Part shown: piece by piece, positions 1 to 64,000 of the stretch
How the letters are laid out: every line of letters starts with the position of its first letter
Numbering within the stretch: the stretch's first letter is position 1
From: Ranitomeya imitator
Taxonomy: Eukaryota
NCBI RefSeq assembly: GCF_032444005.1
Contig: NC_091286.1
Location: forward strand, 11,532,001-11,596,000
DNA: 64,000 bases
Direction of reading: 5' to 3'
Made by a program: the position numbers and the translations under genes
Notes under the pieces: generated by a model
Database searches by the model: none
The model's input: the letters and a program-made list of their open reading frames with translations, nothing else
What the model was told of the DNA's origin: nothing

Positions 1-3000
1 CACTGATGGGGCAGAGTGCTGGACACTGATGGGGCAGAGTGCTGGACACTGATGGGGCAGAGTGCTGGACACTGATGGGGCAGAGTGCTGGACACTGATG
101 GGGCAGAGTGCTGGACACTGATGGGGCAGAGTGCTGGACACTGATGGGGCAGAGTGCTGGACACTGATGGGGCAGAGTGCTGGACACTGATGGGGCAGAG
201 TGCTGGACACTGATGGGGCAGAGTGCTGGACACTGATGGGGCAGAGTGCTGGACACTGATGGGGCAGAGTGCTGGACACTGATGGGGCAGAGTGCTGGAC
301 ACTGATGGGGCAGAGTGCTGGACACTGATGGGGCAGAGTGCTGGACACTGATGGGGCAGAGTGCTGGACACTGATGGGGCAGAGTGCTGGACACTGATGG
401 GGCAGAGTGCTGGACACTGATGGGGCAGAGTGCTGGACACTGATGGGGCAGAGTGCTGGACACTGATGGGGCAGAGTGCTGGACACTGATGGGGCAGAGT
501 GCTGGACACTGATGGGGCAGAGTGCTGGACACTGATGGGGCAGAGTGCTGGACACTGATGGGGCAGAGTGCTGGACACTGATGGGGCAGAGTGCTGGACA
601 CTGATGGGGCAGAGTGCTGGACACTGATGGGGCAGAGTGCTGGACACTGATGGGGCAGAGTGCTGGACACTGATGGGGCAGAGTGCTGGACACTGATGGG
701 GCAGAGTGCTGGACACTGATGGGGCAGAGTGCTGGACACTGATGGGGCAGAGTGCTGGACACTGATGGGGCAGAGTGCTGGACACTGATGGGGCAGAGTG
801 CTGGACACTGATGGGGCAGAGTGCTGGACACTGATGGGGCAGAGTGCTGGACACTGATGGGGCAGAGTGCTGGACACTGATGGGGCAGAGTGCTGGACAC
901 TGATGGGGCAGAGTGCTGGACACTGATGGGGCAGAGTGCTGGACACTGATGGGGCAGAGTGCTGGACACTGATGGGGCAGAGTGCTGGACACTGATGGGG
1001 CAGAGTGCTGGACACTGATGGGGCAGAGTGCTGGACACTGATGGGGCAGAGTGCTGGACACTGATGGGGCAGAGTGCTGGACACTGATGGGGCAGAGTGC
1101 TGGACACTGATGGGGCAGAGTGCTGGACACTGATGGGGCAGAGTGCTGGACACTGATGGGGCAGAGTGCTGGACACTGATGGGGCAGAGTGCTGGACACT
1201 GATGGGGCAGAGTGCTGGACACTGATGGGGCAGAGTGCTGGACACTGATGGGGCAGAGTGCTGGACACTGATGGGGCAGAGTGCTGGACACTGATGGGGC
1301 AGAGTGCTGGACACTGATGGGGCAGAGTGCTGGACACTGATGGGGCAGAGTGCTGGACACTGATGGGGCAGAGTGCTGGACACTGATGGGGCAGAGTGCT
1401 GGACACTGATGGGGCAGAGTGCTGGACACTGATGGGGCAGAGTGCTGGACACTGATGGGGCAGAGTGCTGGACACTGATGGGGCAGAGTGCTGGACACTG
1501 ATGGGGCAGAGTGCTGGACACTGATGGGGCAGAGTGCTGGACACTGATGGGGCAGAGTGCTGGACACTGATGGGGCAGAGTGCTGGACACTGATGGGGCA
1601 GAGTGCTGGACACTGATGGGGCAGAGTGCTGGACACTGATGGGGCAGAGTGCTGGACACTGATGGGGCAGAGTGCTGGACACTGATGGGGCAGAGTGCTG
1701 GACACTGATGGGGCAGAGTGCTGGACACTGATGGGGCAGAGTGCTGGACACTGATGGGGCAGAGTGCTGGACACTGATGGGGCAGAGTGCTGGACACTGA
1801 TGGGGCAGAGTGCTGGACACTGATGGGGCAGAGTGCTGGACACTGATGGGGCAGAGTGCTGGACACTGATGGGGCAGAGTGCTGGACACTGATGGGGCAG
1901 AGTGCTGGACACTGATGGGGCAGAGTGCTGGACACTGATGGGGCAGAGTGCTGGACACTGATGGGGCAGAGTGCTGGACACTGATGGGGCAGAGTGCTGG
2001 ACACTGATGGGGCAGAGTGCTGGACACTGATGGGGCAGAGTGCTGGACACTGATGGGGCAGAGTGCTGGACACTGATGGGGCAGAGTGCTGGACACTGAT
2101 GGGGCAGAGTGCTGGACACTGATGGGGCAGAGTGCTGGACACTGATGGGGCAGAGTGCTGGACACTGATGGGGCAGAGTGCTGGACACTGATGGGGCAGA
2201 GTGCTGGACACTGATGGGGCAGAGTGCTGGACACTGATGGGGCAGAGTGCTGGACACTGATGGGGCAGAGTGCTGGACACTGATGGGGCAGAGTGCTGGA
2301 CACTGATGGGGCAGAGTGCTGGACACTGATGGGGCAGAGTGCTGGACACTGATGGGGCAGAGTGCTGGACACTGATGGGGCAGAGTGCTGGACACTGATG
2401 GGGCAGAGTGCTGGACACTGATGGGGCAGAGTGCTGGACACTGATGGGGCAGAGTGCTGGACACTGATGGGGCAGAGTGCTGGACACTGATGGGGCAGAG
2501 TGCTGGACACTGATGGGGCAGAGTGCTGGACACTGATGGGGCAGAGTGCTGGACACTGATGGGGCAGAGTGCTGGACACTGATGGGGCAGAGTGCTGGAC
2601 ACTGATGGGGCAGAGTGCTGGACACTGATGGGGCAGAGTGCTGGACACTGATGGGGCAGAGTGCTGGACACTGATGGGGCAGAGTGCTGGACACTGATGG
2701 GGCAGAGTGCTGGACACTGATGGGGCAGAGTGCTGGACACTGATGGGGCAGAGTGCTGGACACTGATGGGGCAGAGTGCTGGACACTGATGGGGCAGAGT
2801 GCTGGACACTGATGGGGCAGAGTGCTGGACACTGATGGGGCAGAGTGCTGGACACTGATGGGGCAGAGTGCTGGACACTGATGGGGCAGAGTGCTGGACA
2901 CTGATGGGGCAGAGTGCTGGACACTGATGGGGCAGAGTGCTGGACACTGATGGGGCAGAGTGCTGGACACTGATGGGGCAGAGTGCTGGACACTGATGGG

Positions 3001-3600
3001 GCAGAGTGCTGGACACTGATGGGGCAGAGTGCTGGACACTGATGGGGCAGAGTGCTGGACACTGATGGGGCAGAGTGCTGGACACTGATGGGGCAGAGTG
3101 CTGGACACTGATGGGGCAGAGTGCTGGACACTGATGGGGCAGAGTGCTGGACACTGATGGGGCAGAGTGCTGGACACTGATGGGGCAGAGTGCTGGACAG
3201 AGATGGGGCAGAGTGCTGGACAGAGATGGGGCAGAGTGCTGGACAGAGATGGGGCAGAGTGCTGGACAGAGATGGGGCAGAGTGCTGGACAGAGATGGGG
3301 CAGAGTGCTGGACAGAGATGGGGCAGAGTGCTGGACAGAGATGGGGCAGAGTGCTGGACAGAGATGGGGCAGAGTGCTGGACAGAGATAGGGCAGAGTGC
3401 TGGACAGAGATGGGGCAGAGTGCTGGACAGAGATGGGGCAGAGTGCTGGACAGAGATGGGGCAGAGTGCTGGACAGAGATGGGGCAGAGTGCTGGACAGA
3501 GATGGGGCAGAGTGCTGGACACAGATGGGGCAGAGTGCTGGACACAGATGGGGCAGAGTGCTGGACACAGATGGGGCAGAGTGCTGGACACAGATGGGGC
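1..3600. repeat. 23-bp minisatellite (CACTGATGGGGCAGAGTGCTGGA)n, ~155 copies, truncated by window start
   Basis: Unit read directly; apparently invariant to ~3195, then AGA and ACA variants, then degenerate after 3600. Confidence 0.98.
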
Positions 3601-4837
3601 AGGATTGGAAACAGATGGGGCAGAATGGAGACAGATGGGGCAAGATTGGAGACAGATGGGGCAGGATGGATACGATGGAGACAGATGGGGCAGGATGGGG
3701 AGATAATATGGGGCAGAATGGATACTCATGAGGGCAGGATGGGAGAACATATGGCTGGAGCCAGGAATGAGACACACGGGGGCTAGGATGGCGAATATTA
3801 CCATAGGGGCTAATTAAGGGATATTATTATTGCAGTGATGTATTTATTTTATTTTTTGAGTATACTGTTTTAAATGGGGGGGGAGGTCCTGTTACTGTGT
3901 AGAGTGATACTATGTTGCCTTCTTCATGTGGCGTAATGTAGAAGTTGGGAAAATTAAGTAATGTGTTCTACAAGCGGAACTCGAGATAACTGTTTTATTT
4001 CCTGCAGAGACGAGTCCTGGCTGGATGAAGTGATGGCGGTCTGTGCTGGATGAAAGATGAAGGACTTCAGCTAGAGACGTCACTGGTGAGTCAGTGTTAC
4101 CTATACACTGACACTATACACTGTATACTATATACAGAGCTCCTGTGTATAATGTCACCAGTGATCACTGTATTACCTATGCATTATATACAGAGCTCCT
4201 GTGTGTAATGTCACCGGTGATCACTGTATTACCTGTACACAGACACTGCTTACTGATTACAGATCTCCTGTGCATAATGGCACTGCTGGTGATAGTATTG
4301 TGGGTTTTTTTTTATTACTGATCAGTATTGTAGTATTCAGTCATTTGTGGTTATATGCGGTCTGGTCATGGTGTAGCTGTATTTGTTCCTTGTATGTGAT
4401 ATTATTCGATCACTGTGGTGGTAATATGTCATCTGGTCATAGTGCTGTGGTATTTGTTCCTTCTATGTGATATTATAGATCATTTTAAAAATTGAAAAAT
4501 AAATAAAAATATACCTAAATTGTATTGCATATTTTAACAAATATTTAGTAGGTTACAGTACAGTAGGGCCCGGCCAAAAGTGTCTACCGTGTTATGGCGG
4601 CTTAAAAAATCTTTTGGCCAAAACAAAAGCTGCCGGCTATATGTGTGATCTGGTGATGGGAACTGTCAATGTGTGATAGGTGAGAAGTGGAGATTTTCCA
4701 AGAGAGAGCGGTGGGACTGTGGACAGTTCGAGGGGTGGAGCCTGGAGGCGGGGCTGGGGTGGAGCCTAGGCGGAGTCTCAAGGGGGCCCCGAAAATTTTG
4801 CCAGTATGGTGCCCCGAAATTTCTAGTGGCAGCCCTG
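3601..4837. mobile_element. Probable right part of a non-autonomous DNA transposon (hAT-like CAGGG terminus)
   Basis: Ends in ...CTAGTGGCAGCCCTG (reverse complement CAGGGCTGCC) at 4837; the degenerate 23-bp array grades into it; the other end would lie outside the window, so TIR and TSD cannot be confirmed. Confidence 0.35.
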
Positions 4838-5337
4838 GGTTTACATTATACCATGTTAGTAGTGAAGGGTTAATGCCGCCCGTGCTGGAGGTTGGTCCTC
4901 GCTGTGGGGCACACAGGGCACCGGGTTCTCCTCGGCACTTTTCGGCGCACACATGGTGAACCCTCCCTGGCGCTGCTGCAGCCGCTGAGCGGTAACGTCC
5001 TCCTCCTGGACGCGCTCACAGCCGCTGCCGTGAATCGTCTTTTGCTCTTCATTTAGTTTGAAATGTTTCCAAGTGAAGCAAATCAGGAGCCATTATCGCG
5101 GTGAGGGGCCGCGCGGCACGGAGAGGGGGCCGCATATTCCAATGAGCTGATGGACCTGACAAGGGAGTTTACTACAGAAAGTGATGGCGGCGGATTTATT
5201 ATCACCGGCGATCAGCGCGACACGGGGAGACAAACACCCGTGATAGGAGAAAGACGAGCGCAGCCCACCCCTGCATGAAGACCCCCAGAAAAGGAAGACC
5301 CCTCCACCTGTCAACATGTATGTGCAGCTCTGGGTGT

Positions 5338-5452
5338 AAATAATAATAATCTTTATATTTATATAGTGCTTACATATTCCGCAGCGCTTTACAAACATTA
5401 TCATCGCTGTCCCCGATAGGGCTCACAATCTACATTCCCTATCAGTATGTCT
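5338..5452 (-). mobile_element. 3' tail fragment of an L2-type LINE/SINE
   Basis: Minus strand reads ...TGTAAAGCGCTGCGGAATATGTAAGCACTATATAAAT followed by an (ATT)n tail; similar to the L2 tails at 61157 and 61925. Confidence 0.6.
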
Positions 5453-6790
5453 TACCCTCCAGTCACCTCCAGAGCTGCAGTCACTGCCCTACTGTTACAC
5501 TGTGTCTTACCCTCCAGTCACCTCCAGAGCTGCAGTCACTGCCCTACTGTTACTCTGTGTCTTACCCTCCAGTCACCACCAGAGCTGCAGTCACTGCTCT
5601 ACTGTTACACTGTGCCTTACCCTCCTGTCACCTCCAGAGCTGCAGTCACTGCCCTACTGTTACACTGTGTCTTACCCTCCAGTCACCTCCAGAGCTGCAG
5701 TCACTGCCCTACTGTTACTCTGTGTCTTACCCTCCAGTCACCACCAGAGCTGCAGTCACTGCTCTACTGTTACACTGTGCCTTACCCTCCTGTCACCACC
5801 AGAGCTGCAGTCACTGCTCTACTGTTACACTGTGCCTTACCCTCCTGTCACCTCCAGAGCTGCAGTCACTGCCCTACTGTTACACTGTGTCTTACCCTCC
5901 AGTCACCTCCAGAGCTGCAGTCACTGCTCTACTGTTACACTGTGTCTTACCCTCCAGCCACCCCCAGAGCTGCAGTCACTGCCCTACTGTTACTCTGTGT
6001 CTTACCCTCCAGTCACCACCAGAGCTGCAGTCACTGCTCTACTGTTACACTGTGTCTTACCCTCCAGCCACCACCAGAGCTGCAGTCACTGCTCTACTGT
6101 TACACTGTGTCTTACCCTCCAGCCACCTCCAGAGCTGCAGTCACTGCCCTACTGTTACACTGTGTCTTACCCTCCTGTCACCACCAGAGCTGCAGTCACT
6201 GCTCTACTGTTACTCTGTGTCTTACCCTCCAGTCACCACCAGAGCTGCAGTCACTGCTCTACTGTTACACTGTGTCTTACCCTCCAGCCACCTCCAGAGC
6301 TGCAGTCACTGCCCTACTGTTACACTGTGTCTTACCCTCCAGTCACCTCCAGAGCTGCAGTCACTGCCCTACTGTTACTCTGTGTCTTACCCTCCAGTCA
6401 CCACCAGAGCTGCAGTCACTGCTCTACTGTTACACTGTGTCTTACCCTCCAGTCACCTCCAGAGCTGCAGTCACTGCTCTACTGTTACACTGTGTCTTAC
6501 CCTCCAGTCACCACCAGAGCTACAGTCACTGCTATACTGTTACTCTGTGTCTTACCCTCCAGTCACCACCAGAGCTGCAGTCACTGCTCTACTGTTACAC
6601 TGTGTCTTACCCTCCTGTCACCTCCAGAGCTGCAATCACTGCTCTACTGTTACATTGTGTCTTTTCCTCCAGTCACCACCAGAGTTGCAGTCACTACTCT
6701 ACTATTAGATTGTCTTTTCCTCCAGTCACCACCAGAGCTGCAGTCACTATTCCGCAGTTACATCAGGTCATACCCTCCAGAGCTGCGGTC
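5445..6790. repeat. 55-bp minisatellite, ~24 copies
   Basis: Unit TGTGTCTTACCCTCCAGTCACCTCCAGAGCTGCAGTCACTGCCCTACTGTTACAC; ORF starts are offset by 55 (5447/5502/5557). Confidence 0.95.
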
Positions 6791-6913
6791 ACAATGCTAT
6801 TAGCAGTAGATCATAGGCCGACAGCATTAGTAGATTTTGAATGCGCCCTCTCACCGGTAATACATCCCCCCCAATAATGCAGAGGACAGGCACAATGCTG
6901 CGGCCTCATACAC

Positions 6914-6927
6914 CCACTAGGGGGAGC
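6914..6927 (+). promoter_or_regulatory. CTCF-like core motif CCACTAGGGGGAGC
   Basis: Close match to the CCASYAGRKGGCRS core; motif match only. Confidence 0.45.
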
Positions 6928-7859
6928 AATGACGGTGAGCTCCTATAGATGGAGAGCAGACAGAAAACCAACAATATTGTGAATGCAGCTCTGGATGTGA
7001 CTTGAGCATAAGACAAGTGAAATCACTTCAGATGTCAGCTCCAGGGTCAGGCAGTATCGTCCAGCCGCGGCCCTGCCGTCTCCGCCCCTTCCCTCTGTGG
7101 CTCCTCCCATTACCAGCGCCTTTATTATATTCCGGGTGTTACAGTCAGCGGTGAGGACCCCAATAATCTGTCCGGTTGGAGACCCAAATACATCACATTA
7201 GCAAGATGGAGGAAAGGCGGAGCTGGGGGTCAACCTCCGCCTCCCTAACGGCCAACAGACCACCGTACTGACCGCCACGCTGGCCTTAACCTTCGTCCGG
7301 CTGAGTAGGTACAATTGTAACTATTCCGTTTTAAAATTGAAATAACTTTTTTTTTTCGAAAAGCCGTAGAGGGCTGAAATTTCGTGACATCTCTGCAGTT
7401 TTGGTCCAGAATATATTGGCCAAATTTCAAAAAAATATATATGAAGGTACAATTGTACCTCTGCAGCCTGTTAACGTTGTAAAATTATGCAGCCTGACGA
7501 AGGTTAAAGGGACGGTCCAGTCCTCCACTGGCTTTTAATCGTTATGTCAGAACCATTTATGCTGTGAATAGATACATTGTTTAATGCGTCTCAGGTGTCG
7601 GAGGCTGAAGCTCAGAGTCCCATCAATCCACAGCAAGAAGATCGGAGGACGGCGAGCCGCCAAAATAGCAAGAGAACTTTTCAATCTAATCTCCCATTTA
7701 AAAAGGTGAAGGTCATTTGGTTGTTTTTTTAACATCCATGTGGGGGCTCCTAGCGGTGCCGACACTGCAGGGGCCACGGGGTCAATAAATATGGACACAA
7801 GCGCAGGGTGCCAGCTACAGGTTCCCGTGTGGCCCTCAGCGGGCAGCCCCTGGACGCTC

Positions 7860-9630
7860 ACCACCAGGCCCCTCAGCAGGCCGCTCATCCCCGGGCAGCT
7901 CATCCCCAGGCCCCTCAGCGGGCCGCCCATCCCTGGGACCGCCTCTGGCAGCTCATCCCCGGGCCCCTCAGCGGGCAGCTCATCCCCGGGCCCCTCGGCG
8001 GACTGCTCATCCCTGGGACCGTCTCTGGCAGCTCATCCCCGGGCCCCTTGGCGGACTGCTCAACCCTGGGACCGCTTCTGGCAGCTCATCCCCGGGCCCC
8101 TCAGCGGGCCGCTCAATCCTGGGACCGCTTCTGGCAGCTCATCCTCGGGCCCCTCGGCGGGCAGCTCATCCCCGGGCCGCTCATCCCCAGGCCCCTCAGC
8201 GGGCCGCCCATCCCTGGGACCGCCTCTGGCAGCTCATCCCCGGGCCCCTCGGCGGGCAGCTCATCCCCGGGCCCCTCGGCGGACTGCTCATCCCTGGGAC
8301 CGTCTCTGGCAGCTCATCCCCGGGCCCCTCGGCGGACTGCTCAACCCTGGGACCGCTTCTGGCAGCTCATCCCCGGGCCCCTCATCCCCAGGCCCCTCAG
8401 CGGGCCGCCCATCCCTGGGACCGCCTCTGGCAGCTCAGCCCCGGGCCCCTCGGCGGGCAGCTCATCCCCGAGCCATTCAGCGGGCAGCTCATCCCCAGGC
8501 CCCTCAGCAGGCAGCTCATCCCCGGGCCCTTCGGCGGACTGCTCATCCCTGGGACCGCCTCTGGCAGCTCATCCCCGGGCCCCTCAGCGGGCAGCTCATC
8601 CCCGGGCCCCTCGGCGGACTGCTCATCCCTGGGACCGCTTCTGGCAGCTCATCCCCGGGCCCCTCAGCGGGCCGCTCAATCCTGGGACCGCTTCTGGCAG
8701 CTCATCCCCGGGCCCCTCAGCGGGCCGCTCAATCCTGGGACCGCTTCTGGCAGCTCATCCTCGGGCCCCTCGGCGGGCAGCTCATCCCCGGGCCGCTCAT
8801 CCCCAGGCCCCTCAGCGGGCCGCCCATCCCTGGGACCACCTCTGGCAGCTCAGCCCCGGGCCCCTCGGCAGGCAGCTCATCCCCGAGCCATTCAGCGGGC
8901 AGCTCATCCCCAGGCCCCTCAGCAGGCAGCTCATCCCCGGGCCCCTCGGCGGGCAGCTCTTCCCCAGGCCCCTCGGCGGGCAGCTCATCCCCGGGCCCCT
9001 CGGCGGGAAGCTCATCCCTGGGCCTCTCGTCTGGCAGCTCATCCCCGAGCCCCTCGGCGGCTAGCTGATCCCCGGGCCCCACGGCGGGCAGCTCATCCCC
9101 GGGCCCCTCAGTGGGCAGCTCATCCCCGGGCCCCTCAGCGGGCAGCTCATCCCCGGGCCCCTCAGTGGGCAGCTCATCCCCGGGCCCCTTGGCGGGAAGC
9201 TCATCCCCGAGCCCCTCGGCGGGAAGCTCATCCCTGGGCCCCTCGGCGGCTAGCTCATCCCCGGGAAGCTCATCCCCGGGCCCCTCGGCGGGAAGCTCAT
9301 CCCCGGGCAGCTCATCCCCGGGCCCCTCAGCGGTCAGCTCATCCCCGGGCAGCTCATCCCCGGGCCCCTCAGCGGGCAGCTCATCCCTGGGCCCCTCAGC
9401 GGGCAGCTCATCCCTGGGCCCCTCAGCGGGCAGCTCATCCCCGGGCCCCTCGGCGGCTAGCTCATCCCCGGGAAGCTCATCCCCGGGCCCCTCGGCGGCT
9501 AGCTCATCCCCGGGCAGCTCATCCCCGGGCCCCTCAGCGGGCAGCTCATCCCCGGGCAGCTCATCCCCGGGCCCCTCGGCGAGAAGCTCATCCCCGGGCC
9601 CCTCGGCGGGAAGCTCATCCCCGAGCCCCT
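7860..9630. repeat. GC-rich complex minisatellite built on a ~27-bp unit GGCAGCTCATCCCCGGGCCCCTCAGCG
   Basis: Repeating PGPSAGSSS translation; recurring higher-order blocks in 7860-8900. Confidence 0.93.
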
Positions 9631-10333
9631 CCCTTCATCCTAGAGCTCAGTGGCATTTCTTTGCTGCAGACTAGACTCTACGGTAATATCTGTATGACTG
9701 CTGTGACTTGTAGTCCTTCAGTACGAGGATGGTAAAGCAGAATGTGCGGCGGCCGCCCTGCGATCCGGCGAGGCTGCTGTATCCGCTAATCACGGCGGGA
9801 TAAGAGTCTTAGGTTAATACTCTCACGAACAAGAGGAGAGAAAAGCGGCTTATCTGCGTGACGGCCGCTAACAGCGAGGTCAGAGGATTAGATACAAATC
9901 CGACCAGGGAGGGGGCTACAACACAAGAATCATTCACCAGAAATGAGGAGTCCGCACCTACAAGAGCTCGTCACTAGTTCGGACTGAAACTACCCCGGAG
10001 GCACCACAAGCTTCACAGGTCACTGCAGCTTTATATCAAACTGTTACATTGTAGCAACCCGCGAGATTTAAAGGAGAAGAAACAAAAAAATCTCTGGTGA
10101 AATGTGAAAATGCTGAAGATTCCACCAAACATCCTTATACTCCAGTCACATCCAAAGCTGATGGTGAACAGATCTAACGGCTGTCCATCAGATACTGCAG
10201 TCACCTCCAGAGCTGCGTTCACACACGGTTTCCACTTTCGGAGTGCGGGTCCTATCGTGTTCTTCTTCCTGCAGAACATTGCACCGCGGGGGAAGCCACA
10301 TCATGGTAGCAAGAAAGAGAAAATGCAGCTTTA

Positions 10334-10661
10334 GGCTATGTGCACACGCTGCGGAATAGATTGCGGATTTTTCAGCGCGGATTCTGCAGGTAAAACGACC
10401 TGCGTTTTACCTGCAGATTCCCAGAGGATTTACCGCAGATTTTGTGCGGATTCCTATTGAGGAGCAGGTGTAATCCGCTGCGGAATCTGCACAAAGAATT
10501 GACATGCTGCAGAATATAAACCGCTGCGGAATATAAACCGCTGCGTTTCTGCAGCATGTGCACTGCGGATTTGGTTTTCCATAGGATTACATGGTACTGT
10601 ACACAGCATGGAAAACAGCTGAGAATCCGCGGCGTCAAATCTGCAACGTGTGCACATAGCC
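10334..10661. mobile_element. PIF/Harbinger-type (Tourist-like) MITE
   Basis: TIR GGCTATGTGCACACG at both ends; TTA TSD at 10331-10333 and 10662-10664. Confidence 0.9.
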
Positions 10662-11587
10662 TTAGATGTGACTCACAGAACTATGTACCCGAAATCCCGA
10701 CGTGCCGCAGGCTGCTGCACTGCATCGTCAAAGGTGTCTCCTCCATGACAGTGTCAGATACAAGGACTACAAGTCCCACCATGCACCAGAGCAGAGCAAA
10801 ACCAGCAACGACCAAAAATGAAGGGTGAACTCAGCAGTATGCAGCTCTGGATGTGAGTAGAGTACAAATAGGATACCAACGGGAGCCAACAGAGACATGG
10901 GACATCATACAACACAAACAGGAGCGTAAATTATGGATGCAGCTTGGGATGTGACTGGAGCACGATGTAGTGTGTAACCACCATGAGCCCACAGGAGGTG
11001 GGATACATCACAACCATCAGTATAGTTGCTGCAGCTCTGGCAGGGATTGGAGCATAGCAGACTACAGCTTTTCCTCTGCACCTGTGGAGGATTACACTGC
11101 GGTGTGTGCGACCTGCTGACAGCGGCTTCTCTGCGCTGGTGTCCGGGGAGCGGCGGGATTACACTGCATTTAATGTGACAACGCAAACGACCTGAATTCA
11201 GCAGAAAATACCAAACAATCTGACGGCTTCTTGGACGGCCCCTAATGAGATCCCCGGAGCCCCCCGATAACAACCTGCACGGAAATAAAGAGACGAGCTC
11301 CAACCTCTCACAAAAACACAGAATTACCTGAACCGACCCAAGAAATGCTAGAAACCAGCCGCCCCTCCCCCACCACCAAGAGAGGAAATAAAAGTATTTA
11401 TGGCTGCAAGTAATCCCGGGACCTCAGAACCGCCGGCGGAGCGTCTCGTGTTCTGCTGCGCAAGTCCCAAGGTGGCCGTGAGAAAAGCAAGAAGAAGCCG
11501 GAGAAGCGGAGGAAAAACACAACGACCTCCTGCTCCAGAACTACAGGTCACAGCAACGGCCGCAACATGTAATAATCAGCAAAACTC

Positions 11588-13794
11588 CACCAGCAGAATA
11601 GTGAGCGCAGCTCTGGAGTATAATACAGTAACGTATGTACAGAGTGACTGCACCAGCAGAATAGTGAGTGCAGCTCTGGAGTATAATACAGGAGGTAACT
11701 CAGGATCAGTAATGTAATGTATGTACACAGTGACTGTACCAGCAGAATAGTGAGTGCAGCTCTGGAGTATAATACAGGAGGTAACTCAGGATCAGTAATG
11801 TAATGTATGTACACAGTGACTGCACCAGCAGAATAGTGAGTGCAGCTCTGGGTATAATACAGGATGTAACTCAGGATCAGTAATGTAATGTATGTACACA
11901 GTGACTGCACCAGCAGAATAGTGAGTGCAGCTCTGGAGTATAATACAGGAGGTAACTCAGGATCAGTAATGTAATGTATGTACACAGTGACTGCACCAGC
12001 AGAATAGTGAGTGCAGCTCTGGAGTATAATACAGGAGGTAACTCAGGATCAGTAATGTAATGTATGTACACAGTGACTGCACCAGCAGAATAGTGAGTGC
12101 AGCTCTGGGGTATAATACAGGATGTAACTCAGGATCAGTAATGTAATGTATGTACACAGTGACTGCACCAGCAGAATAGTGAGTGCAGCACTGGAGTATA
12201 ATACAGGATGTAACTCAGGATCAGTAATGTAATGTATGTACACAGTGACTGCACCAGCAGAATAGTGAGTGCAGCTCTGGAGTATAATACAGGATGTAAC
12301 TCAGGATCAGTAATGTAATGTATGTACACAGTGACGGCACCAGCAGAATAGTGAGTGCAGCTCTGGAGTATAATACAGGAGGTAACTCAGGATCAGTAAT
12401 GTAATGTATGTACACAGTGACTGCACCAGCAGAATAGTGAGTGCAGCTCTGGAGTATAATACAGGATGTAACTCAGGATCAGTAATGTTATGTATGTACA
12501 CAGTGACTGCACCAGCAGAATAGTGAGTGCAGCTCTGGAGTATAATACAGGATGTAACTCAGGATCAGTAATGTAATGTATGTACACAGTGACGGCACCA
12601 GCAGAATAGTGAGTGCAGCTCTGGAGTATAATACAGGAGGTAACTCAGGATCAGTAATGTAATGTATGTACACAGTGACGGCACCAGCAGAATAGTGAGT
12701 GCAGCTCTGGAGTATAATACAGGATGTAACTCAGGATCAGTAATGTTATGTATGTACACAGTGACTGCACCAGCAGAATAGTGAGTGCAGCTCTGGGGTA
12801 TAATACAGGAGGTAACCCAGGATCAGTAATGTAATGTATGTACACAGTGACTGCACCAGCAGAATAGTGAGTGCAGCTCTTGAGTACAATACAGTAACGT
12901 AATGTATGTACAGAGTGACTGCACCAGCAGAATAGTGAGTGCAGCTCTGGAGTATAATACAGTAACATAATGTATGTACACAGTGACTGCACCAGCAGAA
13001 TAGTGACTGCACCAGCAGAATAGTGAGTGCAGCTCTAGAGTATAATACAGGATGTAACTCATGTAACTCAGGATCAGTAATGTATGTACACAGTGACTGC
13101 ACCAGCAGAATAGTGAGCGCAGCTCTGGAGTATAATACAGGATGTAACTCATGTAACTCAGGATCAGTAATGCTATGTATGTACAGAGTGACTGCACCAG
13201 CAGAATAGTGAGCGCAGCTCTGGAGTATAATACAGTAACGTAATGTATGTACACAGTGACTGCACCAGCAGAATAGTGACTGCACCAGCAGAATAGTGAG
13301 TGCAGCTCTGGAGTATAATACAGGATGTAACTCAGGATCAGTAATGTATGTACACAGTGACTGCACCAGCAGAATAGTGAGTGCAGCTCTGGGGTATAAT
13401 ACAGGAGGTAACTCAGGATCAGTAATGTAATGTATGTACACAGTGACTGCACCAGCAGAATAGTTAGTGCAGCTCTGGGGTACAATACAGGATGTAACTC
13501 AGGATCAGTAATGTAATGTGTGTACACAGTGACTGTACCAGCAGAATAGTGAGTGCAGCTCTGTAGGATAATAAAGGAAGCAACTCAGGATCAGTAATGT
13601 AATGTATGCACACAGTGACTGCACCAACAGAATAGTGAGTGCAGCTCTGGAGTATAATACAGGAGGTAACTCAGGATCAGTAATGTAATGTATGTACACA
13701 GTGACTGCACCAGCAGAATAGTGAGTGCAGCTCTGGAGTATAATACAGGATGTAACTCAGGATCAGTAATGTAATGTATGTACACAGTGACTGC
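11588..13794. repeat. 86-bp satellite, block 1
   Basis: Unit GATCAGTAATGTAATGTATGTACACAGTGACTGCACCAGCAGAATAGTGAGTGCAGCTCTGGAGTATAATACAGGATGTAACTCAG; ORF offsets of 86. Confidence 0.97.
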
Positions 13795-14528
13795 TGTCAT
13801 GATTCCAATGGCAGGGAATCACAAAAGGACAAGCACCAACGAGCTCTAGGGTGATGGAACCTGAGCTGACCGCGACCCTAAACCTGAACACACAAATAAC
13901 AATAGCCGGGGAACGTGCCTACGTTGATCCTAGACGTCTCGCACCAGCCGAAGATCTAACTTCCCCTATTAGAAGAAACACAGACCTCTCTTGCCTCCAG
14001 AGAAATACCCCACAGAAATAGCAGCCCCCCACATATAATGACGGTGAAATGAGAGGAAGGCACATACATAGTATGAAAACAGATTCAGCAAAATGAGGCC
14101 CGCTAAAACTAGATAGCAGAGGATACAAAAGTAAACTGCGCGGTCAGCAAAAAACCCTTCAAAAAACCATCCTGTAATTACTTGAACTCATGTTCCAACT
14201 CATGGAACATGAGGAGCAATTACAGCCCACTAGAGCAACCAGCAGCAAAGAAACAATTATATGCAAGCTGGACAAGACAAAAATAAAACAAAACGTGGAA
14301 CAAGAAAATCAAAAACTTAGCTTGTCCTGAAGATTACTGAAGCCAGAAGCTGAGGTAACAAAACACTCTGATAACCTTGATAGCCGGCGGGGAAATGACA
14401 AGAAAGCCCGGTTAAATAGGAAACTCCCAAATGCTAATAGAACAGGTGGACACCAGAGACAGCAGAACACAAATCACCCAGTACCATCAGTAACCACCAG
14501 AGGGAGCCCAAAAACAGAACTCACAACA
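13795..14528 (-). repeat. 3' LTR (734 bp)
   Basis: Plus strand TGTCATGA...CACAACA, direct repeat of 18755-19485; preceded on the minus strand by PPT AAGGGGGGGT. Confidence 0.95.
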
Positions 14529-17500
14529 GTACCCCCCCTTGAGGAGGGGTCACCGAACCCTCACGAGAACCACCAGGGCGACCAGGATGAGCCCTATGAA
14601 AAGCGCGGACCAAATCATCAGCATGAACATCAGAAGCAACCACCCAAGAATTATTCTCCTCACCATAACCCTTCCACTTGACCAAATATTGGAGTTTCCG
14701 TCTGGAAACACGAGAATCCAAGATCTTCTCCACAACATACTCCAATTCTCCCTCCACCAGCACCGGAGCAGGAGGCTCAAGCGAAGGAACAACAGGTACC
14801 TCATACCTCCGCAACAACGACCGATGGAACACATTATGAATAGCAAACGATGCCGGGAGATCCAAACGAAACGACACAGGGTTAAGAATTTCCAAGATCC
14901 TATAAGGACCGATGAACCGAGGCTTGAACTTAGGAGAAGAGACCTTCATAGGAACAAAACGAGAAGACAACCACACCAAGTCCCCAACACGAAGTCGAGG
15001 ACCCACGCGGCGACGGCGATTAGCAAACTGCTGAGCCTTCTCCTGGGACAACTTCAAATTGTCCACCACATGACTCCAAATCCGATGCAACCCATCCACC
15101 ACCATGTCCACTCCAGGACAATCAGAAGGCTCCACCTGACCAGAGGAAAAACGAGGATGAAACCCCGAATTACAAAAGAAAGGAGAAACCAAGGTAGCAG
15201 AACTAGCCCGATTATTAAGGGCAAACTCGGCCAGCGGCAAAAAGGTAACCCAGTCATCCTGATCAGCAGAAACAAAACACCTCAAATAAGTTTCCAAGGT
15301 CTGATTAGTTCGCTCCGTCTGGCCATTCGTCTGAGGGTGGAATGCAGACGAAAAGGACAAATCAATGCCCATCTTAGCACAGAACGTCCGCCAAAATCTA
15401 GACACAAACTGGGATCCCATGTCAGAAACGATGTTCTCCGGAATCCCATGCAAACGAACCACGTTCTGGAAAACCAGAGGGACCAACTCAGAGGAGGAAG
15501 GCAACTTAGGCAAGGGTACAAGATGAACCATTTTAGAAAAGCGGTCACACACAACCCAGATGACGGACATTTTTTGAGAGACAGGGAGATCCGAAATAAA
15601 GTCCATGGAAATGTGCGTCCAAGGCCTCTTCGGGATAGGCAAAGGTGACAACAATCCACTGGCTCGAGAACAGCAAGGCTTAGCCCGAGCACAAACCTCA
15701 CAAGACTGCACAAAAGAACGCACATCCCTCGACAAGGAAGGCCACCAAAAAGACCTGGCCACCAAGTCTCTAATACCAAATATTCCAGGATGACCTGCCA
15801 ACGCAGAAGAATGGACCTCGGAGATGACTCTACTGGTCCAACTATCCGGAACAAACAGTCTCTCAGGCGGACAACGATCAGGTTTACCCGCCTGAAACTC
15901 CTGCAAAGCACGTCGCAAGTCTGGGAAGACGGCCGACAAAATCACCCCATCCCTAAGGATACCAGTGGGCTCAGAATTTCCAGGGGAGTCAGGCACAAAA
16001 CTCCTAGAAAGAGCATCCGCCTTCACATTCTTTGAACCTGGCAGGTATGAAACCACAAAATTGAAACGAGAGAAAAACAGTGACCAACGAGCCTGTCTAG
16101 GATTCAGACGCCTGGCAGACTCAAGGTAAATCAGATTTTTGTGATCAGTCAAGACCACCACACGATGTCTAGCACCCTCCAGCCAATGACGCCACTCCTC
16201 AAATGCCCACTTCATGGCCAAAAGTTCCCGATTACCCACATCATAATTCCGCTCAGCGGGCGAAAACTTCCTAGAAAAGAACGCACATGGCTTAATCACC
16301 GAGCAATCGGAGCCTCTCTGCGACAAAACCGCCCCCGCTCCAATCTCGGAAGCATCAACCTCAACCTGGAAAGGAAGCGAAACATCAGGCTGACGCAACA
16401 CAGGAGCAGAAGAAAACCGGCGTTTAAGTTCCTGAAAGGCCTCCACAGCCGCAGGAGACCAATCAGTAACATCAGCACCCTTCTTAGTCAAATCCGTCAA
16501 AGGCTTAACAACACTAGAAAAATTAGTTATAAAACGACGATAGAAATTAGCAAAGCCCAAGACCTTCTGCAAACTCTTAAGAGATGCAGGCTGCGTCCAG
16601 TCACAAATAGCCCGAACCTTGACGGGATCCATCTCAATAGTAGAAGGGGAAAAAATATACCCCAAGAAAGAAATCTTCTGGACTCCAAAGAGACACTTTG
16701 AGCCCTTTACAAACAAGGAATTAGCCCGCAGGACCTGAAACACCTTCCTGACCTGCTGAACATGAGACTCCCAGTCATCAGAAAAAAACAAAATATCATC
16801 CAAATACACAATCATAAATTTATCCAGATATTCACGGAAAATATCGTGCATAAAGGACTGGAAGACTGAAGGAGCATTAGAAAGTCCGAAAGGCATTACC
16901 AAATACTCAAAATGGCCCTCAGGCGTATTAAATGCGGTTTTCCACTCATCACCTTGCTTTATTCGTATAAGACTATACGCACCCCGGAGATCAATCTTAG
17001 TGAACCATTTAGCCCCCTTAATGCGAGCAAACAAATCAGTCAACAAAGGCAAAGGATACTGATATTTTACGGTAATCTTATTCAAAAGACGATAATCTAT
17101 ACAAGGCCTCAAGGACCCATCTTTTTTGGCCACGAAAAAAAAACCTGCTCCCAAAGGGGACGAAGATGGACGGATATGACCCTTTTCCAAGGACTCCTTA
17201 ACATAATCCCGCATAGCAATATGCTCTGGCACTGACAGATTGAACAAACGACCTTTAGGAAATTTACTACCAGGAATTAAATCTATAGCACAATCGCAAT
17301 TCCTGTGAGGAGGAAGCGAACTGAGCTTAGGCTCCTCAAAAACATCCCGATAATCAGACAAAAATACAGGAACCTCAGAAGGAGTAGATGAAGCAATAGA
17401 AATCGGAGATGCATCATCATGAACCCCCTGACATCCCCAGCTTAACACAGACATTGTTTTCCAGTCCAGGACTGGGTTATGAGTTTGTAACCATGGCAGA

Positions 17501-18588
17501 CCAAGTACTAGAACATCATGTAAATTATACAACACCAGGAAGCGAATCACCTCCTGATGAACGGGAGTCATACGCATGGTCACTTGTGTCCAGTTCTGAG
17601 GTTTATTCATAGCCAAAGGTGTAGAGTCAATTTCCTTCAAAGGAATAGGGACTTCCAGAGGCTCAAGACTAAACCCACAGCGATTGGCAAATGACCAATC
17701 CATAAGACTCAGGGCAGCGCCTGAATCTACATAGGCATCGACGGAAATGGATGATAATGAACAAATCAGAGTCACAGACAGAATGAACTTAGACTGTAAC
17801 GTACTAATGGCAACAGACTTATCAACCTTTTTTGTGCGTTTAGAGCATGCTGATATAACATGAGCTGAATCACCACAATAAAAGCACAACCCATTTTTCC
17901 GCCTATAGTTTTGCCGTTCACTTCTAGACTGAACTCTATCACATTGCATTGTCTCAAGTGCCTGTTCAGAAGACACCGCCAAATGGTGCACAGGTTTGCG
18001 CTCCCGTAAACGCCGATCAATCTGAATAGCCATAGTCATAGACTCATTCAGACCCGTAGGCGCAGGGAACCCCACCATAACATCTTTAATGGCCTCAGAA
18101 AGGCCATCTCTGAACTTTGCAGCCAGGGCGCACTCATTCCACTGAGTAAGCACGGACCATTTCCGAAATTTTTGACAATATATTTCTGCTTCATCTTGCC
18201 CCTGAGAGAGAGCTAATAAAGCTTTTTCAGCCTGAATCTCCTGGTTAGGTTCCTCATAGAGCAAACCCAATGCCAGAAAAAACGCATCCACATTAAGCAA
18301 CACAGGATCCCCTGGTGCCAATGCAAATGCCCAATTTTGAGGGTCACCCCGCAGGAAAGATATAATAATCTTAACCTGCTGAGCAGGGTCTCCAGAAGAG
18401 CGAGATTTCAAAGAAAGGAACAGCTTGCAATTGTTCCTAAAATTCAGAAAACTGGATCTATCTCCAGAAAAAAACTCTGGAATAGGAATTCTAGGTTCAG
18501 ACATAGGAGCATGTACAACAAAATCTTGTATATTTTGAACCTTAGTAGCAAGATTATTCAAGCTGGAAGCTAAACTCTGGACGTCCAT
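14521..18588 (-). CDS. Gag-Pol polyprotein, 1355 aa: Gag, CCHC knuckle, protease, RT, RNase H, integrase, chromodomain
   Basis: CFYCGDSAHVISAC; DSGA protease; YLDD RT; DAS/RELLA/TDH/ADALSR RNase H; HHCC plus D,D35E integrase with GPY motif; YVVEKILDSR...YLVKWKGY chromodomain. Confidence 0.97.
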   Translation of the reverse strand: MDVQSLASSLNNLATKVQNIQDFVVHAPMSEPRIPIPEFFSGDRSSFLNFRNNCKLFLSLKSRSSGDPAQQVKIIISFLRGDPQNWAFALAPGDPVLLNVDAFFLALGLLYEEPNQEIQAEKALLALSQGQDEAEIYCQKFRKWSVLTQWNECALAAKFRDGLSEAIKDVMVGFPAPTGLNESMTMAIQIDRRLRERKPVHHLAVSSEQALETMQCDRVQSRSERQNYRRKNGLCFYCGDSAHVISACSKRTKKVDKSVAISTLQSKFILSVTLICSLSSISVDAYVDSGAALSLMDWSFANRCGFSLEPLEVPIPLKEIDSTPLAMNKPQNWTQVTMRMTPVHQEVIRFLVLYNLHDVLVLGLPWLQTHNPVLDWKTMSVLSWGCQGVHDDASPISIASSTPSEVPVFLSDYRDVFEEPKLSSLPPHRNCDCAIDLIPGSKFPKGRLFNLSVPEHIAMRDYVKESLEKGHIRPSSSPLGAGFFFVAKKDGSLRPCIDYRLLNKITVKYQYPLPLLTDLFARIKGAKWFTKIDLRGAYSLIRIKQGDEWKTAFNTPEGHFEYLVMPFGLSNAPSVFQSFMHDIFREYLDKFMIVYLDDILFFSDDWESHVQQVRKVFQVLRANSLFVKGSKCLFGVQKISFLGYIFSPSTIEMDPVKVRAICDWTQPASLKSLQKVLGFANFYRRFITNFSSVVKPLTDLTKKGADVTDWSPAAVEAFQELKRRFSSAPVLRQPDVSLPFQVEVDASEIGAGAVLSQRGSDCSVIKPCAFFSRKFSPAERNYDVGNRELLAMKWAFEEWRHWLEGARHRVVVLTDHKNLIYLESARRLNPRQARWSLFFSRFNFVVSYLPGSKNVKADALSRSFVPDSPGNSEPTGILRDGVILSAVFPDLRRALQEFQAGKPDRCPPERLFVPDSWTSRVISEVHSSALAGHPGIFGIRDLVARSFWWPSLSRDVRSFVQSCEVCARAKPCCSRASGLLSPLPIPKRPWTHISMDFISDLPVSQKMSVIWVVCDRFSKMVHLVPLPKLPSSSELVPLVFQNVVRLHGIPENIVSDMGSQFVSRFWRTFCAKMGIDLSFSSAFHPQTNGQTERTNQTLETYLRCFVSADQDDWVTFLPLAEFALNNRASSATLVSPFFCNSGFHPRFSSGQVEPSDCPGVDMVVDGLHRIWSHVVDNLKLSQEKAQQFANRRRRVGPRLRVGDLVWLSSRFVPMKVSSPKFKPRFIGPYRILEILNPVSFRLDLPASFAIHNVFHRSLLRRYEVPVVPSLEPPAPVLVEGELEYVVEKILDSRVSRRKLQYLVKWKGYGEENNSWVVASDVHADDLVRAFHRAHPGRPGGSREGSVTPPQGGVLL

Positions 18589-18754
18589 GATAAACAGCTA
18601 AGGTCAGAGCCATTCAAGGATTAAGAGGAGGAAAAAAAAAAAAAAATCAGCCAGGCTGCAATTAAGGCTAGGCAGCAACCTCAGAGGAGAGAAAAAAAAC
18701 TTCCTCAGACTACTTTTCCTCCTACTTCAGCCCAAACATTTTGGCCGGCTATAC

Positions 18755-19485
18755 TGTCATGATTCCAATGGCAGGGAATCACAAAAGGACAAGCACCAAC
18801 GAGCTCTAGGGTGATGGAACCTGAGCTGACCGCGACCCTAAACCTGAACACACAAATAACAATAGCCCGGGAACGTGCCTACGTTGATCCTAGACGTCTC
18901 GCACCAGCCGAAGATCTAACTTCCCCTATTAGAAGAAACACAGACCTCTCTTGCCTCCAGAGAAATACCCCACAGAAATAGCAGCCCCCCACATATAATG
19001 ACGGTGAAATGAGAGGAAGGCACATACACAGTATGAAAACAGATTCAGCAAAATGAGGCCCACTAAAACTAGATAGAGGATACAAAAGTAAACTGCGCGG
19101 TCAGCAAAAAACCCTTCAAAAAACCATCCTGTAATTACTTGAACTCATGTTCCAACTCATGGAACATGAGGAGCAATTACAGCCCACTAGAGCAACCAGC
19201 AGCAAAGAAACAATTATATGCAAGCTGGACAAGACAAAAATAAAACAAAACGTGGAACAAGAAAATCAAAAACTTAGCTTGTCCTGAAGATTACTGAAGC
19301 CAGAAGCTGAGGTAACAAAACACTCTGATAACCTTGATAGCCGGCGGGGAAATGACAAGAAAGCCCGGTTAAATAGGAAACTCCCAAATGCTAATAGAAC
19401 AGGTGGACACCAGAGACAGCAGAACACAAATCACCCAGTACCATCAGTAACCACCAGAGGGAGCCCAAAAACAGAACTCACAACA
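18755..19485 (-). repeat. 5' LTR (731 bp)
   Basis: Direct repeat of 13795-14528; by eye at least 3 substitutions and one 3-bp indel; TATA-like TATTTAA on the minus strand near 19369-19375. Confidence 0.95.
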
Positions 19486-19520
19486 GACTGCACCAGCAGA
19501 ATAGTGAGCGCAGCTCTGGA

Positions 19521-21852
19521 GTAACATAGTAACATAGTAACATAGTTAGTAAGGCCGAAAAAAGACATTTGTCCATCCAGTTCAGCCTATATTCCATTAT
19601 AATAAATACCAGATCTACGTCCTTCTACAGAACCTAATAATTGTATGATACAATATTGTTCTGCTCCAGGAAGACATCCAGGCCTCTCTTGAACCCCTCG
19701 ACTGAGTTCGCCATCACCACCTCCTCAGGCAAGCAATTCCAGATTCTCACTGCCCTAACAGTAAAGAATCCTCTTCTATGTTGGTGGAAAAACCTTCTCT
19801 CCTCCAGACGCAAAGAATGCCCCCTTGTGCCCGTCACCTTCCTTGGTATAAACAGATCCTCAGCGAGATATTTGTATTGTCCCCTTATATACTTATACAT
19901 GGTTATTAGATCGCCCCTCAGTCGTCTTTTTTCTAGACTAAATAATCCTAATTTCGCTAATCTATCTGGGTATTGTAGTTCTCCCATCCCCTTTATTAAT
20001 TTTGTTGCCCTCCTTTGTACTCTCTCTAGTTCCATTATATCCTTCCTGAGCACCGGTGCCCAAAACTGGACACAGTACTCCATGTGCGGTCTAACTAGGG
20101 ATTTGTACAGAGGCAGTATAATGCTCTCATCATGTGTATCCAGACCTCTTTTAATGCACCCCATGATCCTGTTTGCCTTGGCAGCTGCTGCCTGGCACTG
20201 GCTGCTCCAGGTAAGTTTATCATTAACTAGGATCCCCAAGTCCTTCTCCCTGTCAGATTTACCCAGTGGTTTCCCGTTCAGTGTGTAATGGTGATATTGA
20301 TTCCTTCTTCCCATGTGTATAACCTTACATTTATCATTGTTAAACCTCATCTGCCACCTTTCAGCCCAAGTTTCCAACTTATCCAGATCCATCTGTAGCA
20401 GAATACTATCTTCTCTTGTATTAACTGCTTTACATAGTTTTGTATCATCTGCAAATATCGATATTTTACTGTGTAAACCTTCTACCAGATCATTAATGAA
20501 TATGTTGAAGAGAACAGGTCCCAATACTGACCCCTGCGGTACCACTGGTCACAGCGACCCAGTTAGAGACTATACCATTTATAACCACCCTCTGCTTTCT
20601 ATCACTAAGCCAGTTACTAACCCATTTACACACATTTTCCCCCAGACCAAGCATTCTCATTTTGTGTACCAACCTCTTGTGCGGCACGGTATCAAACGCT
20701 TTGGAAAAATCGAGATATACCACATCCAATGACTCACCGTGGTCCAGCCTGTAGCTTACCTCTTCATAAAAACTGATTAGATTGGTTTGACAGGAGCGAT
20801 TTCTCATAAACCCATGCTGATATGGAGTTAAACAGTTATTCTCATTGAGATAATCCAGAATAACATCCCTCAGAAACCCTTCAAATATTTTACCAACAAT
20901 AGAGGTTAGACTTACTGGCCTATAATTTCCAGGTTCACTTTTAGAGCCCTTTTTGAATATTGGCACCACATTTGCTATGCGCCAGTCCTGCGGAACAGAC
21001 CCTGTCGCTATAGAGTCCCTAAAAATAAGAAATAATGGTTTATCTATTACATTACTTAGTTCTCTTAGTACTCGTGGGTGTATGCCATCCGGACCCGGAG
21101 ATTTATCTATTTTAATCTTATTTAGCCGGTTTCGCACCTCTTCTTGGGTTAGATTGGTGACCCTTAATATAGGGTTTTCATTGTTTCTTGGGATTTCACC
21201 TAGCATTTCATTTTCCACCGTGAATACCGTGGAGAAGAAGGTGTTTAATATGTTAGCTTTTTCCTCGTCATCTACAACCATTCTTTCCTCACTATTTTTT
21301 AAGGGGCCTACATTTTCAGTTTTTATTCTTTTACTATTGATATAGTTGAAGAACAGTTTGGGATTAGTTTTACTCTCCTTAGCAATGTGCTTCTCTGTTT
21401 CCTTTTTGGTAGCTTTAATTAGTTTTTTAGATAAAGTATTTTTCTCCCTATAGTTTTTTAGAGCTTCAATGGTGCCATCCTGCTTAAGTAGTGCAAATGC
21501 TTTCTTTTTACTGTTAATTGCCTGTCTTACTTCTTTGTTTAGCCACATTGGGTTTTTCCTATTTCTAGTCCTTTTATTCCCACAAGGTATAAACCGCTTA
21601 CACTGCCTATTTAGGATGTTCTTAAACATTTCCCATTTATTATCTGTATTCTCATTTCTGAGGATATTGTCCCAGTCTACCAGATTAAGGGCATCTCTAA
21701 GCTGTTCAAACTTTGCCTTCCAAAAGTTCAATGTTTTTGTGACTCCCTGACAAGTCCCCCTAGTGAAAGACAGGTGAAACTGTACAATATTGTGGTCGCT
21801 ATTTCCTAGATGCCCGACCACCTGCAGATTTGTTATTCTGTCAGGTCTATTA
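19521..21852 (-). mobile_element. 5'-truncated CR1 LINE (end of the endonuclease domain, RT, 3' UTR, (CTATGTTA)n tail)
   Basis: PGNYRPVSLTS, YLDFSKAFDTVPH, PQGSVLGP, FADDTKL motifs; 8-bp repeat tail at 19521-19546; 2-bp deletion frameshift near 20542. Confidence 0.96.
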
Positions 21853-23867
21853 TACAGAGTATAATACAGGATGTAACTCAGGATCAGTAATGTAATATAT
21901 GTATACAGTGACTGCACCAGCAGAATAGTGAGTGCAGCTCTGGGGTATAATACAGGATGTCACTCAGGATCAGTAATGTAATGTATGTACACAGTGACTG
22001 CACCAGCAGAATAGTGAGTGCAGCTCTGGGGTATAATACAGGATGTCACTCAGGATCAGTAATGTATTGTATGTACACAGTGACTGCACCAGCAGAATAG
22101 TGAGTGCAGCTCTGGGGTATAATTCAAGATGTCACTTAGGATCAGTAATGTAATGTATGTACACAGTGACTGCACCAGCAGAATAGTGAGTGCAGCTCTG
22201 GAGTATAATACACGATGTAACTAAGGATCAGTAATGTAATGTATGTACACAGTGACTGCACCAGCAGAATAGTGAGTGCAGCTCTGGGGTATAATACAGG
22301 ATGTCACTCAGGATCAGTAATGTATGTACACAGTGACTGCACCAGCAGAATAGTGAGTGCAGCTCTGCGGTATAATACAGGAGGTAACTCAGGATCAGTA
22401 ATGTAATGAATGTACACAGTGACTGCACTAGCAGAATAGTGAGTGCAGCTCTGGAGTATAATACAGGAGGTAACTCAGGATCAGTAATGTAATGTATGTA
22501 CACAGTGACTGCACCAGCAGAATAGTGAGTGCAGCTCTGGGGTATAATACAGGAGGTAACTCAGGATCAGTAATGTAATGTATGTACACAGTGACTGCAC
22601 TAGCAGAATAGTGAGTGCAGCTCTGGGGTATAATGCAGGAGGTAACTCAGGATCAGTAATGTAATGTATGTACACAGTGACTGCACCCGCAGAATAGTGA
22701 GTGCAGCTCTGGGGTATAATGCAGGAGGTAACTCAGGATCAGTAATGTAATGTATGTACACAGTGACTGCACCCGCAGAATAGTGAGTGCAGCTCTAGAG
22801 TATAATACAGGAGGTAACTCAGGATCAGTAATGTAATGTATGTACACAGTGACTGCACTAGCAGAATAGTGAGTGCAGCTCTGGGGTATAATGCAGGAGG
22901 TAACTCAGGATCAGTAATGTAATGTATGTACACAGTGACTGCACCCGCAGAATAGTGAGTGCAGCTCTGGAGTATAATACAGGATGTAACTCAGGATCAG
23001 TAATGTATGTACACAGTGACTGCACCAGCAGAATAGTGAGTGCAGCTCTGGAGTATAATACAGAAGGTAACTCAGGATCAGTAATGTAATGTACGTACAT
23101 TGTGACTGCACCAGCAGAATAGTGAGTGCAGCTCTGGGGTACAATACAGGATGTAACTCAGGATCAGTAATGTAATGTATGTACACAGTGACTGCACCAG
23201 CAGAATAGTGAGTGCAGCTCTGGGGTATAATACAGGAGGTAACTCAGGATCAGTAATGTAATGTATGTACACAGTGACTGCACTAGCAGAATAGTGAGTG
23301 CAGCTCTGGGGTATAATGCAGGAGGTAACTCAGGATCAGTAATGTAATGTATGTACACAGTGACTGCTCCCGCAGAATAGTGAGTGCAGCTCTGGAGTAT
23401 AATACAGGATGTAACTCAGGATCAGTAATGTATGTACACAGTGACTGCACCAGCAGAATAGTGAGTGCAGCTCTGGAGTATAATACAGAAGGTAACTCAG
23501 GATCAGTAATGTAATGTACGTACATTGTGACTGCACCAGCAGAATAGTGAGTGCAGCTCTGGGGTACAATACAGGATGTAACTCAGGATCAGTAATGTAA
23601 TGTATGTACACAGTGACTGCACCAGCAGAATAGTGAGTGCAGCCCTGGAGTATAATACAGGATGTAACTCAGGATCAGTAATGTAATGTATGTACACAGT
23701 GACTGCACCAGGAGAATAGTGAGTGCAGCTCTGGGGTACAATACAGGATGTAACTCAGGATCAGTAATGTAATGTATGTACACAGTGACTGCACCAGCAG
23801 AATAGTGAGTGCAGCTCTGGAGTATAATACAGGATGTAACTCAGGATCAGTAATGTAATGTATGTAC
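21853..23867. repeat. 86-bp satellite, block 2 (between the two CR1 copies)
   Basis: Same unit as block 1; contains a 425-bp higher-order duplication. Confidence 0.96.
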
Positions 23868-23897
23868 GTATTACAGTATTACAGTAATGTAATGTAT

Positions 23898-26800
23898 GAT
23901 TCGGATTCCTGGACCACGGTGTGAATTACTTGTACGATGGACTCCTCGCCAGAGACGTACTACACCTCAACAAACCTGGGAAACACACATTCGCCAGAAG
24001 ACTCGCTACACTCATCAGGAGGGCGTTAAACTAGAAGAAGAGGGGACGGGAAGAAAAACATTAGACTTGAACAAAGAAGACCCAGGAAAACAAACTCAGA
24101 TGGGAGGTAAGAACATTTCTAAAACAATCCACAGCGAGGAGATTGGAACAAAACAAAATCCTCTAAACTGCATGCTCGCAAACGCCAGAAGCCTGACAAA
24201 CAAGATGGAAGAACTAGAAGCAGAAATATCTACAGGTAACTTTGACATAGTGGGAATAACCGAGACATGGTTAGATGAAAGCTATGACTGGGCAGTTAAC
24301 TTACAGGGTTACAGTCTGTTTAGAAAGGATCGTAAAAATCGGAGAGGAGGAGGGGTTTGTCTCTATGTAAAGTCTTGTCTAAAGTCCACTTTAAGGGAGG
24401 ATATTAGCGAAGGAAATGAGGATGTCGAGTCCATATGGGTCGAAATTCATGGAGGGAAAAATGGTAACAAAATTCTCATTGGGGTCTGTTACAAACCCCC
24501 AAATATAACAGAAACCATGGAAAGTCTACTTCTAAAGCAGATAGATGAAGCTGCAACCCATAATGAGGTCCTGGTTATGGGGGACTTTAACTACCCGGAT
24601 ATTAACTGGGAAACAGAAACCTGTGAAACCCATAAAGGCAACAGGTTTCTGCTAATAACCAAGAAAAATTATCTTTCACAATTGGTGCAGAATCCAACCA
24701 GAGGAGCAGCACTTTTAGACCTAATACTATCTAATAGACCTGACAGAATAACAAATCTGCAGGTGGTTGGGCATTTAGGAAATAGCGACCACAATATTGT
24801 GCAGTTTCACCTGTCTTTCACTAGGGGGACTTGTCAGGGAGTCACAAAAACACTGAACTTTAGGAAGGCAAAGTTTGAACAGCTTAGAGATGCCCTTAAT
24901 CTGGTAGACTGGGACAATATCCTCAGAAATAAGAATACAGATAATAAATGGGAAATGTTTAAGAACATCCTAAATAGGCAGTGTAAGCGGTTTATACCTT
25001 GTGGGAATAAAAGGACTAGAAATTGGGTTTTTCCTATGTGGCTAAACAAAGAAGTAAGACAGGCAATTAACAGTAAAAAGAAAGCATTTGCACTACTAAA
25101 GCAGGATGGCACCATTGAAGCTCTAAAAAACTATAGGGAGAAAAATACTTTATCTAAAAAACTAATTAAAGCTGCCAAAAAGGAAACAGAGAAGCACATT
25201 GCTAAGGAGAGTAAAACTAATCCCAAACTGTTCTTCAACTATATCAATAGTAAAAGAATAAAAACTGAAAATGTAGGCCCCTTAAAAAATAGTGAGGAAA
25301 GAATGGTTGTAGATGACGAGGAAAAAGCTAACATATTAAACACCTTCTTCTCCACGGTATTCACGGTGGAAAATGAAATGCTAGGTGAAATCCCAAGAAA
25401 CAATGAAAACCCTATATTAAGGGTCACCAATCTAACCCAAGAAGAGGTGCGAAATCGGCTAAATAAGATTAAAATAGATAAATCTCCGGGTCCGGATGGC
25501 ATACACCCACGAGTACTAAGAGAACTAAGTAATGTAATAGATAAACCATTATTTCTTATTTTTAGGGACTCTATAGCGACAGGGTCTGTTCCGCAGGACT
25601 GGCGCATAGCAAATGTGGTGCCAATATTCAAAAAGGGCTCTAAAAGTGAACCTGGAAATTATAGGCCAGTAAGTCTAACCTCAATTGTTGGTAAAATATT
25701 TGAAGGGTTTCTGAGGGATGTTATTCTGGATTATCTCAATGAGAATAACTGTTTAACTCCATATCAGCATGGGTTTATGAGAAATCGCTCCTGTCAAACC
25801 AATCTAATCAGTTTTTATGAAGAGGTAAGCTATAGGCTGGACCACGGTGAGTCATTGGACGTGGTATATCTCGATTTTTCCAAAGCGTTTGATACCGTGC
25901 CGCACAAGAGGTTGGTACACAAAATGAGAATGCTTGGTCTGGGGGAAAATGTGTGTAAATGGGTTAGTAACTGGCTTAGTGATAGAAAGCAGAGGGTGGT
26001 TATAAATGGTATAGTCTCTAACTGGGTCGCTGTGACCAGTGGGGACCGCAGGGGTCAGTATTGGGACCTGTTCTCTTCAACATATTCATTAATGATCTGG
26101 TAGAAGGTTTACACAGTAAAATATCGATATTTGCAGATGATACAAAACTATGTAAAGCAGTTAATACAAGAGAAGATAGTATTCTGCTACAGATGGATCT
26201 GGATAAGTTGGAAACTTGGGCTGAAAGGTGGCAGATGAGGTTTAACAATGATAAATGTAAGGTTATACACATGGGAAGAAGGAATCAATGTCACCATTAC
26301 ACACTGAACGGGAAACCACTGGGTAAATCTGACAGGGAGAAGGACTTGGGGATCCTAGTTAATGATAAACTTACCTGGAGCAGCCAGTGCCAGGCAGCAG
26401 CTGCCAAGGCAAACAGGATCATGGGGTGCATTAAAAGAGGTCTGGATACACATGATGAGAGCATTATACTGCCTCTGTACAAATCCCTAGTTAGACCGCA
26501 CATGGAGTACTGTGTCCAGTTTTGGGCACCGGTGCTCAGGAAGGATATAATGGAACTAGAGAGAGTACAAAGGAGGGCAACAAAATTAATAAAGGGGATG
26601 GGAGAACTACAATACCCAGATAGATTAGCGAAATTAGGATTATTTAGTCTAGAAAAAAGACGACTGAGGGGCGATCTAATAACCATGTATAAGTATATAA
26701 GGGGACAATACAAATATCTCGCTGAGGATCTGTTAATACCAAGGAAGGTGACGGGCACAAGGGGGCATTCTTTGCGTCTGGAGGAGAGAAGGTTTTTCCA

Positions 26801-27057
26801 CCAACATAGAAGAGGATTCTTTACTGTTAGGGCAGTGAGAATCTGGAATTGCTTGCCTGAGGAGGTGGTGATGGCGAACTCAGTCGAGGGGTTCAAGAGA
26901 GGCCTGGATGTCTTCCTGGAGCAGAACAATATTGTATCATACAATTATTAGGTTCTGTAGAAGGACGTAGATCTGGGTATTTATTATGATGGAATATAGG
27001 CTGAACTGGATGGACAAATGTCTTTTTTCGGCCTTACTAACTATGTTACTATGTTAC
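23898..27057 (+). mobile_element. CR1 LINE, 5'-truncated within ORF1
   Basis: ORF1 tail (FGFLDHG...RDVLHLN...RALN*, esterase-like DxxH) ending at 24034; full EN+RT ORF2; 3' stem-loop AGGCTGAA/TTCGGCCT; (CTATGTTA)n tail. Confidence 0.96.
24100..26951 (+). pseudogene. CR1 ORF2 (APE endonuclease + RT) with a 1-bp deletion frameshift at 26044/26045
   Basis: NARSL, GITETW, GDFN, SDHN endonuclease motifs; RT split between ORFs 23896-26103 and 26061-26951; GGGGTACC has become GGGGACC. Confidence 0.9.
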
Positions 27058-27938
27058 ACAGTGACTGCACCAGCAGAATAGTGAGTGCAGCTCTGGGGTA
27101 CAATACAGGATGTAACTCAGGATCAGTAATGTAATGTATGTACACAGTGACTGCACCAGCAGAATAGTGAGTGCAGCTCTGGGGTATAATACAGGATGTC
27201 ACTCAGGATCAGTAATGTATGTACACAGTGACTGCACCAGCAGAATAGTGAGTGCAGCTCTGGGGTATAATACAGGAGGTAACTCAGGATCAGTAATGTA
27301 TGTACACAGTGACTGCACTAGCAGAATAGTGAGTGCAGCTCTGGAGTATAATACAGGAGGTAACTCAGGATCAGTAATGTAATGTATGTACACAGTGACT
27401 GCACCAGCAGAATAGTGAGTGCAGCTCTGGAGTATAATACAGGATGTAACTCAGGATCAGTAATGTATGTACACAGTGACTGCACCAGCAGAATAGTGAG
27501 TGCAGCTCTGGGGTATAATACAGGAGGTAACTCAGGATCAGTAATGTAATGTATGTACACAGTCACTGCACTAGCAGAATAGTGAGTGCAGCTCTGGGGT
27601 ATAATGCAGGAGGTAACTCAGGATCAGTAATGTAATGTATGTACACAGTGACTGCACCCGCAGAATAGTGAGTGCAGCTCTGGAGTATAATACAGGATGT
27701 AACTCAGGATCAGTAATGTAATGTATGTACACAGTGACTGCACCAGCAGAATAGTGAGTGCAGCTCTGGAGTATAATACAGAAGGTAACTCAGGATCAGT
27801 AATGTAATGTACGTACATTGTGACTGCACCAGCAGAATAGTGAGTGCAGCTCTGGGGTACAATACAGGATGTAACTCAGGATCAGTAATGTAATGTATGT
27901 ACACAGTGACTGCACCAGCAGAATAGTGAGTGCAGCTC
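27058..27938. repeat. 86-bp satellite, block 3
   Basis: Same unit; resumes in register directly after the CR1 tail. Confidence 0.96.
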
Positions 27939-28029
27939 ATGAAGCTGCGATGTTCGATCCCTTGTGCCGCATTGTGTCAGGCTACGGTCTGATCGCTTGT
28001 GCTGCACAGTCACTATCTATCAACACCGG

Positions 28030-28400
28030 CCACAGGCTAAACTTTGGCTTTCACACAATTGGACGCCCATTTTTGCATATAGGGAGATTTGGATAAGTCA
28101 CTATCGTTATTGAGCCACCTGTAAACATAGCCGAGGCTCCAAAATATGTTACAGACCAAGTTAGTAGAGGGTTCGGAGAAGAGTGGGTTCTGAAGGATGA
28201 ATTCCTTGATTTGATCCTTCAGGATAATATACTGCAGAAAAGCAGACGAGGGCACTTTAAAATGGGTTCTATTGTTATTAAAGGGGTAACAAGCTCTGCC
28301 ATTGTAATTTGGTGATCCCTAATTCTGCCCAAATGGGGTCTATGTTGAGGTTATTTATGGACATAATGAGTGATCGGCCAGATATCTTACTCCATGTTGG
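28030..28400 (-). mobile_element. Degenerate L1-like ORF2 fragment
   Basis: Minus-strand peptides NLNIDPIWAELGITKL, FLQYIILKDQIK and KSPYMQKW resemble the L1 ORF2 post-RT region; recognised from memory only. Confidence 0.4.
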
Positions 28401-28565
28401 CGCACATGGCCGGGACTGGTGTGAACATTCCAAACGTCACTCACTTTTTGCCCAACTTTGTGGACTTTTCTTAGTGTTATGGCAAAATGAGAAGTCTGAT
28501 GCATCGGCCCGTGTGTGTGTGAGTGTGTGTGAACGCGGGCTACATGGACGGAGAGCCGCACAAAC

Positions 28566-28685
28566 CTGCACACCCGAGCCGGGAAATAGAGCTTCTGCCA
28601 GGAGCGACAGTAGAAGCGAGAGTGGTCGGTGACCCGGATCCAGTCCAGTTCATCCATGGAGACCTCAATGTAGTAGGAGTAGGAC
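28566..28685 (-). CDS. BTBD9: BTBD9 coding exon 5 (120 nt): SYSYYIEVSMDELDWIRVTDHSRFYCRSWQKLYFPARVCR
   Basis: Close match to vertebrate BTBD9; CAG acceptor, GT donor, in frame with the previous exon. Confidence 0.96.
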
Positions 28686-28755
28686 CTGCGGAGAACACAT
28701 GGACAATCACAGCTCTGCCACTAAAATAAATCCGAGGACATTTATCTGGTCCTTG

Positions 28756-29095
28756 TGCTCCCCATGGCGGTGTCAGCCCCTCCCCATGGCGGTGTCAGCC
28801 CCTCCCCATGGCGGTGTCAGCCCCTCCCCATGGCGGTGTCAGCCCCTCCCCATGGCGGTGTCAGCCCCTCCCCATGGCGGTGTCAGCCCCTCCCCATGGC
28901 GGTGTCAGCCCCTCCCCATGTTGGTCAGTCAGTCCTTCCCCCATGGCGGTGTCATTCCTTCCCCCATGGTGGTGTCAGTCCTTCCCCCATGGCGGTGTCA
29001 GTCCTTCCCCCATGGCGGTGTCAGTCCTTCCCCCATGGCGGTGTCAGCCCTTCCCCCATGGCGGTGTCAGCCCTTCCCCCATGGCGGTGTCAGTC
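28756..29095. repeat. 22-bp minisatellite, ~15 copies
   Basis: Unit CCCCATGGCGGTGTCAGCCCCT. Confidence 0.93.
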
Positions 29096-29265
29096 CCATC
29101 TACCATCCTCCTCGGGTCACTGAATGTCCGGCGTTACATTAATGGAGAGTGAAGTCACAAAGAGCGATCGCTACCTCCACATCTACATAAGTGAGGGAAT
29201 ACTAGGGAATCGCACTGCAAGCAATTGTCTAATATTCTGCAGGTCTACAGCGCCCACACCGACAT

Positions 29266-29835
29266 TAGTGACAGCTGCTGACAATCAGAGGGGGCACTGA
29301 CGGGCAGATCAGTGACAGCTGCTGACAATCAGAGGGGGCACTGACGGGCAGATCAGTGACAGCTGCTGACAATCAGAGGGGGCACTGACGGGCAGATCAG
29401 TGACAGCTGCTGACAATCAGAGGGGGCACTGACGGGCAGATCAGTGACAGCTGCTGACAATCAGAGGGGGCACTGACGGGCAGATCAGTAACAGCTGCTG
29501 ACAATCAGAGGGGGCACTGACGGGCAGATCAGTGACAGCTGCTGACAATCAGAGAGGTCACTGACGGGCAGATCAGTGACAGCTGCTGACAATCAGAGGG
29601 GGCACTGACTGGCAGATCAGTGACAGCTGCTGACAATCAGAGGGGGCACTGACGGGCAGATCAGTGACAGCTGCTGACAATCAGAGAGGTCACTGACGGG
29701 CAGATCAGTGACAGCTGCTGACAATCAGAGGGGGCACTGACTGGCAGATCAGTGACAGCTGCTGACAATCAGAGGGGGCACTGACGGGCAGATCAGTAAC
29801 AGCTGCTGACAATCAGAGGGGGCACTGACGGGCAG
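29266..29835. repeat. 44-bp minisatellite, ~13 copies
   Basis: Unit GTGACAGCTGCTGACAATCAGAGGGGGCACTGACGGGCAGATCA; begins ~10 nt past the exon 4 donor. Confidence 0.95.
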
Positions 29836-29845
29836 AGGGACGTAC

Positions 29846-30065
29846 CGGCTGTCCCGATCCCAGAGGAGGAGGCGGATGTGGTTGATGATGGACGGCTGCC
29901 CCAGCTTCACTTCCAGACCAGAGCGACAGTCGTCCTCGATCGGATGCCGAGAAAAGCCGTGATCTAAGTCGTAGTTCTGAGTGTCGCCGTCCAGCAGGGC
30001 CGACTTCAGCTCCCCCTTCACCACCTGCGCTCCGTACTTCATGGTGGCAATATTCTCCTCTGGGA
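29846..30065 (-). CDS. BTBD9: BTBD9 coding exon 4 (220 nt): (I)PEENIATMKYGAQVVKGELK...HIRLLLWDRDSR
   Basis: Recognised BTBD9 sequence; AG/GT boundaries; phases compatible. Confidence 0.97.
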
Positions 30066-30504
30066 CTGGGGGAGAGGACAAGAAAGGCATTAGAAAAGAC
30101 ACAGAATACACGACAAGTCAGGGGGCTGGTGGAGAATGTGCTGTCCTGTTATACCCAAAGGGGGGCTGCCTGCATATGTGGACCACCATTCTCTGCTCCG
30201 GTCACACCTAGAGCTGCGCTCACACCATGGACGTTATCCTTACTGCACTCGTCATTGGTTCAGGTCATATGCTGCAGCGCATCTTGGTTTAAGAAAAAGC
30301 TGAATTATAAATGCAGCTCTAGATATGTGGCTGGAGTATTACATGTGTGAACGCAGCTCTGAGGCTTTGCAGCTTATTAATTGTAAGCCTGATACAGGGT
30401 ATGAGTGGAGCATGAGATTATAGATGCAGCTCTGGATGTGACCGGAGGATACAAATGCTGTCTGAGACTGACACTGAAGAGATGAAAGGAGAAAAAAAAA
30501 TTGT

Positions 30505-30690
30505 GACTGCAGCTCTGGCTGTGGCCGGAGCATTAGAGCATGTCTGCCGCTCTGGCTGTGGCCGGAGCATTAGCGCATATCTGCAGCTCTGGATGTGGCC
30601 GGAGCATTAGAGCATGTCTGCAGCCCTGGCTGTGGCCGGAGCATTAGCGCATATCTGCAGCTCTGGATGTGGCCGGAGCATTAGAGCAGC
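30505..30690. repeat. 37-bp minisatellite, ~5 copies
   Basis: Unit TGCAGCTCTGGCTGTGGCCGGAGCATTAGAGCATGTC. Confidence 0.85.
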
Positions 30691-30757
30691 TCGTGTCCTA
30701 GGTCTGTGTGGCGCTTTACACCGTGATGACGCTCAGCCTCCTAGCAGCAACGCGTAC

Positions 30758-31022
30758 TCAGCATCCCGCGGTAGTTCAGGTCCATGTCGCGGCTCTCCGA
30801 TCGCACTTTTATGGCGTCCAGGATGGAGTCGGGGGTGAGCAGCGCAGACGGCCGGACCACGTTCAGCAGCTCCGTGAGGCTCATAAGTGGAAGGCGCACG
30901 GCGGCCATGATCTCCGAGTGATTCTCCTTCGTGTTGTGTCTACACCAGCGCATCAGAGACTGGAAAACGTCCTTCTCCGGCGCAGCGAACGAGTCTCTCC
31001 GCACAATATCCAGGAGCGCGGC
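30758..31022 (-). CDS. BTBD9: BTBD9 coding exon 3 (265 nt; BACK region): AALLDIVRRDSFAAPEKDVF...DMDLNYRGML
   Basis: Recognised BTBD9 sequence; TTCACAG|GCC acceptor, A|GTACGC donor. Confidence 0.97.
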
Positions 31023-34000
31023 CTGTGAACAGAGTGGGCAGAGTTACTACAGGGGGCACACAAGGGGCTCACACCATACCACCCCTGTGAACAGAGTGGG
31101 CAGAGTTACTACAGGGGGCACACAAGGGGCTCACATCATACCACCCCCGTGTACAGAGCGGGCAGAGTGACTACAGGGGGCACACAAGGGGCTCACATCA
31201 TACCATCCCTGTGAACAGAGTGGGCAGAGTGACTACAGGGGGCACACAAGGGGCTCACACCATACCACCCCTGTGTACAGAGCGGGCAGAGTGACTACAG
31301 GGGGCACACAAGGGGCTCACATCATACCACCCCTGTGTACAGAGCGGGTAGAGTGACTACAGGGGGCACACAAGGGGCTCACATCATACCACCCCTGTGT
31401 ACAGAGCGGGCAGAGTGACTACAGGGGGCACACAAGGGGCTAACATCATACCACCCCTGTGTACAGAGCGGGCAGAGTGACTACAGGGGGCACACAAGGG
31501 GCTCACATCATACCACCCCTGTGTACAGAGCGGGCAGAGTGACTACAGGGGGCACACAAGGGGCTCACATCAAACCACCCCTGTGTACAGAGTGGGCAGA
31601 GTGACTACAGGTGGCACACAAGGGGCTAACATCATACCACCCCTGTGTACAGAGCGGGCAGAGTGACTACAGGGGGCACACAAGGGGCTCACATCATACC
31701 ACCCCTGTGTACAGAGCGGGCAGAGTGACTACAGGGGGCACACAAGGGGCTCACATCATACCACCCCTGTGTACAGAGCGGGCAGAGTGACTACAGGGGG
31801 CACACAAGGGGCTAACATCATACCACCCCTGTGTACAAAGCGGGCAGAGTGACTACAGGGGGCACACAAGGGGCTCACATCATACCATCCCTGTGTACAG
31901 AGCGGGTAGAGTGACTACAGGGGGCACACAAGGAGCTCACACCATACCACCCCTGTGTACAGAGCGGGCAGAGTGACTACAGGGGGCACACAAGGGGCTC
32001 ACATCATACCACCCCTGTGTACAGAGCGGGCAGAGTGACTACAGGGGGCACACAAGGGGCTCACATCATACCACCCCTGTGTACAGAGCGGGCAGAGTGA
32101 CTACAGGGGGCACACAAGGGGCTCACATCAAACCACCCCTGTGTACAGAGCGGGCAGAGTGACTACAGGTGGCACACAAGGGGCTAACATCATACCACCC
32201 CTGTGTACAGAGCGGGCAGAGTGACTACAGGGGGCACACAAGGGGCTCACATCAAACCACCCCTGTGTACAGAGCGGGCAGAGTGACTACAGGGGGCACA
32301 CAAGGGGCTCACATCATACCACCCCTGTGTACAGAGCGGGCAGAGTGACTACAGGGGGCACACAAGGGGCTAACATCATACCACCCCTGTGTACAAAGCG
32401 GGCAGAGTGACTACAGGGGGCACACAAGGGGCTCACATCATACCACCCCTGTGTACAGAGCGGACAGAGTGACTACAGGGGCACACAAGGGGCTCACATC
32501 ATACCATCCCTGTGTACAGAGCGGGTAGAGTGACTACAGGGGGCACACAAGGGGCTCACATCATACCACCCCTGTGTACAGAGTGGGCAGAGTGACTACA
32601 GGGGGCACACAAGGGGCTCACATCATACCACCCCTGTGTACAGAGCGGGTAGAGTGACTACAGGGGGCACACAAGGGGCTCACATCATACCACCCCTGTG
32701 TACAGAGCGGACAGAGTGACTACAGGGGGCACACAAGGGGCTCACATCATACCATCCCTGTGAACAGAGTGGGCAGAGTGACTACAGGGGGCACACAAGG
32801 GGCTCACATCATACCACACCTGTGTACAGAGCGGGCAGAGTGACTACAGGGGGCACACAAGGGGCTAACATCATACCACCCCTGTGTACAGAGCGGGCAG
32901 AGTGACTACAGGGGGCACACAAGGGGCTCTCATCATACCACCCCTGTGTACAGAGCGGACAGAGTGACTACAGGGGGCACACAAGGGGCTCACATCATAC
33001 CACCCCTGTGTACAGAGCGGGCAGTGACTACAGGGGGCACACAAGGGGCTCACATCATACCACCCCTGTGTACAGAGCGGGCAGTGACTACAGGGGGCAC
33101 ACAAGGGGCTCACATCATACCACCCCTGTGTACAGAGTGGGCAGAGTGACTACAGGGGGCACACAAGGGGCTCACATCATACCACCCCTGTGTACAGAGT
33201 GGGCAGAGTGACTACAGGGGGCACACAAGGGGCTCACATCATACCACCCCTGTGTACAGAGCGGGCAGAGTGACTACAGGGGGCACACAAGGAACTCACA
33301 TCATACCACCCCTGTGTACAGAGCGGGCAGAGTGACTACAGGGGGCACACAAGGGGCTCACATCATACCATCCCTGTGAACAGAGTGGGCAGAGTGACTA
33401 CAGGGGGCACACAAGGGGCTCACACCATACCACCCCTGTGTACAGAGCGGGCAGAGTGACTACAGGGGGCACACAAGGGGCTCACATCATACCACCCCTG
33501 TGTACAGAGCGGGTAGAGTGACTACAGGGGGCACACAAGGGGCTCACACCATACCACCCCTGTGTACAGAGCGGGCAGAGTGACTACAGGGGGCACACAA
33601 GGGGCTCACATCAAACCACCCCTGTGTACAGAGCGGGCAGAGTGACTACAGGGGGCACACAAGGGGCTCACATCATACCACCCCTGTGTACAGAGCGGGC
33701 AGAGTGACTACAGGGGGCACACAAGGGGCTCACACCATACCACCCCTGTGTACAGAGCGGGCAGAGTGACTACAGGGGGCACACAAGGGGCTCACATCAA
33801 ACCACCCCTGTGTACAGAGCGGGCAGAGTGACTACAGGGGGCACACAAGGGGCTCACATCATACCACCCCTGTGTACAGAGCGGGCAGAGTGACTACAGG
33901 GGGCACACAAGGGGCTCACATCATACCACACCTGTGTACAGAGCGGGCAGAGTCATTACAGGGGGCACACAAGGGGCTCACATCATACCACCCCTGTGTA

Positions 34001-35080
34001 CAGAGCGGGCAGAGTGACTACAGGGGCACACAAGGGGCTCACATCATACCACCCCTGTGTACAGAGCGGGTAGAGTGACTACAGGGGGCACACAAGGGGC
34101 TCACATCATACCACCCCTGTGTACAGAGCGGGCAGAGTGACTACAGGGGGCACACAAGGAACTCACATCATACCACCCCTGTGTATAGAGCGGGCAGACT
34201 GACTACAGGGGGCACACAAGGGGCTCACATCATACCACCCCTGTGTACAGAGCGGGCAGAGTGACTACAGGGGGCACACAAGGGGCTCACATCAAACCAC
34301 CCCTGTGTACAGAGCGGGCAGAGTGACTACAGGGGGCACACAAGGGGCTCACATCATACCACCCCTGTGTGCAGAGCGGGCAGAGTGACTACAGGGGGAA
34401 CGCAAGGGGCTCACATCATACCACCCCTGTGTACAGAGCGGACAGAGTGACTACAGGGGGCACACAAGGGGCTCACATCATACCACCCCTGTGTACAGAG
34501 CGGGCAGAGTGACTACAGGGGGCACACAAGGGGCTCACATCATACCACCCCTGTGTACAGAGCGGGCAGAGTGACTACAGGGGGCACACATCATACCACC
34601 CCTGTGTACAGAGCGGACAAAGTGACTACAGGGGGCACACAAGGGGCTCACATCATACCACCCCTGTGTACAGAGCGGGCAGAGTGACTACAGGGGGCAC
34701 ACAAGGGGCTCACATCATACCCCACCTGTGTACAGAGCGGACAGAGTGACTACAGGGGGCACACAAGGGGCTCACATCATACCACCCCTGTGTACAGAGC
34801 GGGCAGAGTGACTACAGGGGGCACACAAGGGGCTCACATCATACCACCCCTGTGTACAGAGCGGGCAGAGTGACTACAGGGGGCACACAAGGGGCTCACA
34901 TCATACCACCCCTGTGTACAGAGCGGGCAGAGTCATTACAGGGGGCACACAAGGGGCTCACATCATACCACCCCTGTGTACAGAGCGGGCAGAGTCACTA
35001 CAGGGGGCACACAAGGGGCTCACATCATACCACCCCTGTGTACAGAGCGGGCAGAGTCACTACAGGGGGCACACAAGGGG
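31023..35080. repeat. 62-bp minisatellite, ~65 copies, whose unit contains the exon 3 splice acceptor
   Basis: Minus-strand unit ...CCCCCTGTAGTCACTCTGCCCGCTCTGTACACAG|G; fills nearly the whole intron. Confidence 0.97.
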
Positions 35081-35128
35081 AGCCCCGACAGTCAGGTGGA
35101 CGCCCTGCATACAATCTAGACTCAGCAC

Positions 35129-35492
35129 CTTGGACAGGGTCAGGAAGCCGTCACTGGCGAGGACGTCCTGCGCGTTCCGGTCCATGAACACACAGCAGGT
35201 GGAGCAGAGCTTGGACAGCGAGTAGAGGCTGGCCACGTCGTAGATCATGCACACGTTCTGGATCTTCAGGATGGTGCACAGGTACTCGGACGTGGAGTCC
35301 TCCAGCTCCGGGAAGCCATACTTGTGCGCCAGGCTCAGCAAGTCCAGCAGCACCTCCTCCCGCTCGTCCCGCAGGCTGGCCCGGCCCGTGTACATGTACT
35401 TCATCAGCATGGAGAAGGCCTCGGGGCCGGTGTCCTGCAGGGTGATCTCCGCCTCCGGGCGAGACTCCCTCATCCCTCCGTATAACAGCGCC
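35129..35492 (-). CDS. BTBD9: BTBD9 coding exon 2 (364 nt; BTB/BACK): ALLYGGMRESRPEAEITL...SDGFLTLSK
   Basis: Recognised BTBD9 sequence; TACGCAG|G acceptor, AAG|GTGCTG donor; in frame with exons 1 and 3. Confidence 0.96.
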
Positions 35493-38400
35493 CTGCGTAG
35501 AGCGACATACAGGGAGACACATGAGTATATGGACAGCGGGCGGCCCCCGAATATATACACCCCCCACACTGCGCCCTCATCCCTCCGTATAACAGCGCCC
35601 TGCGTAGAGCGACACACAGGGAGACACATGAGTATATGGACAGCGGGCGGCCCCCGAATATATACACCCCCCACACTGCGCCCTCATCCCTCCGTATAAC
35701 AGCGCCCTGCGTAGAGCGACATACAGGGAGACACATGAGTATATGGACAGCGGGCGGCCCCCGAATATATACACCCCCACACTGCGCCCTCATCCCTCCG
35801 TATAACAGCGCCCTGCGTAGTGTGGCATACAGGGAGACACATGAGTATATGGACAGAGGGCGGCCCCGAATATATACACCCCCCACACTCCGCCCTCATC
35901 CCTCCGTATAACAGCGCCCTGCGTAGTGCGGCATACAGGGAGACACATGAGTACATGGACAGCGAGCGGCCCCCGAATATATACACCCCACAATACACCG
36001 CCCTACACCCCGCCCTCATCCCTCCGTATAACAGCGCCCTGTGTGGAGCGACATACAGGGAGACACATGAGTATATGGACAGCGGGCGGCCCCCAAATAT
36101 ATACACCCCCCACACTCCGCCATCATCCCTCCGTATAACAGCGCCCTGCGTAGAGCGACATACAGGGAGACACATGAGTATATGGACAGCGGGCGGCCCC
36201 CAAATATATACACCCCACAATACACCGCCCTCATCCCTCCGTATAACAGCGCACTGCGTAGAGCGACATACAGGGAGACACATGAGTATATGGACAGCGA
36301 GCGGCCCCCAAATATATACACCCCCCACACTCCGCCATCATCCCTCCGTATAACAGCGCCCTGCGTAGAGCGACATACAGGGAGACACATGAGTATATGG
36401 ACAGCGAGTGGCCCCCAAATATATACACCCCGCAATACACCGCCCTCATCCCTCCGTATAACAGCGCCCTGTGTGGAGCGACATACAGGGAGACACATGA
36501 GTATATGGACAGCGGGCGGCCCCCAAATATATACACCCCCCACACTCCGCCATCATCCCTCCGTATAACAGCGCCCTGCGTAGAGCGACATACAGGGAGA
36601 CACATGAGTATATGGACAGCGGGCGGCCCCCAAATATATACACCCCACAATACACCGCCCTCATCCCTCCGTATAACAGCGCACTGCGTAGAGCGACATA
36701 CAGGGAGACACATGAGTATATGGACAGCGAGCGGCCCCCAAATATATACACCCCCCACACTCCGCCATCATCCCTCCGTATAACAGCGCCCTGCGTAGAG
36801 CGACATACAGGGAGACACATGAGTATATGGACAGCGAGTGGCCCCCAAATATATACACCCCGCAATACACCGCCCTCATCCCTCCGTATAACAGCGCCCT
36901 GCGTAGAGCGACATACAGGGAGACACATGAGTATATGGACAGCGGGCGGCCCCCGAATATATACACCCCCCACACTGCGCCCTCATCCCTCCGTATAACA
37001 GCGCCCTGCGTAGAGCGACATACAGGGAGATACATGAGTATATGGACAGCGAGCGGCCCCCAAATATATACACCCCCCACACTCCGCCATCATCCCTCCG
37101 TATAACAGCGCCCTGCGTAGAGCGACATACAGGGAGACACATGAGTATATGGACAGCGAGTGGCCCCCAAATATATACACCCCGCAATACACCCCCCACA
37201 CTCCGCCCTCATCCCTCCGTATAACAGCGCCCTGTGTAGAGTGACATACAGGGAGACACATGAGTATATGGACAGCGAGCGGCCCCCAAATATATACACC
37301 CCCCACACTCCGCCCTCATCCCTCCATATAACAGCGCCCTGCGTAGAGCGACATACAGGGAGACACATGAGTATATGGACAGCGGGCGGCCCCCGAATAT
37401 ATACACCCCACAATACACCGCCCTCATCCCTCCGTATAACAGCGCCCTGTGTAGAGCGACATACAGGGAGACACATGAGTATATGGACAGCGAGCGGCCC
37501 CCAAATATATACACCCCGCAATACACCGCCCTCACCCCTCCATATAACAGCGCCCTGTGTAGAGCGACATACAGGGAGACACATGAGTATATGGACAGCG
37601 GGCGGCCCCCGAATATATACACCCCCCACACTCCGCCCTCATCCCTCCGTATAACAGCGCCCTGCGTAGAGCGGCATACAGGGAGACACATGAGTATATG
37701 GACAGCGAGCGGCCCCCAAATATATACACCCCGCAATACACCGCCCTACACCCCGCCCTCATCCCTCCGTATAACAGCGCCCTGCGTAGAGCGACATACA
37801 GGGAGACACATGAGTATATGGACAGCGAGCGGCCCCCAAATATATACACCCCCCACACTGCGCCCTCATCCCTCCATATAACAGCGCCCTGCGTAGAGCG
37901 ACATACAGGGAGACACATGAGTATATGGACAGTGGGCGGCCCCCAAATATATACACCCCCCACACTGCGCCCTCATCCCTCCATATAACAGCGCCCTGCG
38001 TAGAGCGACATACAGGGAGACACATGAGTATATGGACAGTGGGCGGCCCCCAAATATATACACCCCCCACACTGCGCCCTCATCCTTCCGTATAACAGCG
38101 CCCTGCGTAGAGCGACATACAGGGAGATACATGAGTATATGGACAGCGAGCGGCCCCCAAATATATACACCCCCCACACTGCGCCCTCATCCCTCCGTAT
38201 AACAGCGCCCTGCGTAGAGCGACATACAGGGAGATACATGAGTATATGGACAGCGAGCGGCCCCCAAATATATACACCCCCCACACTCCGCCATCATCCC
38301 TCCGTATAACAGCGCCCTGCGTAGAGCGACATACAGGGAGACACATGAGTATATGGACAGCGAGTGGCCCCCAAATATATACACCCCGCAATACACCCCC

Positions 38401-40690
38401 CACACTCCGCCCTCATCCCTCCGTATAACAGCGCCCTGTGTAGAGTGACATACAGGGAGACACATGAGTATATGGACAGCGAGCGGCCCCCAAATATATA
38501 CACCCCCCACACTCCGCCCTCATCCCTCCATATAACAGCGCCCTGCGTAGAGCGACATACAGGGAGACACATGAGTATATGGACAGCGGGCGGCCCCCGA
38601 ATATATACACCCCACAATACACCGCCCTCATCCCTCCGTATAACAGCGCCCTGTGTAGAGCGACATACAGGGAGACACATGAGTATATGGACAGCGAGCG
38701 GCCCCCAAATATATACACCCCGCAATACACCGCCCTCACCCCTCCATATAACAGCGCCCTGTGTAGAGCGACATACAGGGAGACACATGAGTATATGGAC
38801 AGCGGGCGGCCCCCGAATATATACACCCCCCACACTCCGCCCTCATCCCTCCGTATAACAGCGCCCTGCGTAGAGCGGCATACAGGGAGACACATGAGTA
38901 TATGGACAGCGAGCGGCCCCCAAATATATACACCCCGCAATACACCGCCCTACACCCCGCCCTCATCCCTCCGTATAACAGCGCCCTGCGTAGAGCGACA
39001 TACAGGGAGACACATGAGTATATGGACAGCGAGCGGCCCCCAAATATATACACCCCCCACACTGCGCCCTCATCCCTCCATATAACAGCGCCCTGCGTAG
39101 AGCGACATACAGGGAGACACATGAGTATATGGACAGTGGGCGGCCCCCAAATATATACACCCCCCACACTGCGCCCTCATCCCTCCATATAACAGCGCCC
39201 TGCGTAGAGCGACATACAGGGAGACACATGAGTATATGGACAGTGGGCGGCCCCCAAATATATACACCCCCCACACTGCGCCCTCATCCTTCCGTATAAC
39301 AGCGCCCTGCGTAGAGCGACATACAGGGAGACACATGAGTATATGGACAGCGGGCGGCCCCCGAATATATACACCCCGCAATACACCGCCCTACACCCCT
39401 CCATATAACAGCGCCCTGCGTAGAGCGACATACAGGGAGACACATGAGTATATGGACAGCGAGCGGCCCCCAAATATATACACCCCCCACACTGCGCCCT
39501 CATCCCTCCATATAACAGCGCCCTGTGTAGAGCGACATACAGGGAGACACATGAGTATATGGACAGCGGGCGGCCCCCGAATATATACACCCCCCACACT
39601 GCGCCCTCATCCCTCCATATAACAGCGCCCTGTGTAGAGCGACATACAGGGAGACACATGAGTATATGGACAGCGGGCGGCCCCCGAATATATACACCCC
39701 GCAATACACCCCCCACACTCCGCCCTCATCCCTCCGTATAACAGCGCCCTGTGTAGAGCGACATACAGGGAGACACATGAGTATATGGACAGCGAGCGGC
39801 CCCCAAATATATACACCCCCCACACTCCGCCCTCATCCCTCCGTATAACAGCGCCCTGCGTAGAGTGACATACAGGGAGACACATGAGTATATGGACAGC
39901 GAGCGGCCCCCAAATATATACACCCCCCACACTCCGCCCTCATCCCTCCATATAACAGCGCCCTGCGTAGAGCGACACACAGGGAGACACATGAGTATAT
40001 GGACAGCGAGCGGCCCCCAAATATATACACCCCGCAATACACCGCCATACACCCCTCCATATAACAGCGCCCTGTGTAGAGCGACATACAGGGAGACACA
40101 TGAGTATATGGACAGCGGGCGGCCCCCGAATATATACACCCCCCACACTCATCTCTCCGTATAACAGCGCCCTGCGTAGAGCGACATACAGGGAGACACA
40201 TGAGTACATGGACAGCGGGCGGCCCCCGAATATATACACCCCCCACACTCCGCCCTCATCCCTCCGTATAACAGCGCCCTGCGTAGAGCGACATACAGGG
40301 AGACACATGAGTATATGGACAGCGGGCGGCCCCCAAATATATACACCCCCCACATTGCGCCCTCATCCCTCCGTATAACAGCGCCCTGCGTAGAGCGACA
40401 TACAGGGAGACACATGAGTATATGGACAGCGAGCGGCCCCCGAATATATACACCCCCCACACTCATCCCTCCGTATAACAGCGCCCTGCGTAGAGCGACA
40501 TACAGGGAGACACATGAGTATATGGACAGCGGGCGGCCCCCGAATATATACACCCCCCACACTGCGCCCTCATCCCTCCATATAACAGCGCCCTGCGTAG
40601 AGCGACATACAGGGAGACACATGAGTACATGGACAGCGGGCGGCCCCCAAATATATACACCCCGCATACACCCTACACGCACCGCCCTAC
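35467..40690. repeat. 107-bp minisatellite, ~49 copies, whose unit includes the exon 2 acceptor plus 26 coding nt
   Basis: Unit starts at 35467 and recurs at 35574; the first unit overlaps the exon at 35467-35492. Confidence 0.97.
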
Positions 40691-40914
40691 ACCCCGTGCC
40701 GTCACATATACTTTGTTTCCACTATTGTTCTCTTCTTGCCGTCAATGAATAAGAACTCACAAGAATTAACACAAGCACCGTCCTTGTCCTGTCAGCACAG
40801 CTGAGGATTTGGTACAATGTTTCAGTAGAAAAATAAAAATCCTGACTGATGAGGTAAGATTCCAGCCACTGACAACAAGCAGAGATCCTGCACGATGGAG
40901 ACGGCGCGTCATAC

Positions 40915-41099
40915 CTGAAGTACTGGCAGCGGGCGGCGAGGATGACTCTGTGCGCAGGAAACCGCATCTTGTCCACCACGAAGGTGACGTCGCTGTACTC
41001 CTCGCCGCTGATCAGGGCGCCCACGTGCTCCGAGAGGATGTGCACATGGTCGATCTCTCCGACCGCCGTGTACGGACGCAGGGGGTGACTGTTACTCAT
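40915..41099 (-). CDS. BTBD9: BTBD9 coding exon 1 (185 nt CDS; exon starts at 41119): MSNSHPLRPYTAVGEIDHVHILSEH...AARCQYFR
   Basis: BTBD9 N-terminus recognised; TTCTTCCAG acceptor at 41120-41121, AG|GTATGA donor. Confidence 0.97.
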
Positions 41100-41149
41100 C
41101 CTGGAGCCCAACTGCAGCCCTGGAAGAAAGGACGGACGGGTGAGGAGGG

Positions 41150-44100
41150 AAGACAGGGACACGAGGGCGAGACTGGCGACATGAGGGCGAGACGGGCGAC
41201 ACGAGGGCGAAGCCTGCACCAGGGGCGAAAGGGGGAGACGGGCGACACAAGGGCGAAGCCTGCACCAGGGGCGAGAGGGGGAGACGGGCGACACGAGGAC
41301 GAAGCCTGCACCAGGGGCGAAAGGGGGAGACGGGCGACACGAGGGCGAAGCCTGCACCAGGGGCGAAAGGGGGAGACGGGCGACACGAGGGCGAAGCCTG
41401 CACCAGGGGCGAGAGGGGAGACGGGCGACACGAGGACGAAGCCTGCACCAGGGGCGAGAGGGGGAGACGGGCGACACAAGGACGAAGCCTGCACCAGGGA
41501 CGAGAGGGGGAGACGGGCGACACGAGGACGAAGCCTGCACCAGGGGCGAGAGGGGGAGACGGGCGACACGAGGACGAAGCCTGCACCAGGGGCGAGAGGG
41601 GGAGACGGCGACACGAGGGCGAAGCCTGCACCAGGGGCGAGAGGGGGAGACGGGCGACACGAGGGCGAAGCCTGCACCAGGGGCGAAAGGGGGAGACGGG
41701 CAACACAAGGACGAAGCCTGCACCAGGGGCGAAAGGGGGAGACGGGCGACACGAGGGCGAAGCCTGCACCAGGGGCGAAAGGGGGAGACGGGCGACACGA
41801 GGGCGAAGCCTGCACCAGGGGCGAGAGGGGGAGACGGGCGACACGAGGACGAAGTCTGCACCAGGGGCGAGAGGGGGAGACGGGCGACACGAGGACGAAG
41901 CCTGCACCAGGGACGAGAGGGGGAGACGGGCGACACGAGGACGAAGCCTGCACCAGGGGCGAGAGGGGGAGACGGGCGACACGAGGACGAAGCCTGCACC
42001 AGGGGCGAGAGGGGGAGACGGCGACACGAGGGCGAAGCCTGCACCAGGGGCGAGAGGGGGAGACGGGCGACACGAGGGCGAAGCCTGCACCAGGGGCGAG
42101 AGGGGGAGACGGCGACACGAGGGCGAAGCCTGCACCAGGGGCGAGAGGGGGAGACGGCGACACGAGGACGAAGCCTGCACCAGGGACGAGAGGGGGAGAC
42201 GGGCGTCACGAGGACGAAGCCTGCACCAGGGATGAGAGGGGGAGACGGGCGTCAAGCGGACGAAGCCTGCACCAGGGGCGAGAGGGGGAGATGGGCGACA
42301 CGAGGACGAAGCCTGCACCAGGGACGAGAGGGGGAGATGGGCGACACGAGGACGAAGCCTGCACCAGGGACGAGAGGGGGAGATGGGCGACACGAGGACG
42401 AAGCCTGCACCAGGGGCGAGAGGGGAGACGGGCGATACGAGGGCGAAGCCTGCACCAGGGGCGAGAGGGGGAGATGGGCGACACGAGGACGAAGCCTGCA
42501 CCAGGGGGGGAGACGGGCGACACGAGGACGAAGCCTGCACCAGGAACGAGAGGGGGAGACGGCGTCACGCGGACGAAGCCTGCACCAGGGACGAGAGGGG
42601 GAGATGGGCGACACGAGGACGAAGCCTGCACCAGGGACGAGAGGGGGAGATGGGCGACACGAGGACGAAGCCTGCACCAGGGGCGAGAGGGGGAGACGGG
42701 CGACACGAGGGTGAAGCCTGCACCAGGGACGAGAGGGGGAGACGGGCGACAGAGGACGAAGCCTGCACCAGGGGCGAGAGGGGGAGACGGGCGACACGAG
42801 GACGAAGCCTGCACCAGGGGCGAGAGGGGGAGACGGGCGACACGAGGACGAAGCCTGCACCAGGGGCGAGAGGGGGAGACGGGCGACACGAGGACGAAGC
42901 CTGCACCAGGGACGAGAGGGGGAGACGGCGACACGAGGGCGAAGCCTGCACCAGGGGGGGAGACGGGCGACACGAGGACGAAGCCTGCACCAGGGGCGAG
43001 AGGGGGAGACGGGTGACACGAGGACGAAGCCTGCACCAGGGACGAGAGGGGGAGACGGGCGACACGAGGACGAAGCCTGCACCAGGGGGGGAGACGGGCG
43101 ACACGAGGGCGAAGCCTGCACCAGGGGCGAGAGGGGGAGACGGGTGACACGAGGACGAAGCCTGCACCAGGGACGAGAGGGGGAGACGGGCGACACGAGG
43201 ACGAAGCCTGCACCAGGGACGAGAGGGGGAGACGGCGACACGAGGACGAAGCCTGCACCAGGGGCGAGAGGGGGAGACGGGCGTCACGAGGACGAAGCCT
43301 GCACCAGGGGCGAGAGGGGGAGACGGGCGACACGAGGACGAAGCCTGCACCAGGGGCGAGAGGGGGAGACTGCGACACGAGGGCGAAACCTGCACCAGGG
43401 ACGAGAGGGGGAGACGGCGACACGAGGACGAAGCCTGCACCAGGGGCGAGAGGGGGAGACGGGCGACACGAGGACGAAGCCTGCACCAGGGGCGAGAGGG
43501 GGAGACGGGCGACACGAGGACGAAGCCTGCACCAGGGGCGAGAGGGGGAGACTGCGACACGAGGGCGAAACCTGCACCAGGGACGAGAGGGGGAGACGGC
43601 GACACGAGGACGAAGCCTGCACCAGGGGCGAGAGGGGGAGACGGGCGACACGAGGACGAAGCCTGCACCAGGGGCGAGAGGGGGAGACTGCGACACGAGG
43701 ACGAAGCCTGCACCAGGGGCGAGAGGGGGAGACTGCGACACGAGGACGAAGCCTGCACCAGGGACGAGAGGGGGAGACGGCGACACGAGGACGAAGCCTG
43801 CACCAGGGGCGAGAGGGGAGACGGGCGACACGAGGACGAAGCCTGCACCAGGGGCGAGAGGGGGAGACGGCGACACGAGGACGAAGCCTGCACCAGGGGC
43901 GAGAGGGGAGACGGGCGACACGAGGACGAAGCCTGCACCAGGGACGAGAGGGGGAGACGGCGACACGAGGGCAAAGCCTGCACCAGGGACGAGAGGGGGA
44001 GACGGCGACACGAGGGCGAAGCCTGCACCAGGGGCGAGAGGGGGAGACAGCGACACGAGGGCGAAACCTGCACCAGGGGCGAGAGGGGGAGACGGGTGAC

Positions 44101-44590
44101 ACGAGGGCGAAGCCTGCACCAGGGGCGAGAGGGGAGACGGGCGACACGAGGACGAAGCCTGCACCAGGGACGAGAGGGGGAGACGGCGACACGAGGGCAA
44201 AGCCTGCACCAGGGACGAGAGGGGGAGACGGCGACACGAGGGCGAAGCCTGCACCAGGGGCGAGAGGGGAGACGGGCGACACGAGGGCAAAGCCTGCACC
44301 AGGGGCGAGAGGGGAGACGGGCGACACGAGGACGAAGCCTGCACCAGGGGCGAGAGGGGAGACGGGCGACACGAGGACGAAGCCTGCACCAGGGGCGAGA
44401 GGGGGAGACGGGCGACACGAGGGCGAAGCCTGCACCAGGGGGGGAGACGGGCGACACGAGGGCAAAGCCTGCACCAGGGGGGGAGACGGGCGACACGAGG
44501 GCAAAGCCTGCACCAGGGGGGGAGACGGGCGACACGAGGGCAAAGCCTGCACCAGGGGCGAGAAGGGGAGACGGGCGACACGAGGGCGAT
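41150..44590. repeat. ~46-bp purine-rich minisatellite, ~75 copies
   Basis: Unit GCACCAGGGGCGAGAGGGGGAGACGGGCGACACGAGGACGAAGCCT, with 45- and 39-bp variants. Confidence 0.96.
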
Positions 44591-44624
44591 ATACAACACA
44601 CGGAGAATGGGGGGGGGGGGGGAG

Positions 44625-47115
44625 AGGATACATAACGCACGGGGGGAGGAGGATACATAACGCACGGGGGGAGGAGGATACATAACGCACGGGGGGAGGA
44701 TATATAACGCACGGGGGGAGGAGGATATATAACGCACGGGGGGAGGAGGATATATAACGCACGGGGGGAGGAGGATATATAACGCACGGGGGGAGGAGGA
44801 TATATAATGCACGGGGGGGGGGGAGGATATTTAACGCACGGCGGGAGGATATTTAACGCACGGCGGGAGGATATTTAACGCACGGGGGGGGAGAAGGATA
44901 TATAACGCACGGGGGGGAGGAGGACATATAACGCACGGGGGGGAGGAGGACATATAACGCACGGGGGGAGGATATATAACGCACGGGGGGAGGAGGATAT
45001 ATAACGCACGGGGGGAGGAGGGTATATAACGCACGGGGGGAGGAGGATATATAACGCACGGGGGGAGGAGGATATATAACGCACGGGGGGAGGATATATA
45101 ACGCACGGGGGGAGGAGGATATATAACGCACGGGGGGAGGAGGATATATAACGCACGGGGGGAGGAGGATATATAACGCACGGGGGGAGGAGGATATATA
45201 ACGCACGGGGGGAGGAGGATATATAACGCACGGGGGGAGGAGGATATATAACGCACGGGGGGAGGAGGATATATAACGCACGGGGGGAGGAGGATATATA
45301 ACGCACGGGGGGAGGAGGATATATAACGCACGGGGGGAGGAGGATATATAACGCACGGGGGGAGGAGGATATATAACGCACGGGGGGAGGAGGATATATA
45401 ACGCACGGGGGGAGGAGAGGAGGAGGATATATAACGCACGGGGGGAGGAGGATATATAACGCACGGGGGGAGGACGATACATAACGCACGGGGGGAGGAG
45501 GATACATAACGCACGGGGGGAGGAGGATACATAACGCACGCGGGGAGGAGGATACATAACGCACGGGTGGAGGATACATAACGCAAGGAGGGAGGAGGAT
45601 ACAGAACGCACGGGGGGAGGAGGATATATAACGCACGGGGGGAGGAGGATACAGAATGCACAGGGGGAGGAGGATACAGAACGCACGGGGGGAGGATACA
45701 GAACGCACGGGGGGAGGAGGATACAGAACGCAAGGAGGGAGGAGGATACAGAAAGCACGGGGGGAGGAGGATATATAACGCACGGGGGAGGTTATATAAC
45801 GCACGGGGGGAGGAGGATATATAACGCACGCGGGGAGGAGGATACATAACGCACGCGGGGAGGAGGATACATAACGCACGGGGGGAGGAGGATACAGAAC
45901 GCAAGGAGGGAGGAGGATACAGAACGCACGGGGGGAGGAGGATATATAACGCACGGGGGGTGGAGGATATATAACGCACGGGGGGAGGAGGATATATAAC
46001 GCACGGGGGGGAGGAGGATATATAACGCACGGGGGGAGGAGGATATATAACGCACGGGGGGAGGAGGATATATAACGCACGGGGGGGGAGAAGGATATAT
46101 AACGCACGGGGGAGAAGGATATATAACGCACGGGGGGAGGAGGATATATAACGCACGGGGGGAAGAGGATATGTAACGCACGGGGGGAAGAGGATATATA
46201 ACGCACGGGGGGAGGAGGATATATAACGCACGGGGGGAGGATATATAACGCACGGGGGGAGGAGGATATATAACGCACGGGGGGAGGAGGATATATAACG
46301 CACGGTGGGAGGAGGATATATAACGCACGGGGGGAGGAGGATATATAACGCACGGGGGGAGGAGGATACATAACGCACGGGGGGAGGAGGAGGATATATA
46401 ACGCACGGTGGGAGGAGGATTCATAACGCACGGGGGGAGGAGGATATATAACGCACGGGGGAGGAGGATATATAACGCACGGGGGAGGAGGATATATAAC
46501 GCACGGGGGGAAGAGGATATATAACGCACGGGGGGAGGAGGATACATAACGCACGGGGGGAGGAGGATATATAACGCACGGGGGGAGGAGGATATATAAC
46601 GCACGGGGGGAGGATACATAACGCACGGGGGGAGGAGGATATATAACGCACGGGGGAGGAGGAGGATATATAACGCACGGGGGGAAGAGGATATATAACG
46701 CACGGGGGGAAGAGGATATATAACGCACGGGGGGAGGAGGATATATAACGCACGGGGGGAGGAGGATATATAACGCACGGGGGGAGGAGGATACATAACG
46801 CACGGGGGGAGGAGGATATATAACGCACGGGGGGAGGAGGATATATAACGCACGGGGGGAGGAGGATATATAACGCACGGGGGGAGGAGGATATATAACG
46901 CACGGGGGGAGGATACATAACGCACGGGGGGAGGATACATAACGCACGGGGGGGAGGAGGATACATAACGCACGGGGGGGAGGAGGATACATAACGCACG
47001 GGGGAGGAGGATATATAACGCACGGTGGAGGAGGAGGATACATAACGCACGGGGGGAGGAGGATACATAACGCACGGGGGGAGGAGGATATTTAACGCAC
47101 GGAGGGAATATAACG
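44625..47115. repeat. 25-bp minisatellite, ~100 copies
   Basis: Unit GGGGGGAGGAGGATATATAACGCAC. Confidence 0.96.
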
Positions 47116-47261
47116 CACAGTCCATCCTTCCGTATGATACGCCTGCTATACACGGACCCTTGCACACATACGCGGCGGCAGGCAGTATTACGCCGGTTGC
47201 TCCCGTGTGGGGGATGTGACTCGGGGGCCGCACATGACAGATATACTGAGGTGTCACTCAC

Positions 47262-47575
47262 CGGCCGCGGCGCACTGACAGCTCCTTCCTGCGCCTCAGA
47301 CGGCCCCGCCCACCGAACGTCTGCATGCGCCGTGACGTCAGACGTTCCTGTGCGGTCGGCCATGTTTACTCCTGGCACGTCCTGCCCTCACACCATCAGC
47401 AGACAGACATCGTACCTTTCCTGCCACAGCCGCACTGGTCGCCGGGCGTATACCGCCCGTACTGTACAGTGGACTTCAAGAAAATGGCGCCCTAGCTCAA
47501 CACGTGATCAGTAGAGAGATCATGTGACCTAAACAATCACGTCATGTGATCACAGAGAACTAGGCAGGAAGTTTA
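47262..47575 (-). promoter_or_regulatory. BTBD9: Probable BTBD9 CpG-rich promoter and non-coding first exon(s)
   Basis: GC box 47304-47311, CRE TGACGTCA 47333-47340, YY1-like AAAATGGCG 47481-47489, E-box CACGTG 47500-47505, ETS CAGGAAGT 47565-47572; candidate donors CG|GTGAGT (exon end 47262) and AAG|GTACGA (exon end 47416). Confidence 0.7.
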
Positions 47576-48320
47576 ACCCCTTAAAGGGTCTGTCCAGTAC
47601 TCAACTAGTGTGGACACCGCTAGACCGGCGGTGAATAGAAGCGTCATTGTAACAGTGGGAAACGTGAGGCCTGAGCAGCGATGCTGGGCCCGTCTCTCCG
47701 GCACTTCTGGTTAGTGATACATGGCGGGCGATAGAATTTGTGTTTAGTTTTAAAAATATCTAAAATTTGTCTAAAATTTTTGCAAATGTGCAATTGTTGA
47801 ATTTGTATTTATTTTGAGTATAGATCTGGTGGAACACGTCAGCCCCGTCTCCATGGCGACAGACGTCTTCTAGTGACTTCTTGGTTCTTAAATTGTTTTT
47901 CAATGACGTTCACATTATCGGCGTTTTTTTTGGCCCTGGTCACTTTTGAAGGGACTTTGAGGGGCCGAGATGTCAGAAAATAAGACCCCACTGTGACATC
48001 TGCACCCCTCAGTGCACCGACTCCCACATTCAACACGTTTAACCCTTTAGTTTCACAGGAATTATCGTCGCCTGTAAATGAAAAATTTTTTTTTTGTTGC
48101 TGAGGCGGCACAATTTTCATTTTCAGAAGGGTAAGAGGAGAGAATGGACGCTCCGCTGTGTGAGGTCTCCTGCATGCACGATACCCCGCGTCCAGAGACT
48201 CGGGTGGGCCATCGGCTCAGGGATGGGCGACTCGGAGCATTAAGAGATTGCAGACGCCATGTCACAGTGGTCGAGCCCCTGAGGTGCCCGAACAGCAGAA
48301 GCCCCCACCAGTGGAAACTA

Positions 48321-48929
48321 CAGGGTGGGCCGTGTATATGGATACACCTAAATGTAATGGGAATGGTTGGTGACCCAGATCGGCCCGCTGAATTTGCAGA
48401 ATGGGCAAAACAAAAATTGGAACCGGACCCTCAGTTTACACAGAACACTATGACCAGTGATGAGGCAAACGTTTTTGGGTGGGCCATTTCTATGGATACA
48501 TCTAAATAAGATGGGAATGGTGACAGTGCTCTTGTGTAGGGCGTCTTGCATTGAAATCTGCTGCAATGACCCGGGTACTGCGTTCCCCAGACATCAACAC
48601 AATTTCTACCCGCTCCTCACGTGTTCACCTCTGCAACATGTCAATGGCTGTAAGCAAAGAGAAACTTGTAAATATCTCATGAAAGAATAAAGTTAACACC
48701 GACCACACCATTGTTTTTCTTGTGAAATTCTCAATAAGTTTGATGTGTCACATGACCCTCTTCCCATTGGAAAAAAAGTTGGATCCAAAGTGGCCGACTA
48801 CAAAATGAAGTCACCCCCCATCTTGAAAAGTTTTCCCCGTCCCATTTACTAATGTGCCACAAACAGGAAGTTGATATCACCAACCATTCCCAATTTATTT
48901 TCGTGTATCCATATACATGGCCCACCCTG
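48321..48929 (+). mobile_element. Tc1/mariner-superfamily deletion derivative
   Basis: ~26-bp TIR CAGGGTGGGCCRTGTATATGGATACAC, TA TSDs (48319-48320, 48930-48931), internal DPDRPAEFAEW...SDEA transposase-like peptide. Confidence 0.85.
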
Positions 48930-49305
48930 TATATACGCGGACACAATCCATTCCCATAAAGTATGAAAGCTCGTCACTCACATGATGCAGCGCTTCGATT
49001 TAGTAACGCACGATGCAAGCAATCCAGAACTATAGACGTCTCCATCGTAGCAAAGACCATCAGCAGCTCTGCAGACAATGAAGGGAACCTGTGAGCCCCC
49101 CGCCCCGGCCAGCAGCCGTGTGTGAGCACAGTCCCTCCATAACAGCCGGGGCACAGAAGCCACTTGCAGACATGGTTTACAAAAGCCGTTAGAACTAGAG
49201 AGGAGCGAATTTACCCAGGTTCCTCTTATTCAGCAGCTACAGCGCTCCCCGAATAACCCGGCTCCCCGGATCGTGCCGGCTGTTCGGCTCCGCGGCTGTG
49301 TGACA

Positions 49306-49400
49306 GTCCCAGCACACGGACGGAGATCCCAGCACACGGACGGAGATCCCAGCACACGGACGGAGATCCCAGCACACGGACGGAGATCCCAGCACACAGG
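49306..49400. repeat. 20-bp short tandem repeat, ~5 copies
   Basis: ATCCCAGCACACGGACGGAG repeats. Confidence 0.85.
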
Positions 49401-49624
49401 CTCTCACACAGCCGCGACTCAGGGAGCTTACATTTAAAGAGCCACTCCAGCCCTGAAAAGAGAAAAAAAAAAAAAAACACACACACTACAGCACCCCGCT
49501 GTGTGAGCCGCTCTCTCCTGAAGACGCTCGTTGCGGCTGTTCCTGCCATTATTCATCACTTCTTAACATTTGTATGAAATAAAGACTACAACTCCCAGCA
49601 GACACTCTCACCAAGACTGTCCAG

Positions 49625-49630
49625 TTTATT
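49625..49630 (-). terminator. GLO1: Candidate GLO1 polyadenylation signal AATAAA
   Basis: First minus-strand AATAAA found, ~250 nt after the stop codon. Confidence 0.5.
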
Positions 49631-49879
49631 AGCATATTTGAGCGCAGTGGCTGCATTTCACATTGGCGCACTCCGCTTAAGGCACTAAATCTGGGGTAAC
49701 ACTGATGATGGCGGACCTGGGGGGGGGTGTCACATGACTGCGACACTGCAGCGGACGGCGCAGGGATGTGGTGCAACGCTCTGCAGGGTGACCGCCGCCT
49801 GCAACTTCCGCAGCAACAACACAAAGTTCCCACGTGAAACCAAAGCGTCAGGCGGCGTCCAGCGCACGATCCGCGGCAT

Positions 49880-49968
49880 TTACACAATGGACATCATGTT
49901 GTTGGGGCTGAGGATCTCGATCCAGTAACCGTCAGGATCCTGAACAAACGCCAATCCCTTCATCTTAC
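49880..49968 (-). CDS. GLO1: GLO1 exon 6: (G)[28 protein letters not shown]
   Basis: DPDGYWIEI glyoxalase motif; CAG acceptor; TAA stop. Confidence 0.97.
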
Positions 49969-50272
49969 CTGGAAAATAAGTCATAAAGCTCAAAAATCCA
50001 TCTGCTCACAACTCATGCTCCAGTCACAGCCAGAGCTGCAAGAGTCTCCTGCGCTCACATTGAAAGCTCTGCTATGCACCATTATGGGACACACACATCC
50101 TTCAGTCACATCCCAAGCTGCAATCAAGATTCCGCTGCTCTCAGACTCCATCCCCTCATCACGTCAGAGGAGTCTTGTGGCAGCTCCGGGTGCGACTAGA
50201 GCATGGGCAGGTCACAGCTGAGCTTTCCTACTTCACGCAGCTTTCAGTCGAGCAGTCCTGAGTTTTATTTAC

Positions 50273-50362
50273 CATCGTCTGGTTTCTTCACGAAGGTGAC
50301 GCCGAGCTTCTCAAACCTTTTACAAGCCGCATAAACGTCTGGTACCGCGATGCCGATGTGAC
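50273..50362 (-). CDS. GLO1: GLO1 exon 5: (G)[29 protein letters not shown]
   Basis: [10 protein letters not shown] motif; AG/GT boundaries. Confidence 0.97.
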
Positions 50363-50508
50363 CTGGAGAAAAAGAAGCAGAGTGGACGGATCAGCTCGGC
50401 GAAAGAAAGGGCCAGCCACCAGCAGCAGTGTGCCGGGACGGCTGACAACAGGGGACAATAGCCTGCTGTCTGTCCATGCTCATTTCTGCGGTTCTGGTGA
50501 TGACTTAC

Positions 50509-50573
50509 CAAAACCTCGGGGGTCGGAGTTCCCATTGTGATACGGCTTCTCGTCGTTCTCGGTTCCCCAGTTA
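50509..50573 (-). CDS. GLO1: GLO1 exon 4: (H)NWGTENDEKPYHNGNSDPRGF
   Basis: HNWGTE...YHNGNSDPRGF motif; AG/GTAAGT boundaries. Confidence 0.97.
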
Positions 50574-50767
50574 CTGCAGGAAATAAACTGAGGTCAGAGG
50601 AGGTGGGGGAAGACCCCTCATCACTGAGCAGACCCCTGTACCCCACTGCTGGAGCCAAGCTGCAGTGTAAAGCATGGGGAGTGGCAGCACAGCTGTCTGG
50701 GCTGTTCATATTATATTCCAGAGGATGCAGCCGAGTCACTGATCACAGCTGCAGGGTAAAGTATGGG

Positions 50768-51653
50768 TGTAGCGAAATATGTATAAAAATATGTGTGCAG
50801 TGAACTATGTAGGTTTATTGTGTGACATCTGTCCTGAAGGCTGCAGGTCTCACCCAGGTGTCAATACGTATTTTCCTGAGACAGCAGACTTCTGTCTCCA
50901 ATCTCACCAGGGGGTCGTGCTGGGAACCAAGAAGAAAGGGAACATTTGACACCTCCTAGCTCTTTGAAGAGAAATTACAGCCCAACACTATCTATCTGTG
51001 GGAAGCTTTACACAAAGAATCTCAGAGACAATATATAATGATAATATATTCATTGGGGGCACAGCCGTGGTCCCAGCAAAAACAAGCAATTAGAATATCA
51101 ACGTGAGGGGCTGGTCTAAAAATCTGACCTTCAGGGTGATTCTATAAATTTGGCATGTATACATTCAAAATTGTTCACATGTGAGGGCAGCCTGAGACAC
51201 TGATGTGTTCCAGTCCATTCCCCCCCTCAGGGAGCAGAAGCAGATTACAAGTTAGCTATTTCTGTAAGTTTTCTCCTGTTTATTTTATGCTGTTTTGCAT
51301 ACCTGTATGTCTTTATTACCATATTTTTATACTTTTTCTTTACTGTAAGCACTGTACTTTTTGTATTAAAGCATAAAACTTTAACAGTTGAACCTTGTAT
51401 GTTCTAAAGAATCCATAGCCTAAGGTGTGTGAGCCTTATGAATGGTTGACAGTATTAGTAATATTTCCGGGACTCATCGCCCGTGTGTTCGGTGAGTGGT
51501 GGCAGCGCATATGAGCAGGTGTGTGGCCTGGGTCGGTGTGTGATTTATGTTCCCATTACAGCATAGGACAGAGGTTGAATGCTGGACAGAGTGGTGAGAG
51601 ATTAACCCTTGCAGGCACAGCCCCAAGTCACGTGCTGAGAGCGGATACGTGAC
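50768..51653 (+). mobile_element. Possible degenerate solo LTR in GLO1 intron 3
   Basis: Starts TGTAGCG, has TATAAA and ATTAAA-like signals, ends CGTGACG (non-canonical); no TSD seen. Confidence 0.25.
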
Positions 51654-51724
51654 GAATTAGCGGCAGCACGGAGAGGGATCCGTGGCAATGGGGAACAGCA
51701 GATCTGGAGGAGAATGGACCTTAC

Positions 51725-51865
51725 TGTGTGAGCTCCAGGGTGGCCTTGCGGGAGAAGGTCCAGGCCGTTCGCTCCTTGAGGTCCTCGGGGATGTCCTTCT
51801 TGTCCTCGTAGCCCACGAAATACAAGGAGAATTTCATCGAGGGGAAGTCGAGCTTCTGGAGGAGC
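51725..51865 (-). CDS. GLO1: GLO1 exon 3: [46 protein letters not shown]
   Basis: KFSLYF...ATLELTH motif; AG/GTAAG boundaries. Confidence 0.97.
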
Positions 51866-52134
51866 CTGAGGTAGAAAACAGCCGTGATCCCGACCGCACC
51901 CGTAATAACCCAAGGACGCGGCCTAATGACCCATGATCACCCCATGAAGACGCTGCGCACGTGACTAGACGCTCCATAATATCCCCCCTGACAGCCCCCA
52001 TAGTCACCCCGGGAGGACACGGCCGGGAGCATTTACAATATGGGATGCACAGAGGCATTTAATAGTCAATCAGCTGAAAGCAGAAGCTACAGGGGGAGCG
52101 GACGTGGTTATAATAGGGGGGTCTCTAAACTCAC

Positions 52135-52217
52135 GTCATGCCGAGGCATTGGGTGTAGAACGGCAGCGATTTCTGGGGGTCTTTGATCCGGAGCATCGTC
52201 TGCTGCATCATGAAATC
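52135..52217 (-). CDS. GLO1: GLO1 exon 2: [28 protein letters not shown]
   Basis: [10 protein letters not shown] motif; AG/GTGAG boundaries. Confidence 0.97.
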
Positions 52218-52269
52218 CTGAAAGGAGAAAAAAAAGAAACATGAGCAAAAATCTGAACAATTACCCCCC

Positions 52270-53285
52270 AGCCACGAGACGGCGCGACCCGCAACGTCCC
52301 CCAGCCACGAGACGGCGCAGCCCACAACAACTTCCTCCAGCCACGAGACGGCGCAGCCCACAACAACTTCCCCCAGCCGCGAGACGGCGCAGCCCGCAAC
52401 TTCCCCCAGCCGCGAGACGGCGCAGCCCGCAACTTCCCCCAGCCGCGAGACGGCGCGACCCGCAACTTCCCCCAGCCGCGAGACGGCGCGACCCGCAACT
52501 TCCCCCAGCCGCGAGACGGGGCGACCCGCAACTTCCCCCAGCCACGAGACGGGGCGACCCGCAACTTCCCCCAGCCACGAGACGGCGCGACCCGCAACTT
52601 CCCCCAGCCACGAGACGGCGCGACCCGCAACTTCCCCCAGCCACGAGACGGCGCGACCCGCAACTTCCCCCAGCCACGAGACGGCGCGACCCGCAACTTC
52701 CCCCAGCCACTAGACGGCGCGACCCGCAACTTCCCCCAGCCACGAGACGGCGCGACCCGCAACTTCCCCCAGCCACGAGACGGCGCGACCCGCAACTTCC
52801 CCCAGCCACGAGACGGCGCGACCCGCAACTTCCCCCAGCCACGAGACGGCGCGACCCGCAACTTCCCCCAGCCACGAGACGGGGCGACCCGCAACTTCCC
52901 CCAGCCACGAGACGGCGCGACCCGCAACTTCCCCCAGCCACGAGACGGCGCGACCCGCAACTTCCCCCAGCCACGAGACGGCGCGACCCGCAACTTCCCC
53001 CAGCCACGAGACGGCGCGACCCGCAACTTCCCCCAGCCACGAGACGGCGCGACCCGCAACTTCCCCCAGCCACGAGACGGCGCGACCCGCAACTTCCCCC
53101 AGCCACGAGACGGCGCGACCCGCAACTTCCCCCAGCCACGAGACGGCGCGACCCGCAACTTCCCCCAGCCACGAGACGGCGCGACCCGCAACTTCCCCCA
53201 GCCACGAGACGGCGCGACCCGCAACTTCCCCCAGCCACGAGATGGCGCGACCCGCAACAACTTCCCCAGCCACGAGACGGCGCGG
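52270..53285. repeat. 33-bp CpG-rich minisatellite, ~30 copies
   Basis: Unit CGCAACTTCCCCCAGCCACGAGACGGCGCGACC. Confidence 0.96.
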
Positions 53286-53569
53286 CCCTGATGCCCAGTA
53301 CAGGGCAGACACTGAACCAGCAGTAACACGAGGAGCACAGGCCAACTGGGCTCAGGATTCGTCACAATATCAGAGTGCGGGAACAGTGATGACGTGCGAG
53401 TGCAGCCGCACAGCGAGGGCCTTTGGGAATGGAGGTGGAATGTTGTGAGGAGACGATGACGGAGCCCGAAACTCCATGAAATCTTTACAAGACTCATAAA
53501 CCAGAGGCCGAGAGAGATTCAGGATCACCCAGTGCAGGGGCACAGTCACCCCCTATCCGTGCAGGAGGG

Positions 53570-56310
53570 GGGGGGGGGCCCCCCCCAACACCTCCTATCG
53601 GTGCAGGGGGGGGCCCGTCGCCTCCTATCGGTGCACGGGGGGGGGGGGGGGGGGGGGGCCCGTCGCCTCCTATCGGTGCAGGGGGGGGGGGGGGACCGTC
53701 GCCTCCTATCGGTGCAGGGGGGGGGGGGACCGTCGCCTCCTATCGGTGCAGGGGGGGGGGGGGGGGCCCGTCGCCTCCTTTCGGTGCAGGAGGGGGGCCG
53801 TCGCCTCCTATCGGTGCAGGAGGGGGGCCGTCGCCTCCTATCGGTGCAGGAGGGGGGCCGTCGCCTCCTATCGGTGCAGGAGGGGGGCCGTCGCCTCCTA
53901 TCGGTGCAGGAGGGGGGCCGTCGCCTCCTATCGGTGCAGGAGGGGGGCCGTCGCCTCCTATCGGTGCAGGAGGGGGGCCGTCGCCTCCTATCGGTGCAGG
54001 AGGGGGGCCGTCGCCTCCTATCGGTGCAGGAGGGGGGCCGTCGCCTCCTATCGGTGCAGGAGGGGGGCCGTCGCCTCCTATCGGTGCAGGAGGGGGGCCG
54101 TCGCCTCCTATCGGTGCAGGAGGGGGGCCGTCGCCTCCTATCGGTGCAGGAGGGGGGCCGTCGCCTCCTATCGGTGCAGGAGGGGGGCCGTCGCCTCCTA
54201 TCGGTGCAGGAGGGGGGCCGTCGCCTCCTATCGGTGCAGGAGGGGGGCCGTCGCCTCCTATCGGTGCAGGAGGGGGGCCGTCGCCTCCTATCGGTGCAGG
54301 AGGGGGGCCGTCCCCTCCTATCGGTGCAGGAGGGGGGCCGTCCCCTCCTATCGGTGCAGGAGGGGGGCCGTCCCCTCCTATCGGTGCAGGAGGGGGGCCG
54401 TCGCCTCCTATCGGTGCAGGAGGGGGGCCGTCGCCTCCTATCGGTGCAGGAGGGGGGCCGTCGCCTCCTATCGGTGCAGGAGGGGGGCCGTCGCCTCCTA
54501 TCGGTGCAGGAGGGGGGCCGTCGCCTCCTATCGGTGCAGGAGGGGGGCCGTCGCCTCCTATCGGTGCAGGAGGGGGGGCCGTCGCCTCCTATCGGTGCAG
54601 GAGGGGGGCCGTCGCCTCCTATCGGTGCAGGAGGGGGGCCGTCGCCTCCTATCGGTGCAGGAGGGGGGCCGTCGCCTCCTATCGGTGCAGGAGGGGGGCC
54701 GTCGCCTCCTATCGGTGCAGGAGGGGGGCCGTCGCCTCCTATCGGTGCAGGAGGGGGGCCGTCGCCTCCTATCGGTGCAGGAGGGGGGCCGTCGCCTCCT
54801 ATCGGTGCAGGAGGGGGGGCCGTCGCCTCCTATCGGTGCAGGAGGGGGGGCCGTCGCCTCCTATCGGTGCAGGAGGGGGGCCGTCGCCTCCTATCGGTGC
54901 AGGAGGGGGGCCGTCGCCTCCTATCGGTGCAGGAGGGGGGCCGTCGCCTCCTATCGGTGCAGGAGGGGGGCCGTCGCCTCCTATCGGTGCAGGAGGGGGG
55001 CCGTCGCCTCCTATCGGTGCAGGAGGGGGGGCCGTCGCCTCCTATCGGTGCAGGAGGGGGGCCGTCGCCTCCTATCGGTGCAGGAGGGGGGCCGTCGCCT
55101 CCTATCGGTGCAGGAGGGGGGCCGTCGCCTCCTATCGGTGCAGGAGGGGGGGCCGTCGCCTCCTATCGGTGCGGGAGGGGGGCCGTCGCCTCCTATCGGT
55201 GCAGGAGGGGGGGGGCCGTCACCTCCTATCGGTGCGGGGGGGGGGGCCGTCACCTCTTATCGGTGCAGGGGGGGGGGCCGTCACCTCCTATCGGTGCGGG
55301 GGGGGGGGCCGTCACCTCCTATCGGTGCAGGAGGGGGGCCGTCGCCTCCTATCGGTGCAGGAGGGGGGCCGTCGCCTCCTATCGGTGCAGGAGGGGGGCC
55401 GTCGCCTCCTATCGGTGCAGGAGGGGGGCCGTCGCCTCCTATCGGTGCAGGAGGGGGGCCGTCGCCTCCTATCGGTGCAGGAGGGGGGCCGTCGCCTCCT
55501 ATCGGTGCAGGAGGGGGGCCGTCGCCTCCTATCGGTGCAGGAGGGGGGGCCGTCGCCTCCTATCGGTGCAGGGGGGGGGGGGCCGTCACCTCCTATCGGT
55601 GCGGGGGGGGGGGCCGTCACCTCTTATCGGTGCGGGGGGGGGGCCGTCACCTCCTATCGGTGCGGGGGGGGCCGTCACCTCCTATCGGTGCAGGGGGGGG
55701 GGCCGTCACCTCCTATCGGTGCAGGGGGGGGGCCGTCACCTCCTATCGGTGCAGGGGGGGGGGCCGTCACCTCCTATCGGTGCAGGGGGGGGGGCCGTCA
55801 CCTCCTATCGGTGCAGGGGGGGGCCGTCACCTCCTATCGGTGCAGGGGGGGGGGGCCGTCACCTCCTATCGGTGCAGGGGGGGGGGGCCGTCACCTCCTA
55901 TCGGTGCAGGGGGGGGGGCCGTCACCTCCTATCGGTGCAGGGGGGGGGCCGTCACCTCCTATCGGTGCAGGGGGGGGGGCCGTCACCTCCTATCGGTGCA
56001 GGGGGGGGGGCCGTCACCTCCTATCGGTGCAGGGAGGGGGGCCGTCACCTCCTATCGGTGCAGGGGGGGGGGCGTCACCTCCTATCGGTGCAGGGGGGGG
56101 GGCCGTCACCTCCTATCGGTGCAGGGGGGGGGCCGTCACCTCCTATCGGTGCAGGGGGGGGGGCCGTCACCTCTTATCGGTGCAGGGGGGGGCGTCACCT
56201 CTTATCGGTGCAGGGGGGGGGGCCGTCACCTCTTATCGGTGCAGGGGGGGGGCCGTCACCTCCTATCGGTGCAGGGGGGGGGGGCCGTCACCTCCTATCG
56301 GTGCAGGGAC
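53570..56310. repeat. 30-bp G-rich minisatellite, ~90 copies
   Basis: Unit AGGGGGGCCGTCGCCTCCTATCGGTGCAGG; homogeneous core, flanks with variable G-runs. Confidence 0.96.
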
Positions 56311-56365
56311 AGTAGGACTCCCCGTACCGGGACTGTCAGCGCAGCGCGGCGCGGCCTCTCGGTAC

Positions 56366-56449
56366 CTTGGTTTCAGGCTCCGGGTCCCTGCAGGCCGCGG
56401 CGGCCGCCTCATCGCTCAGACCGCGCAGCTCCTGCACCTCCGCCGTCAT
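56366..56449 (-). CDS. GLO1: GLO1 exon 1: MTAEVQELRGLSDEAAAAACRDPEPETK (lactoylglutathione lyase; total CDS 552 nt, 183 aa)
   Basis: Resembles the vertebrate GLO1 N-terminus (GL.DEAA..C.D.DP.TK); AAG|GTACCG donor; the six exons join into one frame. Confidence 0.92.
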
Positions 56450-56480
56450 GTCAGCGACAAACCTCCTCGACCACAGCCCG

Positions 56481-56607
56481 GTGACGTCACAAGGTTAGTT
56501 CCCACCCATAAAGACCACCTGTAACCAATCAACGAAAAGTGGGTGGGGCTACCGGCACCTGGCTCCTAGACATCTCCTAATTGGAAAAGAGCTCCGCCTC
56601 TGATTGG
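56481..56607 (-). promoter_or_regulatory. GLO1: GLO1 proximal promoter
   Basis: Palindromic CRE GTGACGTCAC 56481-56490; CCAAT boxes at 56525-56529, 56580-56584, 56603-56607; CpG-rich. Confidence 0.7.
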
Positions 56608-56969
56608 TTGATAAGCTGTCAAACGTCCCATACGTCATGACAGGGCGGAGCAACAAGTAGTTGGATTCTAGGTCACTGAGAATGAAGCGCAGAAATCAGC
56701 GGAGGCCGCGGGGAGAGCGGAGGTGACAGCGGAGGTCATCGCGTGAGGCCGGACAGAGACTTTCCTGATATTATTGTGGGACACTTGATGATTCTGCAGC
56801 CTCTGAAAATCAACTTTGGGATTTTATTTATTTTATTACAGTTTCATAGATGAAACAATTTCATATTTTGATTGGCCTTTTTTCGTTTATAACCATAGAA
56901 CAGGCGGCAGCGTTTTCTATGTAATTTATTTATTAGCTCCCTGTCCATACATTGTGCGGTGTTAGCAGC

Positions 56970-57540
56970 CCGACTCCTGCGCTCCTGCTGACGGCTCCTG
57001 GGCTCCTGCTGACGGCTCCTGCTGACGGCTCCTGCTGACGGCTCCTGCGCTCCGCTGACGGCTCCTGCGCTCCGCTGACGGCTCCTGCGCTCCTGCTGAC
57101 GGCTCCTGCGCTCCGCTGACGGCTCCTGCGCTCCGCTGACGGCTCCTGCGCTCCGCTGACGGCTCCTGCTGACGGCTCCTGCGCTCCGCTGACGGCTCCT
57201 GCGCTCCTGCTGACGGCTCCTGCTGACGGCTCCTGCGCTCCGCTGACGGCTCCTGCGCTCCTGCTGACGGCTCCTGGGCTCCGCTGACGGCTCCTGGGCT
57301 CCGCTGACGGCTCCTGGGCTCCGCTGACGGCTCCTGCGCTCCGCTGACGGCTCCTGCGCTCCGCTGACGGCTCCTGCGCTCCTGCTGACGGCTCCTGCGC
57401 TCCTGCTGACGGCTCCTGCGCTCCGCTGACGGCTCCTGCGCTCCTGCTGACGGCTCCTGCGCTCCGCTGACGGCTCCTGCGCTCCGCTGACGGCTCCTGC
57501 GCCCTGCTGACGGCTCCTGCGCTCCGCTGACTGCTCCGCT
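56970..57540. repeat. Complex 12-21-bp minisatellite (CTGACGGCTCCTG/CGCTCCG modules)
   Basis: Read directly from the sequence. Confidence 0.92.
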
Positions 57541-58105
57541 TCTTCCATCTATTGCAGTATATGGCGGACGCTGACCCCGGCCGGAGGCTGTGGGGCACGA
57601 TGGCGACACAGGGGTCTTCCCGGGGGCCCGTGGTCACATTGCTGGAGGGCCGGTGGGCACCTGAGCAGATGAACGCTGCGGTATTTACGGGGCTGGCTCC
57701 GGTCACTGCTGTATAGCGGTAATGCAGAAAATAATCTTTTAATAATTTCTAAAATTCTGTAAAAGTTTTTGACAATTTAAAAAAATATATACATTTAGGC
57801 TGAGTACAATAAATAATATAAATATCACCTGGCGCGCCTGACATCTAATAATAGGAGCCATCACTGGACCTGTGTGTGAAGCGCCACATTTATTGGTGAG
57901 GCACAGCTCTTACAGCAGTGGCTAAAAGCTGCAACAATCTATGGTTTGGCGCCATCATTAACTCATTTGTGCTTATTTCAATGTTCAGAAGTGAAAAGAA
58001 AGATAAAGTGAGAGATATTTAAAATTTTGGCATGGAATTCCACCACAGGTGGTGGCAAAAAACCCAAAGAAGAGCTTGTTTATAGGGTACAGTATCCACA
58101 AGTCC

Positions 58106-58194
58106 TGCATTCTGTTATTGTGCCACTAGATGGCAGCAGTCACTGCAGATAACAGACTTCCCTGCAGTTGGCCTGTGCCTCCAGCAGGGGGCAC
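58106..58194 (+). promoter_or_regulatory. Two tandem CTCF-like sites, each with an upstream TGCA module
   Basis: CCACTAGATGGCAG at 58123 and CCAGCAGGGGGCAC at 58181; TGCA lies 17 and 18 nt upstream of the cores. Confidence 0.65.
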
Positions 58195-59007
58195 AGTCTC
58201 CACATTGCAGAAGCTGTGTCTTCAGGTTGTGGAGTTGATACAAGTTTGCAGCTTTAAAAACAGGTTCCACTGATGCATATCAATCAAGAAGTCACAAGGA
58301 TACACCCATAGATTGGACAACCACTGAATATCAGGGAAAACTCCTCTACCAAATATATCCTACAACAGAACTCGGAGCATATAATCCCAAAACCATTACT
58401 TAAAAAAATGTAACAAATTTATTAATGTAAACACAATATATACAGACTTCATAGACAAGGTACAGACAGAGCTCGTATACGGGGGACAAAGAACACTGAA
58501 ATCGCACCATGGGTTCAGTTCAACAAAGCACGAAGAACATGCCATGCTATATATATATATATATTAAGCTATTACAAAAGAGTGCATAGTGCCTAATACA
58601 GTGCAGCAGTGCATGATCCTAGTTGGGCCATATCAATAGCTTGTTGTATAACCTTAAATAGGAAAAGATAGTAAGGCCATGGTTAATCTCACCCATAAAG
58701 TCTGTGCCAGGGTCAGCCAAGCAGTTTGCAGCTTTGTCCGATTATTGCACTTTATGCTTATTTATTTCTGATACAGGAAAGATATATATCTTTGTACTAT
58801 GCTCCCCAGTGGATAGAAAAATATTTAGAATTGAGAGTCCTCGGTGGTAGAGGAAATAGGTGCAGGATAGAAGCTGTGCTGATACATGAGAGCTAGGGAA
58901 GCCTGCAGTGCCCTGGATACAAAGATATAACATGCAGTCTGTATTAGGCTGGTTTCACATTTGCGTTTTAGCGCAAAAAAAGCATGCGTTTTTTTCCCTA
59001 TACTTAA

Positions 59008-59889
59008 AGGGAACCTGTCACCCCGTTTTTTGAGATTGAGATATAAATACTGTTAAATAGGGCCTGTGCTGTGCGTTACTATGGTGTATGTAGTGTACCC
59101 TGATTCCCCATGTATGCCGAGAAATACATTACCAAAGTCGGCGTTTTCGCCTGTCAATCAGGCTGGTCTGGTCAGGTGGGCGTGTTCACAGCGTTCTTTT
59201 CTTCCCCAGGTTTCCGTTGGTGGCGTAGTGGTGTGCGCATGTCCAAGGTCCGGATTCCCTGTGCCCACGTGAAGACACAGCGCGCGATCTGCGCTGTCAT
59301 TCCTTTCATCGGTGCGGGCGGCCATCTTCCTGGGGCCGCGCGTGCGCAGATGTAGTGCTCTGCTGCACGGGGCTTCAGGAAAATGGCCGCGGGATGCCGC
59401 GCGTGCGCAGAAGAGATCGCGGCGGCCATTTTCCCAAAGCCGAGATGCAAACTCGGCTTTGGGAAAATGGCCGCCGCGATCTCTTCTGCGCACGCGCGGC
59501 ATCCCGCGGCCATTTTCCTGAAGCCCCGTGCAGCAGAGCACTACATCTGCGCACGCGCGGCCCCAGGAAGATGGCCGCCCGCACCGATGAAAGGAATGAC
59601 AGCGCAGATCGCGCGCTGTGTCTTCACGTGGGCACAGGGAATCCGGACCTTGGACATGCGCTCACCACTACGCCACCAACGGAAACCTGGGGAAGAAAAG
59701 AACGCTGTGAACACGCCCACCTGACCAGACCAGCCTGATTGACAGGCGAAAACGCCGACTTTGGTAATGTATTTCTCGGCATACATGGGGAATCAGGGTA
59801 CACTACATACACTATAGTAACGCACAGCGCAGGCCCTATTTAACAGTATTTATATCTCAATCTCAAAAAACGGGGGTGACAGGTTCCCT
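59008..59889. mobile_element. T2-family (Kolobok-type) MITE, near-perfect 882-bp palindrome
   Basis: AGGGAACCTGTCA termini, TTAA TSD (59004-59007, 59890-59893), ~437-bp arms, 7-nt loop at 59445-59451. Confidence 0.93.
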
Positions 59890-60119
59890 TTAACATTAAA
59901 AACGCATGTGTTTTTTTTGCGTGCGTTTTGCCGCGTTTTGACGACGCATGCGTCGTTTCTATGCATGCGTTTTGCAGAAATGCAACATGTAGTAATTTCT
60001 AGCGGCGTTTTTTTGCCGCAAAAAAAACTTATTGATGTCTATGTAAACACATGCGTTTTTAAGCACATGCGTTTGCATGCGTTTTAATAGAAAAACACAA
60101 GAATACACACTGATAAGCT

Positions 60120-60470
60120 ACCCCCCAACCCTAAGGGATCCTAACCCTAAGAGTTAGGGTCAGGATCCCTAGGGTTAAGATCCCTAGGGTTAGGATCCCT
60201 AGGGTTAGGTTTGGGGTTAGGATGGTTAGGGTTAGGATCGTTAGGGTTAGGATCCCTAGGGTTAGGTTTGGGGTTAGGGTTAGGATACCTAGGGTTAGGA
60301 TCGTTAGGGTTAGGATCCCTAGGGTTAGGTTTGGGGTTAGGATCCCTCGGGTTAGGTTTGGGGTTAGGGTTAGGATTCCTAGGGTTAGGTTTGGGGTTAG
60401 GGTTAGGATCCCTAGGGTTAGGATCGTTAGGGTTAGGATCCCTAGGGTTGCTAGGGATCCTAACCCTAGC
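60120..60470. repeat. Degenerate telomere-like (TTAGGG)-derived repeat
   Basis: GGGTTA/TTAGGG hexamers interspersed with GGATCCCTAGG modules; short CCCTAA-oriented copies at both edges. Confidence 0.85.
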
Positions 60471-61018
60471 TATTTCTGTTTATAGTGGGTTTTCTAGTTG
60501 ATTTTGATGATTGGCAGCTGTCACACACTTCTCATAATGCGTTTCAAAAACGCAAATGCAGGAAAAAACGCGTCAAAATGCCACGTTTCTTTTAAAACAT
60601 GCAAAAACGCTTGCGTCTAAAAACGCAGCGTTTAACCCCTTTTTTTCATCAAATGCGTTTGCGTTAAAAACGCTGCATTTTTAAACACAAATGTGAAACC
60701 AGCCTTACTGAGGGAGACAATCCCACAAGAGAAAAATGGTAAACTTTGATTAGGCTCCACACTGCTTGTCAGAGAGTCTGAAAATGAAGGAAGACTACTG
60801 CGGACGGACACATAGCCCCTGAGATGATGATTATTACACGGAGTATATGTTACTAGTTATTCCATAGCACGAGACTTTCAGTCTATATCTACACCCATTC
60901 CTCTAATTCTTTCATCCTGATTAGTGTAAAATGCCCAGAAATAAAGAAAAATATTTAGAATTGAGAGTCCTCAGTGGTTGATACCTTTTAATGGCTAACT
61001 GAAAAGATGGTAACAAAT

Positions 61019-61056
61019 TGCAGCTTTTGAGACTACACAGGTCTCTTCATCAGGCA
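61019..61056 (-). ncRNA. Degenerate minimal hammerhead ribozyme-like motif in the Penelope UTR
   Basis: TGC-CTGATGA-A-GAGAC(CTGTGTA)GTCTC-AAAA-GCT-GCA; core and stem II present, G12 changed to A. Confidence 0.5.
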
Positions 61057-61156
61057 CAGACTAAAAGAAATTCTGAAGAATCACATATTTATACACAAAA
61101 GAGCACAGAAATAAAGCAATAGATAAGACAGGTGACGTGAAGCAGAACTACCATTA

Positions 61157-61673
61157 TTATTTATTATTATAGCGCCATTTATTCCATGGCGCTTTACATG
61201 TGAGGAGGGATATACATAATAAAAACAAGTACAATAATCTTAATCATTACAAGTGCCGCCTAGTACAGGAGAGAGGACCCTGCCCGCGAGGGCTCACAAT
61301 CTACAAGGGATGGGTGAGCATACAGTAGGCGAGGGTAGAGCTGGTCATGCAGCGGTTTGGTCGATCAGTGGTTACTGGAGGTCGAAGGCTTGTCGGAAGA
61401 GGTGGGTCTTCAGGTTCTTTTTGAAGGTTTCGATGGTATGTGTCTGATATGTTGTGGTGGAGGGTTCCAGAGTAGGGGTGATACGCGAGAGAAATCTTGT
61501 ATACGATTGTGGGAAGAGGAGATAAGAGGGGAGTAGAGTAGGAGATCTTGTGAGGATCGGAGGTTGCGTGCAGGAAAGTACCCGGAGACGAGGTCACAGA
61601 TGTATGGAGGAGACAGGTTGTGGATGGCTTTGTACGTCATGGTTAAGGTTTTGTACTGGAGTCTTTGGGTAAT
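61157..61673 (-). mobile_element. L2 LINE 3' fragment
   Basis: QRLQYKTLTMTYKAIHNLSPPYI...RNLRS RT C-terminus; tail TGTAAAGCGCCATGGAATAAATGGCGCTAT(AAT)n. Confidence 0.85.
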
Positions 61674-61925
61674 GTCTGCAGTGATCCTCAACCTACTGAA
61701 CAGCCGTACAGCCAGCTCTTCCCTCTCCTAGTGTATCCTCACCCACCCCCTGCAGACTGTGAGCCCTCGCGGGCAGGGTCCTCCCTCCTTATGTACTCGT
61801 GTGCCTTGTTATCTGCTCATGTTTAATGTATTTGTCTATATTTGCCCCGTATTCACATGTAAAGCGCCATGGAATAAATGGCGCTATAAAAATGTATAAT
61901 AATAATAATAAAATAATAATAATAA
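61674..61925 (+). mobile_element. Second L2 3' UTR/tail in the opposite orientation
   Basis: CTGTGAGCCCTCGCGGGCAGGGTCCT motif and the same terminal tail with (AAT)n. Confidence 0.75.
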
Positions 61926-62975
61926 TGTGAGTGATAAACAGTTGTGTCCATAAATATTGGAACACTTCATAGATAAGGAGTGTGAATGTTTTATTGTCCT
62001 CTGATTGGGGTCTGGTTCTGTGTTGTGATGACCCCACACAGTCTGAGGAGCAAATCCCTTAATTGATGTAAAAAGACATGAATCCATGTGACACATTCAT
62101 TCCTGCACTGAGAGTGTCAAAGGTCGTCATCAGTTTATATTCCCAGATCCTTCTGTCTCGCTGAGATTTGAAGTCAACTTTTAATACAAGTAATTTCAAG
62201 TCCATGGTGCTGTTATCAGGGAGACAGAAATGTATTGCCACAGGTAGATCCATTCTTTTTTCTCTTATTGTGTGGCGATGAGAATTCATCCTTGTTCTCA
62301 GTTTCTGCCCTGTCTCCCCCCACATACAGACCCCCAGTTGGACATTTAGTACAAATAATTAGGTACACCACATTAGAAGTGTCACAGCTGAAAGTACCTG
62401 GGATCTTGTAGTCCTGATGTGAATTGGGGATCTTTATCTTGTCCGTGGTCATTATGAATGGACAGGTTTTACATTTTTTCTGGTTGCAAGGAAAGGTTCC
62501 TGCAGCTGTTGGAGTGGACAGAGAGCTCTTGACAATGATGCTTCTTAGATTTGGGGGCTGCCTAAAACACAGTAGTCTGGGGTCTGGAAAAATGGATTGC
62601 AATTGGGCATCTTTTTGCAGTAAAGGTTGTAATTTCCGTGCAGCTCCCCTTAGCACCTCCAGATTTGGATTGTAGGTAACCACTAGAGGTACCCGGTTAT
62701 TTTCTTCTTTAGCTTTGTAATGTAGCAGGTGATTCCTTGATATTCTGGTGGCTCTTGTGATCTGGTGTTCAATTGTTCTTGGATGGTCGCCCTGATTCAA
62801 AAAGGTCTTTCTGAGGCGACCAAGGTGTTCATCCCTATCCATGGGGTTGGAACATATACGATTCTATCTGATGGCTTGGCTGTAGACAATAGAGTTTTTT
62901 TATGTGTTTTAGATGGAAACTGTCCCATTTAAGGTATGTTGGACGGTCGATTGGCTTCTGATACAGGGATGTTTC

Positions 62976-63577
62976 TCTCATGTTGACAATAAGAGAAAAA
63001 GATGGATCTACCTGTGGCAATACATTTTTGTCTCCCCGATCATAACATTATGGACATGAAATTACTTGTATTAAAAGGTAACTTAAAATCTTAGACAGAC
63101 AGAAGGGTCTGGGAATATAAACTGATGACGACCTTTGACACTCTCAGTGCAGGAATGAATGTGTCGCATGGATTTATGTCTTTTTACATCAATTAAGGAA
63201 TTTGCTCCTCAGACCTTGTGGGGTCATTATAACATAGAACCAGACCCCAATCAGAGGACAATAAAACATTCACACTCCTTATCTATGTTCCAATATTTAT
63301 GGACACAACTGTTTATCACTCACATAATGGTAATTCTGCTTCACATCACCTGTCTTATCTATGGCATTTTTCTGTGCTCTTTTGTGCATAAATATGTTAT
63401 TCTTCAGAATTTCTATTAGTCTAAGCCTGATGAAGGGACCTGTGTAGTCTGGAAAGCTGCAATTTGCTACCATCTTTTCAGTTAGCCATTAAAAGGTATC
63501 AACCACTGAGGACTCTCAATTCTAAATATTTTTCTTTATTTCTGGGCATTTTACACTAATCAAGATGAAAGAATTAG
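62976..63577 (+). mobile_element. Inverted partial copy of the Penelope 3' end (pseudo-LTR)
   Basis: Reverse-complement match to 62285-61926 plus 61157-60903; includes the end of the GIY-YIG ORF and the UTR. Confidence 0.88.
63424..63461 (+). ncRNA. Degenerate minimal hammerhead ribozyme-like motif, second copy
   Basis: AGC-CTGATGA-AGGGAC(CTGTGTA)GTCTG-GAAA-GCT-GCA; both core boxes present, stem II imperfect. Confidence 0.5.
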
Positions 63578-63850
63578 GCCGCCGTCACACATGCGAGTTT
63601 TACGTGCGTAAGAGCGCATAATCTACGTACGTAAAACTCGCTAAACATACGGCACCATGATTCTCAATGGGTCTAGTCCTTTTAGGCGTATATTACGGAT
63701 CCGTATTATACGTTCCTCTACGGCCGTACAAAATCGCAGCATGCAGCGTTTGTCAGCGTATTGCGCAAAAAAAACGCCAATGCAAGTCTATGGGAGAGCG
63801 TATAATACGGAATGCATACGGACCATGCGTGTGCATTGCGAGAAATACGC
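63577..63850. mobile_element. Probable left end of another Harbinger-type MITE
   Basis: TTA followed by GGCCGCCGTCACACATGCGAG and internal short palindromes; no matching right TIR seen. Confidence 0.4.
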
Positions 63851-64000
63851 ACCTCACTGGCAGATGTCCTGAACTTTCGAAAGCCATCAATCAGGCAGGT
63901 GAGACATGCTAATTAGCTGAAAAAGCCAGACAGTGAACCCGGAAGTCTGCTGCACGCCTCCACGGAGTGAGAGATTCAGCATGGCCCGCATAATTAATGT

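What the first reader, a model, noticed from the sequence alone, without database searches (positions are those of the whole stretch)
31023..35080. A second, independent acceptor-amplified array in the next BTBD9 intron
Seen: the 62-bp unit ends exactly at the exon 3 acceptor. The true site is CTCTGCCCACTCTGTTCACAG|GCC and the units read CTCTGCCCGCTCTGTACACAG|GGG. The array occupies ~4.06 kb of a 4.1-kb intron. Using the copy one unit upstream frameshifts to a TGA inside exon 3; copies further upstream stop at GGT ATG ATG TGA. The proximal units carry the TTCACAG variant identical to the functional site. Inference: two consecutive introns with unrelated units, both anchored on 3' splice sites, suggest a recurrent process that duplicates acceptor regions rather than chance.
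Basis: partly seen in the sequence, partly recalled or inferred. Interest (0 to 1): 0.75.

Follow-up and report, generated by a model that had tools for sequence, protein, structure and literature searches.

The report
Acceptor-derived minisatellite filling a frog BTBD9 intron
In a poison frog's BTBD9 gene the last 62 bases of one intron, splice signal included, have been copied head to tail about 65 times, yet transcripts still use only the copy touching the exon; this is a striking but already known kind of repeat in a very repeat-prone region.

Summary
A 62-bp minisatellite (65 units plus a 45-nt partial unit, about 2% from consensus) occupies 4,058 of the 4,106 nt of the BTBD9 intron on the minus strand. 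It ends at the acceptor AG (31024-31023) of coding exon 3. Sixty-four upstream copies keep an AG, and using any of them gives an early stop.

- **Splicing.** Spliced transcript contigs from four runs, one from a related species, join exon 2 to exon 3 only at the exon-adjacent copy.
- **Origin.** The last unit is homologous to the last ~60 nt of the same intron in another frog (L001) that has no array. The acceptor region was therefore amplified, not captured from an older satellite. The functional copy keeps two ancestral bases that the array consensus has lost.
- **The proposed process.** An acceptor-specific duplicating process is not shown. Half the window is tandem arrays. In the same gene a 44-bp array starts 9 nt after a donor and two arrays lie mid-intron.

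This scan already noted similar arrays in this genome on other DNA: at donors (EMC1, NECAP1, STT3A, FLVCR1, MFN2, POLQ) and at acceptors (MRTO4, BTBD9 intron 1). Closest known kinds are amphioxus "mirages" and the human F7, IFI6 and CBS boundary minisatellites. Verdict: a new member of a known kind, most likely a tolerated by-product.

The parts
31023..35080 (-). 62-bp minisatellite: 65 units plus a 45-nt distal partial unit. Each unit carries a branch-point-like TAGTCAC, a pyrimidine-rich tract and CACAG.
   Evidence: TRF; unit-by-unit listings
31023..31084 (-). Last unit, the functional 3' splice site: TAGTAAC branch-like motif 21 nt before TTCACAG|G, with AG at 31024-31023. It differs from the array consensus at unit positions 11G, 40A, 50A and 57T.
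   Evidence: Loose ends at 31024 in four runs carry the 3' end of exon 2.
31085..31146 (-). Nearest decoy unit. Its branch-like motif, pyrimidine tract and AG are identical to the functional unit (one difference, at unit position 11). Its use adds 62 nt and leads to a TGA in exon 3.
31147..31208 (-). The only unit without an AG (ends CACGG).
35036..35080 (-). Distal 45-nt partial unit (CCCCTTG...CACAG) joined to unique intron sequence. It carries TAGTGAC, the state also seen in L001.
35081..35128 (-). The only unique part of the intron: the donor GTGCTGAGT plus 39 nt.
35129..35492 (-). BTBD9 coding exon 2 (end of the BTB domain, start of the BACK domain).
   Evidence: Translation; Pfam BTB 3.8e-12 and BACK 5.7e-07
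30758..31022 (-). BTBD9 coding exon 3 (BACK domain).
   Evidence: Translation; Pfam BACK 7e-12; spliced contigs with joint 30065|30758 and loose end at 31024
29844..30065 (-). BTBD9 coding exon 4.
   Evidence: Spliced contigs in X1, X2 and X6
29267..29836 (-). Context: a 44-bp array that begins 9 nt after the GT of the exon 4 donor.
35467..40663 (-). Context: the 107-bp array of the previous intron, whose unit holds the exon 2 acceptor plus the first 26 nt of the exon (35467-35492).

Best explanation
This is a young, lineage-specific intronic minisatellite. It arose when the last ~62 nt of BTBD9 intron 2 (branch site, pyrimidine tract and AG) were duplicated in tandem and then expanded to about 65 copies by slippage and unequal crossing-over. 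The surrounding region is exceptionally minisatellite-dense and probably subtelomeric. The array has no function of its own. Splicing still uses the copy that touches the exon, most likely because only that copy is followed by exon 3 and its donor (exon definition). That copy also has a slightly better branch-point match (TAGTAAC against TAGTCAC) and one more pyrimidine at -6. The other 64 AG-bearing copies are silent or rarely used decoys, and their products would be out of frame and removed by NMD.

Shown here: the array and its limits, the junction used, the descent of the unit from the ancestral intron end, and the lack of the array in two other frogs. Inferred: the expansion mechanism, exon definition as the selector, and NMD of any decoy products.
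For: - **Array anatomy and limits:**
- **Junction used:** four transcript-like contig sets (X1, X2, X6 of organism A from three studies; X9 of a related organism B) run through exon 4|exon 3 (joint 30065|30758). They leave the window at 31024 with letters that are the 3' end of exon 2. No loose end falls at any decoy AG in the ten proximal units.
- **Descent from the ancestral intron end:** the last unit aligns to the last 70 nt of the orthologous intron in L001 with score 25, against shuffles of 6.3 sd 3.3 (0 of 500). In L001 the best windows on either strand are those over the acceptor, and none of 1,998 windows from other loci reaches that score (max 22).
- **Array absent in relatives:** L001 and L002 have unique sequence there, and L003 shows only two short (<50 nt) T-rich repeats.
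- **Functional copy is the conserved one:** the last unit keeps the L001 state at unit positions 11 (G) and 57 (T), where 60 of 65 units carry derived bases.
- **Growth by multi-unit exchange:** variant blocks such as [11G 50A 57T][3A] recur at units 27-28 and 62-63, with a close variant at 37-38.
- **Regional context:** 51% of the window is tandem arrays. AGGG and ACAG occur at 46 and 49 per kb in this array, against 8 and 12 per kb outside arrays. This is the signature reported for X. tropicalis extended subtelomeres, where unequal crossing-over is proposed to drive expansion (PMC10794172).
- **Precedent for normal splicing:** boundary minisatellites with normal splicing from the exon-adjacent copy are known in human F7, LMNB2 and PDGFA (PMC1557585) and in amphioxus 'mirages', acceptor side included (PMC3087553).
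Against: - Only assembled contigs could be laid, and only over ten proximal units, so low-level or NMD-degraded decoy use is not excluded.
- The nearest decoy is identical to the real site over branch site, tract and AG. The sequence differences therefore cannot explain the choice, and exon definition is inferred, not tested.
- The array ends within 1 nt of the exon edge, which a randomly placed founding duplication would do only rarely.
- The origin of the first ~16 nt of the unit is not resolved. MAFFT places it against the donor-side flank, while by eye it fits L001.
- Homology to L002 is weak (score 13, reached by 24 of 500 shuffles).
- The chromosomal position was not established. The only hint is a TTAGGG-like array at 60153-60449.
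Confidence: 0.75

Rival explanations
1. One reading: a recurrent mutational process preferentially duplicates 3' splice-site regions (or splice-site consensus sequences in general), so arrays nucleate at acceptors more often than chance. One possible reason is that the acceptor consensus contains motifs (ACAG, AGGG) that favour minisatellite birth in frog subtelomeres.
For: - Two consecutive introns carry arrays on their acceptors.
- This array ends within 1 nt of the exon edge.
- The two units share a 24-column block just upstream of their AGs.
- ACAG and AGGG are enriched in this array and in X. tropicalis subtelomeric tandem repeats (PMC10794172).
- Earlier notes list further boundary arrays in this genome (unchecked).
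Against: - In the same gene one array abuts a donor and two lie mid-intron.
- The earlier notes hold more donor than acceptor cases, so the pattern is not acceptor-specific.
- Acceptor-like motifs occur once per unit in two arrays outside the coding introns (46-bp and 30-bp arrays).
- First-stage readers pick out arrays near exons, so the list is biased.
- No enrichment test was possible.
Confidence: 0.12
2. Reverse causality: a pyrimidine-rich satellite was there first, and after loss of the original intron end one of its units was recruited as the new acceptor of exon 3.
For: - Almost all unique intron sequence is gone: 48 nt are left, while L001 has at least 433 nt and L003 about 1.6 kb.
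- Other arrays in the window carry acceptor-like motifs by composition alone.
Against: - The last unit is homologous to the acceptor-proximal ~60 nt of the L001 intron and to nothing else in that contig.
- The exon-adjacent unit carries ancestral states that the consensus has lost.
- The unit was not seen elsewhere in the window.
Confidence: 0.06
3. The array is a selected regulatory device. Its decoy acceptors would divert part of the pre-mRNA to NMD or delay splicing, and so tune the BTBD9 level.
For: - 64 of 65 upstream copies keep an intact AG.
- All decoy products are out of frame.
- A 92-nt contig from inside the array is present in one transcript-like run.
Against: - Intact AGs are expected from youth and homogenisation (2% divergence), so they need no selection.
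- No decoy junction was seen in four runs.
- The array is absent in L001 and L002, so it is not conserved.
- Many unrelated genes of this genome carry similar arrays according to earlier notes.
Confidence: 0.05
4. The array is an assembly artefact, an over-expanded or misplaced repeat.
For: The array itself is supported here only by the assembly and by one 92-nt contig.
Against: - The units carry an ordered, non-periodic pattern of variants and five length variants.
- Both flanks join correctly to exons confirmed by spliced contigs.
- Neighbouring introns hold other arrays of the same style.
Confidence: 0.02

Closest known systems
Amphioxus 'mirage' minisatellites (Adh3, globins BflGb6/BflGb9, TnC, PGBD5; PMC3087553, PMC3902484)
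   Same: Both are tandem repeats seated on an exon-intron boundary, acceptor side included (BflGb6: 3' end of the intron plus 5' part of exon 2). They give many copies of the splice signal, and the normal mRNA is still made.
   Different: Mirage units contain exon sequence. Here the unit stops at the AG and shares only the first exon base. The copy number is also far higher (about 65, against 3-6 in BflGb6), and the host is a vertebrate.
Human boundary minisatellites: F7 IVS7 37-bp VNTR, IFI6, CBS intron 13, LMNB2, PDGFA (PMC1557585)
   Same: The array is born from a splice-site region, and identical pseudo-sites remain silent or nearly so. The exon-adjacent copy is the one used.
   Different: All of those are donor-side arrays whose first unit spans the exon end. 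This one is acceptor-side. Its true site is the last copy transcribed, so simple 5'-to-3' 'first come' choice would favour the decoys.
Frog extended-subtelomere minisatellites (X. tropicalis and other frogs; PMC10794172)
   Same: The region has very high local array density, is GC-rich and shows AGGG/ACAG/TGGG-enriched units. The arrays are lineage-specific and are thought to expand by unequal crossing-over.
   Different: That paper describes the arrays genome-wide and derives some from transposon pieces. It does not describe arrays derived from splice sites. The chromosomal position of this window was not established here.
The 107-bp array in the previous BTBD9 intron
   Same: It lies in the same gene on the same strand, is built on an acceptor, is of similar size, and shares a 24-column block upstream of the AG.
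   Different: Its unit includes 26 nt of exon 2, making it a true mirage. Outside the shared block the unit length and the rest of the sequence differ.

Membership tests
Exon-intron boundary ('mirage' / F7-type) minisatellite | Head-to-tail tandem array of a 10-200 bp unit | tested here: met
   TRF period 62, 65.7 copies, 95% matches; 65 units plus a partial one
Exon-intron boundary ('mirage' / F7-type) minisatellite | The unit spans the boundary, that is, it contains exon sequence as well as intron sequence | tested here: not met
   Homology to the unit stops at 31022, the first exon base. The next 16 exon bases match the unit at 4 of 17 positions by eye. The array abuts the boundary but does not span it.
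Exon-intron boundary ('mirage' / F7-type) minisatellite | The authentic splice signal is reiterated in the repeats | tested here: met
   64 upstream copies end in AG behind a branch-like motif and a pyrimidine-rich tract. The nearest copy is identical to the real site.
Exon-intron boundary ('mirage' / F7-type) minisatellite | The unit derives from the gene's own boundary region and not from an imported repeat | tested here: met
   The last unit is homologous to the intron end of L001 (z 5.6, 0 of 500 shuffles; 0 of 1,998 null windows reach the score)
Exon-intron boundary ('mirage' / F7-type) minisatellite | Normal mRNA is made from the exon-adjacent copy | tested here: met
   Spliced contigs in four runs end at 31024 with exon 2 letters. 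This is contig-level evidence only.
Exon-intron boundary ('mirage' / F7-type) minisatellite | Copy-number polymorphism between alleles | not testable with these tools
   Read laying refuses stretches with more than 12 copies, and no long reads could be laid
Frog extended-subtelomere tandem repeats (PMC10794172) | Enrichment of TGGG, AGGG and ACAG relative to non-repeat DNA | tested here: met
   AGGG 46.1 and ACAG 48.8 per kb in the array, against 8.3 and 11.6 per kb outside arrays. TGGG is not enriched in this array, though it is in others.
Frog extended-subtelomere tandem repeats (PMC10794172) | Location in the distal, highly recombining tens of Mb of a chromosome | not testable with these tools
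   Only indirect hints: 51% of the window in arrays and a TTAGGG-like array at 60153-60449
Regulated unproductive splicing (poison or decoy splice sites) | Detectable, regulated use of the poison site | tested here: inconclusive
   No decoy junction in contigs of four runs over ten proximal units. Contigs drop rare forms.
Regulated unproductive splicing (poison or decoy splice sites) | Conservation of the poison element across species | tested here: not met
   No array in L001, L002, L003, L007, L008 or L010 upstream of exon 3
BTBD9 (host gene) | BTB and BACK domains, followed by the conserved downstream exons | tested here: met
Pfam BTB and BACK in exons 2 and 3. 99 exon-3 homologues carry PF07707. 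Exon order BTB, BTB/BACK, BACK is the same in L003 and L007.

The most novel reading that the evidence does not exclude
In the long subtelomeres of this frog, splice-site consensus sequences, donors and acceptors alike, may act as preferred seeds of minisatellites, for instance because they contain the ACAG/AGGG/TGGG-type motifs enriched in frog subtelomeric arrays. If so, exon-intron boundaries would carry arrays far more often than chance, and many genes would bear a load of tens of decoy splice sites that the spliceosome must ignore. BTBD9, with acceptor-seated arrays in two consecutive introns and a donor-abutting one in a third, would be an extreme case.
Probability: 0.12. Interest if true: 0.65.

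Novelty: new member of a known kind. Interest (0 to 1): 0.3.

Why it matters
The array is a natural experiment in 3' splice-site choice. There are 64 near-identical acceptors, and the nearest matches the real one in branch site, pyrimidine tract and AG. All are transcribed before the real acceptor, yet the assembled mRNA uses only the last. Donor-side equivalents (F7) were used to argue for scanning and exon-adjacent choice, and an acceptor-side array of this size could be used in the same way. For the genome it adds one more case to a growing list of boundary-seated arrays in the mimic poison frog. That list makes a genome-wide enrichment test worth running. On its own it is most likely a tolerated by-product with no function.

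Tried and rejected
- **Whole intron in read laying.** As that tool itself advised, I laid 29700-31640, which covers ten proximal units. Exon 2 was therefore outside the stretch, and its junction is read from loose ends, not from a listed joint.
- **Uniform strand bias.** I tested whether all arrays share a G-rich + strand, which would make any array in this gene pyrimidine-rich on the sense strand. It does not hold: GC skews have mixed signs.
- **Decayed mirage.** I considered that the array once extended into exon 3. The unit segment after the AG matches the exon start at about 4 of 17 positions, which is chance level (by eye).
- **Founding duplication.** I tried to reconstruct it from the distal edge. 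The first ~16 nt of the unit align equally poorly to the donor-side flank and to L001, so this stays unresolved.
- **Closer relatives.** The word search with the exon 3 frame returned nothing above 90% identity. The array could therefore not be dated within dendrobatids.
- **Splice-site scores.** No MaxEntScan-type scores were computed because the model tables are not on hand. Only pyrimidine counts and branch-motif matches are given.
- **Joined exons.** The joined exon 2 + exon 3 model was not sent to any search. Exons were searched one by one by reference.
Full report
**What is there.**
TRF reports one array at 31022-35080 with period 62, 65.7 copies and 95% matches. The gene lies on the minus strand. 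Reading that strand, exon 2 ends ...TCC AAG and the intron opens GTGCTGAGT at 35128. Exon 3 begins GCC GCG CTC at 31022, behind CTCTGCCCACTCTGTTCACAG. The intron is 4,106 nt (35128-31023), and the array takes 4,058 of them. Only 48 nt next to the donor are unique.

Segmenting from the exon outward gives 65 units and a 45-nt distal partial unit.
- Sixty units are exactly 62 nt. Five are length variants (51, 60, 60, 61 and 61 nt).
- Units differ from the consensus at about 1.2 positions on average.
- Every unit ends in CACAG except the third from the exon, which ends in CACGG. That makes 64 decoy AGs plus the real one.
- Similarity to the unit stops at 31022, the first base of the exon, so the array ends at the exon edge to within one base.

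- The splice-site strings quoted are correct.
- Exon 2 ends on a full codon. Entering at the copy 62 nt upstream reads GWYGVSPLC... into exon 3 out of frame and stops at a TGA at codon 44. Entering further upstream stops after 25 codons at ...ATG ATG TGA.
- The TTCACAG variant is in the last two units and in the unit ending at 31209. It is also in two interior units, ending at 32758 and 33374.

**The host gene.**
Exons 2 and 3 hit Pfam BTB and BACK. The exon 3 frame finds 99 homologous fragments carrying PF07707. Loci from other vertebrates show the same order of BTB, BTB/BACK and BACK exons. The name BTBD9 rests on my own knowledge of the human protein.

**Which acceptor is used.**
I therefore laid 29700-31640, which holds exon 4, intron 3, exon 3 and the ten proximal units.
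- Runs X1, X2 and X6 (organism A, three studies) hold contigs of up to 2.4 kb that skip 30066-30757, with ends reading GT..AG on the minus strand. These contigs are therefore transcripts.
- Those three runs and X9 (related organism B) all leave the window at 31024 with the letters TGGACAGGGTCAGGAAGCC... These are window 35132 onward, the 3' end of exon 2. The two extra matching bases are a chance overlap.
- No loose end lies at a decoy AG.
- One 92-nt contig from inside the array is present in X1. Summed over 65 copies, its depth is what intronic pre-mRNA would give.

Contigs drop rare forms, and NMD would remove decoy products. This result therefore shows the main junction, not the absence of decoy use.

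**Direction of origin.**
Exon 3 fragments from the word search led to genomic contigs of other species. L001 is the closest (exon 3 90% identical in protein) and L002 the next (86%). Both have unique sequence upstream of exon 3 and no array. More distant loci have introns of 1.0-1.6 kb; TRF, run on L003 only, finds just two short T-rich repeats there.
- The last unit aligns to the last 70 nt of the L001 intron with score 25, against 6.3 sd 3.3 for shuffles (0 of 500).
- Of 386 windows on both strands of L001, the best are those over the acceptor. None of 1,998 windows from other loci reaches 25.
- The match to L002 is weak.

The unit therefore descends from the ancestral intron end. The acceptor region was amplified, not captured from an older satellite.

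The last unit scores higher against L001 than the consensus unit does (25 against 17). At unit positions 11 and 57 the last unit has the L001 base, while 60 of 65 units carry a derived one. At position 40 the distal edge units carry the L001 base. Edge units keeping old states is what array homogenisation predicts. The T-to-A change at -6 in the decoys is derived, but one purine in a 19-nt tract is a small effect.

**How the array grew.**
Variant blocks recur. For example, [11G 50A 57T] followed by a 3A unit appears at units 27-28 and 62-63, with a close variant at 37-38. This fits repeated multi-unit unequal exchange. It also shows that the exon-proximal edge has exchanged with the interior.

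**Context.**
- 51% of the window is tandem arrays.
- Within BTBD9, intron 1 holds the 107-bp array that includes the exon 2 acceptor and 26 nt of exon.
- Intron 2 holds this array.
- Intron 3 (692 nt) holds a 37-bp array 69 nt from a donor.
- Intron 4 holds a 44-bp array that starts 9 nt after the donor GT, and a 22-bp array 74 nt from the next acceptor.

Arrays therefore touch donors as well as acceptors, and some touch neither. AGGG and ACAG are four to five times enriched in this array. Bredeson et al. report these tetramers for tandem repeats of the extended subtelomeres of X. tropicalis, and they propose expansion by unequal crossing-over in a highly recombining region of a genome that lacks prdm9 (PMC10794172). 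A TTAGGG-like array lies at 60153-60449. The chromosomal position itself was not established.

**Is an acceptor-specific process needed?**
That cannot be decided from one window.
- In favour: two neighbouring introns with acceptor-seated arrays, an end within 1 nt of the exon, and a 24-column block shared by the two units just upstream of their AGs (0 of 300 shuffles).
- Against: the donor-abutting and mid-intron arrays in the same gene, and acceptor-like motifs once per unit in two arrays outside the coding introns.
- Also against: the earlier notes of this scan list more donor-seated arrays (EMC1, NECAP1, STT3A, FLVCR1, MFN2, POLQ, LRRC36) than acceptor-seated ones (MRTO4, BTBD9 intron 1). 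Those notes are unchecked and biased towards arrays near exons.

A broader version, in which splice-site consensus acts as a seed for minisatellites, stays open and is stated as the novel case.

**How the right copy is chosen (inference).**
The nearest decoy is identical to the real site in branch-like motif, tract and AG, so the intron sequence cannot decide. What differs is downstream: exon 3 with its donor 265 nt away, against GGGTGGTATG and more array. Exon definition is therefore the likely selector. This mirrors the donor-side minisatellites, where the exon-adjacent copy is used (F7, LMNB2, PDGFA; PMC1557585). It also fits the amphioxus mirages that leave splicing normal (PMC3087553, PMC3902484). 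Each unit also carries GTGAGC 12 nt after its AG, but the 50-nt interval to the next AG is too short to expect splicing. I saw no sign that it is used.

**Comparison with known kinds.**
The array works like a boundary minisatellite. It fails one defining feature of a mirage in the strict sense, because the unit holds no exon sequence beyond one base. It is best filed as an acceptor-abutting member of the same broad kind, within the frog subtelomere-type minisatellite landscape.

**Verdict.**
The array is a new member of a known kind and most likely a tolerated by-product.

Noticed in passing
window 29267-29836 and 29844: A 44-bp array (13 copies) begins 9 nt after the GT of the exon 4 donor. 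It is a donor-abutting counterpart of the acceptor arrays in the same gene.
   Followed up: partly
window 31023-35080 against 35467-40663: The 62-bp and 107-bp units share a 24-column block (20 identical) on the gene's strand just upstream of their AGs. The local score is 24, against 13.8 sd 2.2 for shuffles. This could reflect common descent, sequence exchange between neighbouring arrays, or composition.
   Followed up: partly
L001:52-138 (and by eye L002:40-130): In two other frogs the intron upstream of exon 3 holds a decayed fragment resembling part of exon 2 (tblastn 50% over 30 aa in L001). It may be an old partial exon duplication.
   Followed up: no
window 1-64000: 51% of the window lies in tandem arrays of at least 15 different units. 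GGGCAG occurs in the 23-, 27-, 44- and 62-bp arrays on the + strand only.
   Followed up: partly
window 60153-60449: A degenerate TTAGGG-containing array (units of 15, 30 and 63 bp). It may be an interstitial or subtelomeric telomere-like repeat.
   Followed up: no
window 30196-30224 and 30426-30530: Short pieces (18-32 nt) of high-depth transcript contigs from all four runs match intron 3 and then run on unlike. This probably marks a dispersed repeat expressed elsewhere.
   Followed up: no
window 11628-13794, 21859-23867 and 27050-27938: The same 86-bp satellite occurs in three blocks, separated by retroelement-like ORFs (reverse-transcriptase-like frames at 19637-20548 and 26022-26948).
   Followed up: no

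What the first reader, a model, noticed from the sequence alone, without database searches (positions are those of the whole stretch)
35467..40690. Minisatellite built from a live splice acceptor plus the first 26 coding nt of BTBD9 exon 2: ~48 decoy, poison 3' splice sites
Seen: each 107-bp unit on the sense strand reads ...CATGTGTCTCCCTGTATGTCGCTCTACGCAG|GGCGCTGTTATACGGAGGGATGAGGG. This is the real pyrimidine-rich region, the AG and the codons for ALLYGGMR. Only the last copy continues into the exon, and the AG is kept in the unit variants I inspected. Splicing into an upstream copy reads RALLYGGMR-AQCGGC...RCYTEG and stops at the TGA in the next copy's GGGATGAGG (107 is not a multiple of 3). 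Inference: the spliceosome must skip dozens of near-identical acceptors, presumably by exon definition. Copy number could tune productive BTBD9 mRNA through NMD. Weak CA|GTGTGG or GA|GTGTGG donors 30 nt into many units could instead yield in-frame 10-aa micro-exons. I know of no description of this arrangement for this gene.
Basis: partly seen in the sequence, partly recalled or inferred. Interest (0 to 1): 0.85.

Follow-up and report, generated by a model that had tools for sequence, protein, structure and literature searches.

The report
Splice-acceptor minisatellite in frog BTBD9
In a poison frog's BTBD9 gene, the last stretch of intron 1 plus the first 26 bases of exon 2 has been copied head-to-tail 47 extra times, a real and striking array of look-alike splice sites, but of a kind already described ("mirage" minisatellites) and most likely a tolerated by-product of a very repeat-prone chromosome end rather than a regulatory device.

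Summary
A 107-bp minisatellite (35467-40663, sense = minus strand) carries 48 copies of branch-point candidate + pyrimidine tract + CAG + the first 26 nt of BTBD9 exon 2. That is 47 decoys plus the real acceptor; all 48 keep the AG. Splicing from exon 1 into any decoy meets a premature stop.

The window is Ranitomeya imitator BTBD9: exons 1-2 match the RefSeq model exactly. It lies within about 19 Mb of a chromosome end, and 51% of it is minisatellite. The next intron has a 62-bp array ending exactly at its acceptor.

In Eleutherodactylus coqui the orthologous intron is single-copy (399 nt) and colinear with donor-to-first-decoy here (322 nt). The array is therefore a lineage-specific expansion of a short intron's 3' end.

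All annotated dendrobatid BTBD9 isoforms use the canonical junction, and no decoy-derived protein is on record.

The kind is known: amphioxus "mirages" and the human F7 IVS7 VNTR both leave the exon-proximal site in use. No evidence here supports NMD tuning, and transcripts could not be examined.

Earlier notes of this scan list many similar splice-site arrays at other genes of the same genome; I did not check them.

The parts
35467..40663 (-). 107-bp minisatellite with 47 full decoy units plus the real terminal copy. Each unit holds 26 nt of exon-2 start, a G-rich junction, a CTCAT branch-point candidate, a pyrimidine tract and CAG.
40664..40699 (-). Degenerate leading edge of the array. This is ancestral G-rich intron sequence that the 119-120-nt units still retain, and it marks the left breakpoint of the founding duplication (about -104 relative to the AG).
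40593..40914 (-). Donor-to-first-decoy interval (322 nt). It is colinear with the whole single-copy intron 1 (399 nt) of E. coqui, so it represents the ancestral intron.
40915..41119 (-). BTBD9 ATG exon (ATG at 41099, 61 codons plus 2 nt), followed by donor CAG|GTATGA.
35129..35492 (-). BTBD9 exon 2 (BTB/BACK). Its first 26 nt are the exon-derived part of the repeat unit. The real acceptor AG is at 35494-35493.
36867..39274 (-). Two adjacent blocks of about 1204 bp (11 units each) that are 97-100% identical. This is a very recent higher-order duplication inside the array.
31023..35080 (-). 62-bp minisatellite filling intron 2. It has 64 copies of CACAG|G and ends exactly at the exon-3 acceptor. 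It is context showing that the phenomenon is not unique to intron 1.
41183..44589 (-). 46-bp minisatellite in the intron upstream of the ATG exon. It carries 74-75 copies of a pyrimidine tract plus GGTGCAG|G and ends 64 nt before that exon's acceptor.

Best explanation
This is a 'mirage'-type minisatellite. A segment of about 130 bp, spanning the last ~104 nt of a short (~320-400 nt) intron 1 and the first 26 nt of exon 2 of Ranitomeya imitator BTBD9, was duplicated in tandem. It lost 13 nt internally to give the dominant 107-bp unit. It was then amplified to 47 extra copies by unequal crossing-over or replication slippage, in a GC-rich, recombination-prone chromosome-end region that is saturated with minisatellites.

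Shown here: the anatomy, the origin, the lineage specificity, the recent turnover, and the fact that any decoy use is out of frame.

Inferred: the gene keeps working because the exon-proximal copy is the only acceptor that can be paired across a normal-sized exon (364 nt) with the exon-2 donor and full exon sequence (exon definition). Each decoy has only 26 nt of exon sequence, followed by G6 and G5 runs that mark intron, and has no usable donor. Whatever leaks into decoys would be removed by NMD. The array is a tolerated by-product, not an evolved regulator.
For: Anatomy: 48 acceptor modules, all with CAG.

Origin:
- The 119-120-nt units retain more of the unique upstream intron than the 107-nt units.
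- The donor-to-decoy-1 stretch (322 nt) aligns end to end with the single-copy 399-nt intron 1 of E. coqui, which has the same acceptor and exon start and no array.
- Another vertebrate contig (L001) has a 2.75-kb array-free intron at the same position and phase.

Context:
- 50.8% of the window is tandem arrays.
- Once arrays are collapsed to one unit, BTBD9 introns 1, 2 and 4 are about 320, 110 and 316 nt. Intron 3 is 692 nt as it stands, including a 182-nt array.
- A duplication in introns this short readily includes a splice site. Intron 2 has its own acceptor-containing array.
- The window lies within about 19 Mb of the end of a 716.6-Mb chromosome.
- Exon GC3 is 0.87-0.95.
- Frog extended subtelomeres are known for minisatellite expansion by unequal crossing-over, with TGGG/AGGG-rich units (PMC10794172).

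Turnover: a 1204-bp block is duplicated at 97-100% identity.

Neutrality:
- Variants are mostly transitions, and CpG columns vary at twice the rate of other columns.
- The fraction of variable columns is similar in the splice module and elsewhere.
- AG retention is not significant.

Gene function is kept:
- Exons 1-2 match RefSeq model XP_069624401.1 exactly.
- BTBD9 is 96-99% identical among dendrobatoid frogs (dendrobatids and Anomaloglossus).
- All isoform models have the canonical junction.

Precedent: amphioxus mirages and the human F7 IVS7 VNTR use only the exon-proximal site (PMC3087553; PMC3902484; PMC1557585).

Decoy context: extra G6 and G5 runs at +34 and +51 are absent from the real exon.
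Against: - No transcript data could be examined. The canonical junction rests on predicted RefSeq models.
- The first decoy sits in the full ancestral intron context, only 322 nt from the donor, and is transcribed minutes before the real site. Intron definition or first-come-first-served kinetics would favour it.
- Six decoys are identical to the real site over -40..+26 and carry the purine-rich exon start, so they are not obviously crippled.
- Tolerated does not exclude a quantitative cost or effect on expression.
- Whether the older assembly record that reproduces the span is independent is unknown.
Confidence: 0.75

Rival explanations
1. One reading: a sizeable fraction of BTBD9 pre-mRNA is spliced into decoys, each giving a premature stop, so array copy number sets productive mRNA output through NMD. 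This could be an evolved rheostat or at least a functionally relevant expression modifier.
For: - All 47 decoys keep CAG, a branch-point candidate (CTCAT at -30) and a pyrimidine tract with 73% Y.
- All give premature stops more than 340 nt before the next junction.
- Decoy 1 lies in the ancestral short-intron context.
- Arrays with recent turnover would make copy number variable.
Against: - No isoform model or database protein with decoy-derived sequence exists.
- The array is absent in E. coqui and in another vertebrate.
- There is no excess conservation of the AG.
- Comparable arrays occur in neighbouring introns, and, per unverified notes, at many other genes of this genome. This argues for a mutational process rather than a gene-specific device.
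- In published analogues the pseudo-sites stay silent (PMC1557585, PMC3087553, PMC3902484).
Confidence: 0.12
2. Decoy units are included as small exons. One form is the 30-nt in-frame micro-exon (acceptor to xxA|GTGTGG). The other is an 89-nt pseudo-exon ending at CCT|GTATGT. These would add peptide repeats or frameshifts.
For: - 31 of 47 units carry the +30 GT motif, followed by a G-run.
- Most units carry CCT|GTATGT at +89/+90, with 6 of 9 matches to the U1 consensus. The real exon-2 donor scores 4 of 9.
Against: - The +30 donor matches only 3 of 9 positions, and 30 nt is below the size at which vertebrate exons are recognised without special enhancers (established knowledge).
- The +89 site lies 18 nt before the next AG, inside its pyrimidine tract, and has T at -1.
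- An insertion would fall inside the conserved BTB fold.
- No such isoform is annotated in five dendrobatoid species, and no such protein is in the database.
Confidence: 0.03
3. Assembly artefact: the array exists, but its length or the perfect 1.2-kb internal duplication was created by the assembler.
For: Two 1204-bp blocks are 97-100% identical. Long near-identical tandem arrays are error-prone in assembly (PMC6868369, title and abstract only).
Against: - The units carry a structured pattern of variants and length classes, which is not a collapsed or stuttered copy.
- There is no N in the window.
- A gene model on another public R. imitator record (GCA_958301615.1) spans 17,128 nt from ATG to stop, against 17,126 nt over the same landmarks here. 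The summed array lengths are therefore reproduced.
Confidence: 0.05

Closest known systems
'Mirage' minisatellites of amphioxus (Adh3, troponin C, globins BflGb6/BflGb9, PGBD5)
   Same: Minisatellite-like tandem duplications whose unit spans an intron/exon boundary. In BflGb6 this is the 3' end of an intron plus the 5' part of exon 2, with units of 150-160 bp. Copies carry AG/GT signals. Concerted evolution and length instability are seen. RT-PCR shows regular splicing (PMC3087553; PMC3902484).
   Different: The amphioxus arrays have a few copies (3-6 in BflGb6), against 47 here. They were described in a cephalochordate, not a vertebrate. Normal splicing was shown experimentally there and is only inferred here.
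Human F7 intron 7 37-bp VNTR (5' pseudo-sites)
   Same: A vertebrate minisatellite whose terminal element spans an exon/intron junction, giving 5-9 splice sites identical in sequence. Only the exon-proximal one is used. The pseudo-sites are functional when unmasked but silent (PMC1557585).
   Different: It lies on the donor side, not the acceptor side. It has far fewer copies. The selection rule (5'->3' scanning from the exon) was tested by mutagenesis. For acceptors, the mirror-image rule is an inference.
Engineered tandem duplications of 3' splice sites (cis-competition constructs in globin genes)
   Same: Identical acceptors compete for one donor. Outcomes depended on proximity and adjacent exon sequence (as summarised in PMC1557585, and from general knowledge of Reed and Maniatis 1986).
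   Different: Those constructs are artificial, with two copies, and different laboratories reported conflicting outcomes. Here nature supplies 48 copies spread over 5.2 kb.
Subtelomeric minisatellite expansions in frog genomes
   Same: GC-rich terminal 20-30 Mb with high recombination. Tandem arrays are enriched in TGGG/AGGG/ACAG and are attributed to unequal crossing-over (PMC10794172). The unit here contains these tetramers, and the window lies within about 19 Mb of a chromosome end.
   Different: In the passages I read, that paper describes arrays derived from transposon fragments and generic satellites, not arrays built from splice junctions.
Poison exons and NMD-coupled alternative splicing
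   Same: Use of a decoy would introduce a premature stop upstream of an exon junction.
   Different: Regulated poison exons are typically conserved and used measurably. This array is lineage-specific, and no usage is documented.

Membership tests
Mirage minisatellite (tandem duplication of an intron/exon boundary) | Head-to-tail repeat with a minisatellite-sized unit | tested here: met
   Period 107, 47.9 copies, 91% matches.
Mirage minisatellite (tandem duplication of an intron/exon boundary) | Unit contains both intronic and exonic sequence of one authentic boundary | tested here: met
   The unit holds the last ~80 nt of the intron plus 26 nt of exon 2. The exon part is conserved across vertebrates (ALLYGGMR).
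Mirage minisatellite (tandem duplication of an intron/exon boundary) | Copies keep the splice dinucleotide | tested here: met
   47 of 47 decoys keep CAG.
Mirage minisatellite (tandem duplication of an intron/exon boundary) | The mature mRNA is normal and uses the authentic boundary copy | not testable with these tools
   Only RefSeq models with the canonical junction are available. No transcript contig was found.
Mirage minisatellite (tandem duplication of an intron/exon boundary) | Length instability or concerted evolution | tested here: inconclusive
   A higher-order 1204-bp duplication at 97-100% identity indicates recent turnover. No population or second-haplotype data were available. Another record gives the same span.
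F7-IVS7-type VNTR of silent pseudo-splice sites | [quoted passage not shown] | tested here: met
   26 decoys are identical over -20..+3, and 6 are identical over -40..+26.
F7-IVS7-type VNTR of silent pseudo-splice sites | Only the exon-proximal site is used physiologically | not testable with these tools
   This needs RNA data.
Regulated poison splice site / NMD switch | Alternative site introduces a premature stop more than 50-55 nt upstream of an exon junction | tested here: met
   All 47 decoys do so.
Regulated poison splice site / NMD switch | Conservation of the alternative site across species | tested here: not met
   The array is absent from the orthologous intron of E. coqui and from L001. 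Closer dendrobatids could not be fetched.
Regulated poison splice site / NMD switch | Documented use of the site | not testable with these tools
   No isoform or protein with decoy sequence is on record. This is weak negative evidence only.
Recursive splice site | The acceptor is immediately followed by a regenerated donor (AG|GTRAGT) | tested here: not met
   The junction reads CAG|GGCGCT in all units.

The most novel reading that the evidence does not exclude
Splice-junction ('mirage') minisatellites are common in the Ranitomeya genome. The BTBD9 array is a working example in which a measurable, copy-number-dependent share of transcripts is lost to decoy acceptors and NMD. Such arrays would then act as fast-mutating, heritable modifiers of gene dosage. 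They would also be a natural 48-way competition experiment showing that vertebrate 3' splice-site choice is dictated by exon definition even against a kinetically favoured, identical upstream site.
Probability: 0.1. Interest if true: 0.7.

Novelty: new member of a known kind. Interest (0 to 1): 0.4.

Why it matters
The locus is an extreme natural cis-competition construct. One donor faces 48 near-identical complete acceptors spread over 5.2 kb. The first sits in the ancestral short-intron context, and the last sits in the ancestral exon context.

Counting junction reads in existing R. imitator RNA-seq would directly pit intron definition and first-come-first-served kinetics against exon definition in vivo.

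Together with the neighbouring introns, and with the many unverified notes for other genes, it suggests that mirages extend to a vertebrate with a highly repeat-prone genome. Among the papers retrieved here they are reported only from amphioxus, apart from isolated cases such as human F7. That bears on how splicing fidelity tolerates rampant minisatellite birth, and on the duplication model of intron gain. As a BTBD9-specific regulatory device it probably does not matter.

Tried and rejected
1. Same-species transcripts.
- The exon-2 protein search returned only genomic ORFs of other vertebrates, at 83% identity or less.
- The exact look-up of the R. imitator protein found only the genome record, with no transcript contig.
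- A search with a 114-aa array-derived ORF, which would also have caught a 104-aa exon1-decoy product, found nothing. This is weak negative evidence.

2. Orthologous introns of close relatives. The records for R. variabilis, D. tinctorius, Anomaloglossus and the older R. imitator assembly gave no DNA, because the gene range or the file was too large. Only E. coqui and an unnamed vertebrate contig could be read.

3. RNA structure masking of decoys. Two decoys plus the real site fold no better than shuffles (z = 0.27). I rejected this as a discriminator.

4. Selection on decoy AGs or the splice module. The lower variant frequency in the module reflects a few high-frequency variants elsewhere that were spread by block duplication. 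The fraction of variable columns is similar (about 20-24%). Zero AG hits against 0.8-2.7 expected is not significant.

5. Recursive splicing. This is rejected because no donor is regenerated at the junction.

6. MaxEnt-type splice scores could not be computed, because no model files were available. I used pyrimidine fraction, a branch-point motif and U1 complementarity instead.

7. The original mirage paper (PMC117041) is not held. I cite it through PMC3087553.
Full report
**1. What is there**

Tandem Repeats Finder reports one array at 35467-40663 with period 107, 47.9 copies, 91% matches and score 8386. The gene runs on the minus strand.

Reading that strand, I located 48 copies of the same module. 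Each module has:
- a CTCAT branch-point candidate about 30 nt upstream;
- an interrupted pyrimidine tract (73% Y between -25 and -4);
- CAG;
- 26 nt identical or nearly identical to the start of exon 2.

Only the last copy (first exon base 35492) continues into the exon. The other 47 are decoys. All 48 keep CAG, and 45 of 47 decoys keep G at +1. Six decoys are identical to the real site over -40..+26, and 31 differ at no more than one base. Unit lengths are mostly 107 (27 units), with 108, 119-120, 100, 106 and 109 variants.

**2. The gene**

- The upstream exon (ATG 41099, last base 40915, donor GT 40914) and exon 2 (35492-35129) hit Pfam BTB and BACK.
- Their translations are exact substrings, at residues 1-61 and 63-183, of the RefSeq model 'BTB/POZ domain-containing protein 9 isoform X1 [Ranitomeya imitator]'. 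The split Arg codon lies between them.
- Exons 3, 4 and 5 follow at 31022, 30065 and 28685.
- The exon-2 boundaries (R|ALLYGGMRES ... LSK|) are conserved in genomic ORFs of many vertebrates.
- The chromosome record is 716.6 Mb. The window therefore lies within about 19 Mb of a chromosome end.

**3. Consequences of decoy use**

Joining exon 1 to any decoy gives a premature stop. In the others it comes 8-118 codons after. It is always more than 340 nt upstream of the exon 2/3 junction, so the usual NMD rule is satisfied.

The +30 xxA|GTGTGG motif occurs in 31 of 47 units and is in frame, but it matches only 3 of 9 U1-consensus positions. A better donor-like CCT|GTATGT (6 of 9) lies at +89/+90, inside the next unit's pyrimidine tract.

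The junction never regenerates a donor, so recursive splicing is excluded.

**4. Origin**

The 119-120-nt units retain a stretch (CGGGGTGTAGGGCGGTG...) that is also found in the unique intron sequence just upstream of the array. The 107-nt unit is an internal-deletion derivative.

The interval from the exon-1 donor to the first decoy (322 nt) aligns end to end with the entire single-copy intron 1 (399 nt) of Eleutherodactylus coqui. That intron ends in ...TTACACAG|GGCGCTATTATATGGAGGGATGAGGG and has no array. A second vertebrate contig of unknown species has an array-free 2.75-kb intron at the same position and phase.

The array is therefore a lineage-specific tandem amplification of roughly -104..+26 around the acceptor of a short intron. 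The first decoy has inherited the ancestral intron context, and the last copy has inherited the ancestral exon context.

**5. Context**

- 50.8% of the 64-kb window is tandem arrays of about 17 different units.
- Window GC is 53%, and GC3 of exons 1-2 is 0.87-0.95.
- A telomere-like array sits at 60153-60449.
- Every BTBD9 intron in the window holds at least one array. After collapsing arrays to one unit, introns 1, 2 and 4 are about 320, 110 and 316 nt. Intron 3 is 692 nt in total, with a 182-nt array.
- Intron 2's 62-bp array ends exactly at the exon-3 acceptor and carries 64 copies of CACAG|G.
- The 46-bp array upstream of the ATG exon carries 74-75 copies of a pyrimidine tract plus GGTGCAG|G.

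In introns this short, a 60-130-bp duplication will often include a splice site. My rough estimate for intron 1 is about 130/(322+130), roughly 30%; this is inference.

Bredeson et al. describe frog 'extended subtelomeres' of 20-30 Mb. They have high GC and high recombination, and minisatellite expansion there is attributed to unequal crossing-over. The arrays are enriched in TGGG/AGGG/ACAG (PMC10794172). The unit here fits that description, and its sense strand holds 36 G4-like motifs.

Earlier notes of this scan list many more arrays built from splice donors, acceptors and branch points at other genes of this genome, and from other RNA-processing signals as well. I did not verify these.

**6. 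Turnover and selection**

Two adjacent 1204-bp blocks (11 units each) are 97-100% identical, which indicates a very recent higher-order event.

Substitutions against the consensus are 3.3% per site per copy. Transitions outnumber transversions 2:1, and CpG columns vary at twice the non-CpG rate.

The splice module shows fewer variant copies. However, it has a similar fraction of variable columns to the rest of the unit. The difference comes from a few variants that were spread by block duplication. Zero AG losses against 0.8-2.7 expected is not significant. I see no signature of selection for or against the decoys.

**7. Is the gene still working, and is the assembly right?**

BTBD9 is 96-99% identical among R. 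imitator, R. variabilis, D. tinctorius, P. terribilis and Anomaloglossus. All annotated isoforms have the canonical ...CQYFR|ALLYGGMRESRPEAE junction. The longer isoforms differ only by an N-terminal extension.

No protein resembling an array-derived ORF exists among 5.8 billion sequences. No transcript contig for the R. imitator protein was found. Direct RNA evidence is therefore lacking.

A gene model on another R. imitator record spans 17,128 nt from ATG to stop, against 17,126 nt between the same landmarks here. The summed array lengths are thus reproduced, but I cannot tell whether that record is independent.

**8. Mechanism (inference)**

The exon-2 donor can pair across a 364-nt exon only with the real acceptor. 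The nearest decoys would make exons of 471, 578, 684 nt and so on up to 5.4 kb. Exon definition is known to handle such lengths poorly.

Decoys have only 26 nt of exon sequence, followed by G6 and G5 runs that are absent from the real exon. G-triplets are classical intron markers in short GC-rich vertebrate introns (established knowledge: McCullough and Berget).

RNA folding gives no discriminating structure (z = 0.27).

The counter-argument is kinetic. Decoy 1 is 322 nt from the donor, in its native intron context, and is transcribed first. This makes the locus a genuine test case.

**9. Comparison with the known**

The arrangement has a name. [quoted passage not shown] They carry AG/GT signals yet do not disturb splicing (PMC3087553; PMC3902484).

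In humans, the F7 intron-7 37-bp VNTR spans the exon-7 donor. It gives 5-9 identical pseudo-donors, of which only the exon-proximal one is used (PMC1557585).

The present case is the acceptor-side, high-copy, vertebrate counterpart.

**10. Verdict**

The poison potential is real, but there is no evidence for a regulatory role.
- This is a new member of a known kind.
- Interest is moderate: it is a natural experiment on splice-site choice and an example of how far a repeat-prone genome can load a gene with decoy signals.

Noticed in passing
window 31023-35080 (minus strand): A 62-bp minisatellite (65.7 copies) makes up about 99% of BTBD9 intron 2. It ends exactly at the exon-3 acceptor, with 64 copies of ...CTCTGTACACAG|G. 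It starts 48 nt after the exon-2 donor.
   Followed up: partly
window 41183-44589 and 44617-47107: The intron upstream of the ATG exon is filled by a 46-bp array (75 copies, each with a strong pyrimidine tract plus GGTGCAG|G) and a 25-bp array (100 copies). The 46-bp array stops 64 nt before the acceptor.
   Followed up: partly
window 29267-29836 and 28758-29097: Intron 4 holds a 44-bp array that begins only 9 nt after the exon-4 donor, and a 22-bp array that ends 72 nt (about 70) before the exon-5 acceptor. Without the arrays the intron would be about 316 nt.
   Followed up: partly
window 36867-39274: Two adjacent 1204-bp higher-order blocks of the 107-bp array are 97-100% identical. This is either a very recent unequal exchange or something to check in raw reads.
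   Followed up: partly
window 60153-60449: An interstitial telomere-like array (TTAGGG variants mixed with GGATCCC, periods 15/30/63).
   Followed up: no
window 11628-27938: Three blocks of one 86-bp satellite (11628-13794, 21859-23867, 27050-27938) are separated by long ORFs (1358 aa on the minus strand at 14524-18597; 736 aa on the plus strand at 23893-26100). These are presumably retroelements inserted in BTBD9 intron 5.
   Followed up: no
window 28445-28564 and 23974-24030: An older R. imitator gene model (CAJ0941079.1, P0322) reads through the exon-5 donor into the intron. It then splices to a short exon at 24030-23974, at the edge of the retroelement-sized ORF region (23893-26100, plus strand). 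This is a likely annotation artefact, or a cryptic terminal exon.
   Followed up: partly
L003:3973-4916 and L003:6948-7159 (E. coqui BTBD9): The E. coqui orthologue also carries arrays in its short BTBD9 introns: a 151-bp array of 6.3 copies starting about 24 nt after the exon-2 donor, and a 33-bp array in intron 3. They use different units from those of R. imitator. About 3.7 kb of this locus is N.
   Followed up: partly
alignment A2 (R. variabilis and D. tinctorius isoform X1): Some dendrobatid BTBD9 models have a 39-aa N-terminal extension that reads through the sequence just upstream of the ATG (…GLQLGSR-MSNSHP). This implies an upstream exon with an alternative start beyond the 46-bp and 25-bp arrays.
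   Followed up: no
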